From: Cenococcum geophilum
Taxonomy: Eukaryota
DNA: 64,000 nt
Assembly (NCBI GenBank): GCA_050273025.1
Contig: CP158635.1
Coordinates: forward strand, 15,934,001-15,998,000
Reading direction: 5' to 3'
The position numbers and the translations under genes are program-made. The notes below the pieces were generated by a model. That model searched no databases and was not told the DNA's origin. It worked only from the letters and a program-made list of their open reading frames with translations. Shown here piece after piece: positions 1 to 64,000 of this stretch. The first letter of the stretch is position 1; each line of letters starts with the position of its first letter.

Positions 1-469
1 AGCTGCTTACATAACAGATTAATCATCTTATGTTGTTGTCGTCTGGTATTGTCTCGTTCCCAGACCTTCTTGCCAAGGCTTACCTTGCCAAGCCGCTAGC
101 CGCTTTTGGCAAGACCTTCGTTAGAAGGTCTGGTACACGGTTCGGATTTTTATTAGTCCCGCGCGGGGTATTTAGGCCTATATACACCTACTTTGAGCCA
201 AATTATCTTAACTTCCATAGCTCCCTAAGCTATTCCTAATGGCTAGAATTACTAAATCAAACCTGGCGAAGAAGACTACGTTGCCCGATTTGCCCGATTC
301 CAATTTGTTATCTCGTCGTTGCGCCCGACGCCCCCGAGTTGTAGCAGCCGCACCTTTCCCACGACCTCTTTCTACCGCAGCCAGAGTACCCAAACCGACG
401 AGCCAGCTTTAAATAATAACTAAGGACTACTAGTAGGTATAGATTTGCTTTATAGAAGGGGGTAAGCTT

Positions 470-935
470 TAGGTAGAGCCTCGCGCAGAGCTTCAATAAA
501 GCCTTATGTAGAGCTTTAGTAGAGGCTTACGCAGAGCCCTACGCAGAGCTCCGCGTAGAGCTTCGTGCAGAGCTTCTGCAGAGCTTCGTGCAGAGCTTCG
601 TGCAGAGCTTCGTGCAGAGCCTTGTGCAGAGCTTCGTGCAGAGCCTTGTGTAGAGCTTTAAGGAGCTTTAAGCAGAGCTTTAAGCAGAGCTTCGAGTAGA
701 GCTTTAAGTAGAGCTTTAAGCGGAGCTTTATATAGAGCCTTATATCCCTTAACCCGCTGGTTCTGGCGCCCAGTTATCGATAAGGCTTTAGCCAATAAAG
801 AGCCCTAGATCGACGAACTTTTGGTGTTCCATACACACGGACCATCATCTTATCGATAACGGAGGACGCCAGCGGGTTAAGGGATAGAGCTTTGTATAGA
901 GCCTTGTATATAACTTTATATAGAGCCTTATATAG
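470..935 (+). repeat. 12-bp tandem array (GCAGAGCTTCGT)n, copy A, interrupted by a MITE
   Basis: Visible 12-nt periodicity; edges RIP-degraded to ATAGAGCTTTAT. Confidence 0.9.
745..884. mobile_element. 140-bp MITE with TA TSD (Tc1/mariner type)
   Basis: TA|TCCCTTAACCCGCTGG ... CCAGCGGGTTAAGGGA|TA; absent from the equivalent position in copy B. Confidence 0.85.
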
Positions 936-1049
936 AGCTTTATATAAATATATAGGCGTATAAATATATATTTTTATACTAGTAATTAATTATAGAATTT
1001 ATAGAAATAATTATATAGGAAATTATATAGATATTTATTTATTTATTTA

Positions 1050-2195
1050 TAGTAAGGCTAATAATATTATACGGCTCCTAGATCTAGGGCCTAGGACTAG
1101 GTAGTAAGGTATTAATAAAAAGCTCCTTAGCGTTATTAGCTAAGCTATAAAACTAGTACCTATATAGAACTATAGGGGTTTATAAAAAACACTACGCGCT
1201 ATACTATAATATAAAGTAGTAGTTCTACTAGTAGACTTATATATTAATATAACTACTATATAGAGAATAGTTATAGTATAAGGCTACTTAGTAAAAGAAA
1301 ATATATACTAAATACTAAAACGTATATAAGGATTAAGGGCCCCTTAAAAAGGTAATACGCCTAAGTATACTAGCTAGGAAGCCCTCTACCTATAGATAGT
1401 AAAGAAAGAAAAGAAAATATAGAAACTATTAGCTTACTAGATAGAGACCTAGCGCTATACTAGTAGAGTATTACTATAGTAATAGAGGATAAGAGGCTAT
1501 TAGTATAGATAGAGATCTACTATACTTATTTATAAAATAGGTAGACCTTAAATAGAAGCGATAATAGAAGGAGGTAGTAAAAATATAAGACGTAGCTATA
1601 TAGAATACCCTATAGTTAATACTAATACTCCTCCTATATAAAGGACTAATAAAGGTAAAATATATAACCGCCTTCCTACTATAGATAGAGATTTTAAGCC
1701 TAAATATATAGCTAGTAAGTATCTATATTTTAAATACTATACCTTAATACACTTATAGATAGCCTATTTAGTTAGTATACTATATACTACTTTTCTATAG
1801 CTACTACTTAGTAAGGTACTAGCTATTTACTAGTATAGGTATAAATAATATTACTTATACTCTCTATAAGTAGGGGCCTATAAGTAGTATTAATATTGCT
1901 TATAGGCTAAGGAGTTTTTTAGTAGTTCTAAATAGTATATAAGATTTAATAGGAGGACACTAAATGATATACCCCTTTTAGCCCCTTAGAGACTAAATAC
2001 CGCTATTTAGCTGTAGATAGTACGCTAATAAATTACTAGATACTCCTACTACCCCCCCCTAGATCTTTTAATATACCTAAAAAGTATAGTATATAAGGTA
2101 GACCTAAAGATATAAAGATATATTAGTTTGGTAAAGGTAGAATATATAAAACTAACTAAAAGGAAATACTTAGGATTTTCCCTTTATAGGGCCTT
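1050..2195 (+). mobile_element. RIP-degraded LINE (Tad1-like) 3' fragment
   Basis: De-RIP reading gives RPTMLYGSQIWG and LAKLQNQC..GAYxxTPRAALExEAAVPPLDLY, typical post-RT motifs of fungal LINE ORF2; extreme TpA enrichment. Confidence 0.75.
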
Positions 2196-2199
2196 TTCC

Positions 2200-5100
2200 T
2201 ATAAAGGGAAAACCCTAAGTATTTCCTTTTAGCTAGTTCTATATATTCTACCTTTATTAAACTAATATATCTTTATATCTTTAGGTCTACCTTATATACT
2301 ATATTTTTTAGGTATATTAGAAGATTTAGGGGGGGTAGTAGAAGTATCTAGTAATTCGCTAGCATACTACCTACAGCTAGGTAGGGATATTTAGTCTTTA
2401 AGGGGCTAGAAAAGAGAGTACCCTTTAGTATCCTCCTATTAAATCTTATATACTATTTAGAACTATTAAAGAACTTCTTAGCCTATAAGCTATCTTATTA
2501 CTACCTATAGGCCTCTACTTATAGAGAGTATTTAGGTAATATTGTTTATACCTATACTAGTAAGTAGCTAGTCCCTTACTAAGCGGTAACTATAAAATAG
2601 TAATATATAGCGTACTAACTAAATAGGCCACCCGTATATATATTAAGGTAAGATATTTAAAATATAGATGCTTACTAGCTATATTTAGGCCTAAAATCTC
2701 TATTTATAGTAGAAAGACGACTATAGATTTTACCTTTATTAGTATTAACTATAGGGTATTCTTTATAGCTACGTCTTATATTTTCGCTACCTCCTTTTAT
2801 TACCGCTTCTATTTAAGATCTGCCTATCTTATAATTAGTGTAATAGATTTCTATCTATATTAGTAACCTTTTATCCTCTATTACTATTATAGCGTTCGGT
2901 CTCCGCCTAGCAAGCTAATAGTTTCTATATTTCCTTTTCTCCCTTTACTATTTATAGGTAGTAGGCTTCTTAGCTAGTATATTTAGGCGTATTACCTCTT
3001 TAAGGGGCTATCACTTCTTATATATATATATATCTCGTTCCTTATATATATTTTCTTCTATTAGGTAGCCTTATACTATAACTACTCTCTATATAGTAGT
3101 TAAGTTACTATATAAGTCTAGTAGTAGAACTACTACTTCGCGTTCTAGTATAGCGCGTAGTATTCTTCTATAGGCCCCTACAGTTCTATATAGGTACTAG
3201 TTTTATAGCTTAGCTAGTAGCGCTAGGGAGCTTTTTACTAGTACCTTACCGCCTAGTCCTAAGCCCTAGATTTAGAAGCCGTATAGCATTATTAGCCTTA
3301 CTACTACTATATATAGTAGGCGTATATATTTAAAAGAAGGTCCTTATATTAAAGTAGTAATTTATAATACTACTAAAAATACTACTACTTCTCTATAAGT
3401 CGCCTATATAATATACTTGTTTTAGTTTAACCTAGAGTCTATTTAAACCCCTAGGACCTTAAGGATAGCTTCTAGTTTTACTTTATAGCTCTAGATATTT
3501 ACTATTAAGGCTAGGTCGCTACTTACCCTTTTTTCCCTTATAAAGTAGATAAACTAGTAATTATCTAGTACGAATTTAGCGCTATATTGTTTTGCCTATA
3601 TAATGTACCTATTATATGCCTAGTTTAGCCTAGTATAGTTTTCTACTACTATATTTCCCTATATAATTAGATTTATATTATCTATAAATTCTAGGACTAT
3701 TGTATCCTAGCTATTATTATTATTACTTATTTATTCTATTTATTGCCTAATTTAGTCCCTTTACTAGGTCTATATAGGCTTCTACCTTCTATTTATAGGA
3801 AAAATCCCTAATAAGGGAAAAACTTAGGTATATCCATTTTAGCTAGTCTTACGCACTCCACCTACGCCTAGCCTATTTACCTTTATAATATATTTACCTT
3901 TTATACTATACTTCTAAGGTATCTTAGAAGGTCTAGGGGGTAGTAGAAGGGTATAGTAAGTCGCCTATAAGCCGCCTTTAGCTTAGTAGGGTTGTTTAGT
4001 CCCTAAGGGGCTAAAAATAGGCGTATCCCCCTATATCCTCCTATTAGATCTTATACACTATCTAAAACTACTAAAGGACTTCTTAATTTATAAACAATTA
4101 TACTGTTTTATATAGGCCCCTACTTATAAATAGTATTTAGGTAATATTATTTATACCCGCTATAGTAAATAGCTAGTCTTTTACTATATAGTAGTTATAG
4201 AAGAGTATTATATAGTGTACTAACTATATAGGCTATTTATACATATAGTATAGCATAGTATTTAGGATATAGATGCTTACTAGATATACGTTTAGTTCTA
4301 AGACCTCTATCTATAATAGAAAGGCGGCTTTAAATTCTGCCTTTATCTGTCCTTTATATAGGGAGAAAGTTAATATTATTTATAGGGTGCTCCATGTAGT
4401 TCCTCTCTACGCTTTTACCACCTTCTTTTAGCATCGTTTCTACTTAATATCTACCTATCTTGCGATGTATATAGTAGATCTCCACTTATACTAGTAGCCC
4501 CATATCCTCTATTATTATTATAGTGCTCTACTAGCGTAGCGCTAAGTGTTATAGTAGCTCTTATATTTCTTATTCTTTCTCTACCACTTATAGATAGAGG
4601 GCTTTTTAACTTATAAGCTTAGGCGTAATACTTCTTTATAGGGCCCTTACTCCTTATATACGCTCTACTATCTAGCGTATCTCCTTCTCTACTAGGTGGC
4701 CTTATACTATAGATGCCCTCTATATAGTAGTTGCTTCTATATATACGTCTAGTAGCAGTATTACTACTTTACGTTCTATTACGGTATATAGCGTCCTTTT
4801 ATAGGCCCTTATAATTCTATATAGCTATTATCCTAGCTATTATTATATATCTTTAGTAGTTTAGATATAAAGAAAAGAATTAGAATTAGAAGTAGGGGTA
4901 ATCCCTATATAATACCTATAGGTATTAGTATTAATTCGCTTTTATAGCCCTTAATTATAATTTTATAGTACGCCCTATTAGAAAGGCTTAGATAAACTTA
5001 ATTATCTAGTTTAATAGGCCTTTATTTCTTAGGATTTATAGAAGTCTCTTATATAATATATTATTAAATATTCCGCTTAGGTCTAGGCTTAGTATAGATA

Positions 5101-6170
5101 TAATATATTCTAGGTAAGCTTACTATACCGCTTAGATACTATAGGTAATTAGGAAGAGGGCTAAAAGGGTTAATCTTTTCTCCCTTACGCCTATTTATAT
5201 CTATAGTAGTCGCTTTTATACTTTTGCCGCTTCTTATATACGTTTTATAACTATCTTCCTTAAGAGCCTTTTTAGGGTTAGTAGCTTTCTAAAATAGAGT
5301 AGTCTTTTTTATACCTTTTATAAGACGACTATAGTTATTACTTTAAAGTATTTAGGTAGTTTGCCTCTCTAAAGGTAGGTAGTTACGACGTTAGCAAATA
5401 GTATTACTACCGCTTTTACTACGGCTTTAATTGCCTTATTTAGGGTCTTATTTAGCCTTAATGCTTTACTAGTAGGGAGCTTTTATATAGCGTCCTTTAT
5501 TTCTTTTACTAATATTATATAACTTATATTAATAGGTAAGGGGTAAACTTAGCTACTAATATTCTATAGGTTTGTTTAGCCCGCGCCTAAAAAGAACTTC
5601 TATTAATATTTTAATATTTTCCTCGTTATTATTTATATACTAGTCCTATTCTATCTAATAAAGTATAAGTAGGTAAAAGTCCCCTAGCGTCTCTTTAGCA
5701 GCTCGCCTATTTTACTTTAATATATACTAGAGTCCCTTATTATATAGTTTAGTAGTATTTAAGGTAATTTCTTCTAGAAATTAGCGCTAGCTATTTCTAC
5801 TCTCCTTTTATATTATCTTCTTAGGCCTATTCTTTAGGGCCTTATAGCTCTATTAGTAGTAGGCTTTATTTATTACGCTATACTATTACCTTGCCCTTTT
5901 TCCGCCTATAAGTAGTTAGGCCATTTCTAGTGACTTTTTACGGTAGGCGTATTTTTTAGGCTAGGCCTTTAGGTAGTATTCTTTTAAGTAGTTACTTATA
6001 ATCCTTTAGATATTCTCTAGTAATACCTAAGGTATAGCTACTAGCCTATTAGTAACTTCCTAGGTATACTTTTTTTAAGTTAAATTTCTTAGTAACGTAT
6101 CTTTAGCGAGTTTGTTACACTAGTATAGCGACATTAAGCGTTATTTGTATAGGTATATAGTTTAAGATAA
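2200..6170 (-). mobile_element. RIP-degraded LINE ORF2 relic (RT domain through 3' region), interrupted by a nested LINE
   Basis: De-RIP motifs on the minus strand, in order: KKDYSxxxSYRP, KALEKIV, GIPQGSPLSPILFLFYI, GYVDD..AWAKRHGAKFAP (~3570-3700), LKVLGVWVDSRLNW, WGPSFKHARLLY. Confidence 0.75.
3716..4828 (-). mobile_element. Nested 5'-truncated LINE of a related subfamily
   Basis: AAT-rich tail at ~3716-3745; flanked by the 13-bp direct repeat TATCCTAGCTATT (3703-3715, 4829-4841). Confidence 0.7.
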
Positions 6171-7690
6171 CTACTAGCTTATCTACTTTATAAGGAAAAG
6201 AAGGGTAAGTAGTAACCTAGCCTTAATAGTAAATATCTAAGGCTATAAAGTAAAACTAGAAGCTACTCTTAAGGTCCTAGGGGTTTAGGTAGACTCTAGG
6301 TTAAACTAGAATAAGTATATTATAAAGACTACTTATAAGGGAGGAGTAGTACTTTTAGCAGTATTATAAATAACTACCTTAATATAAGGACCCTCTTTTA
6401 AATATATACGCCTACTATATATAGTAGTAATAAGGTTAATAATACTATACGGCTCCTAGATTAAGGGCCTAAGACTAGATAGTAAGGTACTAATAAAAAG
6501 CTCTTTAAAGCTACTAGCTAAGCTATAAAACTAGTGCCTATATAGAACTATAGGGGCCTATAGAAGAATACTACGCGCTATACTAGAACGCGAAGTAGTA
6601 GTTCTACTACTAGACTTTTATATTAACTTAACTACTATATAGAGAGCAGTTATAGTATAAGGTTACCTAGTAAAAGAAAATATATACTAAATACTAAAAC
6701 GTATATAAGGAACGAGATATATATAAGAAGTAATAGCCCCTTAAAGAGGTAATATGTCTAAATATACTAGCTAGGAAGCCCTTTACCTATAAATAATAGA
6801 GAGAAAAGGAAATATAGGAATTATTATTTTATTAGATAAAGACCTAGCGCTATACTAGTAGAGCACTATAATGGCAATAGAGGATAGGAGGTTACTAATA
6901 TAGATAGAGATTTACTATACTAATTATAAGATAGGTAGATCTTAAATAGAAGTAATAATAGAAGGAGGTAGTAAAAATATAGGACGCAGCTATATAAAAT
7001 ACCCTATAGTTAATACTAACTCTTCTCTTATATAAAGGACTAACGAGGGTAAAATCTATAGCTGTTTTTCTACTATAGATAAAGGTCCTAGGTCTAAATA
7101 TATAGCTAATATCTATATTCTAAATATCTTACCTTAGTATATAATAATAATAATTTATTACTTAACGTTTAATTTAGATCCCTATTAGGCCTATATAAAC
7201 TACTTCTTAGTTACCTTAATATATATACCAGTGGCCTATTTAGTTAATATATTATATACTACTATTTTATAGCTACTACTTAGTAAGGGACTAGATACTC
7301 TCTATAAGTAGGGGCTTATAAATAGTAGTAAAATAGCTTATAGGCTAAGGAATTCTTTAGTAGTTTTTAATAGCATATAAGATCTAATAGGAGGACACTA
7401 AATAATACGCCCTATTCTAGCCCCTTAAGGACTAAATACCTCCGCCTAGCTATAGGCAGCTTACTAGCGAATTTCTAGACCCTTTTACTACTCCTTTTAG
7501 GGTTTCTAATATACCTAGGAAGTATAGTATATAAGGTAGACTAGAAGATATAAAGATATACTAGCTAGGCAAAGGCGGAATAAATAGGACTAGCTAAAAG
7601 GAAATACTTAGGGTTTTCCCCTTATAGGGCTTTTTTTTATATAGACCTAAAAAGGGACCTAATTGGGCAATAAATAAAATTAATAATAAA
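6170..7690 (+). mobile_element. RIP-degraded 5'-truncated LINE with AAT tail
   Basis: Same thumb and post-RT motifs; tail ...GGCAATAAATAAAATTAATAATAAAA. AATTATATAG at 1021-1030 and 7691-7700 brackets the whole LINE nest. Confidence 0.75.
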
Positions 7691-7749
7691 AATTATATAG
7701 GTGGTTATATAGCTAATTATAGAACCTTCGTAGTATATTAGTGCTGTAT

Positions 7750-8400
7750 TAGTAGAGCTTTAAAGCTCTATATAAGGTTTTGAGTAGAGCTTTGAGCAGA
7801 GCCTTGTGCAGAGCTTTGAGCAGAGCCTCGTATAGAGCTTTGAGCAGAGCTTTGTGCAGAGCTTTAAGCAGAGCCTCGTATAGAGCTTTGAGCAGAGCTT
7901 TGTGCAGAGCTTCGAGCAGAGCTTCAAGCAGAGCTTCGAACAGAGCTTCGAGCAGAGCTTCGAGCAGAGCTTCGAGCAGAGCTTCAACCAGAGCTTCGAG
8001 CAGAGCTTCGAGCAGAGCTTCGAGCAGAGCTTCGAGCAGAGCTTCGAGCAGAGCTTCAACCAGAGCTTCGAGCAGAGCTTCGAGCAGAGCTTCAACCAGA
8101 GCTTCGACCAGAGCTTCGAGCAGAGCTTCGTGCAGAGCTTCGTGCAGAGCTTCAACCAGAGCTTCGACCACGGCTTCGACCAGAGCTTCGAGCGGAGCCT
8201 CGACCAGAGCCTTGACCAGAGCCTTGACCAGAGCCTCAACCAGAGCTTCGACCAGAGCTTCGACTGGAGCTTTAAGCAGAGCCTCGTGCAGAGCCTTGTG
8301 CAGAGCTTTATATAGAGTTTGTATTCATGCAGGCGTTCGTGCAGACGTCGTGCAGGCTTCGTGCAGGCTTCGTGTAGGCTTTCGTGCGTAGGCGTTTATA
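7750..8400 (+). repeat. 12-bp tandem array (GCAGAGCTTCGA)n, copy A
   Basis: Clear 12-nt periodicity; produces the spurious EALL/LCSK/RASS/QSFE ORFs. Confidence 0.95.
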
Positions 8401-8564
8401 CAGGCAGCGGAAGAGCAATAAAGCAGGTAATAAGGCCTAGAGTTAGTCTAGATATAATATATTAGCTATTTAGGTATTTATCTACTATAAATATTAATAT
8501 AGGAGGTTAAATGTTAAGGATTGGTAATAGTTAATAGCTCTAGCTAAATATTTACTATTTTAAT

Positions 8565-8885
8565 GGTAATATTTAAGGTAAAATATAGCAGTAACTATAA
8601 CGCCGTTTATAATAATTTTAGTAGCATTAAAATCGCCTTATAAAGCTCTAGAATATAATATTAGCCAATTATCTATAAAGGCGTTAGTTTGTTATTAATT
8701 AATAGTAATAAAGTTTTAAGCAGAGCTTTAAAGGGGAGATTTGCTTATTTAAGGCGAAATATAGTAGTAACTACCAGGCCGTTCGCAATAATTTTAGTAG
8801 TATTAGAATTGCCCTATAAAGTTCTAGAACATAACATTAACCAATTATTTATTAAGGCGTTAGTTCGTTATTAATTAATAGCTAA
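8565..8885 (+). repeat. Diverged tandem duplication with ~177-bp period inside the element (mirrored at ~9130-9450)
   Basis: TTAAGG..AAATATAG..GTAACTA...AATAATTTTAGTAG...AAGGCGTTAGTT.GTTATTAATTAATAG occurs twice. Confidence 0.7.
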
Positions 8886-9614
8886 AGGATTTAGTATAGC
8901 GCGTAAGTTTATATAAGAATTATATATAAATCGGCGCAAGGGACTAACAAATTTCCGAACCGTATACTAGACAATAACAACATAAAATGATTAGCCTATT
9001 ATATAAGCAGCTTATAATTAGTTAATTATCTAGGACCGAGATAAGTCTAGTACACGGTTCAGAAATTTATTAGTCCCTCGCGCCAATTTATATATAATTC
9101 TTATACAAACTCGCGCGCTATACTAAATTGTTTAGCTATTAATTAATAACAAACTAACGCCTTTATAAATAATTAGCCAATGTTATATTCTAGAACTTTA
9201 TAAGGCGATTCTAATGCTACTAAAATTATTACGAACAGCCTAGTAGTTATTACTATATTTTGCCTTAAATAAGCAAATCTCCCCTTTAAAGCTCTACTTA
9301 AAACTCTACTACTATTAATTAATAACAAACTAACGCCTTTATAGATAATTGGCTAATATTATATTCTAAAGCTTTATAAGGCGATTCTAACGCTACTAAA
9401 ATTATTATAAACGGCGTTATAGTTACTACTATATTTTACCTTAAATATTACCACTAAAATAGTAAATATTTAGCCAGAGCTATTAACCATTACCAATCCT
9501 TAATATTTAACCTCCTATATTAATATTTATAGTAGATAAATACCTAAATAGCTAATATATTATATCTAGACTAACTCTAGGCCTTATTACCTACTTTATT
9601 GCTCTTCCGCTGCT

Positions 9615-10155
9615 TGCATAAACGCCTACACGAAAGCCTACACGAAGCCTGCACGAAGCCTGCACGACGTCTACACGAACGCCTGTATGAATATAAACTC
9701 TATATAAAGCTCTGCACAAGGCTCTGCACGAGGCTCTGCTTAAAGCTCTGGTCGAAGCTCTGGTCGAAGCTCTGGTCGAAGCTCTGCTCGAAGCTCTGCT
9801 TAAGGCTCTGGTCGAGGCTCCGCTCGAAGCTCTGGTCGAAGCCGTGGTCGAAGCTCTGGTTGAAGCTCTGCACGAAGCTCTGCACGAAGCTCTGCTCGAA
9901 GCTCTGCTCGAAGCTCTGCTCGAAGCTCTGCACGAAGCTCTGCTCGAAGCTCTGCACGAAGCTCTGCTCGAAGCTCTGCTCGAAGCTCTGCTCGAAGCTC
10001 TGCTCGAAGTTCTGCTCGAAGCTCTATACGAGGCTCTGCTCAAAGCTCTGCACAAAGCTCTGCTCAAAGCTCTATACGAGGCTCTGCTCAAAGCTCTGTA
10101 CAAGGCTCTGCTCGAAGCTCTACTCAAAACCTTATATAGAGCTTTAAAGCTCTAC
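9615..10155 (-). repeat. 12-bp tandem array, copy B (mirror of 7750-8400)
   Basis: (GAAGCTCTGCTC)n periodicity. Confidence 0.95.
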
Positions 10156-10867
10156 TAACACAGCACTAATATACTACGAAGGTTCTATAATTAGCTATAT
10201 AACCACCTATATAATTATTATTATTAATTCTATTTATTGCCCAATATAGTCCCCTTTTAGGTCTATATAGGAAAAAGCCCTATAAGGGGAAAATCTTAAG
10301 TATTTCCTTTTAGCTAGTCCTATTTGTTCCGCCTTTATCTAGCTAGTATATCTTTATATCTTCTAGTCTACCTTATATACTATACTTCCTAGGTATATTA
10401 GAAAATCTAAAAGGAGTAGTAAAAGGGTTTAGAAATTCGCTAGTAAGCCGGCTATAGCTAGACGGGGGTATTTAGTCCTTAAGGGGCTAGAATAGGGCGT
10501 ATTATTTAGTATCCTCCTATTAGATCTTATATGCTATTTAAAACTACTAAAGAATTCCTTAGCCTATAAGCTATTTTACTACTATTTATAAGCCCCTACT
10601 TATAGAGAGTATCTAAGTAATATTATTTATGCCTACGCTAGTAAGTAGCTAGTCCCTTACTAAGCGGTAGCTATAAAATAGTAGTATATAATATACTAAC
10701 TAAATAGGCCACCGGTATATATATTAAGGTAACTAAAAAGTAGTCTATATAGGCCTAATAGGGATCTAAATTAGACGTTAAGTAATAAATAAATATTATT
10801 ATATATTAAGGTAAGATATTTAGAATATAGATATTAGTTATATATTTAGACCTAGGACCTTTATCTA

Positions 10868-11018
10868 TCCCTTATAACGCTAAGGTCTAACACTTAGGCT
10901 ATATTATAAGCCCATATAAGGAACACCACTTAGCTATACGCAAGGGAATTAGAACTTAGGGCTTCCTATTAGCTAAGCCTTATTAATACTATTATGCCCA
11001 TCTTAGCGTTATAAGGGA
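10868..11018. mobile_element. 151-bp MITE with TA TSD, specific to copy B
   Basis: TA|TCCCTTATAACGCTAAG ... CTTAGCGTTATAAGGGA|TA; empty site in copy A near 7070-7085. Confidence 0.85.
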
Positions 11019-11095
11019 TAGTAGAAAAACGGCTATAGATTTTACCCTCGTTAGTCCTTTATATAAGAAAAGAGTTAGTATTAACTATAGGGTAT

Positions 11096-11288
11096 TATTT
11101 ATATTAACTTAATAATATAAGTAAGTTATATCTAGGGGCACGAAATACATATAGTATTATATACTCTTTTAGATGGTGGTAACTTTTTCTTTTAATTATA
11201 TATAAATAGGAGGAATTTAAGGGGTTTCCTGAGCTCGCTTAGCTTATATGATTACGTCTATAAATTCTTATGCAAACTTATTTAGATA
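11096..11288. mobile_element. Probable solo LTR (193 bp), specific to copy B
   Basis: Insertion relative to A, flanked by the 5-bp direct repeat GGTAT (11091-11095, 11289-11293). TA...TA ends are compatible with RIP-mutated TG...CA. Confidence 0.65.
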
Positions 11289-14200
11289 GGTATTCTATAT
11301 AGCTGCGTCTTATATTTTTACTACCTCCTTCTATTATTAGTAACCTTCTATCCTCTATTACTATTATAGTACTCTACTAGTATAACGCTAGGTCTTTATC
11401 TAATAAGATAATTATTTCCTTATTTCCTTTTCTTTCTATTATTTATGGGTAAAGGGCTTCCTAGCTAGTATATTTAGGCATATTACCTCTTTAAGGGGCT
11501 ATCGCTTCTTATATATATCTCGTTCCTTATATAGGTTTTAGTATTTAGTATATATTTTCTTTTACTAGGTAGCCTTATACTATAACTACTCTCTATATAG
11601 TAGTTAAGTTAATATATAAGTCTAGTAGTAGAACTACTACTTCGCGTTCTAGTATGGCGCGTAGTATTCTTCTATAGGCCCCTACAGTTCTATATAGGCA
11701 CTAGTTTTATAGCTTAGCTAGTAGGGCTAGTAAGCTTTTTACTAGTACCTTACCGCCTAGTCCTAAGCCCTAGATTTAGGAGCCGTATAGTATTATTAGC
11801 CTTACTACTACTATATATAGTAGGCGTATATATTTAAAAGAGGGTCCTTATATTTAGTTATTTATAATACTGCTAAAAGTACTACTCCTCCCTTATAAGT
11901 AGTCTATATAATATACTTATTCTAGTTTAACCTAAAGTCTACCTAAACCCCTAGGACCTTAAGGGTAGCTTCTAGTTTTACTTTATAGCCTTAGATATTT
12001 ACTATTAAGGCTAGGTTACTACTTACCCTTCTTTTCCTTATAAAGTAGATAAGCTAGTAATTATCTTAGACTATATACCTGTATAGATAACGCTTAATGT
12101 CGCTATACTAGCGTAACAAACCTGCTAAAGATACGTTACTAAGAAATTTAACTTAAAAAAGTATACCTAGGAAGTTACTAATAGGCTAGTAGCTATACCT
12201 TAGGTATTACTAGAGAATATCTAAAGGATTATAAGTAACTACTTAAAAGAATACTACCTAAAGGCCTAGCCTAGAAAATACGCCTACCGTAAATAGTTAC
12301 TAGAAACGGCCTAACTACTTATAGGCGTAAAAAGGGTAAGGTAATAGTATAGCGTAATAAATAAAGCCTACTACTAATAGAGCTATAAGGCCCTAAAGAA
12401 TAGGCCTAAGAAGATAATATAAAAGGAGGGTAGAAATAGCTAGCGCTAATTTCTAAAAGAAATTACCTTAGACCCTACTAAACTATATAATAAGGGACTC
12501 TAGTATATATTAAAGTAAAGTAGGCGAGCTGCTAAAGAGACGCTAGGGGACTTTTACCTATTTATACTTTACTAGATAGAATAGAACTAGTATATAAATA
12601 ATAATAAGGAAAATATTAAAATATTAGTAGAGGTTCTTTTTAGGCGCGGGCTAAACAGACCTATAGAATATTAGTAGCTAATTCTACCCCTTACCTATTA
12701 ATATAAGTTATATAATATTAGTAAAAGAAATAAAGGACGCTATATAAAAGCTCCCTACTAGTAAAGCGTTAAGGCTAAATAAGGCAATTAAAGCTATAGT
12801 AAAAGCGGTAGTAATACTATTCGCTAACGTCGTAACTACCTACCTTTAGAGAGGCAAACTACCTAAATACTTTAAAGTAATAACTATAGTCGTCTTATAA
12901 AAGGTATAAAAAAAGACTACTCTATTTTAGAAAGCTACTAACCCTAAAAAGGCTCTTAAAAAAGATAGTTATAAAACGTATATAAGAAGCGGCAGAAGTA
13001 TAAAGCTACTACCATAGATATAAATAGGCTTAAGAAAGAAAAGATTAACCCTTTTAGCCCTCTTCCTAATTACCTTTAGTATCTAAGCGGTATAGTAAGC
13101 TTACCTAGAATATATTATATCTATACTAAGCCTAGACCTAAGCGGAATATTTAATTATATATTATATAAGAGATTTCTATAAATCCTAAGAAATAAAGGC
13201 CTATTAAACTAGATAATTAAGTTTATCTAAGCCTTTTTAATAGGGTGTACTATAAAAATTATAATTAAGGGCTATAAAAGCGAATTAATACTAATACCTA
13301 TAGGTATTATATAGGGATTACCCCTATTTCTAATTCTAATTCTTTTCTTTATATTTAAACTACTAGAGATATATAATAATAGCTAGAATAATAGCTATAT
13401 AGAACTATAGGGGCCTATAAAAGGACACTATATACCATAATAGAACGTAAAGTAGTACTACTACTACTAGACGTATATATAGAAGCAACTGCTATATAGA
13501 GGGCATCTATAGTATAAGGCCACCTAGTAAAGAAGAAGATATACTAAATAGTAGAGCGTATATAAGGAGCAAGGGCCCTATAAAGAAGCATTACGCCTAA
13601 GCTTATAAGTTAAAAAGCCCTCTATCTATAAGTGGTAGAAAGAGAATAGGAAATATAAGAGCTACTATAATACTTAGAGCTACGCTAGTAGAGCACTATA
13701 GTAATAATAAAGGATAGGGGGCCACTAGTATAAGTGGAGATCTACTATATATATCGCAAGATAGGTAGATATTAAGTGAAAACAATGCTAAAAGAAGGCG
13801 GTAGAAGCGTAGAGAGGAACTACATAGAGTACCCTATAAATAATATTAACTTTCTCTCTATATAAAGGACAGATAAAGGCAGAATTTATAGCCGCCTTTC
13901 TATTATAGATAGAGGTCTTAGGGCTAAACGTATATCTAGTAAGTATCTATATCCTAAATACTATACTATACTATACGTATAAATAGCCTATATAGTTAGT
14001 ACGCTATATAATACTCTTCTATAACTACTATATAGTAAAAGACTAGCTATTTACTAGGGTGGGCATAAATTATATTACTTAAATACTATTTATAAGTAGG
14101 GGCCTATATAAAACAGTATAATAGTTTATAGGTTAAGTCCTCTAGTAGTTTTAGATAGCGTATAAGATCTAATAAGAGGATATAGGGGATAGGCCCCTTT

Positions 14201-17174
14201 TTGGCCCCTTAGGGACTAAATAACCCTACTAAGCTAAAGGCAGCTTATAGGCGACTTACTAGACCCTCCTACTACCCCCTAGATCTTCTAAGATACCTTA
14301 GAAGTATAGTATAAAAGGTAAATATATTATAAAGGTAAATAGGCTAGGTATAGGCGGAGCGCATAAGACTAGCTAAAAGGAAACACCTAGGTTTTTCCCT
14401 TATTAGGGATTTTTCCTATAAATAGAAGGTAGAAGCCTATATAGACCTAATAAAGGGACTAAATCGGGCAATAAATAGAATAAATAAATAATAATAAGAA
14501 TAGCTAGGATATAATAGTCCTAGAATATATAGATAATATAAGCCTAATTATATAGGGAAATATAGTAGTAGAAAACTATACTAGGCTAAACTAGGCATAT
14601 AATAGGTATATTATATAGGCAAAACAATATAGCGCTAAATTCGTACTAAATAATTACTAGCTTATTTACTTTATAAGGGAAAAAAGGGTAAGTAGTAACC
14701 TAGCCTTAATAGTAAATATCTAGAGCTGCGAAGTAAAACTAGAAGCTACCCTTAAGGTCCTAGGGGTTTAGATAGACTCTAGGTTAAACTAAAACAAGTA
14801 TATTATATAGGCGACTTATAAAGAAGTAGTAGTATTTTTAGTAGTATTATAAATTACTACTTTAATATAAGGACCCTCTTTTAAATATATACGTCTACTA
14901 TATATAGTAGTAGTAAGGCTAATAATGTTATACGACTTTTAAATCTAGGGCTTAGGACTAGGCGGTAAGGTACTAGTAAAAAGCTTCTTAGCGCTACTAG
15001 CTAAGCTATAAAACTAGTACCTATATAGAACTATAAGGGCCTATAGAAGAATACTACGCGCTATACTAGAACGCGAAGTAGTAGTTCTACTACTAGACTT
15101 ATATAGTAACTTAACTACTATATAGAGAGTAGTTATAGTATAAGGCTACCTAGTAGAAGAAAATATATACTAAATACTAATATATATATAAGGAGCGATA
15201 GCCCCTTAAAGAGGTAATACGCCTAAATATACTAGCTAGGAAGCCTACTACTTATAAGTAGTAAAGAGAGAAAAGGAAATATAGAAACTATTAGCTTACT
15301 AAACAGAGACCTAATACTATACTAGTAGAGCGCTATAATGGTAATAGAGAATAAAAGGTTACTAATATAGATAGAAATCTACTATACTAATTATAAGATA
15401 GGCAGATCTTAAATAGAAGCGATAATAGAAGAAGGTAGTAAAAATATAAGACGCAGCTATAAAGAACACCCTATAGTTAATACTAATAAAGGTAAAATCT
15501 ATAGTCGCCTTTCTACTATAGATAGAGGGTTTAGGCCTAAATATATAACTAGTAAGTATCTATATTTTAAATACCTTACCTTAATATATATATGGGTGGC
15601 CTACTTAGTTAGTACGCTATATATTACTATTCTATAGTTACCGCTTAGTAAGGGACTAGCTACTTACTAGTATAGGTATAAACAATATTACCTAAATACT
15701 CTCTATAAGTAGAGGCCTATAGGTAGTAATAAGATAGCTTATAGGCTAAGAAGTTCTTTAATAGTTCTAAATAGTATATAAGATCTAATAGAAGGATATT
15801 AAAGGGTACGCCCTTTTCTAGCCCCTTAAAGACTAAATACCCCTACCTAGCCGTAGGTAGTACGCTAGCGAATTACTAGATACTTTTACTACCCCCCCTA
15901 AATCTTCTAATATACCTAAAAAATATAGTATATAAGGTAGACCTAAAGATATAAAGATATATTAGTTTTATATATTCTACTTTTACTAAACTAATATATC
16001 TTTTTATCTTTAGGTCTACCTTATATACTATACTTTTTAGGTATATTAGAAGATTTAAAGGGGGCAGTAGGAGTATCTGGTAATTTATTAGCGTACTACC
16101 TATAGCTAGGCAGCGGTATTTAATCTCTAAGGGGCTAAAAGGGGTACATCCTTTAGTGTCCTCCTATTAAATCTTATATACTATTTAGAACTACTAAAAA
16201 ACTCCTTAGCCTATAAGCTATTTTAATACTACTTATAGGCCCCTACTTATAGAGAGTATAAGTAATATTATTTATACCTATACTAGTAAATAGCTAGTAC
16301 CTTAGTAAGTAGTAGCTATAGAAAAGTAGTATATAGTATACTAACTAAATAGGCTATCTATAAGTATATTAAGGTATAGTATTTAAAATATAGATACTTA
16401 CTAGCTATATATTTAGGCTTAAAATCTCTATCTATAGTAGGAAAGCGGCTATAGATTTTACCTTTATTAGTCCTTTATATAGGAGGAGTATTAGTATTAA
16501 CTATAGGGTATTCTATATAGCTACGTCTTATATTTTTACTACCCCCTTCTATTATCGCTTCTATTTAAGGTCTACCTATTTTATAATAAGTATAGTAAAT
16601 CTCTATCTATACTAATAGCCTCTTATCCTCTATTACTATAGTAGTACTCTACTATTACGGCGCTAGGTCTTCGCCTAGTAAGCTAGTAGTTTCTATATTC
16701 TCTTTTCTCTCTTTACTACCTATAGGTAGAGGGCTTTCTAGCTAGTATACTTAGGCGTATTACCTCTTTAAGGGGCCCTCGATCCTTATATACGTTTTAA
16801 TATTTAGCGTATATTTTCTTTTACTAGGTAGCCTTATACTATAACTATTCTCTATATAGTAGTTATATTAATATATAAGTCTACTAGTAGAACTACTACT
16901 TTATATTCTAGTATAGCGCGTAGTATTCTCTTATAAACCCCTATAGTTCTATATAGGTACTAGTTTTATAGCTTAGCTAATAGCGCTAAGGAACTTTTTA
17001 TTAATACCTTACTACCTAGTCCTGGGCCCTAGATCTAGCAGCCGTATAGTATTATTAGCCTTACTATAAATAAATCAATAAATAAATATCTATATAATTT
17101 TCTATATAATCATTTCTATAAATTCTATAATTAATTACTAGTATAAAAATATATATCTATACGCCTATATATTT

Positions 17175-18025
17175 ATATAAAGCTCTATATAAAGCTCTAT
17201 ATAAGGCTCTATATAAGGCTCTATATAAAGTTCTATATAAGACTCTATATAAAGCTCTATACAAGGCTCTACTTAAAGCTCTACTCGAAGCTCTGCTCAA
17301 AGCTCTGCTTAAAGCTCTGCACGAGGCTCTGCACGAAGCTCTGCACGAGGCTCTGCACAAAGCTCTGCACGGGACTCTGCACGAAGCTCTGCTCGAAGTT
17401 CTGCTCGAAGCTCTGCAGGAAGCTCTGCAGAGGCTCTGCACGAGGCTCTGCACGAGGCTCTGCACGAGGCTCTGCACGAAGCTCTGCACGAAGCTCTGCA
17501 CGAAGCTCTGCACGAAGCTCTGCACGAAGCTCTGCGTACGGAGGCTCTGCTCGAAGCTCTGCGTACGGAGGCTCTGCACGAAGCTCTGCGTACGGAGGCT
17601 CTGCACGAAGCTCTGCGTACGGAGGCTCTGCACGAAGCTCTGCGTACGGAGGCTCTGCACGAAGCTCTGCGTACGGAGGCTCTGCACGAAGCTCTGCGTA
17701 CGGAGGCTCTGCACGAAGCTCTGCGTACGGAGGCTCTGCACGAAGCTCTGCGTACGGAGGCTCTGCACGAAGCTCTGCGTACGGAGGCTCTGCACGAAGC
17801 TCTGCGTACGGAGGCTCTGCATAAAGCTCTGCATGAAGCTCTGCACGAAGCTCTGCGTACGGAGGCTCTGCATAAAGCTCTGCATGAAGCTCTGCACGAA
17901 GCTCTGCACGAAGCTCTGCACGAAGCTCTGCACGAAGCTCTGCAGAAGCTCTGCACGAAGCTCTACGCGGAGCTCTGCGTAGGGCTCTGCGTAAGCCTCT
18001 ACTAAAGCTCTGCGCGAGGCTCTAC
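17175..18025 (-). repeat. Expanded 12-bp array of copy B containing a 27-bp higher-order unit
   Basis: (GAAGCTCTGCAC)n plus ~12 copies of GAAGCTCTGCGTACGGAGGCTCTGCAC at ~17527-17872. Confidence 0.95.
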
Positions 18026-18519
18026 CTAAAGCTTACCCCCTTCTATAAAGCAAATCTATACCTACTAGTAGTCCTTAGTTATTATTTAAAGCTGGCTCGT
18101 CGGTTTGGGTACTCTAGCTACAGTAGGAAGAGGGCGGCGGTGGTCGTGGGCTGCTACGACTCGGGGGCGTCGGGCGCGACGACGAGATAACGAATTAGAA
18201 TCGGGCAAATCGGGCAACGTAGTCTTCTTCGCCAGGTTTGCTTTGGTAATTCTAGCCATTAGGAATAGTTTAGGGAGCTATAAGAGTTGAGACAATTTGG
18301 CTCAAAGTAGGTGTATATAGGCCTAAATACCCCGCGCGGGACTAACAAAAATCCGAACCGTGTACCAGACCTTCTAACGAAGGTCTTGCCAAAAGCGGCT
18401 AGCGGCTTGGCAAGGTAAGCCTTGGCAAGAAGGTCTGGGAACGAGACAACCGATACGTGGCCGGGTATCCTAAAAGGGTGTAGGGCATCTACCTCACGGG
18501 CCAAGTAGGGTCCCTCCCA

Positions 18520-18685
18520 TACAAAATCTCTACCGGTTATAACGATTTTGGTAGGGAAAACTTAACGATATCGTGAATAGTCAGTATATTGTAATATTAC
18601 ACCAAAAAAACTTTGATTAAGGGGTGTAGATTGTAATATAGAGTATATCGTTGTAATCAAATATCGTACTAAAGAGTTTTGACTG
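18520..18685. mobile_element. Degenerate MITE remnant
   Basis: Right end ATATCGTACTAAAGAGTTTTGACTG|TA resembles the end of the 51738-52073 MITE; left end poorly conserved. Confidence 0.4.
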
Positions 18686-19439
18686 TAATTATATGTCACT
18701 TATACGCATGCTTACGTATCTTAACTCGCTCTATGCTAGTACTAGCCTTACACTCGCTTGCACAATTAGCTTCTACTTTTACACCCTACTAAACTCTACC
18801 CCGCACACTCCCTAGAACGCTTAGTACATCCTTTACCTTATTAGTTTTAGTTTTAAGCAGAGTATCCCTTGCCGCGCTAAACAACAGTACATACTGGACG
18901 GTACTGGTGGCTCGTGTACTCTAGAGCCGGGTTCCGCCACATGTGGCTCGATCTTTCCCTCAACCTTTCTCTCCCCTCGAATTCAGTATATCTCGACAAC
19001 GGTGTGACCCGGAGCCGGCTAACCATCCTCCCTGCTAGCGCTATTGGCGTATACTACGTTTAAATTGTATTAATAAGCTTAGGTGTCATCATAACACCTT
19101 GCTCTCACAATGGCAAATGAACTAAATTTGAGTATAGCCGGTGTGGCTTCCGCAAAAGATATAGAGCATTCAGGAAAACAACGTCACCTTTAGCTGGTCT
19201 TACTATGAAAGGACGGGCTAACAAGGATAATATATATGCGATGGCTTCGGTGCTGACTGACCAACGCTAAGATCGATTCTCAAGCTTTACTAGTAGATTG
19301 GTCTATGAGGATTTCCACCGCCGTGTTTCGACGATTGTTCTTTTGCAGCCAAGAGTGGTATTCTACCGTCTCCATCATCATAATCCAGGTTAGCTCCCTT
19401 ACCTAGTAGGAGTTGGACGACCTCACCATGCCCATTGAC

Positions 19440-20050
19440 CGCTGCCTAACACAGCGGGGTGCGCCCGGCTTGATCCCGAGAATTGACATCAACCATATTG
19501 CTTGCCAGAGGAGCTTTAATCACAATACGTGTCCCTTTGAAGCTGCTCGCGACAGCGGGGTGAGACCGCGAATATACCTCAGGTTGGGATCTACGCCTTC
19601 CCGAAGCTGTCTCGTTGCCCATTAGTAGCAGCATTGTTAAGCTGTGTAAGTTTGATCCAAACTAGGTTGTACTCAAATCCGTGTCGTTTGCGAGCAAGTT
19701 TGTAGCACGCGTCCTTGACCACAAATAGCAGCCGCCTTAACAGAATTCGCATTCACGATCATGCTCGCCATGTGTACCTTCAGTTTAGTGCTCGGGAAAT
19801 AGTGACACCAGCTGGTGGCCGCTCAGCTCGTTGCCCGCCGCTGCCTTGACCACCTCTTCTGTAATCAAAACATCGGCCCCTCCTCGATCGAGCAGAAGCA
19901 TCACTACTTCCCTTCCACTCTCCCTATTCCCCGACGCTGCCTTGATCACCCCTTCTGTAATAGGGGCATCCGCCTCTCTTCGATCAAATAGAAGCCTCAT
20001 CACTTTGTCGCTAGTTCCTGCTACTGCCTTGACCACCTCTTCCCATCCCA
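19440..20050 (-). pseudogene. Fragment of ankyrin-like repeat region, as in fungal NACHT/HET proteins
   Basis: Repeats LLLDR.GADV.ITEEVVKAAAGN, plus ankyrin-like VDVNSRDQAGRTPL, in broken frames. Confidence 0.65.
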
Positions 20051-20070
20051 CCCTCGAACCATACCCCTAC

Positions 20071-23000
20071 TTACTTACAACTCCACCACGTCCAAAGAAT
20101 CCACCAACACGTCTTGCAATTCTCCCCACCATGCGGCCAATGCAACTTCCCATCATCCCCGAACGATGGCGCCGCTCCAGGACACGACCACTCGACGATC
20201 ACGACGAAGAGACACAGCGCGGCGACCTTGGCTACCACCACCGACATGAACTGGCAGTAGCCGTTCTCCGGGGCGCAGGCGACCAGCGCCGTGAAGACGA
20301 CCCCGAGAATCAGCAGCACCAACGTGATCGGGAAGAGGGCAGCGATGAGTGCGAGGGCGGCCGCTACGACGACGGCGACGACAATGCCGCGCAGGATGAT
20401 GCCGGCGGCCCAGACGAGCCACTCCCCGACGTCGAGCTCGGGGACGGGCACGCGGACGGAGAAGGATGGGAGGCGCCAGGGCTCGCGAATGGCGCCGAGG
20501 ATGTCGGCGCGCGCGTGCTCCGTCGTCCACTCCGTCTCAAACCAGTCCTCGTTGTACGACGGGAAGCGCGAGGTCAGGTCTGACGCGAAGTTCTTTCGGC
20601 TCATTGTCCCGGCTCCCGGCTGCAGGTACGAGTCGAGGTCCAGGTGGGACACCTGGCCCAGGTCGAGGAAGCCGATTTCGATCTCGCGCAGGCGCATCAG
20701 GCCGATCTTGGGCCGGTGGAGCGTGATGGAGTTGGTGAAGTCTTCCTCGTAGAGGGCGGGGCCGGTCACCCTGCACGACTTTCCAAGATGCTCCCATCCC
20801 GGGGGCAGGTTTCCTAATAGCGACGTGGTTTCGCTTGGGGCGGATTGGGGGTTGTCCGTCTGGGATGTCTTCCGACTGAGGAGAATGTGTCGCTGTAGCA
20901 CGGTGACGGCCGCTTTATTGCCGGCCAACTTGAGGTCTGTGATTGCCGTTGCCTCGGAACCGCGTGGGCCAGGTGAGGTCATGTAATTTCTGGTGGTCTC
21001 GGCCATGTGCTCGTCGTCCATGACCTCATCAAGCCTTCGACAGATTTCTGCCATGACTGTGGGAACGATGGCAGGACGACAGTGCCTAAGATACATACTG
21101 AAGATGGACGAGCCCGGCCCGCTCGTGCTAAAACTTAGCTTTTGTTCAACACGCGCCCCGAACTGGAGAAGGAGTAGGAACCGGTCGAGACATTCTGACT
21201 CGTTGAGGAACTTGGGATCGCTTATGAACTCCCAAGTAAGGCTGGAATTCGACAAACCCAGTACGTCTGATTTTCCAATGGGCCCATTGCAGAGCCATGC
21301 AAGAGTCCTTATGTCGACTGGTGGGTCCAATATGAGCGCCCTCGCGAGCAGGTTGACGCCCATATCCCCCTTGGTCCACCACTTTAGCCGCACCCGACTC
21401 CTGAAGCGTGCGTAGCAATAAAGATCCTCCCTATTGCTCAACTTCCCTTCCCAAGACTCTATGGCATCCTTCATCAGCCGGAAAAGCTCTTGTGTATCCT
21501 TCTGGCGTCTTTCGGAACGGAATAATTTCATACTGCGATAATTGTCATCATATGTCAAAGGAACCGCTGATGCGGGGCCAAAACCCTCTTCTTCGGTCGT
21601 TTCTACTACGATTACTGGCGCTTTTGGCGGCAATGGAGTCGAATCTGTGTGGTTTTCGCTATCTGAGTCGACGACGATGAGCGGAGTATCTAGAGAGTCC
21701 TGGCCGGAATCGGAGTGCTCGGCGTCAACTGGTGCGACAACGACAAGTGGCGCCTTGGTGTTATCGTCCGCGGATATCGTGTGGTCGTCAGTGGCGGTGA
21801 CTGGTGTAAGGGGAACTATAGCTGTATCACGTAGCCACCAAGACCTCTCTTTGTACCTAGCCCTTACGGCGAGCGGCAACGGTTCGTAGGTTGTAAGCTC
21901 ACCGGCTGGTGTCTGCCCTTGTTGCTCCAATGCGATAGATGCTGGGCAGAGTGTCAACGGAGCATTGCTCGCAAGCCCGTTATCCGGTGACGATTGCGTG
22001 CGCTGAGCAGCTTTTCTCGCCTCATCGACTTCTTTAGCCGAGGACTCCAAGTACTCCCACGGTCTGTAATCCCTTGAATCTGGGTACGGCTTCAGAGTTT
22101 GCTCGAGTACGGCCCTAACTCGATCGGCAAGGCGACGTTTACTTCGGGACATCCACCTCCTCCCCCCCAAAAAATCGTCGATATCAGCCTTAGCATCCAG
22201 CAGCCCCGGGTCCTTCGGCGGCGGCTCCCCTCGCCGGAAGAAGCTGCACCAAACCACTAAGCCGTAGACGAAGAGGTCACACTTCCGGAGACCTTCAAAG
22301 TCGTGCTTGTCGTCGGCTTCAGCTCTCGGTGGCAGCCACTCTTCGGTTCCGTAGTAAGACTCCTTCTCCTCCCGAATCTCTAGGGGAGTCTCGTTTGCAG
22401 GGGGCTCTTCTTCAACTTTGCCATATGCGCACCCAAAGTCACACAATTTTGCGCGGAACCCATTAACATGGTGTCTAAAGATAAGCACGTTTTGCGGCTT
22501 AAGATCACCATGTGTGAAGCCATTCTCGTGCAGGCTACCCAGGCCATGTCCGATATCGATGCACAGGAGTCGTACGACCTCATACGGGTCTTGTGTCAGT
22601 CCGATGAACTGTGACAGAAAGCTTCCAGTTGATCTAAATGCCGAGGCTGGAATCGATACGCCGATTTTGTGCGGTCGGCAGGCCGAAATACCTCGTTCAA
22701 CTTGAATATCGGGGGCGTATTCCCGGGTGGGGAATAGACGGCGCAGAAATTCCAGGAGATTCCATTCCGCTCTTTCAAGGACGAGGATAGGAGTTTGGAG
22801 ATAGCGACAGCATGGACTGTCGTGTGATTCAAGCGTGTCTAGGCACAGGCCCCAACCCATGAGCTGGACTATATTGGGGTTATTCCGAAAGAGATTCGGG
22901 GAGAGCGCCAAGACTTCGCATTCGGCTGCTCGAAAACGATTTGCAAGGTCATGTTCACTGCGTTCGACCTCTTGGGCCTGAGAGTTGGCATCCTGCGGCT

Positions 23001-23409
23001 GGTGGTTGACTTGTTTCGCCTGGTATTGTTTAATTGCAATGAGGTTCACTGGCCAGTGCTTAAGGTAGTTTTTGTCGGCTTTCCTGTAAAGCTTTGCGGA
23101 CTTTTCGTTGATCCCCCGAACGTTACCCTGGCCTCCTTCTCCGAGGGGTTTCGAAAATTCCTGTTCAAGTCGGAAGAACTGTGGTCCGGGCACCTGATTC
23201 GTCTCCAAGGTTCTGAGTAATCGATTGAGGACGGCGATGTGATTACCGCCGGTTTCACGGCGACTTCGAGACAGCTGCGCGCTCGCTGACACGGAAGAGG
23301 ATCTTGAAGGTGTTGGCGATATCGACAATTGCAGTTTTCCCCTCGCGCGCGTTCGCGCCTTCGTGCCTGGGCGCTTGCGGTTTAACCACGTAGGGGTGGA
23401 GGGCGACAT
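20071..23409 (-). CDS. Single-exon protein kinase (~1112 aa) with a WW-like motif and C-terminal transmembrane helices
   Basis: Motifs LGEGGQGNV, IAIK, NPNIVQLMGWG, HGDLKPQNVL, KLCDFG, YYGTEEWLPP, KCDLFVYGLVVW. LPPGWE...LY...T...RP motif and long hydrophobic segments near the C-terminus. Start placed at MSPSTPTW (23409); the ORF is open to 23730. Confidence 0.85.
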   Translation of the reverse strand: MSPSTPTWLNRKRPGTKARTRARGKLQLSISPTPSRSSSVSASAQLSRSRRETGGNHIAVLNRLLRTLETNQVPGPQFFRLEQEFSKPLGEGGQGNVRGINEKSAKLYRKADKNYLKHWPVNLIAIKQYQAKQVNHQPQDANSQAQEVERSEHDLANRFRAAECEVLALSPNLFRNNPNIVQLMGWGLCLDTLESHDSPCCRYLQTPILVLERAEWNLLEFLRRLFPTREYAPDIQVERGISACRPHKIGVSIPASAFRSTGSFLSQFIGLTQDPYEVVRLLCIDIGHGLGSLHENGFTHGDLKPQNVLIFRHHVNGFRAKLCDFGCAYGKVEEEPPANETPLEIREEKESYYGTEEWLPPRAEADDKHDFEGLRKCDLFVYGLVVWCSFFRRGEPPPKDPGLLDAKADIDDFLGGRRWMSRSKRRLADRVRAVLEQTLKPYPDSRDYRPWEYLESSAKEVDEARKAAQRTQSSPDNGLASNAPLTLCPASIALEQQGQTPAGELTTYEPLPLAVRARYKERSWWLRDTAIVPLTPVTATDDHTISADDNTKAPLVVVAPVDAEHSDSGQDSLDTPLIVVDSDSENHTDSTPLPPKAPVIVVETTEEEGFGPASAVPLTYDDNYRSMKLFRSERRQKDTQELFRLMKDAIESWEGKLSNREDLYCYARFRSRVRLKWWTKGDMGVNLLARALILDPPVDIRTLAWLCNGPIGKSDVLGLSNSSLTWEFISDPKFLNESECLDRFLLLLQFGARVEQKLSFSTSGPGSSIFSMYLRHCRPAIVPTVMAEICRRLDEVMDDEHMAETTRNYMTSPGPRGSEATAITDLKLAGNKAAVTVLQRHILLSRKTSQTDNPQSAPSETTSLLGNLPPGWEHLGKSCRVTGPALYEEDFTNSITLHRPKIGLMRLREIEIGFLDLGQVSHLDLDSYLQPGAGTMSRKNFASDLTSRFPSYNEDWFETEWTTEHARADILGAIREPWRLPSFSVRVPVPELDVGEWLVWAAGIILRGIVVAVVVAAALALIAALFPITLVLLILGVVFTALVACAPENGYCQFMSVVVAKVAALCLFVVIVEWSCPGAAPSFGDDGKLHWPHGGENCKTCWWILWTWWSCK

Positions 23410-23952
23410 TACCTCAATGCAGCGATAGATAACGAACTCGATTCCCGAAAGAGCCAATGGTGGTCGACTATTCGCCGCCGTTCCAAGGGTAAACTGAAGA
23501 AAATATACCAGAGTCAAGCAAAACGGGGAAAAAAGAGTGAGGCATCCGGACGATGCCAAACAAGGCTGAGGGCCCATTCTCAACTTCAGCTGAACAACGC
23601 TGCGTGCAAAAAGGGTCCATCGGTCGCGGCATGCCCTCTGTCGAGACAGCCATTCATGGTGCTGAGATACATTGTGGCTGACGGCGGCGACGCAGCTGGC
23701 GGCAGCTCCAGTCGTTAAATGGAGCGCCATGCCGCTAACTCAGGGTCCAGCCGTCTTCTCAGACGCCTCCCTGCCCGAACCACACGATTTTGCTGCATCC
23801 CATCAGCAATGGAAACAAAATGAGGCAATGATGCCAGCCGCGTCCATTTCCCGAGGGAATGCGAAGGCGACTCGGCTGAGAGCGAGGTGCATAAAGATGC
23901 GGAGGCTACGGTCCTTTCCTGACACCTTTCAGCCCTCTCCCGCAAATCGAAG

Positions 23953-25796
23953 ATGGAACCTATCAGCCTCTCTCTCGCCGTTGTGGGGACGTTCAAGGAT
24001 GCATATCTCACGACAAAGTTCATCAGGGACTCTGCGCGTTCCATCAAAAATTATCGCACCGAACAGGCGAGCGTGGTGACGCACTTGAACGTCCAGATCC
24101 TGAGACTGAAGAACTTCTCCCGCATATTTTGTGGCGTTAATGGAAATATTGTGGACCTGAAGTTCCTTGAAACCGTGCCGGATGTGCGTCTAATGGAGTC
24201 CTCTTATGAAATCATACTAAAGGGACCTAGCAATATCTCCAGACCGTCCACGACGTCCTACGGGAGCTCCAGGTGGTGCTGGCCGCCTATACCACGTTCG
24301 CAGCGAATTTGGATGAGGAGTATCGGAAGTATTCGCCGGCCAGCCCCCAGTTCAGGTTCGATCCTTCCAAGGACGTCCTTCTAATAGACGACGTCGCACC
24401 ATCCGAAGAGGCACAGCCGGATACAGGCGACGCAGATAGAAAGCATAATGGTACCCCAGCGGAAGCGAAGCGGAAAAGTTGGTTCTCTTTCGGTCGCAGT
24501 TCGGGGAGCTCCAAGCCGAAGAAGTCCTCATCGAAGCCGGAGATGAAACTACCTCCAGGACTTCAGTGGCTACTTACGAAGGGTGACCTAGAAGAGACAC
24601 TAAGAAGATTCCAGGTATGGAATGATGACCTGGAGCATCTGGTTGGTTCGCTACTGGTCGGCTTCGGTTTCTACGACAATAAGTCTCTTCAAGAGAGACT
24701 GAAATCTGACGGAGACGAGAACATGTTCAAAGGCCACCTCGAATTAAAGATGCTAACCGAAGAGGAGGAGGAAAATGATATTAAGGATGTGGAGAGTTCT
24801 GAAGGTGACGGACGGCCTCAAATTCATAGCTTGGGGCAGAACTAACCGGACTTAGACAAACCCTTACCGTGGAGCGCAGCCCAAGAGAAGATATCACAAC
24901 CTAGAGTGCTGGTAGAGTATAAGCAGCTTGGAGAGGCTATCAAACGAGACGAAGAGGACGCAGAGGCCGGAATCATAAGCGAGCCAAACCGGGAGCAGTA
25001 TGCACCCCAACTGGCCAGGCTCCTGAGGACGGCAGGGGAGCACAACTTCCGCACCCTTCGCCTGAATGGGTACTCTTGGGACGCCGATCAGGTCCAGTTT
25101 GCGTTTCTCTTTGACTATCCCCCAAATGCTGGCTCCCGTGAGCCGCAGAGTCTCTACGACTGCATCCTCGCGAGCGATGGGCCATTCAAGCTCGATTTAA
25201 AGTACCGCTTCCACGTCGCCCAGACGGTGTCTAGGGCAATCGGGGCGTTCCACTCGGACGGCTGGGTACATAAAAGCATACGCTCGCACGCGATAAAGTT
25301 CTTCTTCAGCGTAGATGGCCAGAGGTGTAACTTTAGCAATCCGTATTTGACCGACTTTGAGTTTTCGCGACCTGAGGGCGGCAAAACCCGCCTGGCCGCC
25401 CGCGCCGTGGATGTCGAGAGAGACGTGTACTTGCACCCTGAGCGGTACGGCCTCAAACCGAATGCGAACTTCCGGCGAATCCACGACATCTATTCTCTGG
25501 GGGTTGTCCTCCTAGAGATTGGGCTCTGGCAGACTGCAAAGGAGATACATGACGACATCATCGAGTGCAATCTGGATGGGGACCGGCCGACTGGCGGGCT
25601 GCCCGCCCAAACGATCAAAAAAGCATTCCTGCAGGATGCGGAATCGCGGCTGCCGCATCGCATGGGCAATGCATATAAGGAGGCCGTCATTTCATGCCTT
25701 GACGGCAAATGGGACCAATACGTGGGACGGGAATTCGAGAGCGAGTTTCAGAAGCAGGTTATCCAGAAGGTGGATCCCAGGGCCTGGATGAGTTAG
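23953..25796 (+). CDS. HeLo/HET-S-like N-terminal domain + kinase-like (pseudokinase) domain protein
   Basis: Exons 23953-24183, 24231-24804, 24856-25796; GT..CTAA..AG introns restore frame. N-terminus MEPISLSLAVVGTFKDAY..., later L..FQVWNDDLE.L. C-terminus VLVEYK, WVHKSIRSHAIKFF, PYLTDFEFSRP, YLHPER, HDIYSLGVVLLEIGLW. Confidence 0.8.
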
Positions 25797-27997
25797 GCCG
25801 GGCAATGGATAGGTGATGGATGTAGATGGTACGGCAAAGTTCTGTCTTTCAGGTTTTATGGGTGCTTGAGGTTGGAACTCGCTGTATCGACGACGGGCCC
25901 GGTTGGAAGTGGGCGATGGCGCGAGGAAGGGGGCACGAGGGTAGTGGAAGGAGAAGAAAGTGGGCCACAGCGCGAAGCCTGTGCCCGACGAACCAGGCCA
26001 AGGCGGTGTTGAGGGTTGTGTGCGTGGGTAAACTGAGCTAGTTCAGTCGAAGTCACGTCAATCACACGAGTTTTGGACTTTTGGATTGAACTGCTGCCTG
26101 TCTTCGTGCATACAGAAAGCCGGCCTGTGTGAACCGTGAACGATGGCTGCGTCCTAGGATGATTGCTCCATGGACCAAACCCGCAGCCCGACGTATTCCC
26201 AGGTCTACCGATCATACCATAAAATACTTCGACTTGCCACTGCTAGTAGGGAGGGCAGCCGACCCGCTCCGACCACACCCCTTGTCGCGATGGAAAAAAG
26301 CGTGAGGAAAATGTAGGATGAGTGATGTTTTTGATAAAACTGCTAATTATCACAGGGATTAGCCACGTGTGGCGTTCTCGGAGGACTTCCGCAGTCGCAA
26401 AACGCCACTTTCTCACATGGCGATTTGGCGAGCCCGCGTACCATAGCGAGATAAATTTTTGCCAGAGGGGGGGGTGAAGCTGGTCGTGCAATTGAGTGTA
26501 ATACTAAAAAATAGTAACTATAGAGCGTCTGCATACATATTTATAGCCTTATTTACTATTTAAAACGAGGTAGTAAGTGAATCTATAGAGTTCTCCGTTA
26601 CTATACGCGAAAGAACGCAGAAGCGAACGCCAAGGATTGTATGCAGTTTTGAATACGCTAATACGCCCCAATCAAAAATTGCATTTTACCACACGAAGGG
26701 ATCACGTCACGCGAATCTTACAATAGTCTCGCAATCCTCTCGAAGGATCCAGATTATTTCTTCCTGGATACCTAGCTATTCTTACGTAGATGAGCTAGGT
26801 TCCTAGCAAAGAAAAGACTCTAGATTACTTTCGGAAATTAAAAGATGACTACCGTTTTTTTTTTCCGCTTACATTGCGCTGAGCAAGGAAATTTTCCAGG
26901 AGAACAGTCTTTGCTCAACAAAACCAAAAGCAACCCCGTCTCAGAACTTGGCTATCACGTTCTAATCCTATGCACTAGATCTCCTTCGTGTGGGCTATAG
27001 TGGTCCTAATAACGGAAGTGTCTAGCATGCGACCCTGCGAATCGCGGGCTCCGTGCAAGCCAGATCCTTTTCGAAGCCGCTCAATACGCATAATGCTCTC
27101 TTCAATGTAACCGTCACGTTGGCAGATCTGCCACCTCATTGCACCGCCATCGCCCCTATGACGCAGGTCTCGAAGGCGATGTGGATCCGTGGCTCTGGCA
27201 TCGGCGTCTCAGCTCATGAGACCAAGAGTGACCTACCAATTGTGGCTTTCTCCCGTTTCTCGGCGCTCGCTAAAGCCGCCCCAGTGCCTGACAATCCGGC
27301 CAAGCGGAAGGCCCTGCATGAAGCGATTGGCGGGCGCGAGAATCATCATCTAGGCACAGGGGCACTACTATGATACTGTCACGCTCAAACACCCTAACAT
27401 GTTTCATAAAACAAAGGAAACACAGGAGCGAGTCCACACAAGCTGTTCAAAAAAACGAAATTAAGACAGGAGGCCGACGTCGCGGCCAGGATGACTCTGC
27501 TCCACATATTAGTAGATATAGACCCATTTGCTCGAATCCTTTTACCAATCTGCTTCCTGCTGACGTACATTCCTTTCTTTTTTCCCCCCTCTTAAGGTGC
27601 TCTTCTTAACATCGCTCGATGCATTCTTGAACATACAACCTTCACTTTACCCTTTACGCAGGACGCATACTTTCATTCAAATTTCTATTCTCTGTCCAAT
27701 TTTGCCCGCCTTTTATTCTGTCCTTAGCGAAATCGCCGGTCAATTCACTCTTCGCCGGGTCTGGTGCCTGCTTTGTCCTCGACTTCCAACGTCTCATTCA
27801 CCCCCTCGTCCTCTTTTACGGTACTTTCAGTCTCCAAGCTCTTGCATCTTTTGGAGCTTCCTGATAAAATCTCTGCGAAGAAATCACCTTTCAACACTTA
27901 GGCTGTATCACACTCATTGTATCAACCTTCAGTTCCGAGTCTCACTGTACAAACATCAAAACATTCCCGTCACTACTCATCGGCATTACACAGCACA

Positions 27998-29443
27998 ATG
28001 CACTCCTTCCTCCGTACTGCTTCTGCCGCGATCCTCGCTGCCTCACTCTGCGGCGCCCAAACCTTCACGTCATGTAATCCCACAAAGAAATCCTGCCCAG
28101 CAAACCCAGCTATCGGCACTCCCTTCACCTCCGATTTCACGCAAGGCGCTGCAGCTCTCTCCGGATGGACCGTTACTGCAGGCGCTCTCACCTATGATTC
28201 CGACGGTGCTCAATTCACAATCAACAAGCGCGGTGATGCTCCAACAATCCAAACCAACGGCTATCTCTTCTTCGGCTACGTTGAAGTCAAGATGAAGGCA
28301 GCCTCTGGACAAGGCATTGTTAGCTCTGTTGTCCTCGAATCTGACGACTTGGATGAAGTCGATTGGGAATTCCTCGGCACGACCACGACCAACGTCCAAA
28401 CCAACTACTTCGGTAAAGGCAACACGACGACGTACGACCGTATGATACCCTACAATGTTGCTAGCCCTCAAACCACCTCTCATACATTTGCACTCAACTG
28501 GACGGCCGATAGCCTCGTCTGGCTCATTGATGGAGTAGCCCAACGCACTCTCCACTATGCCGATGCCGTTGGGGGGAAGAACTACCCGCAAACACCTATG
28601 AACCTCCGCATTGGCATCTGGGCTGGTGGTGATCCGGATAACTCACCGGGCACCATCTCCTGGGCTGGCGGCAAGACCGACTACACGAAAGCGCCATTCA
28701 CGATGAGCGTCGAGAGCGTCAAGATCATCAACTACTCTCCCGGCACCGAGTACCAGTACAGCGACATGACCGGCGACTGGCAGAGCATCAAGGTCATCGG
28801 CGCGGGTAACAGCACTGGAGGCGCGGACAACACAACCATCTCTGCTGGTGTCAGCGGCGGTCTCTCTAGCATCGTCGAAGCCGGCCCTACATCAACCGTC
28901 ACAGGAGCCTTCAGTGCTCCCTCTGGAGGCTACGGCAACATGACTGCGGGCCCCGCAGGTCCCTCTACCACTGGCACCGCAGACGGCAGCGACCCCGGGT
29001 GCAGCTGTGGCATTGCCACCGTCTACGTGACTGCCACCCCCGGCGAGTCCGCAGCTCCATCATCACCGCCCACGACACTGATCCCTGTGCCCTCCACCGC
29101 GCAGAGCTCCGCTTCAGTCGTGTTGCCAACAACGTCCGGCGTGCCCCCAGTGGCGCCCAGCTCCGCTGCCGGAACTCCGCTCTCGCCAGCGGTCCCTGAA
29201 ACGACCCCTGCTCCCTACTCCGCCGCACCACCCTCAGGTGGTCTGCTGACGGACACCAACTCTGCTCCGGGGGTCCCCAGCACCACTCTTCCGCTCAGCC
29301 CTTCCGGCACCGGCGCGTTTAGCAACGGCACCGTGACCTCCGCGACTGGCGTGCCGCAGTTTACGGGCGCTGCGTCGCGCGTGGCTCTTGGTGGTGCGTT
29401 TTGGGGTGTCGCGTTCGGCGCAGCTGGGTTGGCTGTCTTGTAG
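27998..29443 (+). CDS. CRH1: Crh-family GH16 cell-wall chitin-glucan transglycosylase, GPI-anchored
   Basis: Signal peptide, QTFTSCNP, catalytic SDDLDEVDWEFLG, YPQTPM..GIWAGGD, Ser/Thr/Pro-rich stalk, hydrophobic GPI signal. Family-level symbol only. Confidence 0.93.
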   Translation: MHSFLRTASAAILAASLCGAQTFTSCNPTKKSCPANPAIGTPFTSDFTQGAAALSGWTVTAGALTYDSDGAQFTINKRGDAPTIQTNGYLFFGYVEVKMKAASGQGIVSSVVLESDDLDEVDWEFLGTTTTNVQTNYFGKGNTTTYDRMIPYNVASPQTTSHTFALNWTADSLVWLIDGVAQRTLHYADAVGGKNYPQTPMNLRIGIWAGGDPDNSPGTISWAGGKTDYTKAPFTMSVESVKIINYSPGTEYQYSDMTGDWQSIKVIGAGNSTGGADNTTISAGVSGGLSSIVEAGPTSTVTGAFSAPSGGYGNMTAGPAGPSTTGTADGSDPGCSCGIATVYVTATPGESAAPSSPPTTLIPVPSTAQSSASVVLPTTSGVPPVAPSSAAGTPLSPAVPETTPAPYSAAPPSGGLLTDTNSAPGVPSTTLPLSPSGTGAFSNGTVTSATGVPQFTGAASRVALGGAFWGVAFGAAGLAVL

Positions 29444-30255
29444 ATATTGGATTGGTAGTAAATAGTTACTAAGTTGCCCCGGCGGGGCCTCGATTCTTGA
29501 ATGCTTCCTTCCGGGTTTCGGGGGGCGTAATTAGACACACGCGAAACGACGCGTAAATAGAGAAATTCCAAATGCATAATGATAGTTCTATGTCCAACAC
29601 GTGACTTGAGCTATGCTTGAATGATACAAATGAATAGTATTACTAGATAATTTCGGTATTGATGAAAGAAAGTATGGTTTAAATTAGAATATATACAACG
29701 CTTTTAAGTAATTATATACCGAAATTACTGGGGTCTTGGCAAAGTTTAATAAGTGTAGCAGAGTGCGCCGCCCCGGGTATTCCGGTTCCCGGCCAACTTC
29801 CCCATTGACTTAAGAATTCGAGCGTGACGTTCTAGCCGCTATGGTCGAACAGCACGATAGGGCCGCCGACTTGGTTGAGATGGGTCTTGAGGTCTTTGGC
29901 TTGCCGTTCCTAGAAGATGCGGTCCAAATTCCTATAATACAAGAAGAACAAAGGGTCTTATTTATGTTAGTATTCTTCACTGGTAGAAGGAGATCGGAAC
30001 GGAAAAGAGAGAATGCGCAAAGGGTTATGAGAGACGATATGGTGGGGTTAGAGGAGACGTAACACCAGGGCTGTTGGCAGCATTGCCAATCGTGCCCAGT
30101 ACACCACCGACGCCGAAGCGTCCACTTCGGCTGGCTGAAGCTTGGGATATCCTCAATGGCCCTTGCAAAGCTGGTGTAGTCTGGCTCTGAACATGATCCA
30201 CCAAGCTCTGCTGAACGAATGAGTTCATGACCCATGGCGTGAAATCCCTGCGCAG

Positions 30256-31178
30256 GTGTTCCCCTCCTGTTAAGTCCCCACTTTATCAATTTTCGCCTAC
30301 TTTTGTAAGTACTGACGCCTCTTTTTATCAAGTGATTGAATATATATTACCCTTGCATAGATAAGTGACGTGCGTATCTGGCCCGTGCGCACCAAATAAG
30401 AACATTAACTTCCTTAACACTAGCAGCACTAGATAGCTTTATCAGTCAAATAAACCACCAATACAGTCGGAAATCGTGCAACCAAAGTTGAGGACTTTGT
30501 TCCGCCTACTAAATACCCTAAACTGTTGCGGGGGATTGACTGTGGATAGATAATATTCATATATATTTGAAGCTTTATGCGAACCTTGGGTGCATAGAAC
30601 GCCTTACCGCCAACGAACGCAGCTGTTTAATTAGTTGAACTCAGGCCACCCTTTTACGGACGAATCTATCTATGCGGGGGATAGGCACTACTTTATAAAG
30701 TGAAGGTATACTTGATAGAATTTAGATTGCACCATGCATATCGGCCCCTCAAAGTCCGCCCGAATGTTACACTATCGCGCGGATACGTCGTACATCACGC
30801 GTAGATGAAACCTCGATTTTCGTGAGAAATCTACGCCGTGCCTTACTATATAGAGCTTCCCTATATAGAACTTCCTGCCTGTAGGGCTCCGCGCAACACT
30901 TCATCGGCAGAGGCTCCGTGTAAAGTATCATCGATAGGCTCCGTGTAGAGCTTCGTCTGGAGCTTTGTCTGGAGCTTCGTATAGAAGTCACGAAAGATAA
31001 CGCGTAAACTTAGTAAAATGTACCTGTCTTAATAAATTCTATTAAGATAAACCTCTCACTTTATAAAATAGTGCCTATAGATATATATTCAATCACTTGA
31101 TAAAAAGAGGTGTCCGTACTTATAAAAATAGACGAATCTTGATAAAGTGGGGGACTCGGCAACTGGAGGTGAACACAG
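30256..31178. mobile_element. Non-autonomous TIR element (~0.9 kb, ~90-bp TIRs)
   Basis: GTGTTCCCCTCCTGTT.AGTCCCCACTTTATCAA...TTTTTATCAAGTGATTGAATATATAT is inverted at 31081-31178; TSD not resolved. Confidence 0.7.
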
Positions 31179-32373
31179 GCAATCCGGAGTAGGGAAGTTG
31201 ACTGAATTTCTAGGGCACGAAGGGGCCATTTGAAAACGCAGCCATCATCGGTATGGCCGGTAATGTTCAGCGGGTTCTGCTCGGTAGTGGCTTCAACATA
31301 AGGACCGTTACCACTAAAGCTAGTGTTGGGGTCGAAAATGGTAGTCTGGTAGATTGCGGTGCCTGTGAGGTTGGTTGAACTAATGTGGGGTTAGTGATGA
31401 AAAGGTCGAATTGGAGTAAATATTTTTCGTGTGGGGTTTGGGAACGCACGGTTGACCACCAGTGTATCCGCATTCATCTCTCAAAGCCTTTTCGTATGTG
31501 GTAACAAAATAACGATGCCACAAAATGAAGTGCCCCTAGGGATATTAGAAACCAATATTCGAGTGGGTAGGAAATGGTGGTACGCACATCCCAATGGATA
31601 TTTGATGTCTGGCTGTTATGGAACTGCCTGGTGATCGTCAAAACGATTGACAATACCCGCAATACCCGAGATCGCCTTCTTCGTTAAGCAAGGAACCGCA
31701 TTGACATACTATTTTTTTTAGGGCGTTGACAGCTGTCTCCTGCGGAGAAATAAAGATTAGCAGAGGCGCTGAAAGAAGAAGCAGGGAGCTGCTCACCATT
31801 CCCTACGCACCGGCGGGTTGGAACATGTGCGACCAGTCGCGTCAGCCGTGGGCAAGGCCACCGCAGATAGCGCCAAGCAGTAGAGGCTTGTTCCGTTGAT
31901 AACTTCCGGGCATCACGGAGTCTTTACTCGTCCAGGTGCGGAACTAGCTTTCCTTACGCAGACTCCACATCCACCAGGGTCACTTCGTTGGTGGAGAACC
32001 GAGGAGCCGCGATGACAACCCTTCTGGAAAGGTTGCGTCGTGGCCTTGTCATGCATTCACCTTCATTGAGCTGGGAGGGTCAATGCACACGCAGTAGCGA
32101 ACTGGATCGTGGGACACAGGGGACGCCGAAGAGCGAACGAACCAGGGGGAGGGTTCGTGGCTAATGCAGGCTGAAGAACGACACGGCTCCCGGGCGCTCG
32201 TTCTGGGTTCTGTTTGACCCGAGATTCCTGTGACTCGCTTGGGTGGCTGACTCGTACATATGTGGCTAAAATTAGCGTCAGGTTACAGAGTTTGTGAGAT
32301 GCTAGGACAATGATTGAAAACCTTTCATAGAGTGATCTTCTCCCATGGTCTGTCAAGTTTTCTACTGTGTACC

Positions 32374-33722
32374 ATGTCGTATATCACTGCGGAGAATGGT
32401 TCGAGGCAGCCAATGTTTTTGATTGTTACGGGCTTCAACCTCTTGCTGTCGACCATCGCCGTTTTGCTAAGGTGCGTAGTCCCCTCACTGCTTATCCTGT
32501 CCGCAGTGGAGCATCCGTTAATCTTATTAGATTGTTCTGTCGCATTGCGTATGTTCATTATGTCGGCATCGACGACTATTTCATGGTCGCAGCATGGGTA
32601 GTCACGACTGGAATGGGAATTATGAATGTTTTCCACATCAGCTGGGGAACAGGGTCTGGTCCACTAAATGCAGCTTAACATTTTGAACCAAAACTGACTT
32701 ATCTCAGGCAGCACACTCAAGATTTGCCGCTGATGACAATTCTGATTCCCACATTGAAGCATTGGTATGCTTATCAATTGGTATATCCGTGGGCTCTCTT
32801 CTTCGTGAAAGCAAGCATTCTTGCTCTGTACCACCGAATCTTTACACAAAAGAACTTCCGCCTAGCCGTTTATTGTGTTACTGCATTTGTCTTATCCTAC
32901 ACAATCGCTGTTTTCTTTGTGAATGTACGTGCTTTTCGATATGTCAACCTGCTGAATGGAGAGTTCTAATATTTGATAGGCCTTCGAATGCAGGAACCAT
33001 CCATCGCGAGCATGGTCACTCACGTTTCCACAAGGCTGCAACAACCTGCCAGCATCGTACTTTGCGACAGCGTCGATCAACATCTTTACGGACATCGTGA
33101 TCCTTGTTTTACCTCTCCGATCATTCGCCAAGCTTAACCTGCACCGAAGGAAGCGCTGTAAGTTTTTTCAAACTTTTGTATAGATCAGCACTGATATTTC
33201 AGTCTTTCAGGGGCGCTCATCGGTATCTTCTTAACGGGAACAGTAGCAGTGATAGCATCTATTGCCCGACTAATTGCTTTGTACATCTTTACTACGACGA
33301 AGGATATTATGTATAATGCAATATTTGTAAGTTATCAATTTATTTGTGCGAGGGAAAGTCTAATAGAGGCTTGCTAGATTCTTCTCTGGTCCCAAATCGA
33401 GGTCAACTTGGCTATCATCTCTGCGTCAGCTCCAGCTCTGCGTCCAATCTTTAACAAAGCTTTTCAGACATCCTCATACAATCAACAAGGAGCATATGGC
33501 GGTAGCCATTCTGCTGGAAACGCCTTTCCCCGCGGCCAACGAGTTAAAGGAAATGGTCAGATTGAACTCTATTCATACAATGGAGATGGCAACAATGCGG
33601 TAGCGATTAGCGGCGGAAGCACAAGTGAGGAACTTATATTAGAAGACGATGGTATAACCAAGACGGTGGAGACAAGGATTGACATAGAGGAGGATGATGA
33701 CGATCATTTAACGCGTAGATAA
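32374..33722 (+). CDS. Pth11-like (fungal rhodopsin-domain) integral membrane protein
   Basis: Five introns near 32472-32531, 32654-32708, 32926-32979, 33158-33210, 33327-33377. Motifs GIDDYFMVAAW, VKASILALYHRIF, NIFTDIVILVLP, WSQIEVNLAIISASAPALRPIF. Confidence 0.88.
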
Positions 33723-34554
33723 TGACCTCTTAGATTAGTCATTTTGCTGATTAGCGAAAACTCTTAGATAATTATATTTCGTTCTAGATATTTAGATATT
33801 GAGCATATGGTTGCTCTGTAATATCCTATCTACGCTTTCGTAGATAGCTCCGGGTTCTCTCACAAAGTGCAAAGACATCTCTAGCAAAATCTAAAGGAAG
33901 TTTTACCCTAGAAAAAGTAAATCTTCCTTAACTAATTCGGCATTGAAGTTATTCAAAAGCTTATCGATAACATGTGTGGCTTGGTAAAGGCTGAAGGGTG
34001 GCGCTTCCCTCGGCTCAGCATTCAATGCACACCTCTGTCAATGGCGGGGGGTGAAAACCCTTGCACATAGTTCTGATATTAACTAGGTGTAACTTAATAT
34101 GCTTACTTCATCTGTGCTTGTCCACGCACACCGATCAATAATCTTAATCCTCATCTTTAAGTCGAGACACAGCGTGGCGACGGACTTTAAGTATTCTAAT
34201 TAGTAGCTCATACCATAGTTTCTGTAGCCTTATGGCAGCATTCTCGAAGATCCAGGGCGTAATTAATATGAATGGCCGTTCGTGCCAGCCTGTTGTGATG
34301 ACTAACAAGCTTCGAGCGTTTTGGCTGCAAAGGATCCTCTCTTTTCGGTAAAGTCTTACCTATACTCGCGGTTGAATTGCTCAACCACAACGGCTTAAAA
34401 TACTACTAAAAGTTCATCGATTAGAGAGACGACCTAATATTTCATAAATATTGGGTCCAATTTAGCCTACAACTGCCTAAAGATCATTTTCGGCAAAAAA
34501 GAATTCCGTTCTTAGGAATCCCAACATTACCTATAATGTCGTAATAAGTATAAA

Positions 34555-34855
34555 TATAAAAGCCAAAAATCTATCACTAATAGATCTAGTTCTTGCGATC
34601 ATTTTAAGCTTATATGCAGGCCTAAACCTTACGTGGGTGGTTTTAACAATTTCGTTAAAGATTGTATATATCCCCATACAAATTTGGGTAACGCGAGTCG
34701 CAACGGACGTCGCAACGGGTATATATATAAGGCCTAAAAATTCATCGATTATAGAGCTAGTTCTTGCGATTGTTTTAAGCCTATATGCAGCCCTAGACCT
34801 TACGTGGGTAGCTTTAACAATTTCGTTGAAGATTGTATGTAGCTCCCATATAAAT
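34555..34855 (+). repeat. Tandem duplication with ~173-bp period
   Basis: CTAGTTCTTGCGAT..TTTTAAGC.TATATGCAG.CCTA.ACCTTACGTGGGT..TTTAACAATTTCGTT.AAGATTGTAT occurs twice. Confidence 0.75.
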
Positions 34856-34987
34856 AAGTCGCGTCGCTTAATAAAGTCTGGAAAAGTCTCTCAGACCATA
34901 GAATCAACTTTTTGACAAAAAAGGTTAGCAATATCTGCTTGCGGATATACGTAAGTCCGCTAATTGATTCTACGGTCTGACCTTGTG

Positions 34988-35402
34988 TGACCACTCCCCG
35001 GGCCACACCAGTCCTCGGGCCCCCTCAAAATGTATGTAAAATCAGCATTTCCGACCCCCAGTAATTTCAACAACCACTTAATAAAATCGCTCGAGATTTA
35101 AATTTGCTGGAATCTATGCCTATGAGACGCCGTCATAGAGTTTATATGCCGTACCGGTTTATCGTTATATATGGACGAGCATTTGGCACTATATCGCGGG
35201 CCAGAATCTCTACTTAAATATCTTATCTTCAAGCTAAAGGTCTATAATTAAGAAAAGAATATTAAAATGTCATAAATACTTAGTATTATTAATTACAAGC
35301 AAAAATAATAAGTGGTTGTTGAAATTGCTGGGGGTCGGAAATGCTGATTTTACATACATTTTGAGGGTGGCCCGGGGACTGCTGTGGCTGGGGGAGTGGT
35401 CA
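34988..35402. mobile_element. MITE with ~90-bp TIRs
   Basis: TGACCACTCCCC...CTCAAAATGTATGTAAAATCAGCATTTCCGACCCCCAG.AATTTCAACAACCACTTA is inverted at 35310-35402. Confidence 0.8.
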
Positions 35403-35411
35403 AACACGTTA

Positions 35412-35848
35412 ACGTTTTAGCCACCCAGTCGAGCCAGCCACCCGGTCGAGCCACCCCAAAACACATCAAAATCTACCAACTTTAACCTTTTATAACTCCA
35501 CCTTTATTAAAGATATTTAAATAAAAATTTAAATATAGCTACTTATATATAGAGGTATTCTATTTATAATATTTTTAAAAAAGGTATTATATATTTAAGC
35601 TAATAAATACTTAATAAAAGCCTATATGACCTAAAAGGGACCGAATTAGGTAATAAATAGAAATAATGATGTAATACTCTTTTAAAAATATGATAAATAA
35701 AATACCTTTATATATAAGCGGCTATATTTAAATTTTTATTTAAATATCTTTAATAGGGGTGGAGTTATAAAAGGTTAAAGTTGGTAGATTTTGATGTGTT
35801 TTGGGGTGGCTCGACCGGGTGGCTGGCTCGACTGGGTGGCTAAAACGT
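35412..35848. mobile_element. Fot1/pogo-type foldback MITE (~175-bp arms, TA TSD)
   Basis: TA|ACGTTTTAGCCACCCAGTCGAGCCAGCCACCCGGTCGAGCCACC ... with an exact inverse ending AAAACGT|TA. Confidence 0.9.
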
Positions 35849-36044
35849 TACAGCCGAAAGCTCCGCTGCAAAGTTTTTCCGGGGCTTGGCGTCTCTCAGA
35901 CGCGACCCGCGTCGAATCGTCGCGCAGTTCATCGCAAGGGAACTGCTACAGGGCTTCTATTCACGAGCGCAAATATGACTTGATGGCCATAAATTTGCAG
36001 CTGGCCTAAAATTTGTGTCTGCTCCGTACTCTCTTTTTTTTTGA

Positions 36045-40001
<3,957 letters not shown>

Positions 40002-40587
40002 TGTCGTGTTTTCTTCATCCTGCTTAAGGATATCTTTACCTTGTCTGAGTTGGACTCAGGGTGTTGATCGCATGGATTTATGACTCTAGGAGGGAGGGCG
40101 TTTCTCAAATGACTGAGCGTGGGTGGCTGGGTCGGATGTGTATGGTTGCTAGAGGATGATACCTCGGATTGGTTGGGTGTGTTGTTTGAATGCATTAATG
40201 CTCTTCGAGTCTGCTCGTTCCATATGGATAAATGTGTTGAATAGTCAGCATAACTTACTGAGAGACGATTGACCGACCCGGTTGAAAGCTTGGCATTTCA
40301 ACGGCGTCCAATGGCATCTTGAACTCACGCCTGCCCATACCTGTCGTTGGAAGCGGATTAAATGCGACGCAACGTTTGCAATGCACCCGGGCGAACCGAG
40401 ATTGTCCAGGTCCTCTTTAGGGCCCGGTAATTATTGAGATGAGGTCTGGAACTTCTCGTTAAAAACGCAGAATAGTTCGAAGACTTAGTCCCGCGGCACC
40501 ACAGCAGGTTACTCCACCTTCTGTATCTCTCTACGAGCCTCAATATGTTTTACTTTCTTCGCCATAGCAGGCATCTGTCAACCTCAG

Positions 40588-41020
40588 ATGTTCTTCGCAG
40601 ACTTCCTTTTTTATTTCATGTCTCCTGGAGAAGAGTCTGCAAGGTCGACTTGGATGTATAAACTACCGGATCTCTCCTTAAATAGCACGAACGTTGTCTT
40701 GGATCTTTCTGTACAAGTAACAGCTTCAGCTTTCTGCGCTATTGAAGCTGCTAATCCAGCCGCCCTAAGAGAAGCTTACGGGCTGTACCGAAAAACCCTC
40801 GCGGCCCACTCTACTCTCCTCATGCTGGAAAAGCCAAGCGTTGACATGATTTGTACACCCGATGCTTTCTTTATTTGAGGCCATGCAATGCACAACTACA
40901 GACATCTATCGGGAACATATCCAAGGCACAGCCAAGACGATTGAGCTTGTAGGGCCTGACGCATGTGCTACAAACTTATTCAGCCAAAATCTTTTCCCAT
41001 GTCCAGACGCAAATGGTACG
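40588..41020 (+). pseudogene. Possible relic of a fungal-specific transcription factor domain
   Basis: Short broken frames with AFCA..LREAYGLY.K.LAAH and downstream H.QG.AK.IELVGP.AC-like residues; no intact gene. Confidence 0.4.
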
Positions 41021-41202
41021 GTCCTACAAATTATTTGATAAATAGTACTAAGTGAGTTAGGGACTGTTCGGTTGTAAAACCGTCAGATTGAATATGAACT
41101 GAAAGTCCAGCAGAAAGAACGCGTTCCTTCCTAATTTGTCGCGTGTCTGTGGCTTTGTAAATCGCACGGACGTGTGCAATCTAAATCCTTCATATTGAAA
41201 CG

Positions 41203-41340
41203 TGTCAGGGCAGTGGCTAGGCTGGCATGGAATATATGAATGATGCTCTATGAGGAAGAATCTAAGGGGCTCGATGGCCCGAGAAGATATCTACAAGGTG
41301 GCCCGCGTACCGTCACGTGATCTATCACGTGCACGACGTG
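41203..41340 (+). repeat. Dispersed repeat, probable partial LTR (second copy at 58142-58265)
   Basis: TGTCAGGGCA...CTCTATGAGGAAGAATCT.AGGGGCTCGA.GGCCC.GAGAAGATATCTACA...GGCCCGCG...GTCACGTGA is shared by both copies. Confidence 0.7.
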
Positions 41341-41979
41341 CTTGGTTACGGGGCAGGATACACTCATATCTGCTCCCTATATTTCAAATTCTTTCACGAA
41401 GCGTCTGAGAGCTTATGGGCGTCGCTTTGGTAAGATTTAATTGTTTTAAGAATCGATTTTTACCCTTTTCTATGAGCTATGTCCTAACTATAATAGTTAT
41501 AATATATATATTTGATGTAATAGGTTCTTTAGGTAATTATATCGTTGTAAATATATAACTATAACTATATCTAGGATACTAAGGTGCGAGGGAGATTGAT
41601 TAGGAGTATTCTAATAAGCGTCCCCGGCATCGCCGTACAGTTTATGCCTTGCGCTTTCATCGAGTCGTATTGATTACGGCTACGAACATCTAAAGTAGTT
41701 ACGGACCTGCTGCTTGGCCTCCACAAAAGAGGAGAATGCGAAATACGAGGAAGCAGTCAGCCTCGCCAGTCAACGACAACCCAACAAAGCCATCCAAAGT
41801 CAACCTTGTGAGCGCCTCACACACGTATCGCAGACTGAAAAGTCATCATATCTACACGGCCGCAAAATGGCACTCATAAATATGCGGCGTTCTCCCTAGC
41901 AAGATCCCAACTAACCTCTCAACGCTAATCACTGAATAGCTCTAAACACTTTTCCATTACTTTTCCTCAACGCTCGAAA

Positions 41980-42765
41980 ATGGCCTCGGAATACCTTAAA
42001 GAAGAAACTGTCGACATCAGTATGATTTCTGAAAAGGAGAAGGAGGAACTCAAGACCTCTGCAGCGTCCATTGCCTCTGGCACCACTGCAGTGAGCACAG
42101 CGGAGAATCCCCAATTCATCGCCGGCAAATCCCTCTTCATCAGTACACGAGGCATTCCAGTATTGCGGCTACCGCTCCCCCCATCTGAGTTAGAGATAGG
42201 CATTTACAATGCCGACGGTTCCCTTGCCTTCCAGTCCACACGAGAAAAGCGCTGGTCAGGCAGTTGTGTCTTGTCCGACACCTCCCGGAATAATCTTGTC
42301 AGCACAACTTACTTTTGGGGGCCTAGCCGCGATCCTGTCCTTCAACTGCTTGGGCCGAGTGCTGATCCGAAGGCCAATGCGATCAAGACAGTATCAAAAT
42401 GGACATCACGCTCGCAGAAGTTTGTCATGCCGGATGGGAGAATATTCGAGTGGACGTACGAGCGGGAGAGACTAGCTGGAGGAAAGAAGGCAACACTTCT
42501 CGTACTTTACAGGAGAGACGGCTCGGCCAAGAATGGAAAGAGGATTGCACAGCTGGTGCGGGATGAAGATACAAGATCCCCTGGATCATCCAAGTGCAGT
42601 GCGGGCAACGGTGGCGAGCTTGTTCTCAGCCAGGATGCTGCAGAGGCGATGGATGAGGCTGTTATTGTCGCCACCTGCATGCTTATGCTGAAGAAAGAAA
42701 TTGATCGCAGGCGCACTGTCCAGATGATAATGATTTCGGCCGCTATTTCGGGGGGCAGTGGTTAG
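41980..42765 (+). CDS. Hypothetical fungal protein (261 aa)
   Basis: Intact single-exon ORF with ATG in AAAATGG context and globular-looking composition (AGNGGEL..., V.ATC.LMLKKEIDRRR). Confidence 0.75.
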   Translation: MASEYLKEETVDISMISEKEKEELKTSAASIASGTTAVSTAENPQFIAGKSLFISTRGIPVLRLPLPPSELEIGIYNADGSLAFQSTREKRWSGSCVLSDTSRNNLVSTTYFWGPSRDPVLQLLGPSADPKANAIKTVSKWTSRSQKFVMPDGRIFEWTYERERLAGGKKATLLVLYRRDGSAKNGKRIAQLVRDEDTRSPGSSKCSAGNGGELVLSQDAAEAMDEAVIVATCMLMLKKEIDRRRTVQMIMISAAISGGSG

Positions 42766-43749
42766 TAGAAGGATGGAAGACACTATAAGCGAGCTTGTGG
42801 GGTTAGGGGAGACTTCAAGTTAGAGGGGTTAGTGTCGTTGGGGTTGTTCAGCATAAGTATTTCTATTTATTTTCTGCTCCATAGTTTTTCTTACTTTTTC
42901 TGCCTTCGGATTAGTATTCCCTCTCATCCATCTACGCATCCCTCGACGACACTCTGTATTTCTATAACACTTTACTATTCTCACCTCATTGCTTTGGATG
43001 TTTCCACTGCAATTCGCCATAATATTCCAGTGCTATAGGACCGCTCAACCGAGTGAGGTCGCTTCAGTTTGTCACAATGAACATTCAGCCACGCCGTCCC
43101 GCCATGTCATCCAGAACCCTACGATAAACATATGTGGTCCATGCTATATACAATAATAAATACCAAGCAGTAACACTTCAAATAATGCTGCCGGTTCCGC
43201 CCAAAAATACGGTCATCTCTCGCGCAGTGCGAATCTGCCTTCCTCTAACTCAACGTCATTGATGTCCGTCCTAACAACCATAGCAGTAGCACTGTCTATT
43301 AAACGAGTCCGGAAGGGGTGGCATTACGATGAACGGAATTCCTGTTATCTGTGATCATAGCTAATGAAAGATATTTTCGACTATAGATTACGCAATAACA
43401 ATCACATCCTCGAATATGTGTATTATAACTTCCATCAACCTTCCCTCTAGTACCTATACTAATTTTTACAGAGGAATAGTTGTGTACGGAACTAAACGAC
43501 AGTCAAGCTGGCGTCTCCTAACCATAGATCACACTGAAATTACAAGACCATACAAATGCTTCCACAGAACAAATCTCCGGCCACTGTGCGGCATCAGGAA
43601 GCTTTCCGGTTATCTCCAATATACGACCAAGCCATCGTCCTTCTGGTGAAGAGGTACCACCTAAGGCATGCTATGCAGTACACATCGACATGTGCATAAA
43701 GTAATATACGACGCCCTTTCAATGATTAGAAAAACTATATTCTACACAC

Positions 43750-44760
43750 CGACAGATTTCAATTGCTGCGTCGCAAATGCCAAAGCTGAATGAACAATTG
43801 GCGGATCCTGGACTACGGAGCGAACGGAGTATACTAAGGAGTATGATGAGAGTCGTGTTATACAACATAATAGTATTGGAAGCAGAGAAATTGAAGAAGT
43901 AAAGCACTGTGGTCCGTAAGCTAGTGGGACGAATGATCTGTGAATCAGACGGTAAAGTTTCGAGGTATGGATCACGGTTATCCTTGATTCCATTGCCATC
44001 GCCATACCTTTAACTCCTCTAACAAACGTAGCGCTGTCGTAGTCGTATCGGTGAATAAAGAGCTACACTCTGAGTGCTGAGCCATATCCGACAAAAGAAA
44101 ATTCCCATCCCGATGGAGTTATGGGCATTCAGCGACGAGATCGAAAAGATATTGATTTGATCGTTTTTGGGTAGCTGGATCAGCCCACGGTATTTGCTTC
44201 CATTCTGACCTTGACATGATCGAGGGTTTTCCTTGTACAGTGACGTAATATTTGTATGGGGCGGGTAGTTTCAAGAGACATTCATTTTGGAAGCGAGGAA
44301 TATGCCGTCGGTCCTCTAAGTTCAAAGAGCTTTTCTAGGCCAATCGTATTATTGAGCCACCGGAAGGGACGAAGCACTGTTACATAAAACAACAATACTC
44401 AGCAGATATTCAGCAGATATGTAGCCCTGACCTTAACTTCCCTCTTACTCACCTCAAGAAGGCTTAGTGCCATTACCGAAACGAACACTTCATCAGATGC
44501 CGCACATGTTGGATCACTTAAGGTAGAATTCAAGTCCTTTAGAGTCGATCCATATAGTCGTATTCCTTTCTGTAATGTCTGGTTGTTTCCATGTCGACTT
44601 CCAAAGAAAGACACCGCCAAGGAGAGAAGTGGCCGCTATAATAGGCGCAAATTAGACTGTCCGACCTGCTGCAAATTGTTAAGCAGGCTTTGGGACGCCC
44701 TCTTCAATGGGCTACCGCTGAATAGACAGGCTCGGATGAACAAGATGCAGGTCTTCGTCT
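43750..44760 (-). pseudogene. Degraded fungal-specific transcription factor domain gene
   Basis: Fragments SFFGSRH...GIRLYGSTLKDLNSTLSDP...DEVFVSVMALSLLE, an intron, and PSIMSRSEWKQIPWA...QYLFD are separated by stops and frameshifts. Confidence 0.55.
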
Positions 44761-45466
44761 CGCGTTGTGCCAACTTAAGCGCAGCAGGGAGACAGCAAAC
44801 ATCACAGGGCGGCTGTGAATCCTAGGGTTGTCAATGATATTTTTTCACCACGCCACTTCCTGCGCCTATCCACTGCGCCGGCTCCCGCCACCGCGGGTCC
44901 GAGATGGTGAGATAATCCGAAAGTCTAGATGTTAATTGCTACTAGTAGACACAACGAGTGTGTGTCGGGTAGGCTACAGCTCCCTTACTCTACCTGCAGC
45001 AAAATAGTCCCTGAGGTGAGCGTTCAACTTGACATTCGATAGGCTGCCTTCGAGACTCCTTACCCGATAATCCTTCGCAATTCTAATGCGGTTCCTCGAA
45101 TCCAAATTCATTCTCATCTTAACGATGCAAACCAGTCTGTATAATTACTTTTTGTTAGGAATATAAATAGTGCTGTAAATGATGGTGGAATGGGTTCGGG
45201 ATCTTGTTCACAGGGCGCAGGAATACAAGCCTACGGTTTTATATCGGTTAGCACTATCGAGCTTCCTTATTTGTATTGCACTGAAAGGATCCTGAGCCTG
45301 AGTGAGTGACCTTTCTATTTAAATCGAATATTTTCCTGCATGAAAACCTCCATATCTGGCATAAAGCAACCTAGAATTCGTAAAGTGTCCCTTGGAAGCT
45401 CCGAATACAACTACGGTTGCTCTCACTCGTCTGAGAAATAATCTATAAGACCAATCCCAAACTGCG

Positions 45467-46474
45467 TCATAGTCTCAGAGGCTGATTTAGGTTCGTATGT
45501 ATACCCACGCTCAACTGTGGAACCTGCTGGTACTTGTTCTTCAGCAAGCCTCTAGTATTCTGCAGCACCTGGACATAGCTCTGCCCCATACCGCCATCTC
45601 CGTACCTCATGGCCTGTAAAAAGGCCCACGACATCGCACCTACATGGCTCCCAGTAATGGTTGCATCAGCACTTGTCTGATCATCTCTGCATCCACTATA
45701 CATGAACACGTGCTTTTTCTCGGCCTTCCAGTCCTCCGCAAAGTGCTCCTCGCCGAGCCCGTCCTCATCGACGGGGTCGCTCATGTGCTTTAGGCTTTTG
45801 AAGAAGCTCTGCGCGCCGGCGAGCAGCTCACGCGCATCGCTAACCTTGTCATAAGTAAAGCCTCCTTGGAGGAGATGTGAAGCGGCAGACATGAGGTGGA
45901 TGCCCTGCTTGACATTATCAATCAAATTAACGTCCCCGTTCTCGTCGGTGCGATACACGAAGGGTAACTCGATAGCTGAACCAGAGTGGCAGCAGTCAAA
46001 CACAACGAAGAGTGTGCTGCTTGGCGGCAATGCGCTGACTAGATGGCGGTGCAGGGTATCGCTATCGATCTGCCCGTTTGTCTCGTAATCTACCGGCACG
46101 ATGGTGTCGTCAAAGCCCGAGTCTCGATCACCGTCCAGATCCCGCACTTGCCCGCCGTGCCCGCTGTAGTGCAGAAAACAGCATGTGTTGGGCTCGCTAA
46201 CAAGCCAATCCATGGCGGCGAGGATGTTGCGGGCAGTGGGGAAGAACGGGCCTCTGCGGTCGCGGTCGTCGGCCAACACTACCATGGATCGCGAGTCGGT
46301 AGGGTAGTCCTTTTCAGCCAAGAAGGAGAGCACATTGTGCACATCTTGGTGGCAGCCTTGAAGTTCATGGGAGGAGCCGGTGTAATCTGCTCTACGCATA
46401 AGCCATCAGCTGAAGGACAAAGAGGGGGCGGGGGTGAGCACACTGATGCCGATAAGCAGGGACTTGCGGCGCAT
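45467..46474 (-). CDS. Metacaspase (peptidase C14) without an N-terminal prodomain
   Basis: MRRKSLLIGI + intron 46387-46443 + NYTG..ELQGCHQDV; catalytic dyad FLHYSGHG and FDCCHSG; SGCRDDQTSADA, GAMSWAF, YQQVPQLS. Confidence 0.93.
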
Positions 46475-47454
46475 TGTCGGATGTTTATAAACAAATACGA
46501 AATTTTCAGGGTCCACGAGGGGCAAGAGATGGCGTACTGCTGTTTTGGGACCGGCCTAGATTACCGGGGGCTTTGGGTGGATTGGACCGTGGAACCCCGC
46601 CCAAGTCATCTTGGTGTTGAGCTTGGTGCTTCATTATCGTCTTGGCAAACTTGGCTTCTCTGATTGACTCGGAGATATGTCGGTGCCAGAATTTCAAAAA
46701 TCTTTTCATGGCGGAGGTTCCGCGGAGTTGTCCTTCACGATATAGACCTTGTTCAGCCGACTCAATATAGTGTTCAACCAAATCATGTCTCAAAAAAGCC
46801 TCCCCCGGAGCTTTGGCCGTTTCCCGATTTCGAACCTCTTCACAGCTGTATATTCCTGAGCACGGCGATTTCAATGCATTGATTTTATTGGTAAATTCTT
46901 ATCGATAACGTATGGACGAATCTTGGCGGGTTAAGGATAGTTTGGTGATCTAGGGCCACGAGAAGAATACATTTACCTTGGAAGAGATCTGACGGCCATG
47001 GTCAGGATTTTGATAATATTTCAGCCTCTTATTCCTCCAAGGTATAGTTACATATATACATACTCCTGAGTATGTATTGATCAGGTACTGCTGCTTGGGA
47101 GTTTTCGGTACTCCAGTAATGTGAAGTTGTTAGTAAACGTATTGGTACGATCCAGTGCGTCCGGGGTAATTGGAATGCTTGATTCTGACTACTAAAGCTA
47201 AGCTAGCAGATCGCGAGTGGGTCCATGAGTCGCGAGCCATATATACAGTACTAATGAACACATTGGAACTCCCCAAGGCCATCCAAATTGGAGCCATGAT
47301 CAAGGTTCAGTAGTCATTGCGACAAAAGAGCAACACTTCTCTTTGGTTTTGTATCGGATTAGTTGATATTCTGGCAGGTAATAGTTTAAAATATTAGAAT
47401 TGAAGACAGAGGAAGACTCAAGGATACGTGTCTATTGGGTATCTTTTGCTGGTG

Positions 47455-48399
47455 TTATCTCCTGTAATATCTGTCTCTACTGCGTGACCTATCTCTTCGG
47501 CGCTCTCTCTCATCTGAAGGACTGTAATTGCGAGGTCGTCGACGCCGGTCATCCTCAGAATTAGAGACACTTGGGTACTTTTGTTTCCGACGATCCCTTG
47601 AGTCTGAACGGTCACGATCGTGTCTTCGGGCAGGCTCTTTTGGTTCAGTAGATTTACGGCGATGTGTGGATTCCCTTGTATCCCTCGGACTTGGTGACTT
47701 GTGTTTTCGGTGATCTTCTAGCCCAGACTTTATTCGTCGTTTCTCCCGTTCCCGATCCTCCGATGCGTCCCGATGCCGCTTGGAGCGGTGGTGCTTATGT
47801 TTACCATCCTTTTTCCTGCTCTTCTTCAATTTCTTTAGCGCAGCTTCAACTTCCTCTCTCTTCTGCTCAACCAGGTACGCCTTCATAGGATCATCATCGT
47901 TATGTGTCCGTACCAGCTCGGCCAGCTCCTTTTCTTCCTTCAACAAAGGCCTCTCTCCTTCACTATCACTTTCTATGCGCCTCTTCTTCCTACTGCTCTC
48001 CTCATCCTCCTCAAGATTCTCATTCCCAAGAGTGTTGTCGGCCTCTTCCTCATCACCTTTCCGCTTATACCTTGTGTGATCAACTCTCAACACCCTTCCC
48101 ATTATTGTTGCTCCGCCTAAGTTATCCACCGCCAAGTCTGTACTTCGCTGATCTTCATATTTGAGAAATGCAAAACCTTTCGACTTGCAAGTTTCCTTGT
48201 CTCGTACTAGGTTAATGAAGACCGGTTCACCAAACTGTGAAAATATGGTAATTACGTCGCCTTCGGAGAGCTCAAAAGGTAATCCACCAATGTAGATGTA
48301 GGCAGTATCGCGATAGTCGGCGTGCCATGAGCCTTCTGGGGTGATGCCTTCTTCGAGTTCGCGTTTATTGAGGTTTTGGATCTGCCGGATGCTATTCAT
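47455..48399 (-). CDS. IST3: RES-complex RRM splicing factor Ist3/Snu17/RBMX2
   Basis: MNSIRQIQNLNKRELE, SWHADYRDTAYIYIGGLP, SKGFAFLKYEDQRSTDLAVDNL; R/S/K-rich tail. Confidence 0.93.
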   Translation of the reverse strand: MNSIRQIQNLNKRELEEGITPEGSWHADYRDTAYIYIGGLPFELSEGDVITIFSQFGEPVFINLVRDKETCKSKGFAFLKYEDQRSTDLAVDNLGGATIMGRVLRVDHTRYKRKGDEEEADNTLGNENLEEDEESSRKKRRIESDSEGERPLLKEEKELAELVRTHNDDDPMKAYLVEQKREEVEAALKKLKKSRKKDGKHKHHRSKRHRDASEDREREKRRIKSGLEDHRKHKSPSPRDTRESTHRRKSTEPKEPARRHDRDRSDSRDRRKQKYPSVSNSEDDRRRRPRNYSPSDERERRRDRSRSRDRYYRR

Positions 48400-48912
48400 G
48401 ATGTGAAAGAGGGTGGAGAGAAGAGCCGGCCAATGTCAGACCCGATGGGCTGAAATTATACCGGAGAGGAGAAGCTTGGAGTAAATCCTGTCGCGCTTCT
48501 CAAAACGTAATTTAGTAGTAGAAATAATCGAGTCGCATTTAAGGTGGCGGTCGGGTACTCTGGCTGGAAACTGGTTGGCGGCAAGAGCGAATGTAATGAG
48601 GTTTGAGCGCGTAGGAACGCGAAGAGAGGTGGCTATAGCTCCTGCAGAGAAGGCTGGGTAAGAAGTCGGCAGAAAACGACGTCGTAGGGCTGAGCTAGCG
48701 AATTTCATAAGTCTTCAATCCCCCAGAAATCTAGGTCTGCTTGAACAATATCACAAAACGCCTCCATTCCCTTTGCCAGGGCTTTTGAAACCCCATAGCC
48801 TTGACTCTAGCATTGCAACGTCTTTAATACAGTGCCCAATCGCAGCTCTGCTGAATGTTCTTCCTCAACGTCCCCGAAACCGCGTCTTGAAACCCCCGAA
48901 TCCACCCTTGAG

Positions 48913-50792
48913 ATGTCGGCTGCATCTCGACGAATATCAAACTACACCACCAGATCCGTAGGTAGTGATCATGATACATCTAGTAGACCGAGAAGCAGTG
49001 AGGAGGGCAAGAAGGAAATATGGACCTCAATGTTAGATGGAGTTTCTAGTGGGAAGAGACTACCGGAAAAGAGTCTCCTTGTGCTAGGTATTCATGGCGC
49101 CCACGTACTTGATACAGGCGTTATTTAGGCACTAATTAAATTTCGTACAGGTGGTACGCCAGATACCCAAAAGGATTTCTTGGAATCCCTCTCCACGGAT
49201 CCATCAAGCAACCGAAGACCACCAGACCGGGGTCGGAAACCGCCCATAGCAAACCAGTTCGCGTTGGGTTATACATACCAGGACGTGTTAGATGCAGATC
49301 ATGAAGGTATATCTTTTTCGATGCCTCACTTTACTCATCCGCACTCCAACATTAACTAATTTCTACCAGATACACTCGCGCGCCTCTCTCTCTATCTCCT
49401 TAACACCCCCACACCATCCTTCACGCCTCTCCTCAAGCCCTACCTCACCCCCCGGACACTTCCGAATATGCTCATTGTGATCCTTCTGGACTGGTCCCAT
49501 CCATGGCTATGGTTACGCCAACTTCGTGAATGGATCCGTGTGCTTCGTTCACTTGTTTCTTCTCTTGACGATGAGTCAAAGGACGTCATGGAGGAAAATA
49601 TTAATAACTGGCGGGACCGAGGGCGGGGGGTGGGCGGTTCTTCTGATAACACTGGAAGTGGATCCTCTGAGACTGTGACGATACCGTTGGGGCCTGGAGA
49701 ATGGGACGAGCCACTGGGTATTCCATTATGTGTGGTTTGCCAAAATGCGGATAAGATTGAAGGCCTGGAGCGGGAACGTGGATGGAAAGAGGAGGAGTTT
49801 GATTTCGTGCTGCAATACCTACGGACTGTGCTGCTCAAACACGGGGCGAGCTTGGTCTACACGATGCCCTCAGCACCAGGATCTTTACAAACGCTCATCC
49901 ACTCAAGTCTTGGGATTAAGTCGATGCTAAAGCAAAAACAACTCAAGCATAACGTCATTGACCGTGACCGTGTTCTTGTGCCACCAAATTGGGATAGCTG
50001 GGGTAAGATTAGAGTACTTAGGGAGGGCTTCGATGTCGAAGGAGTTAGCCTGGCATGGTCAGAGGATATTCAAATACCAGCACATATGCAGCCATACCAT
50101 CAGATAAATGATGCCTCAAACAGACAGAGTGCCCCAGACGGTGAAGCGCAGCCAGGCGCAGAAGAGGAAGACGAGTCTGCAGAAGAAGAGGCCACTGCTG
50201 TATCAATTTATGAAGAAACGATCCGCAACCCCGAACGCGACTCCGCTCTGTCCTCACTCAATCCCAAGCACGGCAACGGCATGGAAGTTCCATCCAGCGA
50301 TGCACAGGCTTTCCTTGCATCACAGGTGGAGATACTCGACCGTTTGCGCGTAGAAGACGAACGCGAGAAGAACGCTAAAGATAAGAAGAAGGGTAACGCG
50401 GTGTACATCTCACAGGACGACGCGAGTGGAGTTGTCGAAGAGCATATCGGGCCTGTGCAATTTAACATGGGCGGCATTCAAGTTAACGCTGACGAGATGA
50501 TTAAACGGTTGCTAGTAAGCTTGCTGTCTTTATGCACTCAGAGGTTTTTTTTATAGTCCCTGTTGTTCCTTAGAACCTCTTTCATTTCTATTCTCCTACA
50601 GCCCATGCAATATTGTGTTAGTAAGTTAATAACTGGACTCCGGCTAACCTTAACGCCATGAAGGATCGCGAAGCAAATCGATCTTCCGATACCGATGCAG
50701 GCGCCTCCACACCAGGCGGAACCGACGCCAAATCCGAGAATGAGCGACTTGCTTCATTTTTCGCCGGGCTGAGTGGCCCTAGAGGTTCATAG
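48913..50792 (+). CDS. Dynein light intermediate chain
   Basis: IWTSML..V..GKRLPEK.LLVLGG, PPIANQFALGYTYQDVLDADHED.LAR, LGPGEWDEPLGIPLCVVCQNA, LVPPNWDSWGKIRVLREGFD, EHIGPVQFNMGGIQV, LASFFAGL. Introns ~49088-49150, 49308-49369, 50515-50663. Confidence 0.9.
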
Positions 50793-51737
50793 TATGGTAG
50801 CGAGCACGTGTACTTCATAATACCCCACCTTAAGGCCGGAATCCTTAGATTGCAATTCAAAGAGGAAAACAGAACCATTTCAAATGGTAGTCTTTAGACC
50901 CTGCCACGGCTGTTCGCGGTTTTCCTTGTTCGGAGGATTAGTGTAGGATTGTGTGGCTTTATACCCAATAACATTCTGCCTTAGCGCATACACCTTTCAG
51001 TGGTAGTGATCTTTAATTGATAAACTCCTATGCTCATTTTAGCAACAGGAAGTCTCCCTACACTTTGCCCCATTCAAATACCCCCTCTCATATAATTATG
51101 CACTCGAGAATCCTCTTCCAACAAATAGTCCCCGTTGTCCGGAAGACTTCCATTCTCATATCAAGCACTCTAGCCCTTTTAGAGTGGAATTCCGGGTTTC
51201 ATGTCAAGAAATCAGTTTCCAAAGAAATCCAAGAAGTAAACTTTGACAAAGCAATGCTAACATTTGCCGGCATTAGCAACATTCCATTGTCTCAATGGTG
51301 GGTAGCTTCTCCATTTGAGTATCCGCCATTAACTTGTTCTGCATCAACTAGCCGGGGACAGGGAGAAATTTCTGTCGGCGAAGATGGCGAACTACAGCAT
51401 TACGAGATCATGCTTATTATTATACTGGAGTCGCAAATGATGACCGCCAAAGTAAGATATGATAGGTTTTGCTACCAGGTGGTAATGCAGGCTCTTTGGA
51501 TAGCAGGATGAGTGGTTCTGGCATATTCTTTTACGACCACACCTGAATGGTCCGTTGAGTTCCGTATGGTTTGACTAATCGTGCGGCGTTGTCATCGAAA
51601 ACCAGTGGAAGGGCTGGCCGAGTGATCTGTATCCCATGCGCCGTCGGTGGAGGCGGTGGTAAGCGAGCCAACTAGACACTCTACATAGATTCACTATTAA
51701 TATTTCGATGTTCGCGCACAAGTAACATTTCCTACTA

Positions 51738-52073
51738 GAGGCAAAACTCCTTAATACGACACCAGGTATATAACGATACATTTGGTATTACGATCCACAC
51801 GCCCTGATTAAGCTTTTTGGGTGTAACTTACGATAATCTGACTTTTGACGATATCGTTAAGCTCTACCACCAATATCGGTATAACTAGTTGTATGAGAAG
51901 GGGGTATATCTGACCCATAAGAAGGGAAATCTATACCCTTTAGGCTTTAAGATCTACTTTTATTGAAGTTGTACTGCTTATTCACTCTACACGTGACTCT
52001 TGATATAACAATACCATTGGTATTGCGATATATTTGGCGCCAAAACCCATATCGTGCTAAGGAGTTTTGCCTG
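51738..52073. mobile_element. Tc1/mariner-type MITE (TA TSD)
   Basis: TA|GAGGCAAAACTCCTTAATACGA ... TCGTGCTAAGGAGTTTTGCCTG|TA. Confidence 0.7.
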
Positions 52074-53153
52074 TACAGCTCTGTGCACAACTAGCTTCAC
52101 CCCCCTGCCGCACCATCATGCCTAACTCGTTCATTTGAGTTTTCTTCTATGAATCTGCTAGCCAGCACAGTCGCAGTTCTTTGGCTACTCGATCCATGTA
52201 CATCTTGCCTACATCTACTCAGATAATTTTCTAGGCTAGAGGTGGCTGGCAATCCTTTCCTTGTACGTCTTTGCCGGGCTGGGGGGGACGGCGGATTCAG
52301 CCCGGTCGAATATTAATATATATAATTAAGATTAACAATTTATGTAGCTATATAATTATCTATTTACCTTCTACTGTATATAACTATCCTATTAGGTATA
52401 GTGTACTATCTATAGGTAAGCTATCTAACCTGCCTAGCCCTACCTGTGTCGAACACTGGTTAAGACAAAGTACTTTACGCTGAAAATCTCGCCCTTGAGC
52501 TTTTCTTGCTTAAAATCCTTGTGTCGCGGTCCATCGTCTGGATCGCCATCCCAAAATTGCCGAGAGATCCCCGGGCAGTGCTGCTAATATTCCTGAAACG
52601 GTAAGATGCCGGGTTGGCGGCGTACGTCCGCCAAGGTCCTCGTCCAGTGCCGGGATACACGCCAGGGAAGAAATACAGCCTACATTATCCCATTCTACGA
52701 TGTGTTGAGATAAAGGGTGAGCGAACGCAGTGCAAGATGCACAATCTCTGAAGATCCGTGGCGTGTTAGTTCGAGATTGCACAGAAGCCACGACGTAAAC
52801 GTTAGCCTGGCGTTTTGATAGAGAGCCTATTTGGTACAAGCATTTCCAAGGCTACGTCAGCAAATGGATAATTAGCGGAAATACGATAAACATAGGAATC
52901 GAAGCCTTCCTATCTTCTATGGAAAGTTTCGTCCGCTACCCTGTGTCGAAAGTAAGACGTTTCGGGATAGTTAGAAAATCGCAGAAATTCGAAGCACTTG
53001 CCATGAGCCTCGCAGTACCAACCAAATCTCGCCCTTATTAGATTTCTTGGTGACAGCACACGCGAGCGGACTCTCAAACTAATGCTTTCCTCTCTTGTGT
53101 CTTCCGGCAACCTTCCTTCTCCATATGCGAGAAGCAGCTCTCGACTCTCTTAA

Positions 53154-56100
53154 CTACCGCAAACTATTCCAGTGTGCCTTCAACATCTGTTGATTGTTTA
53201 CGTTAGCAAATAATAGGCGTAGCAATTAGTCCGTAAACTCACTCGTAATGTCATAGGAAATCCACTGATGGTAACGAAATATTCCTGGTGAAACTTGACA
53301 TCAATCCTGATCGGAACAGAATCTCGCGAGTCCTGTTGCTGGAAAGACAAGTCCATCTTGAGCCGCTCCCCTCCCTGGATAGTAGGCACCGCATATTTCT
53401 TACCCTTGACTTGGAAGCACGAAGTCTCCTCAATAAGCGGCTTATAGGATTTTCTGTCAGATGGAAGACGGCAGCAGATCCAACCTTTGATGATTGATAC
53501 ATCGTCCTGTTGGGTTATAGACTTGAGTTCGAAGAAGTAAAGTGACGCCTTGAGACTATCGGCTAGTACTTCTAGTGAGTCGTCACTGGCCTGGCCGAAA
53601 ACAGGCGTAAAACCTCCTTTAGGGATCTGGTAGTGGAAGGTCGAGAATTTTGCCAATCTTTCCATCCCGTCCACTGCATTGACATCATCAAGTTCTGGCT
53701 CGGTTTCTCCTGGAAAGCGGACATTCAGTCGATTGCATCGATCCAGCATTGGCTGGCTAACGCTCTCCTGGAACTTCTTCCAAGCAGCATCGCCGTTCAT
53801 AGTCTCAATCAGCGTCGTGAACAGATCCGTCAACCAACCGGGAAGAATGAATGTCGATATTGGTCGGCGCTGGGGATTCTGTGCTTGTCCGCAGCCAACG
53901 GAGAGGATCACGTCGGAGACTACATCGGAGCCCCAGATAGTTCTGGCCTCGTTTACCACGATTTGTACTGGGTTGTTTTCCCTCAGCCCTCCGTCCCTGC
54001 ACGCGCTGCCGTCATGCCAAGCTGGCTCAAAATACATTGGAGCAGCGGAGGTACAACGTGCGCTGCATAAAAATCTGAACGTCAGCTGCTTGCACCGAAG
54101 TTGAAAACGGTGGATAAGGAGAAACCACCTACGCGTGCCAAGTGTCAATGTTTGAGTTGAGGTATCGCTTTCCATCTCCCCAATTGTAGTTGGCGAGCAA
54201 ATGGCAGTTGGAATCCACAGTAGTAGTTACTGCAACTCGTGAGGCATTGCTACGATACCCAAACAAGCGCTTTACTCTTAAGATCTCCTTCATAGCCTCT
54301 TCTAGAGGTTCTGTCTTGTAGATCGAATTAACGAATAGTCTCACAAACCATCCGAACCAGTAGCTTTTAGTCAGAAGCCTATCTTCGAAGCCCTTCTTGC
54401 AGAAGGATTTGAACCGCACAATGCAGTGTTCAACGCTGAGATTGTGGATACCAAGGCTAAGCGCGATCAATCCACCTATATAATTCTAAGCAATGAAAAC
54501 CCCGGAAAGGATTGAATTTTACTTGCCAGCGCTGGTCCCTACCATGAGATCAAAAAACTCGCCGAATGGCATGTCAAGGCCAACGAGCTGTTCAAGCCGT
54601 TGAAGGATAGATAGCTGAATGATTCCCTTCACACCGTCACCATCCAGAGAGAGCACGCGGATGCCACTCAGATCTGGACGATACTCAACCCTGTATGGCC
54701 ACATATCCTCCCTCTCGTCCCTTGATGAACAAAGCACGCATTCCTTGTGAATGGCAACGCCGGGATACATTTCCGAGGAGAAGGACTGGTCGAACTCACG
54801 AAGGCAGTCGAAGCAAATGACATGACCACAAGGCAGAGTATACTCCGGACGACCGAAAAGACATGCGTAGCACACACTAGCCTGATCGTAAGACTGGCGC
54901 CGGATATGTGTCCAAACCGCTTCTTGAATAGGACGATCCACCAAGCAGTAAATGACTCCGTCCAGAACGACTGGTCCGGTATGAATTTGAGATGAGATCT
55001 ATGTAATCTAGCAGCATATTGGCGTCTTTCCTCTCTGTTCGAGTCTACATGCTCGTTGATCGCCTTGAGGGTATTAAAGACGGTGCTGTCAATCAATTCC
55101 AGGAATCTGCTACTATCAAAGGCTCCGTCCACGAAGTTCCCCTCCGCTAGGAAAGAGCCTCCTGCTACTTGATGGCCCTTAGCATGCCCAGTCTTGGTGT
55201 TGACGCATTTCTCGCCAGTTTCTGGGTGAATATACGCGCATGGCTGACTGTTACTAAGAAACTGATCCAAGGCTCGACGGCATGTCTCTTTGAGTTCCTT
55301 GTTGAAAACAACGGAAGGATGGAGTAAATCTAACCGGCGGCACATTAGAAGGGATTATTCAATCATATAAAGTAGCTTGTTATTAAGAGTGTTGTCGACT
55401 AACCCGATCCCTCTAACTTGAGTGAATTTCTGACAATACACGGCCCCACAATTGATGCAGCGGCTTCAAAATTATCGTCCACGCTACCATGCATACATCG
55501 GCCCAGAAATTCAGCGAAGTGACCCTCTGCTGACGCTGGGGGCGATATCTGCTGTCGACATTGACTGAAGTCGAAGGGCTCGTCGCTGCCTGATGCGAGA
55601 TGCTTGAACGCGTAGTCGAATACAATGCTTAGTTGTTTCGCGTCAAGCAGAGTCCATGTCTCGGCGCGCTTGGTCTGAACGCGTTTGGCATCTTTTCGGA
55701 TTCGCTGGGCAAGTCGACTAGTTTGTGGAATGATGACACCGGAATTACCGAGGCTCTGGAAGCCATCCAAAGGGATATAATGCACATAAACGCTAGAAAA
55801 GTTCCGCGGCAATAGATCTTTCATGTTTTCGTCACCGTGCTAGTCCATCTCGTTAGACATGATACAATGCAAAATGGAAGCGACGGTTGTCACCTTCTTT
55901 GCCATTTCCCTCAGAGTGGTATTCTCGCTGATCTCCTTCTCGATTGCCGTGAAGAAATCTCTCGTGGCAACATGATGGTCGTCAGAGATCCAGGCTTCGT
56001 TTTCAATAGTAGGGCCGTTGAGAACGATGATCAGTGCTGGCAGGGCACAATGGTTGACTGTATTGTGTGCGCCGACCAGACTCCACTCAAGCAACTTCAC

Positions 56101-56959
56101 CGCCGAATCAGCCCAGGCCTTTTGGTTCCTAGTGATCATGCTGATGACATCGCTGAAGATGTAGAGGAAGCGAGGATAGATGGTCATGACGGCAGTTTTA
56201 CGGTCAATTTGCTTTCCATCCTTAGACTCCAGAAGGTATTTCCTGCCGTCCTTGGACCAGTCTTTCTGATGTTGTGCAGCGGCAGGCTCGCCACCAAGCA
56301 TACCTTCGCAGTCCGCGAAGAAGTGTGGGACTTCGGTACCGAAAGTGCCGGAGTCAAGGTAGAGATTGACTTCACCGGTAGTGGGCAGGCAGACAGATGA
56401 GCCGGATCGGGCTCCTGGCACTGGTGCCTCCAAGTTCTCAATGCGAGTCCGACCTGTTAGCGCTGGAAATCAAGGAACGGACTGTAACGGTATCAGGAAC
56501 AAGCTTATCTTCTTAAGCTTGCGTGATGGTTTTGAAGAGGATCTACATACTCAAGGTGGACTTCCCAGCACCAGTTTCCCCGACAAACGACACGATGCTA
56601 GGAAACTGTCGCCGAGGGCTGTTTTTGTTATGATGCATCGAATCCTCAACCAGGCGCGAGAACCGGAATGTCTCCACGAGTCTTGTCACACGATCTGCCC
56701 CAACTTTGAACCATTTCGTCACTTGGTCTTGCTCGAAATGCGTTACTTTCGAGGTACTGTCAGTCAAGGTTGCGACAGTGCCGGAAATCCAGGCCCAAGC
56801 CTTATCTGTTTTGCTTGTGCCCCCGGGTCTGTGCTTCGGATGGTGAGGGAGATGCTTTGTCGTAAAGCACCCCTCACAGAACCTAGCATCACAGGAGCAC
56901 ATGACAACTCCCGGTAGCTCCTCACACTTTTCGCAGGTTACGATTTCTTCCGTCACCAT
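53154..56959 (-). pseudogene. Zn finger + GBP-like P-loop GTPase + RING-like + patatin phospholipase gene, probably frameshifted
   Basis: Motifs CEKC..CSC...CEGC...H..H; VGETGAGKSTL, FFADCEG; CYACLF....LPCGHVICFDC; LSLDGDGVKG, FDLMVGTSAGG, ARCTSAAP, DGGLRENNP. Five introns. Frame breaks near 56435-56480 and 54880-54945. Confidence 0.7.
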
Positions 56960-57563
56960 TGTGTGTCGAGAATGTCACGAGGCTCGAGGGATTGGCGATG
57001 AATCCAAGATGAAAGAATTCGAGAAGAATGGATAGAATTTCCTCGAGGCTGAGATGATCGGACAAAATGAAGAATAAATGCACCAGGCAATGCCCAGATG
57101 GTAAGTGGATTGAAATATCTGGAAGCTACCGCTTCTGCACATAAATGCGCGAGCTTGATCAATGTGAAACCTGGGCCACACGCAAACCAGCACATAGTTA
57201 GACCTTGCAGCAGGTTCACACCGTCAGTCTATGACCTAAAAATATTGAGCCTGGGCCAATCAAGACCTTGTGATCGTGCTCTTTGCGCAGCTTGCTTCAC
57301 AAGTCTGGCTATTCCATGATGGAATTCTTTAGCTGTAGCCAAGGCAGTCTTTGAGAATGCAAAAATGCCCTAGTGGCGTCCAATGTATTAGGTACAAGGC
57401 TTGATTTTACCATTGGCTATCGAAATAGCGAAGCCCTGGCCCGGAGTGCCGGCAGCCTTGTCGTAGGAGATACTACATCTGTAGTAAATTATAGAGTTTG
57501 TTTTAAAATAAAAGCTATTCAGAGTTCCTTTTTTTTTTCTTTTTAAAAAAAAAGTATATTGTA

Positions 57564-57820
57564 ACGTAGGTGATAGGGTTATGACGGCGATAGGGTTATG
57601 ACGGTCGGCTAATACCGCCTTCCTGATGTAGATGGAACACCAAAATACTGCCAAAATGCCTCAGAAGTAGCCGTTGGGTCGTGCACGCCGTCGGGTCGTG
57701 CACGCCGTCATATCGTGTACGACCCAACGGTCACTTTTAACGCATTTTGGCAGTATTTTGGTGTTCCATCTACATCGGGAAGGTGGTATTAGCCGACCGT
57801 CATAACCCTATCACCTACGT
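57564..57820. mobile_element. Fot1/pogo-type MITE (TA TSD)
   Basis: TA|ACGTAGGTGATAGGGTTATGACGG ... CCGTCATAACCCTATCACCTACGT|TA with long arms. Confidence 0.88.
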
Positions 57821-57842
57821 TAGTTGAAAAGCTTAGAAAATA

Positions 57843-58065
57843 ACAGGTAACGGGGTTTTGACCGCTCCCTGGGTTATGACCGCGCTAGCGTACCGCCTGC
57901 TATTTTAAGTAAAGTTTTGTTCTGCCAAAATTAAAGTAACACATACATTTAAAAGGCGGGTGTCGTGCTAAGGCTTACCTAGGCGTGATAGATATAACTT
58001 AGGTAAAGTTTTGGTGTTCAAAACGGTCATAACCCAGGGAGCGGTCAAAAACCCGTTACCTACGT
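57843..58065. mobile_element. Second Fot1/pogo-type MITE
   Basis: AGGTAACGGGGTTTTGACCGCTCCCTGGGTTATGACCG is inverted at 58023-58065, ending ACGT|TA. Confidence 0.8.
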
Positions 58066-58141
58066 TATGTATTTATAATTAATTAATTAGTTAGGATAGT
58101 ATTATTAAAGCTTTAGATAAAATAAGCTACTATGTATTATC

Positions 58142-58265
58142 TGTCAGGGCACTGAGCAGGCTGATGGAATGATACATATGATACTCTATGAGGAAGAATC
58201 TCAGGGGCTCGAAGGCCCCGAGAAGATATCTACACAATGGCCCGCGCGCTGTCACGTGACACGTC
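58142..58265 (+). repeat. Dispersed repeat, probable partial LTR (see 41203-41340)
   Basis: Direct similarity to 41203-41340, starting TGTCAGGGCA. Confidence 0.7.
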
Positions 58266-58732
58266 GCTGAGCTCAAAGAGACTGCCCAAGTACCCCCCCT
58301 ACCAACATTATCTTTACTACAAAAAACAATTTCATAATTTTATATCTTACCTTGTCTGTCCTATTACAAGTTCTGCCTTTTAGTATTCTCAACAGTTGGG
58401 AAAACTAAATTTGGACTTTCGGAAGCCACATTCCATATCTTGCAGACCTCTTAGTTGTTACAGATTATCCGATAGATTAAGTAAACTACAAGAAGGTTAT
58501 GAAAGTAACAGTAGTAAGGGGTATCCATAAACAAATCCAGCGAAACCCCACGCTATCAGCGGACCACGAGAAAGAGGCATCCAACGCCCCAGTCACATTT
58601 CCATCTAGAGTAATCCTAAACTTCATCCAAATGCGCCATCGCTAAGCTCGCCAACAACGCTAAATAAGGCAATCAAGCAATAGCAATATATCCAAACTAT
58701 GTAGCGCGAATAATCAAAAGGGTGTACAGAAA

Positions 58733-61033
58733 CTATGTGGCCCCACTTGCAACGTGCTCAGAAGATTTATGTACCGGCGGTTCAGATCCGAAACTATAAA
58801 GCCTGACTTGACAATCTTCGCTCCCAGTTGCGAGTTTCGAGTCACTTAATCCAACACAGGTAACCGGTCCTCTATGGCCTGTGAAGGTCCTCTGGTGTGT
58901 CCCAGTCCGCGGATCCCATACTTTAACCATTGCATCTTCGGCTCCAGACACTACCCGCAGCGTATCAGCAGCTAGCGCCCAGATACCCTCGAGATGGCCA
59001 AAGAAAGTATGGATGCTTCGTCCGGTAGGTATATGCCAGAGACGGATCGTGCCGTCGAGTGAGCCAGTGAGCATATACTGTGGAGGAGTTGGACGGCTCG
59101 GGTCGTTCGGGAAAAGAAGTTCGGTCTTAGTATTTGAGTGTGAGTTAAAATGAAGGAGATCCTGGCCTTCGGATTCGCTGCTCGCATCGTCGGATTGATC
59201 GTAGGAAGTATTGTGCACCAGCTCGTCCTCGTCAAGATAGAATTCTGGAGGGAGCAGAAGGACCTGCTGCACTTGCCCCACGTGGCCTTTGAAGATCTTG
59301 AGGCAAAGTTGCGCATCAAGGTCCCATAGCCGAACGGTACAGTCGTCGGAGGCGGAGAATAGGGTGCGGGAGCTCGAATCAATCTTTACCGCATTAACCC
59401 AATCCGTGTGACCACGGAGAGCGAACGTTTTCTGAGTCTGGAAGTTCCATATTCTGATAGTGTGATCCATAGAGCCAGAGGCCAGAATGTTGCCACTCCA
59501 GTGCAAAGAAACGATACCGCTGCGATGGCCAGTGAGAGTCTTTACACACTCGCCGGTTCGCCAATTCCAGACCTTGATCGTCTGGTCAATACTTCCAGTC
59601 AACAAGCGAGTATCATCGAATTGCAGACATCGTATGCCAGCGGTGTGACCTTTGAGCGTCCGCAATTCCATTCCAGTCTCAATATCCCATATTTTCACCG
59701 TGGCATCGTATGAACCAGTGGCTAAGATCTTATCGTCAAATTGCAAACACATAACGCCATCACTATGGCCTTTAAAGATCTTGATCGAGCAACGTCCATA
59801 TTTCCAATTAGTTCCGACTTTAAAACGATCCTTATAAACATCTTTCCAGGGCCGCTTGGTGGGAGGGTCAAAGTAGGAATCCTGATTTTCCTTCGGCGAC
59901 TGAGTACACGCTCGTTTAGCTGAAGCGTCAGGAATAGGTGGTGCGGTAGTCGGAGGACGTTTCTTCCCGGGATGAGCGCTAGAGTATGTTGGACCAACGC
60001 TTGATTCCATATTAGATTGTTCCTCCGTGTCGGATGTGGGTTCTGGGATAGGTGTGATGTTGGGGGACCATTCATTCAATCCTCTACCGGTAGCACGAAG
60101 CTGGATTTGCCTCTTTTCCGTCCTCAGCCTTTTTTGCTCCAGTAATGGCAAGCCCCATCCGCACTTAGTACACTTCCGGTCGATATGCTGCTCACACATC
60201 TTGTGCCATACCACATCATCATCCGCAAGACTTCTCCATCTCTGACTGACTTGTGCAGCCTTGCATAACGATGTAGTATCTAAGTAGCATAAGATCTTGA
60301 ACCCCAGTTCTGGTGGCAGTGCCGTGAGGAAGTCAATCTTGATAAGATCGCGAATGGAGGCGGAGATGAAGGAGAGCTGAGGAAAGCAGCATTGGGTTAG
60401 GATGCCTTGAAGCATGAGGTTTCGGTGCTTTGCAGGGGCGGCGGAGAAGAGCGACCAGACATGAGCAATGCCTTGCTGGTCGGACTGAGAAAGGCTTCCG
60501 AGTTCCTATGGGGCAGTGTCAGTATTGTTGATTGGGAGGAGCTTTGTGCAACTAACATTTTGCAATTGTTCCATTGAGGGTTCATCAGCTTGCCTTCGGC
60601 ACTTTAAGTCCGGGCGATGTCGGTAACAGTATTTTGTATTGGGCTTCTCAGGCGCATTTTGAGGTAGAGGGTTGGAACCAAAAGGATTGTACTGTTGTGG
60701 GATATGCTGAGCAAGAAACGGAGCGACCATTTTCTCAGCTTGCTTCGTGGTGGATTGGCTGAAAAATTTTGCATCCTTTTGCTCGGCCTGCTTATCTGCT
60801 TCCATAGTGCTCGAAGGATGTCTGCTTCTGCTTCCTTCGTGCTCGTGGCCGTGCAAGAGAGCGGAATGAGGATCGGAGGTTATGTCTGTCGTCATGTTTG
60901 AACCACGCTGGGGACGCCAGGACAGTCGTCTTCTCTTCGGATTATGTTGCGCTGGGCGAGGGTTGGTGAATAAGGATTCCGTAGAATGGGACGAAATTTG
61001 ACGCCATGGCTGCGGTCCAGGTTCATTGGGCAT
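58733..61033 (-). CDS. sconB: F-box/WD40 sulfur controller SconB/Scon-2/Met30
   Basis: [34 protein letters not shown]-box [48 protein letters not shown]40 repeats. Intron 60506-60556. Start uncertain (61033 or 60895). Confidence 0.95.
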
Positions 61034-61905
61034 GGAAATGGTGCAACAGTACAAGGCCACCCTATTAAGGCTGTGACCCGGTTCCACGTATGGGAAAGGT
61101 ATGCTGTCGAGATTTGGCGGCGATATGGCGTGCGAGCTGGGTTTATGGAGTTCAGTGCTCGCTCCCTGATGCAGGTGGAGGGGAGGGGTGGTTCCGTCGG
61201 GTCGGGTAGATTTAAGCGGTGAGCACTTAGATGCAACACAGATGTTCGAGATAGGAATTCGGAATGCTACAGAGAGAAATGTTTCTCGTTGAAAGTGAGA
61301 ACAAAGTGGTTTCAAGAAGCTTCTGCAGTGTCGGGCTAGAAGGATGAAGCCGACGCCGGCGGACTTTGATGTTTTTCGCCTCCTCCACAAGCACGCAATC
61401 CGCCCAGCGAATGAACTGCAATTACGCAAAGGTCGCCTCGTCCAGTTTGCTAGCACGTGCCCCGCACTAATTCCTGTGCTGATCAATATTTTTGCAGACA
61501 GAGAAGGCACAAATTCCTCACAGCACTCTCAATTCCCAATTCCCTCATCCTCTCTTGCCGGAATGGGGAGTCGCATTCCTCAATCTGAGCCGTTGTGGTG
61601 GGTCGACCAGGGTGATAATTTAAAAAATCTTGCAGCGACCGCCCTCTGCATTCGGCAGCCGCCTCAGTGTCCCCTGTTTCTGCCAGCCCTACCACTTAGA
61701 GCTCAGATAGCTACCTACGACTACTGCACTTTTGCCATCAACACCACGCGGCTTTCGCCAATATGACCTGGCTGCTTTATAGTCACCGTTTATCTTTTGT
61801 ACATGTTGTCTTTCTCAGGTGATGGCACTCTTATATTATAAATCACTCCTCCTGCTTCACTCCGTAGCCTGACCACATACCATCCGTCAACCCCCCATCC
61901 CAACC

Positions 61906-63471
61906 ATGGCATCGTCTCCCTCTCCAGCTTCCTCTGCCGGTAGCAGCGGTAGTCTCTACAATAGGCAGCCTACTCTAGAGGACCTTGTCAACCACTTCGT
62001 TGCTTCTAAACGGTCCCTTTCCTCCACAACCACCCTCTGGAGAGCCAACGAAATCGCAAATTCTGCTAGGCTGCTGCTCGAAGAGAATGCCATACTTTCG
62101 GCCAAGAATTCTTTCATACGATGCAGTATAGGAGAACAGATTGATGCATTGGAGGCTGTCAGAAGAGGTATTGGATTGGTGGAAGCAGAGGTTAAAACGG
62201 AGTTCAAGGTAAGCCCTGAATCACCATCCTCAAACTACCACCACCATCCCTACCCATATTTTACTTGGACCGGAGGATAGTTCTCAGAACCAGAGTGCTG
62301 ACATGAGAAGAATCTCCTCCACTCCCTCGATACCTCTTTCAGCGGCCTTCAAACTACCCTCACAATTCTCCGCGACACACCAATAGAATCCGTCCTTCAG
62401 CCCCCTAATACTCCACAAAAACACCTCTACGACTTCATTGACTCTGCCACTGTGACGAATCTAAAGGAGTCTCTGCGATCATGTATTGATCGTTACAATG
62501 ACGCTCTCAATACTCTTCATGATAGCACCGACGCTTTCGATGAGTCTCTACAGTCCCTGCACATTGCCGCGACAAATTTACCAGCATCTCCGGCTACGAA
62601 TTCAAGTCCGACACCACTACCAAGTCTATTCCGTGATCTTGAAATCCACGCTACAGAAGCAGCAACATGTTTCCAGTCCCTAGTTCGGCACTACGATCTC
62701 TGCGTCACGGCTCTCAAGCACACAGAAGGAGGTGGAGAGGCTGCATCGCGCGCAACAGACGATATGCCTTCTGCTGAAGGCGGGGAAGGGGCAGGGGTTG
62801 ATCTCTCACTCCAACAGTCCGCCTTCGCGGCACCTCCCGAGCCGCTTACAGAAGCAGAGCGGATCGACATGCTTGCTGTACTGCAAAAAGACGCCGTCGA
62901 GGTAGACGACGTGGTAAACGAGATTCGCGAACGAGGCGCGGAAATGGAGTTTCTTCTCACGTCAATGTCGTCACACATCTCTCTGCTCCGAACCGAGCGG
63001 TCCGCTCTCCTCTCCATCCTCAGTGCGATAGAAAACATTGGTAAAGACACCCGTGTCTACATGTCCGCTGCCCGTGACTTCGTGGTTGCTTGGGACGCCG
63101 AACGCGCAAAGATCACGGAAGGTATTGAAGAGTGGAAGTCTCTCCGCGACTTCTACGAACGCTTTGATGAGGCCTATGCCAATCTGCTAGTTGAAGTTGG
63201 CGAGCGGCGCAGACGGCACGAGAAGGCGAAGCACAAGGCAAGAGAGTCGGAAAAGGAGTTGGAGGAGCTTTATCAAGAGGATGTTCAAGCCAGAGAGGCG
63301 TTCACACTTGCCCAAGGCGACTTTCTACCCTTAGACATATGGCCAAACCTCAGAGATCCACCACGTAGATATGAAATCGTGCCGATTGATAAGGAAGCGA
63401 GCGGGAGCATACCAGACGTTAAAAGAGAGGTGCTAGAAAGGGCGATGCAAAGATTGAGAGGAAGAATGTGA
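61906..63471 (+). CDS. ATG17: Autophagy scaffold Atg17
   Basis: LVNHFVASKRSLSS..LWRANEI, KHLYDFID, SLVRHYDLCVTALKHTEGGG, GDFLPLDIWP. Intron ~62209-62310. Divergent from sconB. Confidence 0.88.
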
Positions 63472-64000
63472 GGTTATTTGGTTTTATGAGGAGTTGGGCA
63501 CGGCCGGTTGGAATAAGCTGGCGTATGATGGGTTTCTGGGCCACATATACCACATTTCGTGTTCTACTTTACGTATTCTTCCTGTCAATGCTTCCTGTTT
63601 ATTTACTGGGTTCTATGGCTTTTATATCGTTAGCTAAGTCCACAAACGGAAGACATAGATGTCTCAGGGCGGGACCGATTTGGTATTAATTCTAGCTCGT
63701 CAGGGCTCTCTTTGTTCCGCATCTAGCACTCCCTGCCCATGTATACTTCCGTATACATGCACAGCGAAGCTATTCGGGGTGCGCCACAGAGGCACTCGCG
63801 GAGGTTAACCGCATAAGCAACACGGCCGCGAGGCTTCACTGTGTGACCTTTGGAGTTTCATCATTCGAGCGGCTTAGCAATGGCGGAGATGATGGAATGA
63901 TTCAGGGATATTTAAATGCATCTATACCTCTTGGTCCCCACGAAATGTCTTTTTTGTAGCTTTTCGTCGCTCGTAAATTCATGCGTTTTCGTGAAAAATA

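Follow-up and report, generated by a model that had tools for sequence, protein, structure and literature searches.

In a 64,000-nucleotide stretch of Cenococcum geophilum DNA (hereafter the window), two head-to-head genes constitute a real, conserved two-gene module, in which the gene for a predicted active protein kinase lies beside a gene for a protein that joins a HeLo-type N-terminus to a pseudokinase domain related by sequence to that of MLKL. The module is founded on the gene models, the status of the catalytic motifs, the sequence kinship to MLKL and HeLo domains, the adjacency of the genes and their correlated divergence. We read it as an MLKL homologue together with a dedicated kinase regulator, in which phosphorylation would control the release of the HeLo domain and the output would resemble necroptosis, and we give this reading a probability of roughly 0.5. 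The features of the locus are, in window coordinates:

19290..20066, minus strand: decayed remnant of a repeat gene region lying just past the stop of the kinase gene; a pair of DUF7104 repeats followed by ankyrin-like pieces whose frames are shifted
20071..23409, minus strand: kinase gene of one exon, with 1112 codons and a stop
20167..20430, minus strand: hydrophobic membrane-helix region, kinase residues 994-1081 (Kyte-Doolittle scan)
20515..21582, minus strand: conserved C-terminal domain of the kinase, residues 610-965 (AF2 model)
21997..23286, minus strand: protein kinase domain, residues 42-471 (AF2 pLDDT about 90; insert 238-262 poorly modelled)
23410..23952, no strand: stretch between the two ATGs, presumed to be a shared divergent promoter
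23953..24183, plus strand: exon 1 of the MLKL-like gene, 77 codons
24184..24230, plus strand: predicted intron 1, 47 nt, GTGCGT..TAG, required to join the frames
24231..24804, plus strand: exon 2; remainder of the HeLo-type domain, disordered linker and brace-like helices
24805..24855, plus strand: predicted intron 2, 51 nt, GTGACG..ACTAAC..TAG, with an in-frame TAA inside
24856..25796, plus strand: exon 3 and stop; pseudokinase domain from about 24903 to 25793

The initial annotation had placed the two start codons at 23409 and 23953, 543 bp apart on divergent strands, and these coordinates hold. On the minus strand, the stop-to-stop reading frame 20071-23739 contains the kinase gene, and translation begun at the ATG of 23409 yields a protein of 1112 aa, a start that agrees with the N-termini of its homologues in the alignment. 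A database protein, P0003, is 100% identical to the kinase across 999 aa; with this entry, the window's own, left out, the family comprises 60 matches (E 1.9e-256 to 9e-70). Pfam Pkinase is matched at E 3.1e-12 (46.9 bits, cut-off 31.7), and a Foldseek search with the kinase model returned kinase domains alone. The initial claim that this protein keeps all catalytic motifs was confirmed: the Gly-rich loop, the beta3 Lys, the alphaC Glu, the catalytic Asp and Asn and the DFG are all present (GEGGQG at residue 90, IAIK at 124, HGDLKPQN at 300, DFG at 324), and G92, K127, E165, H300-G301-D302, K304, N307 and D324-F325-G326 do not vary among the 40 family members that were aligned. The left protein is predicted from these residues to be a catalytically competent Ser/Thr kinase of the non-RD (HGD) type.

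Beyond its kinase domain, the AF2 model shows helical repeats at residues 633-850 followed by a small beta unit at 872-924, and the invariant columns of this C-terminal domain include R668, R670, W705, L706, G709, G712, L745-747, G751, G871, W872, R948 and F949. No family was matched to the domain in a Pfam scan; a language-model lead (about 110 shared features) and our reading of an 'LLLLQFGAxVE' motif hint weakly that it might be ankyrin-like. The hydrophobic region at the end of the protein is modelled by AF2, at low pLDDT, as helices 994-1043 and 1051-1075, and the Kyte-Doolittle scan finds hydrophobic C-terminal segments in 55 of the 60 homologues as well.

The right gene occupies 23953-25796 of the plus strand and its three exons encode 581 aa after removal of both introns, the protein opening at the ATG with MEPISLSLAVVGTF. 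Neither of these two short introns appeared in the initial annotation. The junction of exons 1 and 2 (LETVPD/QYLQTV) agrees with that of the orthologue, LETVPNQYLQTV, and intron 1 is kept in DNA-like contigs of three other runs. The contigs of runs X1, X4 and X11 omit exactly 24805-24855, which is consistent with the predicted exon junction at intron 2; no second copy of this 51-nt segment occurs within the window. Since the segment carries an in-frame TAA, the right gene of the window is intact solely if it is spliced out. An RNA-seq run with the same species label, X21, had 3 reads across both genes and is uninformative on expression and splicing. The right protein can be aligned along its entire length to Zopfia rhizophila P0001 (66.6% identity over 584 columns), and this orthologue was used in place of the spliced window protein for scans.

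The kinase fold of the right protein has HKS at residue 407 and DFE at residue 435, in place of HRD and DFG, and a GxGxxG Gly-rich loop is absent anywhere in the protein, all of which agrees with the initial description; its relatives carry H-K/Q-S/G at the catalytic-loop position. At the activation loop, numbered within exon 3, S170 is retained by at least 90% of family sequences, and a Thr predominates at its place in the 'GxTRL' stretch. Exon 3 matches Pfam Pkinase at E 0.0076, and the pseudokinase family counts 3842 representatives at E<=1e-3. When a profile of 66 relatives was compared with 177,635 solved sequences, mouse MLKL came first (4btf, E 2e-9), three more MLKL entries were matched after it (E 2e-9 to 1.1e-6 for the MLKL set), and IRAK4 appeared at 4e-6. 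In the profile alignment, the family's 'HksirS' lies over 'HRNISS' or 'HGKIRS' of MLKL, and its 'gFE' over 'GFE'. By fold, BRAF (Z 19.7-20.2), IRAK1 and the JAKs rank above MLKL (Z 16.6) for the modelled pseudokinase of the orthologue, which is by structure a TKL/TK-like kinase fold, so that the affinity to MLKL is one of sequence and not of fold rank. Judged by the profile, the kinase fold of the right protein is homologous to the pseudokinase domain of MLKL, with its catalytic residues lost. DUF7580 (Pfam PF24476) is found in 62 of the 66 relatives at E<=0.01; window exon 3 scanned alone gives no DUF7580 match at E<=1, and P0002, at 22.2 bits, stays below the cut-off of 27.

The same 66-relative profile also matches the HeLo domain of HET-S (2wvo at E 0.002, plus 2wvq and 2wvn). 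Pfam HeLo (PF14479) is detected in 21 of the 66 relatives at E<=0.01, with a best E of 2.2e-8, and precomputed PF14479 annotations exist for P0234 and P0070, both members of the clade of linked genes described below. The closest orthologue, P0001, reaches 20.4 bits (E 5e-4), under the curated cut-off of 23.2 bits, and the window exons, scanned singly and unspliced, gave no Pfam HeLo match. A language-model comparison places residues 1-285 of the orthologue closest to HeLo clusters, at 0.92 (187 shared features) and 0.91. Its AF2 model (pLDDT 86.1, pTM 0.88) contains long helices at 3-29, 37-56, 77-111 and 197-224, a long disordered loop within the helical domain at 139-179, brace-like helices at 247-283 and a kinase fold from 288; the first of these helices begins close to M1, which is nearly invariant in the family alignment. 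Kinase domains filled every list in the fold searches with the whole orthologue (Foldseek against the PDB and two further searches), and an Atlas structure search, whose query was a poor model (pTM 0.56), returned nothing usable. Taken at the level of sequence profiles, the N-terminus of the right protein is supported as a HeLo-type domain fused to a kinase fold that is degenerate. The HeLo-like helical N-terminus followed by a pseudokinase, as initially proposed, is thus borne out by profile, and the kinase fold is by the same measure specifically MLKL-like.

The pairing of the two genes recurs in other genomes and therefore goes beyond chance. We surveyed 27 named kinase homologues against orthologues of the right gene, the latter taken as the 120 listed of 228 matches. 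Among the matches listed, both orthologues bear consecutive locus tags in at least nine other genomes (F. lateritium, F. solani, F. sp. LHS14.1, F. pseudocircinatum, two Monosporascus, Zalerion, Clarireedia and C. gloeosporioides), and in Xylaria the two tags are two apart. In at least seven more pairs (Zopfia, Thelonectria, F. graminearum, Sarocladium, Mollisia and two others) both members lie on contigs of equal size, which does not by itself imply adjacency. Twelve of the 27 kinase homologues had no partner among the 120 listed of 228, reflecting either the listing limit or true absence. The linked lineages are Sordariomycetes and Leotiomycetes, with Dothideomycetes at contig level alone, and adjacency is kept in the at least nine genomes, from two classes, at about 40% identity for the kinase and 45-65% for the partner. 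Over 18 pairs, the distances measured pairwise for one protein correlate with those for the other at r 0.91, a value reached by 0 of 5000 permutations. In a tree of the right family (92 rows), all 16 linked rows fall into a single 40-row clade with support 98 (0 of the 52 rows outside it are linked), and the Dothideomycete copies are nested among Sordariomycete and Leotiomycete ones. The initial suggestion to ask whether other fungi conserve a kinase partner thus had a positive outcome. A metagenome scan with the kinase alignment, whose search patterns were generic kinase motifs, yielded 80 loci, all of them unrelated kinases (the best at 28% over a long stretch), and no orthologue.

The surroundings of the module are less telling. 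To its left lies AT-rich DNA with the decayed DUF7104/ankyrin fragment (Pfam DUF7104 at E 4.2e-28), which is probably not part of the module, and to its right ordinary genes, e.g. GH16, SMC and dynein light intermediate chain, so that the immune-locus context read into the position of the pair is weak. Three further runs, which comprise two organism labels and one fungus metagenome, have contigs with 0 differing letters from 19500 to about 26300 except for the 51-nt intron; with assemblies identical to this degree, there is no sign of the balanced polymorphism that had been raised as a test.

We propose the following mechanism for the module. The right gene would encode a fungal MLKL homologue, with a HeLo-type membrane-attacking domain, brace-like helices and a non-catalytic pseudokinase acting as the switch; the left gene would encode its dedicated regulator kinase, anchored at the membrane by the C-terminal helices, whose helical-repeat domain is probably a signal receiver or a partner binder. 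The kinase most likely binds its neighbour at the pseudokinase domain, which it phosphorylates, and this phosphorylation would alter whether the HeLo domain is freed to permeabilise the membrane, with a necroptosis-like death or a defence response as output. Physical interaction, phosphorylation, its activating direction and the lethal output are all parts of the mechanism that we infer.

Several other explanations could account for the same pair. The two proteins might form a signalling pair that does not kill, the pseudokinase serving as allosteric partner or scaffold and the HeLo-type domain as a means of membrane recruitment for a stress or defence signal; both proteins have predicted membrane-directed parts, but the HeLo domains found in HET-S and HELLP are described, in the part of the review PMC12881547 covered here, as membrane-targeting death domains, and the N-terminal hydrophobic helix with its M1 is conserved in the family, which makes a harmless role rather unlikely in our view. 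Alternatively, the sign of the regulation could be the opposite, with the kinase silencing the MLKL-like protein through inhibitory phosphorylation or stable binding, as in a guard or toxin-antidote pair, and death following upon loss, inhibition or removal of the kinase. Tight conserved linkage and correlated divergence are what one would expect of a killer and its restraint, as both must be inherited together, and human RIPK3 reportedly keeps MLKL inactive before death (abstract of PMC8608796). Against this, phosphorylation is activating in the best-known precedent as presented in the part of PMC12881547 covered, and we regard silencing as improbable.

That the pair is an allorecognition (het-type) locus, where the fusion of hyphae that carry incompatible alleles leads to death, would suit its position next to repeat-rich DNA and the fact that fungal incompatibility systems typically involve HeLo proteins and gene pairs that are linked (PMC12881547, in the part covered); yet the contigs of the three other runs contain no divergent alleles, and the pair is orthologous across classes rather than being a hypervariable, lineage-specific locus, and we consider this very unlikely. 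One could finally speculate that the genes are functionally uncoupled neighbours, kept side by side through chance or solely through a common promoter, an idea to which the twelve kinase homologues without a listed partner lend something; adjacency retained at such low identity across two classes and the confinement of all linkage evidence to one clade of the partner family leave it with a very small chance.

Activation of the MLKL homologue by its neighbouring kinase thus remains our preferred reading. Taken further, it would make the module a heritable fungal 'kinase plus MLKL' death cassette, in which a membrane-anchored sensor kinase directly licenses the MLKL homologue next door, a proposal that we hold to be possible but doubtful. 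If true, the logic of kinase-to-MLKL necroptosis either predates the animal-fungal split or arose twice, and the patchy spread of the cassette comes from an immune module having been transferred or repeatedly lost. A linked kinase with intact catalytic motifs is a concrete candidate for the missing activation step in fungi; the question of a kinase-driven necroptosis-like pathway in fungi becomes a two-gene experiment, and within the very large HeLo/DUF7580 family a single clade is marked as the place to look.

In necroptosis, MLKL is the executioner and RIPK3 (with RIPK1) the kinase that activates it, and the fungal HeLo/HELL death domains are relatives of MLKL's four-helix bundle. The activators of fungal HeLo/HELL death domains that are known to us are NLRs acting through amyloid templating. 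The right protein has the same domain order as animal MLKL (four-helix bundle or HeLo, brace, pseudokinase) and shares with it the degenerate H-x-x-I-x-S, the loss of the Gly-rich loop and, in the family consensus, GFE for DFG, although the window itself has DFE. It differs in that its N-terminus fits the fungal HeLo domain of HET-S better (stretches of the MLKL N-terminus have i-E 2.4 and 72) and in the long disordered loop that the family's orthologue carries within the helical domain.

The left protein resembles RIPK3 in being a Ser/Thr kinase, predicted to be active, whose gene is linked to that of an MLKL-type pseudokinase, and differs from it by the large conserved C-terminal domain and the membrane helices, which RIPK3 lacks. 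Among profile matches of the kinase, RIPK1 is found at E 5e-8 while PBK, TGFBR1, IKK and MNK score higher; by fold, c-KIT and FGFR lead. The RHIM core [IV]Q[IVLC]G is absent from the window kinase, and the same expression matched in 9 of 60 homologues, eight times within the C-terminal region (residues 782-881) and once near the N-terminus. An identification of the left protein as RIPK3 or another RIP kinase was rejected on the lack of a RHIM core and on RIPK1 not being the best kinase match. Of the RIPK3/MLKL-like pair initially put forward, the MLKL half stands by profile, whereas the kinase has no particular kinship with RIPK3 or RIPK1, so 'RIPK3-like' can denote an analogy of role and not homology.

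With HET-S and HELLP, the right protein shares the HeLo-type N-terminus and its hydrophobic first helix. These proteins are activated by NLR amyloid templating via a C-terminal prion-forming motif (PMC12881547, part covered), whereas the right protein ends in a pseudokinase and its linked gene encodes a kinase, not an NLR. Plant MLKLs, likened here by description, likewise combine HeLo and pseudokinase outside animals, and a linked dedicated kinase goes unmentioned in the portion of the literature covered. In the literature searched we found no kinase controlling a fungal MLKL-like protein, and no dedicated partner kinase in PMC12881547, as far as covered, or elsewhere in that literature. A fungal HeLo/HELL plus (pseudo)kinase architecture is mentioned in one sentence of that 2025 review (PMC12881547, part covered) and is the architecture of the right protein, in keeping with the DUF7580 matches of its relatives. 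What is already known is thus this fungal architecture, and what the present analysis adds is its conserved linkage to a partner kinase.

The main new result of this analysis is that the kinase gene and its MLKL-like neighbour form a conserved pair. The initial annotation had described two divergent genes whose start codons lie 543 bp apart, the left one with a complete set of catalytic motifs and the right one with degenerate motifs, and all of these details were recovered: GEGGQG at residue 90, IAIK at 124, HGDLKPQN at 300 and DFG at 324 in the left protein, and, in the right protein, HKS (407) in place of HRD, DFE (435) in place of DFG and no Gly-rich loop.

Gene models of the pair
23739 to 20071, minus strand: kinase open reading frame, stop to stop
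23953, plus strand: ATG of the right gene
24184-24230, plus strand: predicted intron 1 of the right gene (47 nt)
24805-24855, plus strand: predicted intron 2 of the right gene (51 nt, GT..AG, ACTAAC branch site)

With an alignment of right-gene orthologues as the query, we obtained 228 partner matches at E ≤ 1e-40, and compared the NCBI locus tags of the best 120 of these with those of the kinase matches. Within this set, kinase and partner carry consecutive tags in at least nine genomes.

Consecutive locus tags (kinase / partner)
Fusarium lateritium: ACHAPT_011013 / 14
F. solani: NW759_011027 / 28
F. sp. LHS14.1: NCS52_01347600 / 700
F. pseudocircinatum: FPCIR_13874 / 73
Monosporascus sp. mg162: DL768_007122 / 21
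Monosporascus sp. CRB-8-3: DL769_011221 / 20
Zalerion maritima: MKZ38_008444 / 45
Clarireedia jacksonii: ACMFMG_007839 / 38
Colletotrichum gloeosporioides: GCG54_00006857 / 56

Linkage is less certain in Xylaria sp. FL0043, where the identifiers are two apart and the contig has the same length for both proteins, and in Zopfia, Thelonectria, F. graminearum, Sarocladium, Mollisia and two further pairs, where both proteins lie on contigs of equal length. For another 12 of the 27 kinase homologues with names, the best 120 of the 228 matches include no partner. The linked lineages comprise Hypocreales, Glomerellales, Xylariales and Lulworthiales (Sordariomycetes) and Helotiales (Leotiomycetes), with linkage in the Dothideomycetes at contig level only; the placement of four of these lineages was checked. 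A FastTree phylogeny was computed for the right family from 92 rows, namely the window protein and 91 relatives of at least 440 aa. The 16 rows with linkage evidence all belong to a single 40-member clade (support 98), within which an inner clade of 25 holds 14 of them. Of the 52 rows beyond the 40-member clade none is linked, and these include a second Zopfia paralogue, encoded on a different contig. The kinase partner proposed for other fungi is thus conserved as a neighbour, judged by locus tags and contigs. Pairwise distances computed for the kinase correlate closely with those for its partner (r 0.91 over 18 pairs; none of 5000 permutations as high), which shows shared history, not co-adaptation. 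Fungal proteins that join HeLo or HELL to a (pseudo)kinase are already described as an architecture in the review PMC12881547 (2025). A linked partner kinase is not mentioned in passages of that review, of PMC10197012 and PMC9815663, or of a plant MLKL preprint, nor did searches of open-access main texts on DUF7580, fungal MLKL-like proteins and RIPK3/HeLo gene pairs yield one.

By sequence comparison, the right protein is homologous to MLKL and has a predicted HeLo-type N-terminal head. Its predicted spliced product of 581 aa aligns end to end with the Zopfia rhizophila orthologue P0001 (66.6% over 584 columns) and with the F. lateritium counterpart P0002 (54.9%). Searching all 1.84 billion representatives with exon 3 (24856-25796), which holds the pseudokinase part, gave 3842 relatives at E ≤ 1e-3, of which 122 reach E ≤ 1e-30. 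Many of the relatives measure 540-600 aa, their kinase-like part lying in the C-terminal half, and those whose catalytic loop fitted the search pattern carry H-K/Q-S/G-x-x-S-x-N in place of HRDLKPxN. For a family alignment we took P0001, P0002 and 64 of 150 listed representatives picked by length, 66 full-length relatives in all, of which Pfam assigns DUF7580 to 62, HeLo to 21 (best E 2.2e-8) and Pkinase to 20. Against all solved structures, the top match of this profile is mouse MLKL (4btf, E 2e-9), followed by rat MLKL, a second mouse MLKL sequence, the MLKL entry 6lk5 and then IRAK4 at 4e-6. The alignment superposes the family's HksirS on MLKL's HRNISS or HGKIRS, and its gFE on GFE, so that the same degenerate motifs are common to both. 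The N-terminal part of the profile matches the HET-S HeLo domain (2wvo, E 0.002; 2wvq, 0.0055; 2wvn, 0.0087), and HeLo clusters were nearest to P0001 residues 1-285 in a language-model look-up (0.92, 0.91). P0001 itself scores 20.4 bits against Pfam HeLo, slightly under the curated cut-off of 23.2 bits, and the window exons of the right gene, each scanned singly, gave no Pfam HeLo match. AF2 predicts the structure of P0001 with confidence (pLDDT 86.1, pTM 0.88).

AF2 model of P0001 (residues)
3-29, 37-56, 77-111, 197-224: long helices
139-179: disordered loop
247-283: brace-like helices
from 288: kinase fold

In fold searches with this model kinase domains fill every list, BRAF (Z 19.7-20.2), IRAK1 and JAKs standing above MLKL (Z 16.6); these lists speak to the kinase part only, and the HeLo/four-helix-bundle assignment of the head is a prediction from sequence evidence.

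The left protein is a kinase with an intact set of catalytic residues, a predicted membrane anchor and an additional conserved domain, and is predicted to be active. Translation from the ATG at 23409 gives 1112 aa whose first residues match homologue N-termini in the family alignment; the database model P0003 starts at an upstream in-frame ATG, adding 107 residues common to no homologue. Leaving P0003 aside, the search gave 60 family members (E 1.9e-256 to 9e-70), every one of them fungal or from an unlabelled assembly. In an alignment of the window protein with 39 of the 60, low-coverage members being omitted, the invariant columns include G92, K127, E165, H300, G301, D302, K304, N307, D324, F325 and G326. 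All 40 sequences read HGD, not HRD, at the catalytic loop (window residue 301), and since Gly stands for the HRD arginine throughout, the family is non-RD. Non-RD kinases are frequently linked to innate-immune signalling.

AF2 model of the kinase protein (residues; pLDDT 71.9)
42-471: kinase domain
472-609: disordered linker
633-850: helical-repeat region
872-924: small beta unit
994-1043 and 1051-1075: two long hydrophobic helices

C-terminal hydrophobic segments are present in 55 of the 60 homologues. The C-terminal domain is rich in positions invariant across the 40 sequences and matched no family in a Pfam scan; an ankyrin-like nature is a weak lead. Within the disordered linker, residues 554-602 (21606-21750, minus strand) hold three stretches of the form P-[VIL]-hydrophobic-x4, each leading into an acidic or Ser-rich run (PLVVVAPVDA, PLIVVDSDSE, PVIVVETTEE). 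They look like SUMO-interaction-type motifs and are particular to this strain's protein; two of the 60 homologues match, but solely within membrane helices.

Contigs of three runs (three studies, under two organism labels and one 'fungus metagenome') cover 19500 to about 26300 with no differing letter, yet omit precisely 24805-24855. Because these contigs carry the intergenic stretch as well as intron 1, they are genome-like, so the 51-nt segment is a presence/absence polymorphism at the DNA level, either of an intron or as a very young insertion. No further copy was found within the window. Contigs lacking it keep the reading frame predicted for the right gene, and excision of intron 2 takes out an in-frame TAA; the gene is whole in the window's strain only if the segment is spliced, as predicted, and otherwise its product would end after the head and linker. 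A single RNA-seq run carrying the same species label yielded 3 reads across 7 kb, which is no evidence for or against expression.

The pair sits at the border of a gene-rich and a repeat-rich region.

Features around the pair
1001-17000: AT-rich block, GC 0.28-0.39 against 0.45-0.62 in genes
19290-20066, minus strand: decayed repeat-domain fragment, two DUF7104 repeats (E 4.2e-28), then ankyrin-like pieces in shifted frames
45470-46405, minus strand: metacaspase (Peptidase_C14, E 3.6e-31)
53201-54226, minus strand: patatin-like fragment (E 7e-6, under the cut-off)
62302-63468, plus strand: ATG17

To the left, AT-rich DNA of the kind expected from RIP-degraded repeats extends for about 16 kb and is followed by a minisatellite and by the decayed DUF7104/ankyrin fragment, which directly adjoins the kinase stop codon. 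The tandem minisatellite (17131-18032) leaves six frames open over about 900 bp, with translated runs such as SFVQSLRTQ and AELRAEPPY. This decayed repeat is multi-copy in the genome of run X11, because a 33-nt contig at 19837-19866 reaches a depth of 470 against about 90 at the locus; the minisatellite is a separate feature. On the right-hand side are ordinary genes (GH16, SMC, an RRM protein, dynein light intermediate chain, F-box/WD40, ATG17), together with the metacaspase and the patatin-like gene. Metacaspase, patatin-like fragment and ATG17 are 20-40 kb from the pair amid housekeeping genes, and their nearness is probably coincidence. This border position is by itself no mark of the immune locus suggested earlier.

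As the main reading, to which we give a probability of roughly one half, the pair would be a two-gene module in which a membrane-anchored, active kinase controls its neighbour's MLKL-like protein, most likely by phosphorylating the pseudokinase switch, and the HeLo head of that protein would attack membranes. That the same module works with inhibitory sign is rather unlikely; a signalling pair with a non-lethal output is also unlikely, though a little less so. An allorecognition locus is quite improbable: the alleles are identical in the three runs, which argues against a hypervariable recognition locus as far as three runs can. That the genes are mere neighbours, set beside the consecutive tags and the single linked clade, is very improbable.

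For the module of kinase and MLKL-like protein, the proposed analogy to RIPK3/MLKL holds in part. The kinase shows no special kinship to the RIP kinases, as PBK, TGFBR1, IKK-alpha and MNK all outscore RIPK1 in the profile search against solved structures and no RHIM core was found in the protein; a fold search with its model placed c-KIT, FGFR2 and EGFR on top. The likeness is thus one of homology on the MLKL side, and of role only on the kinase side.
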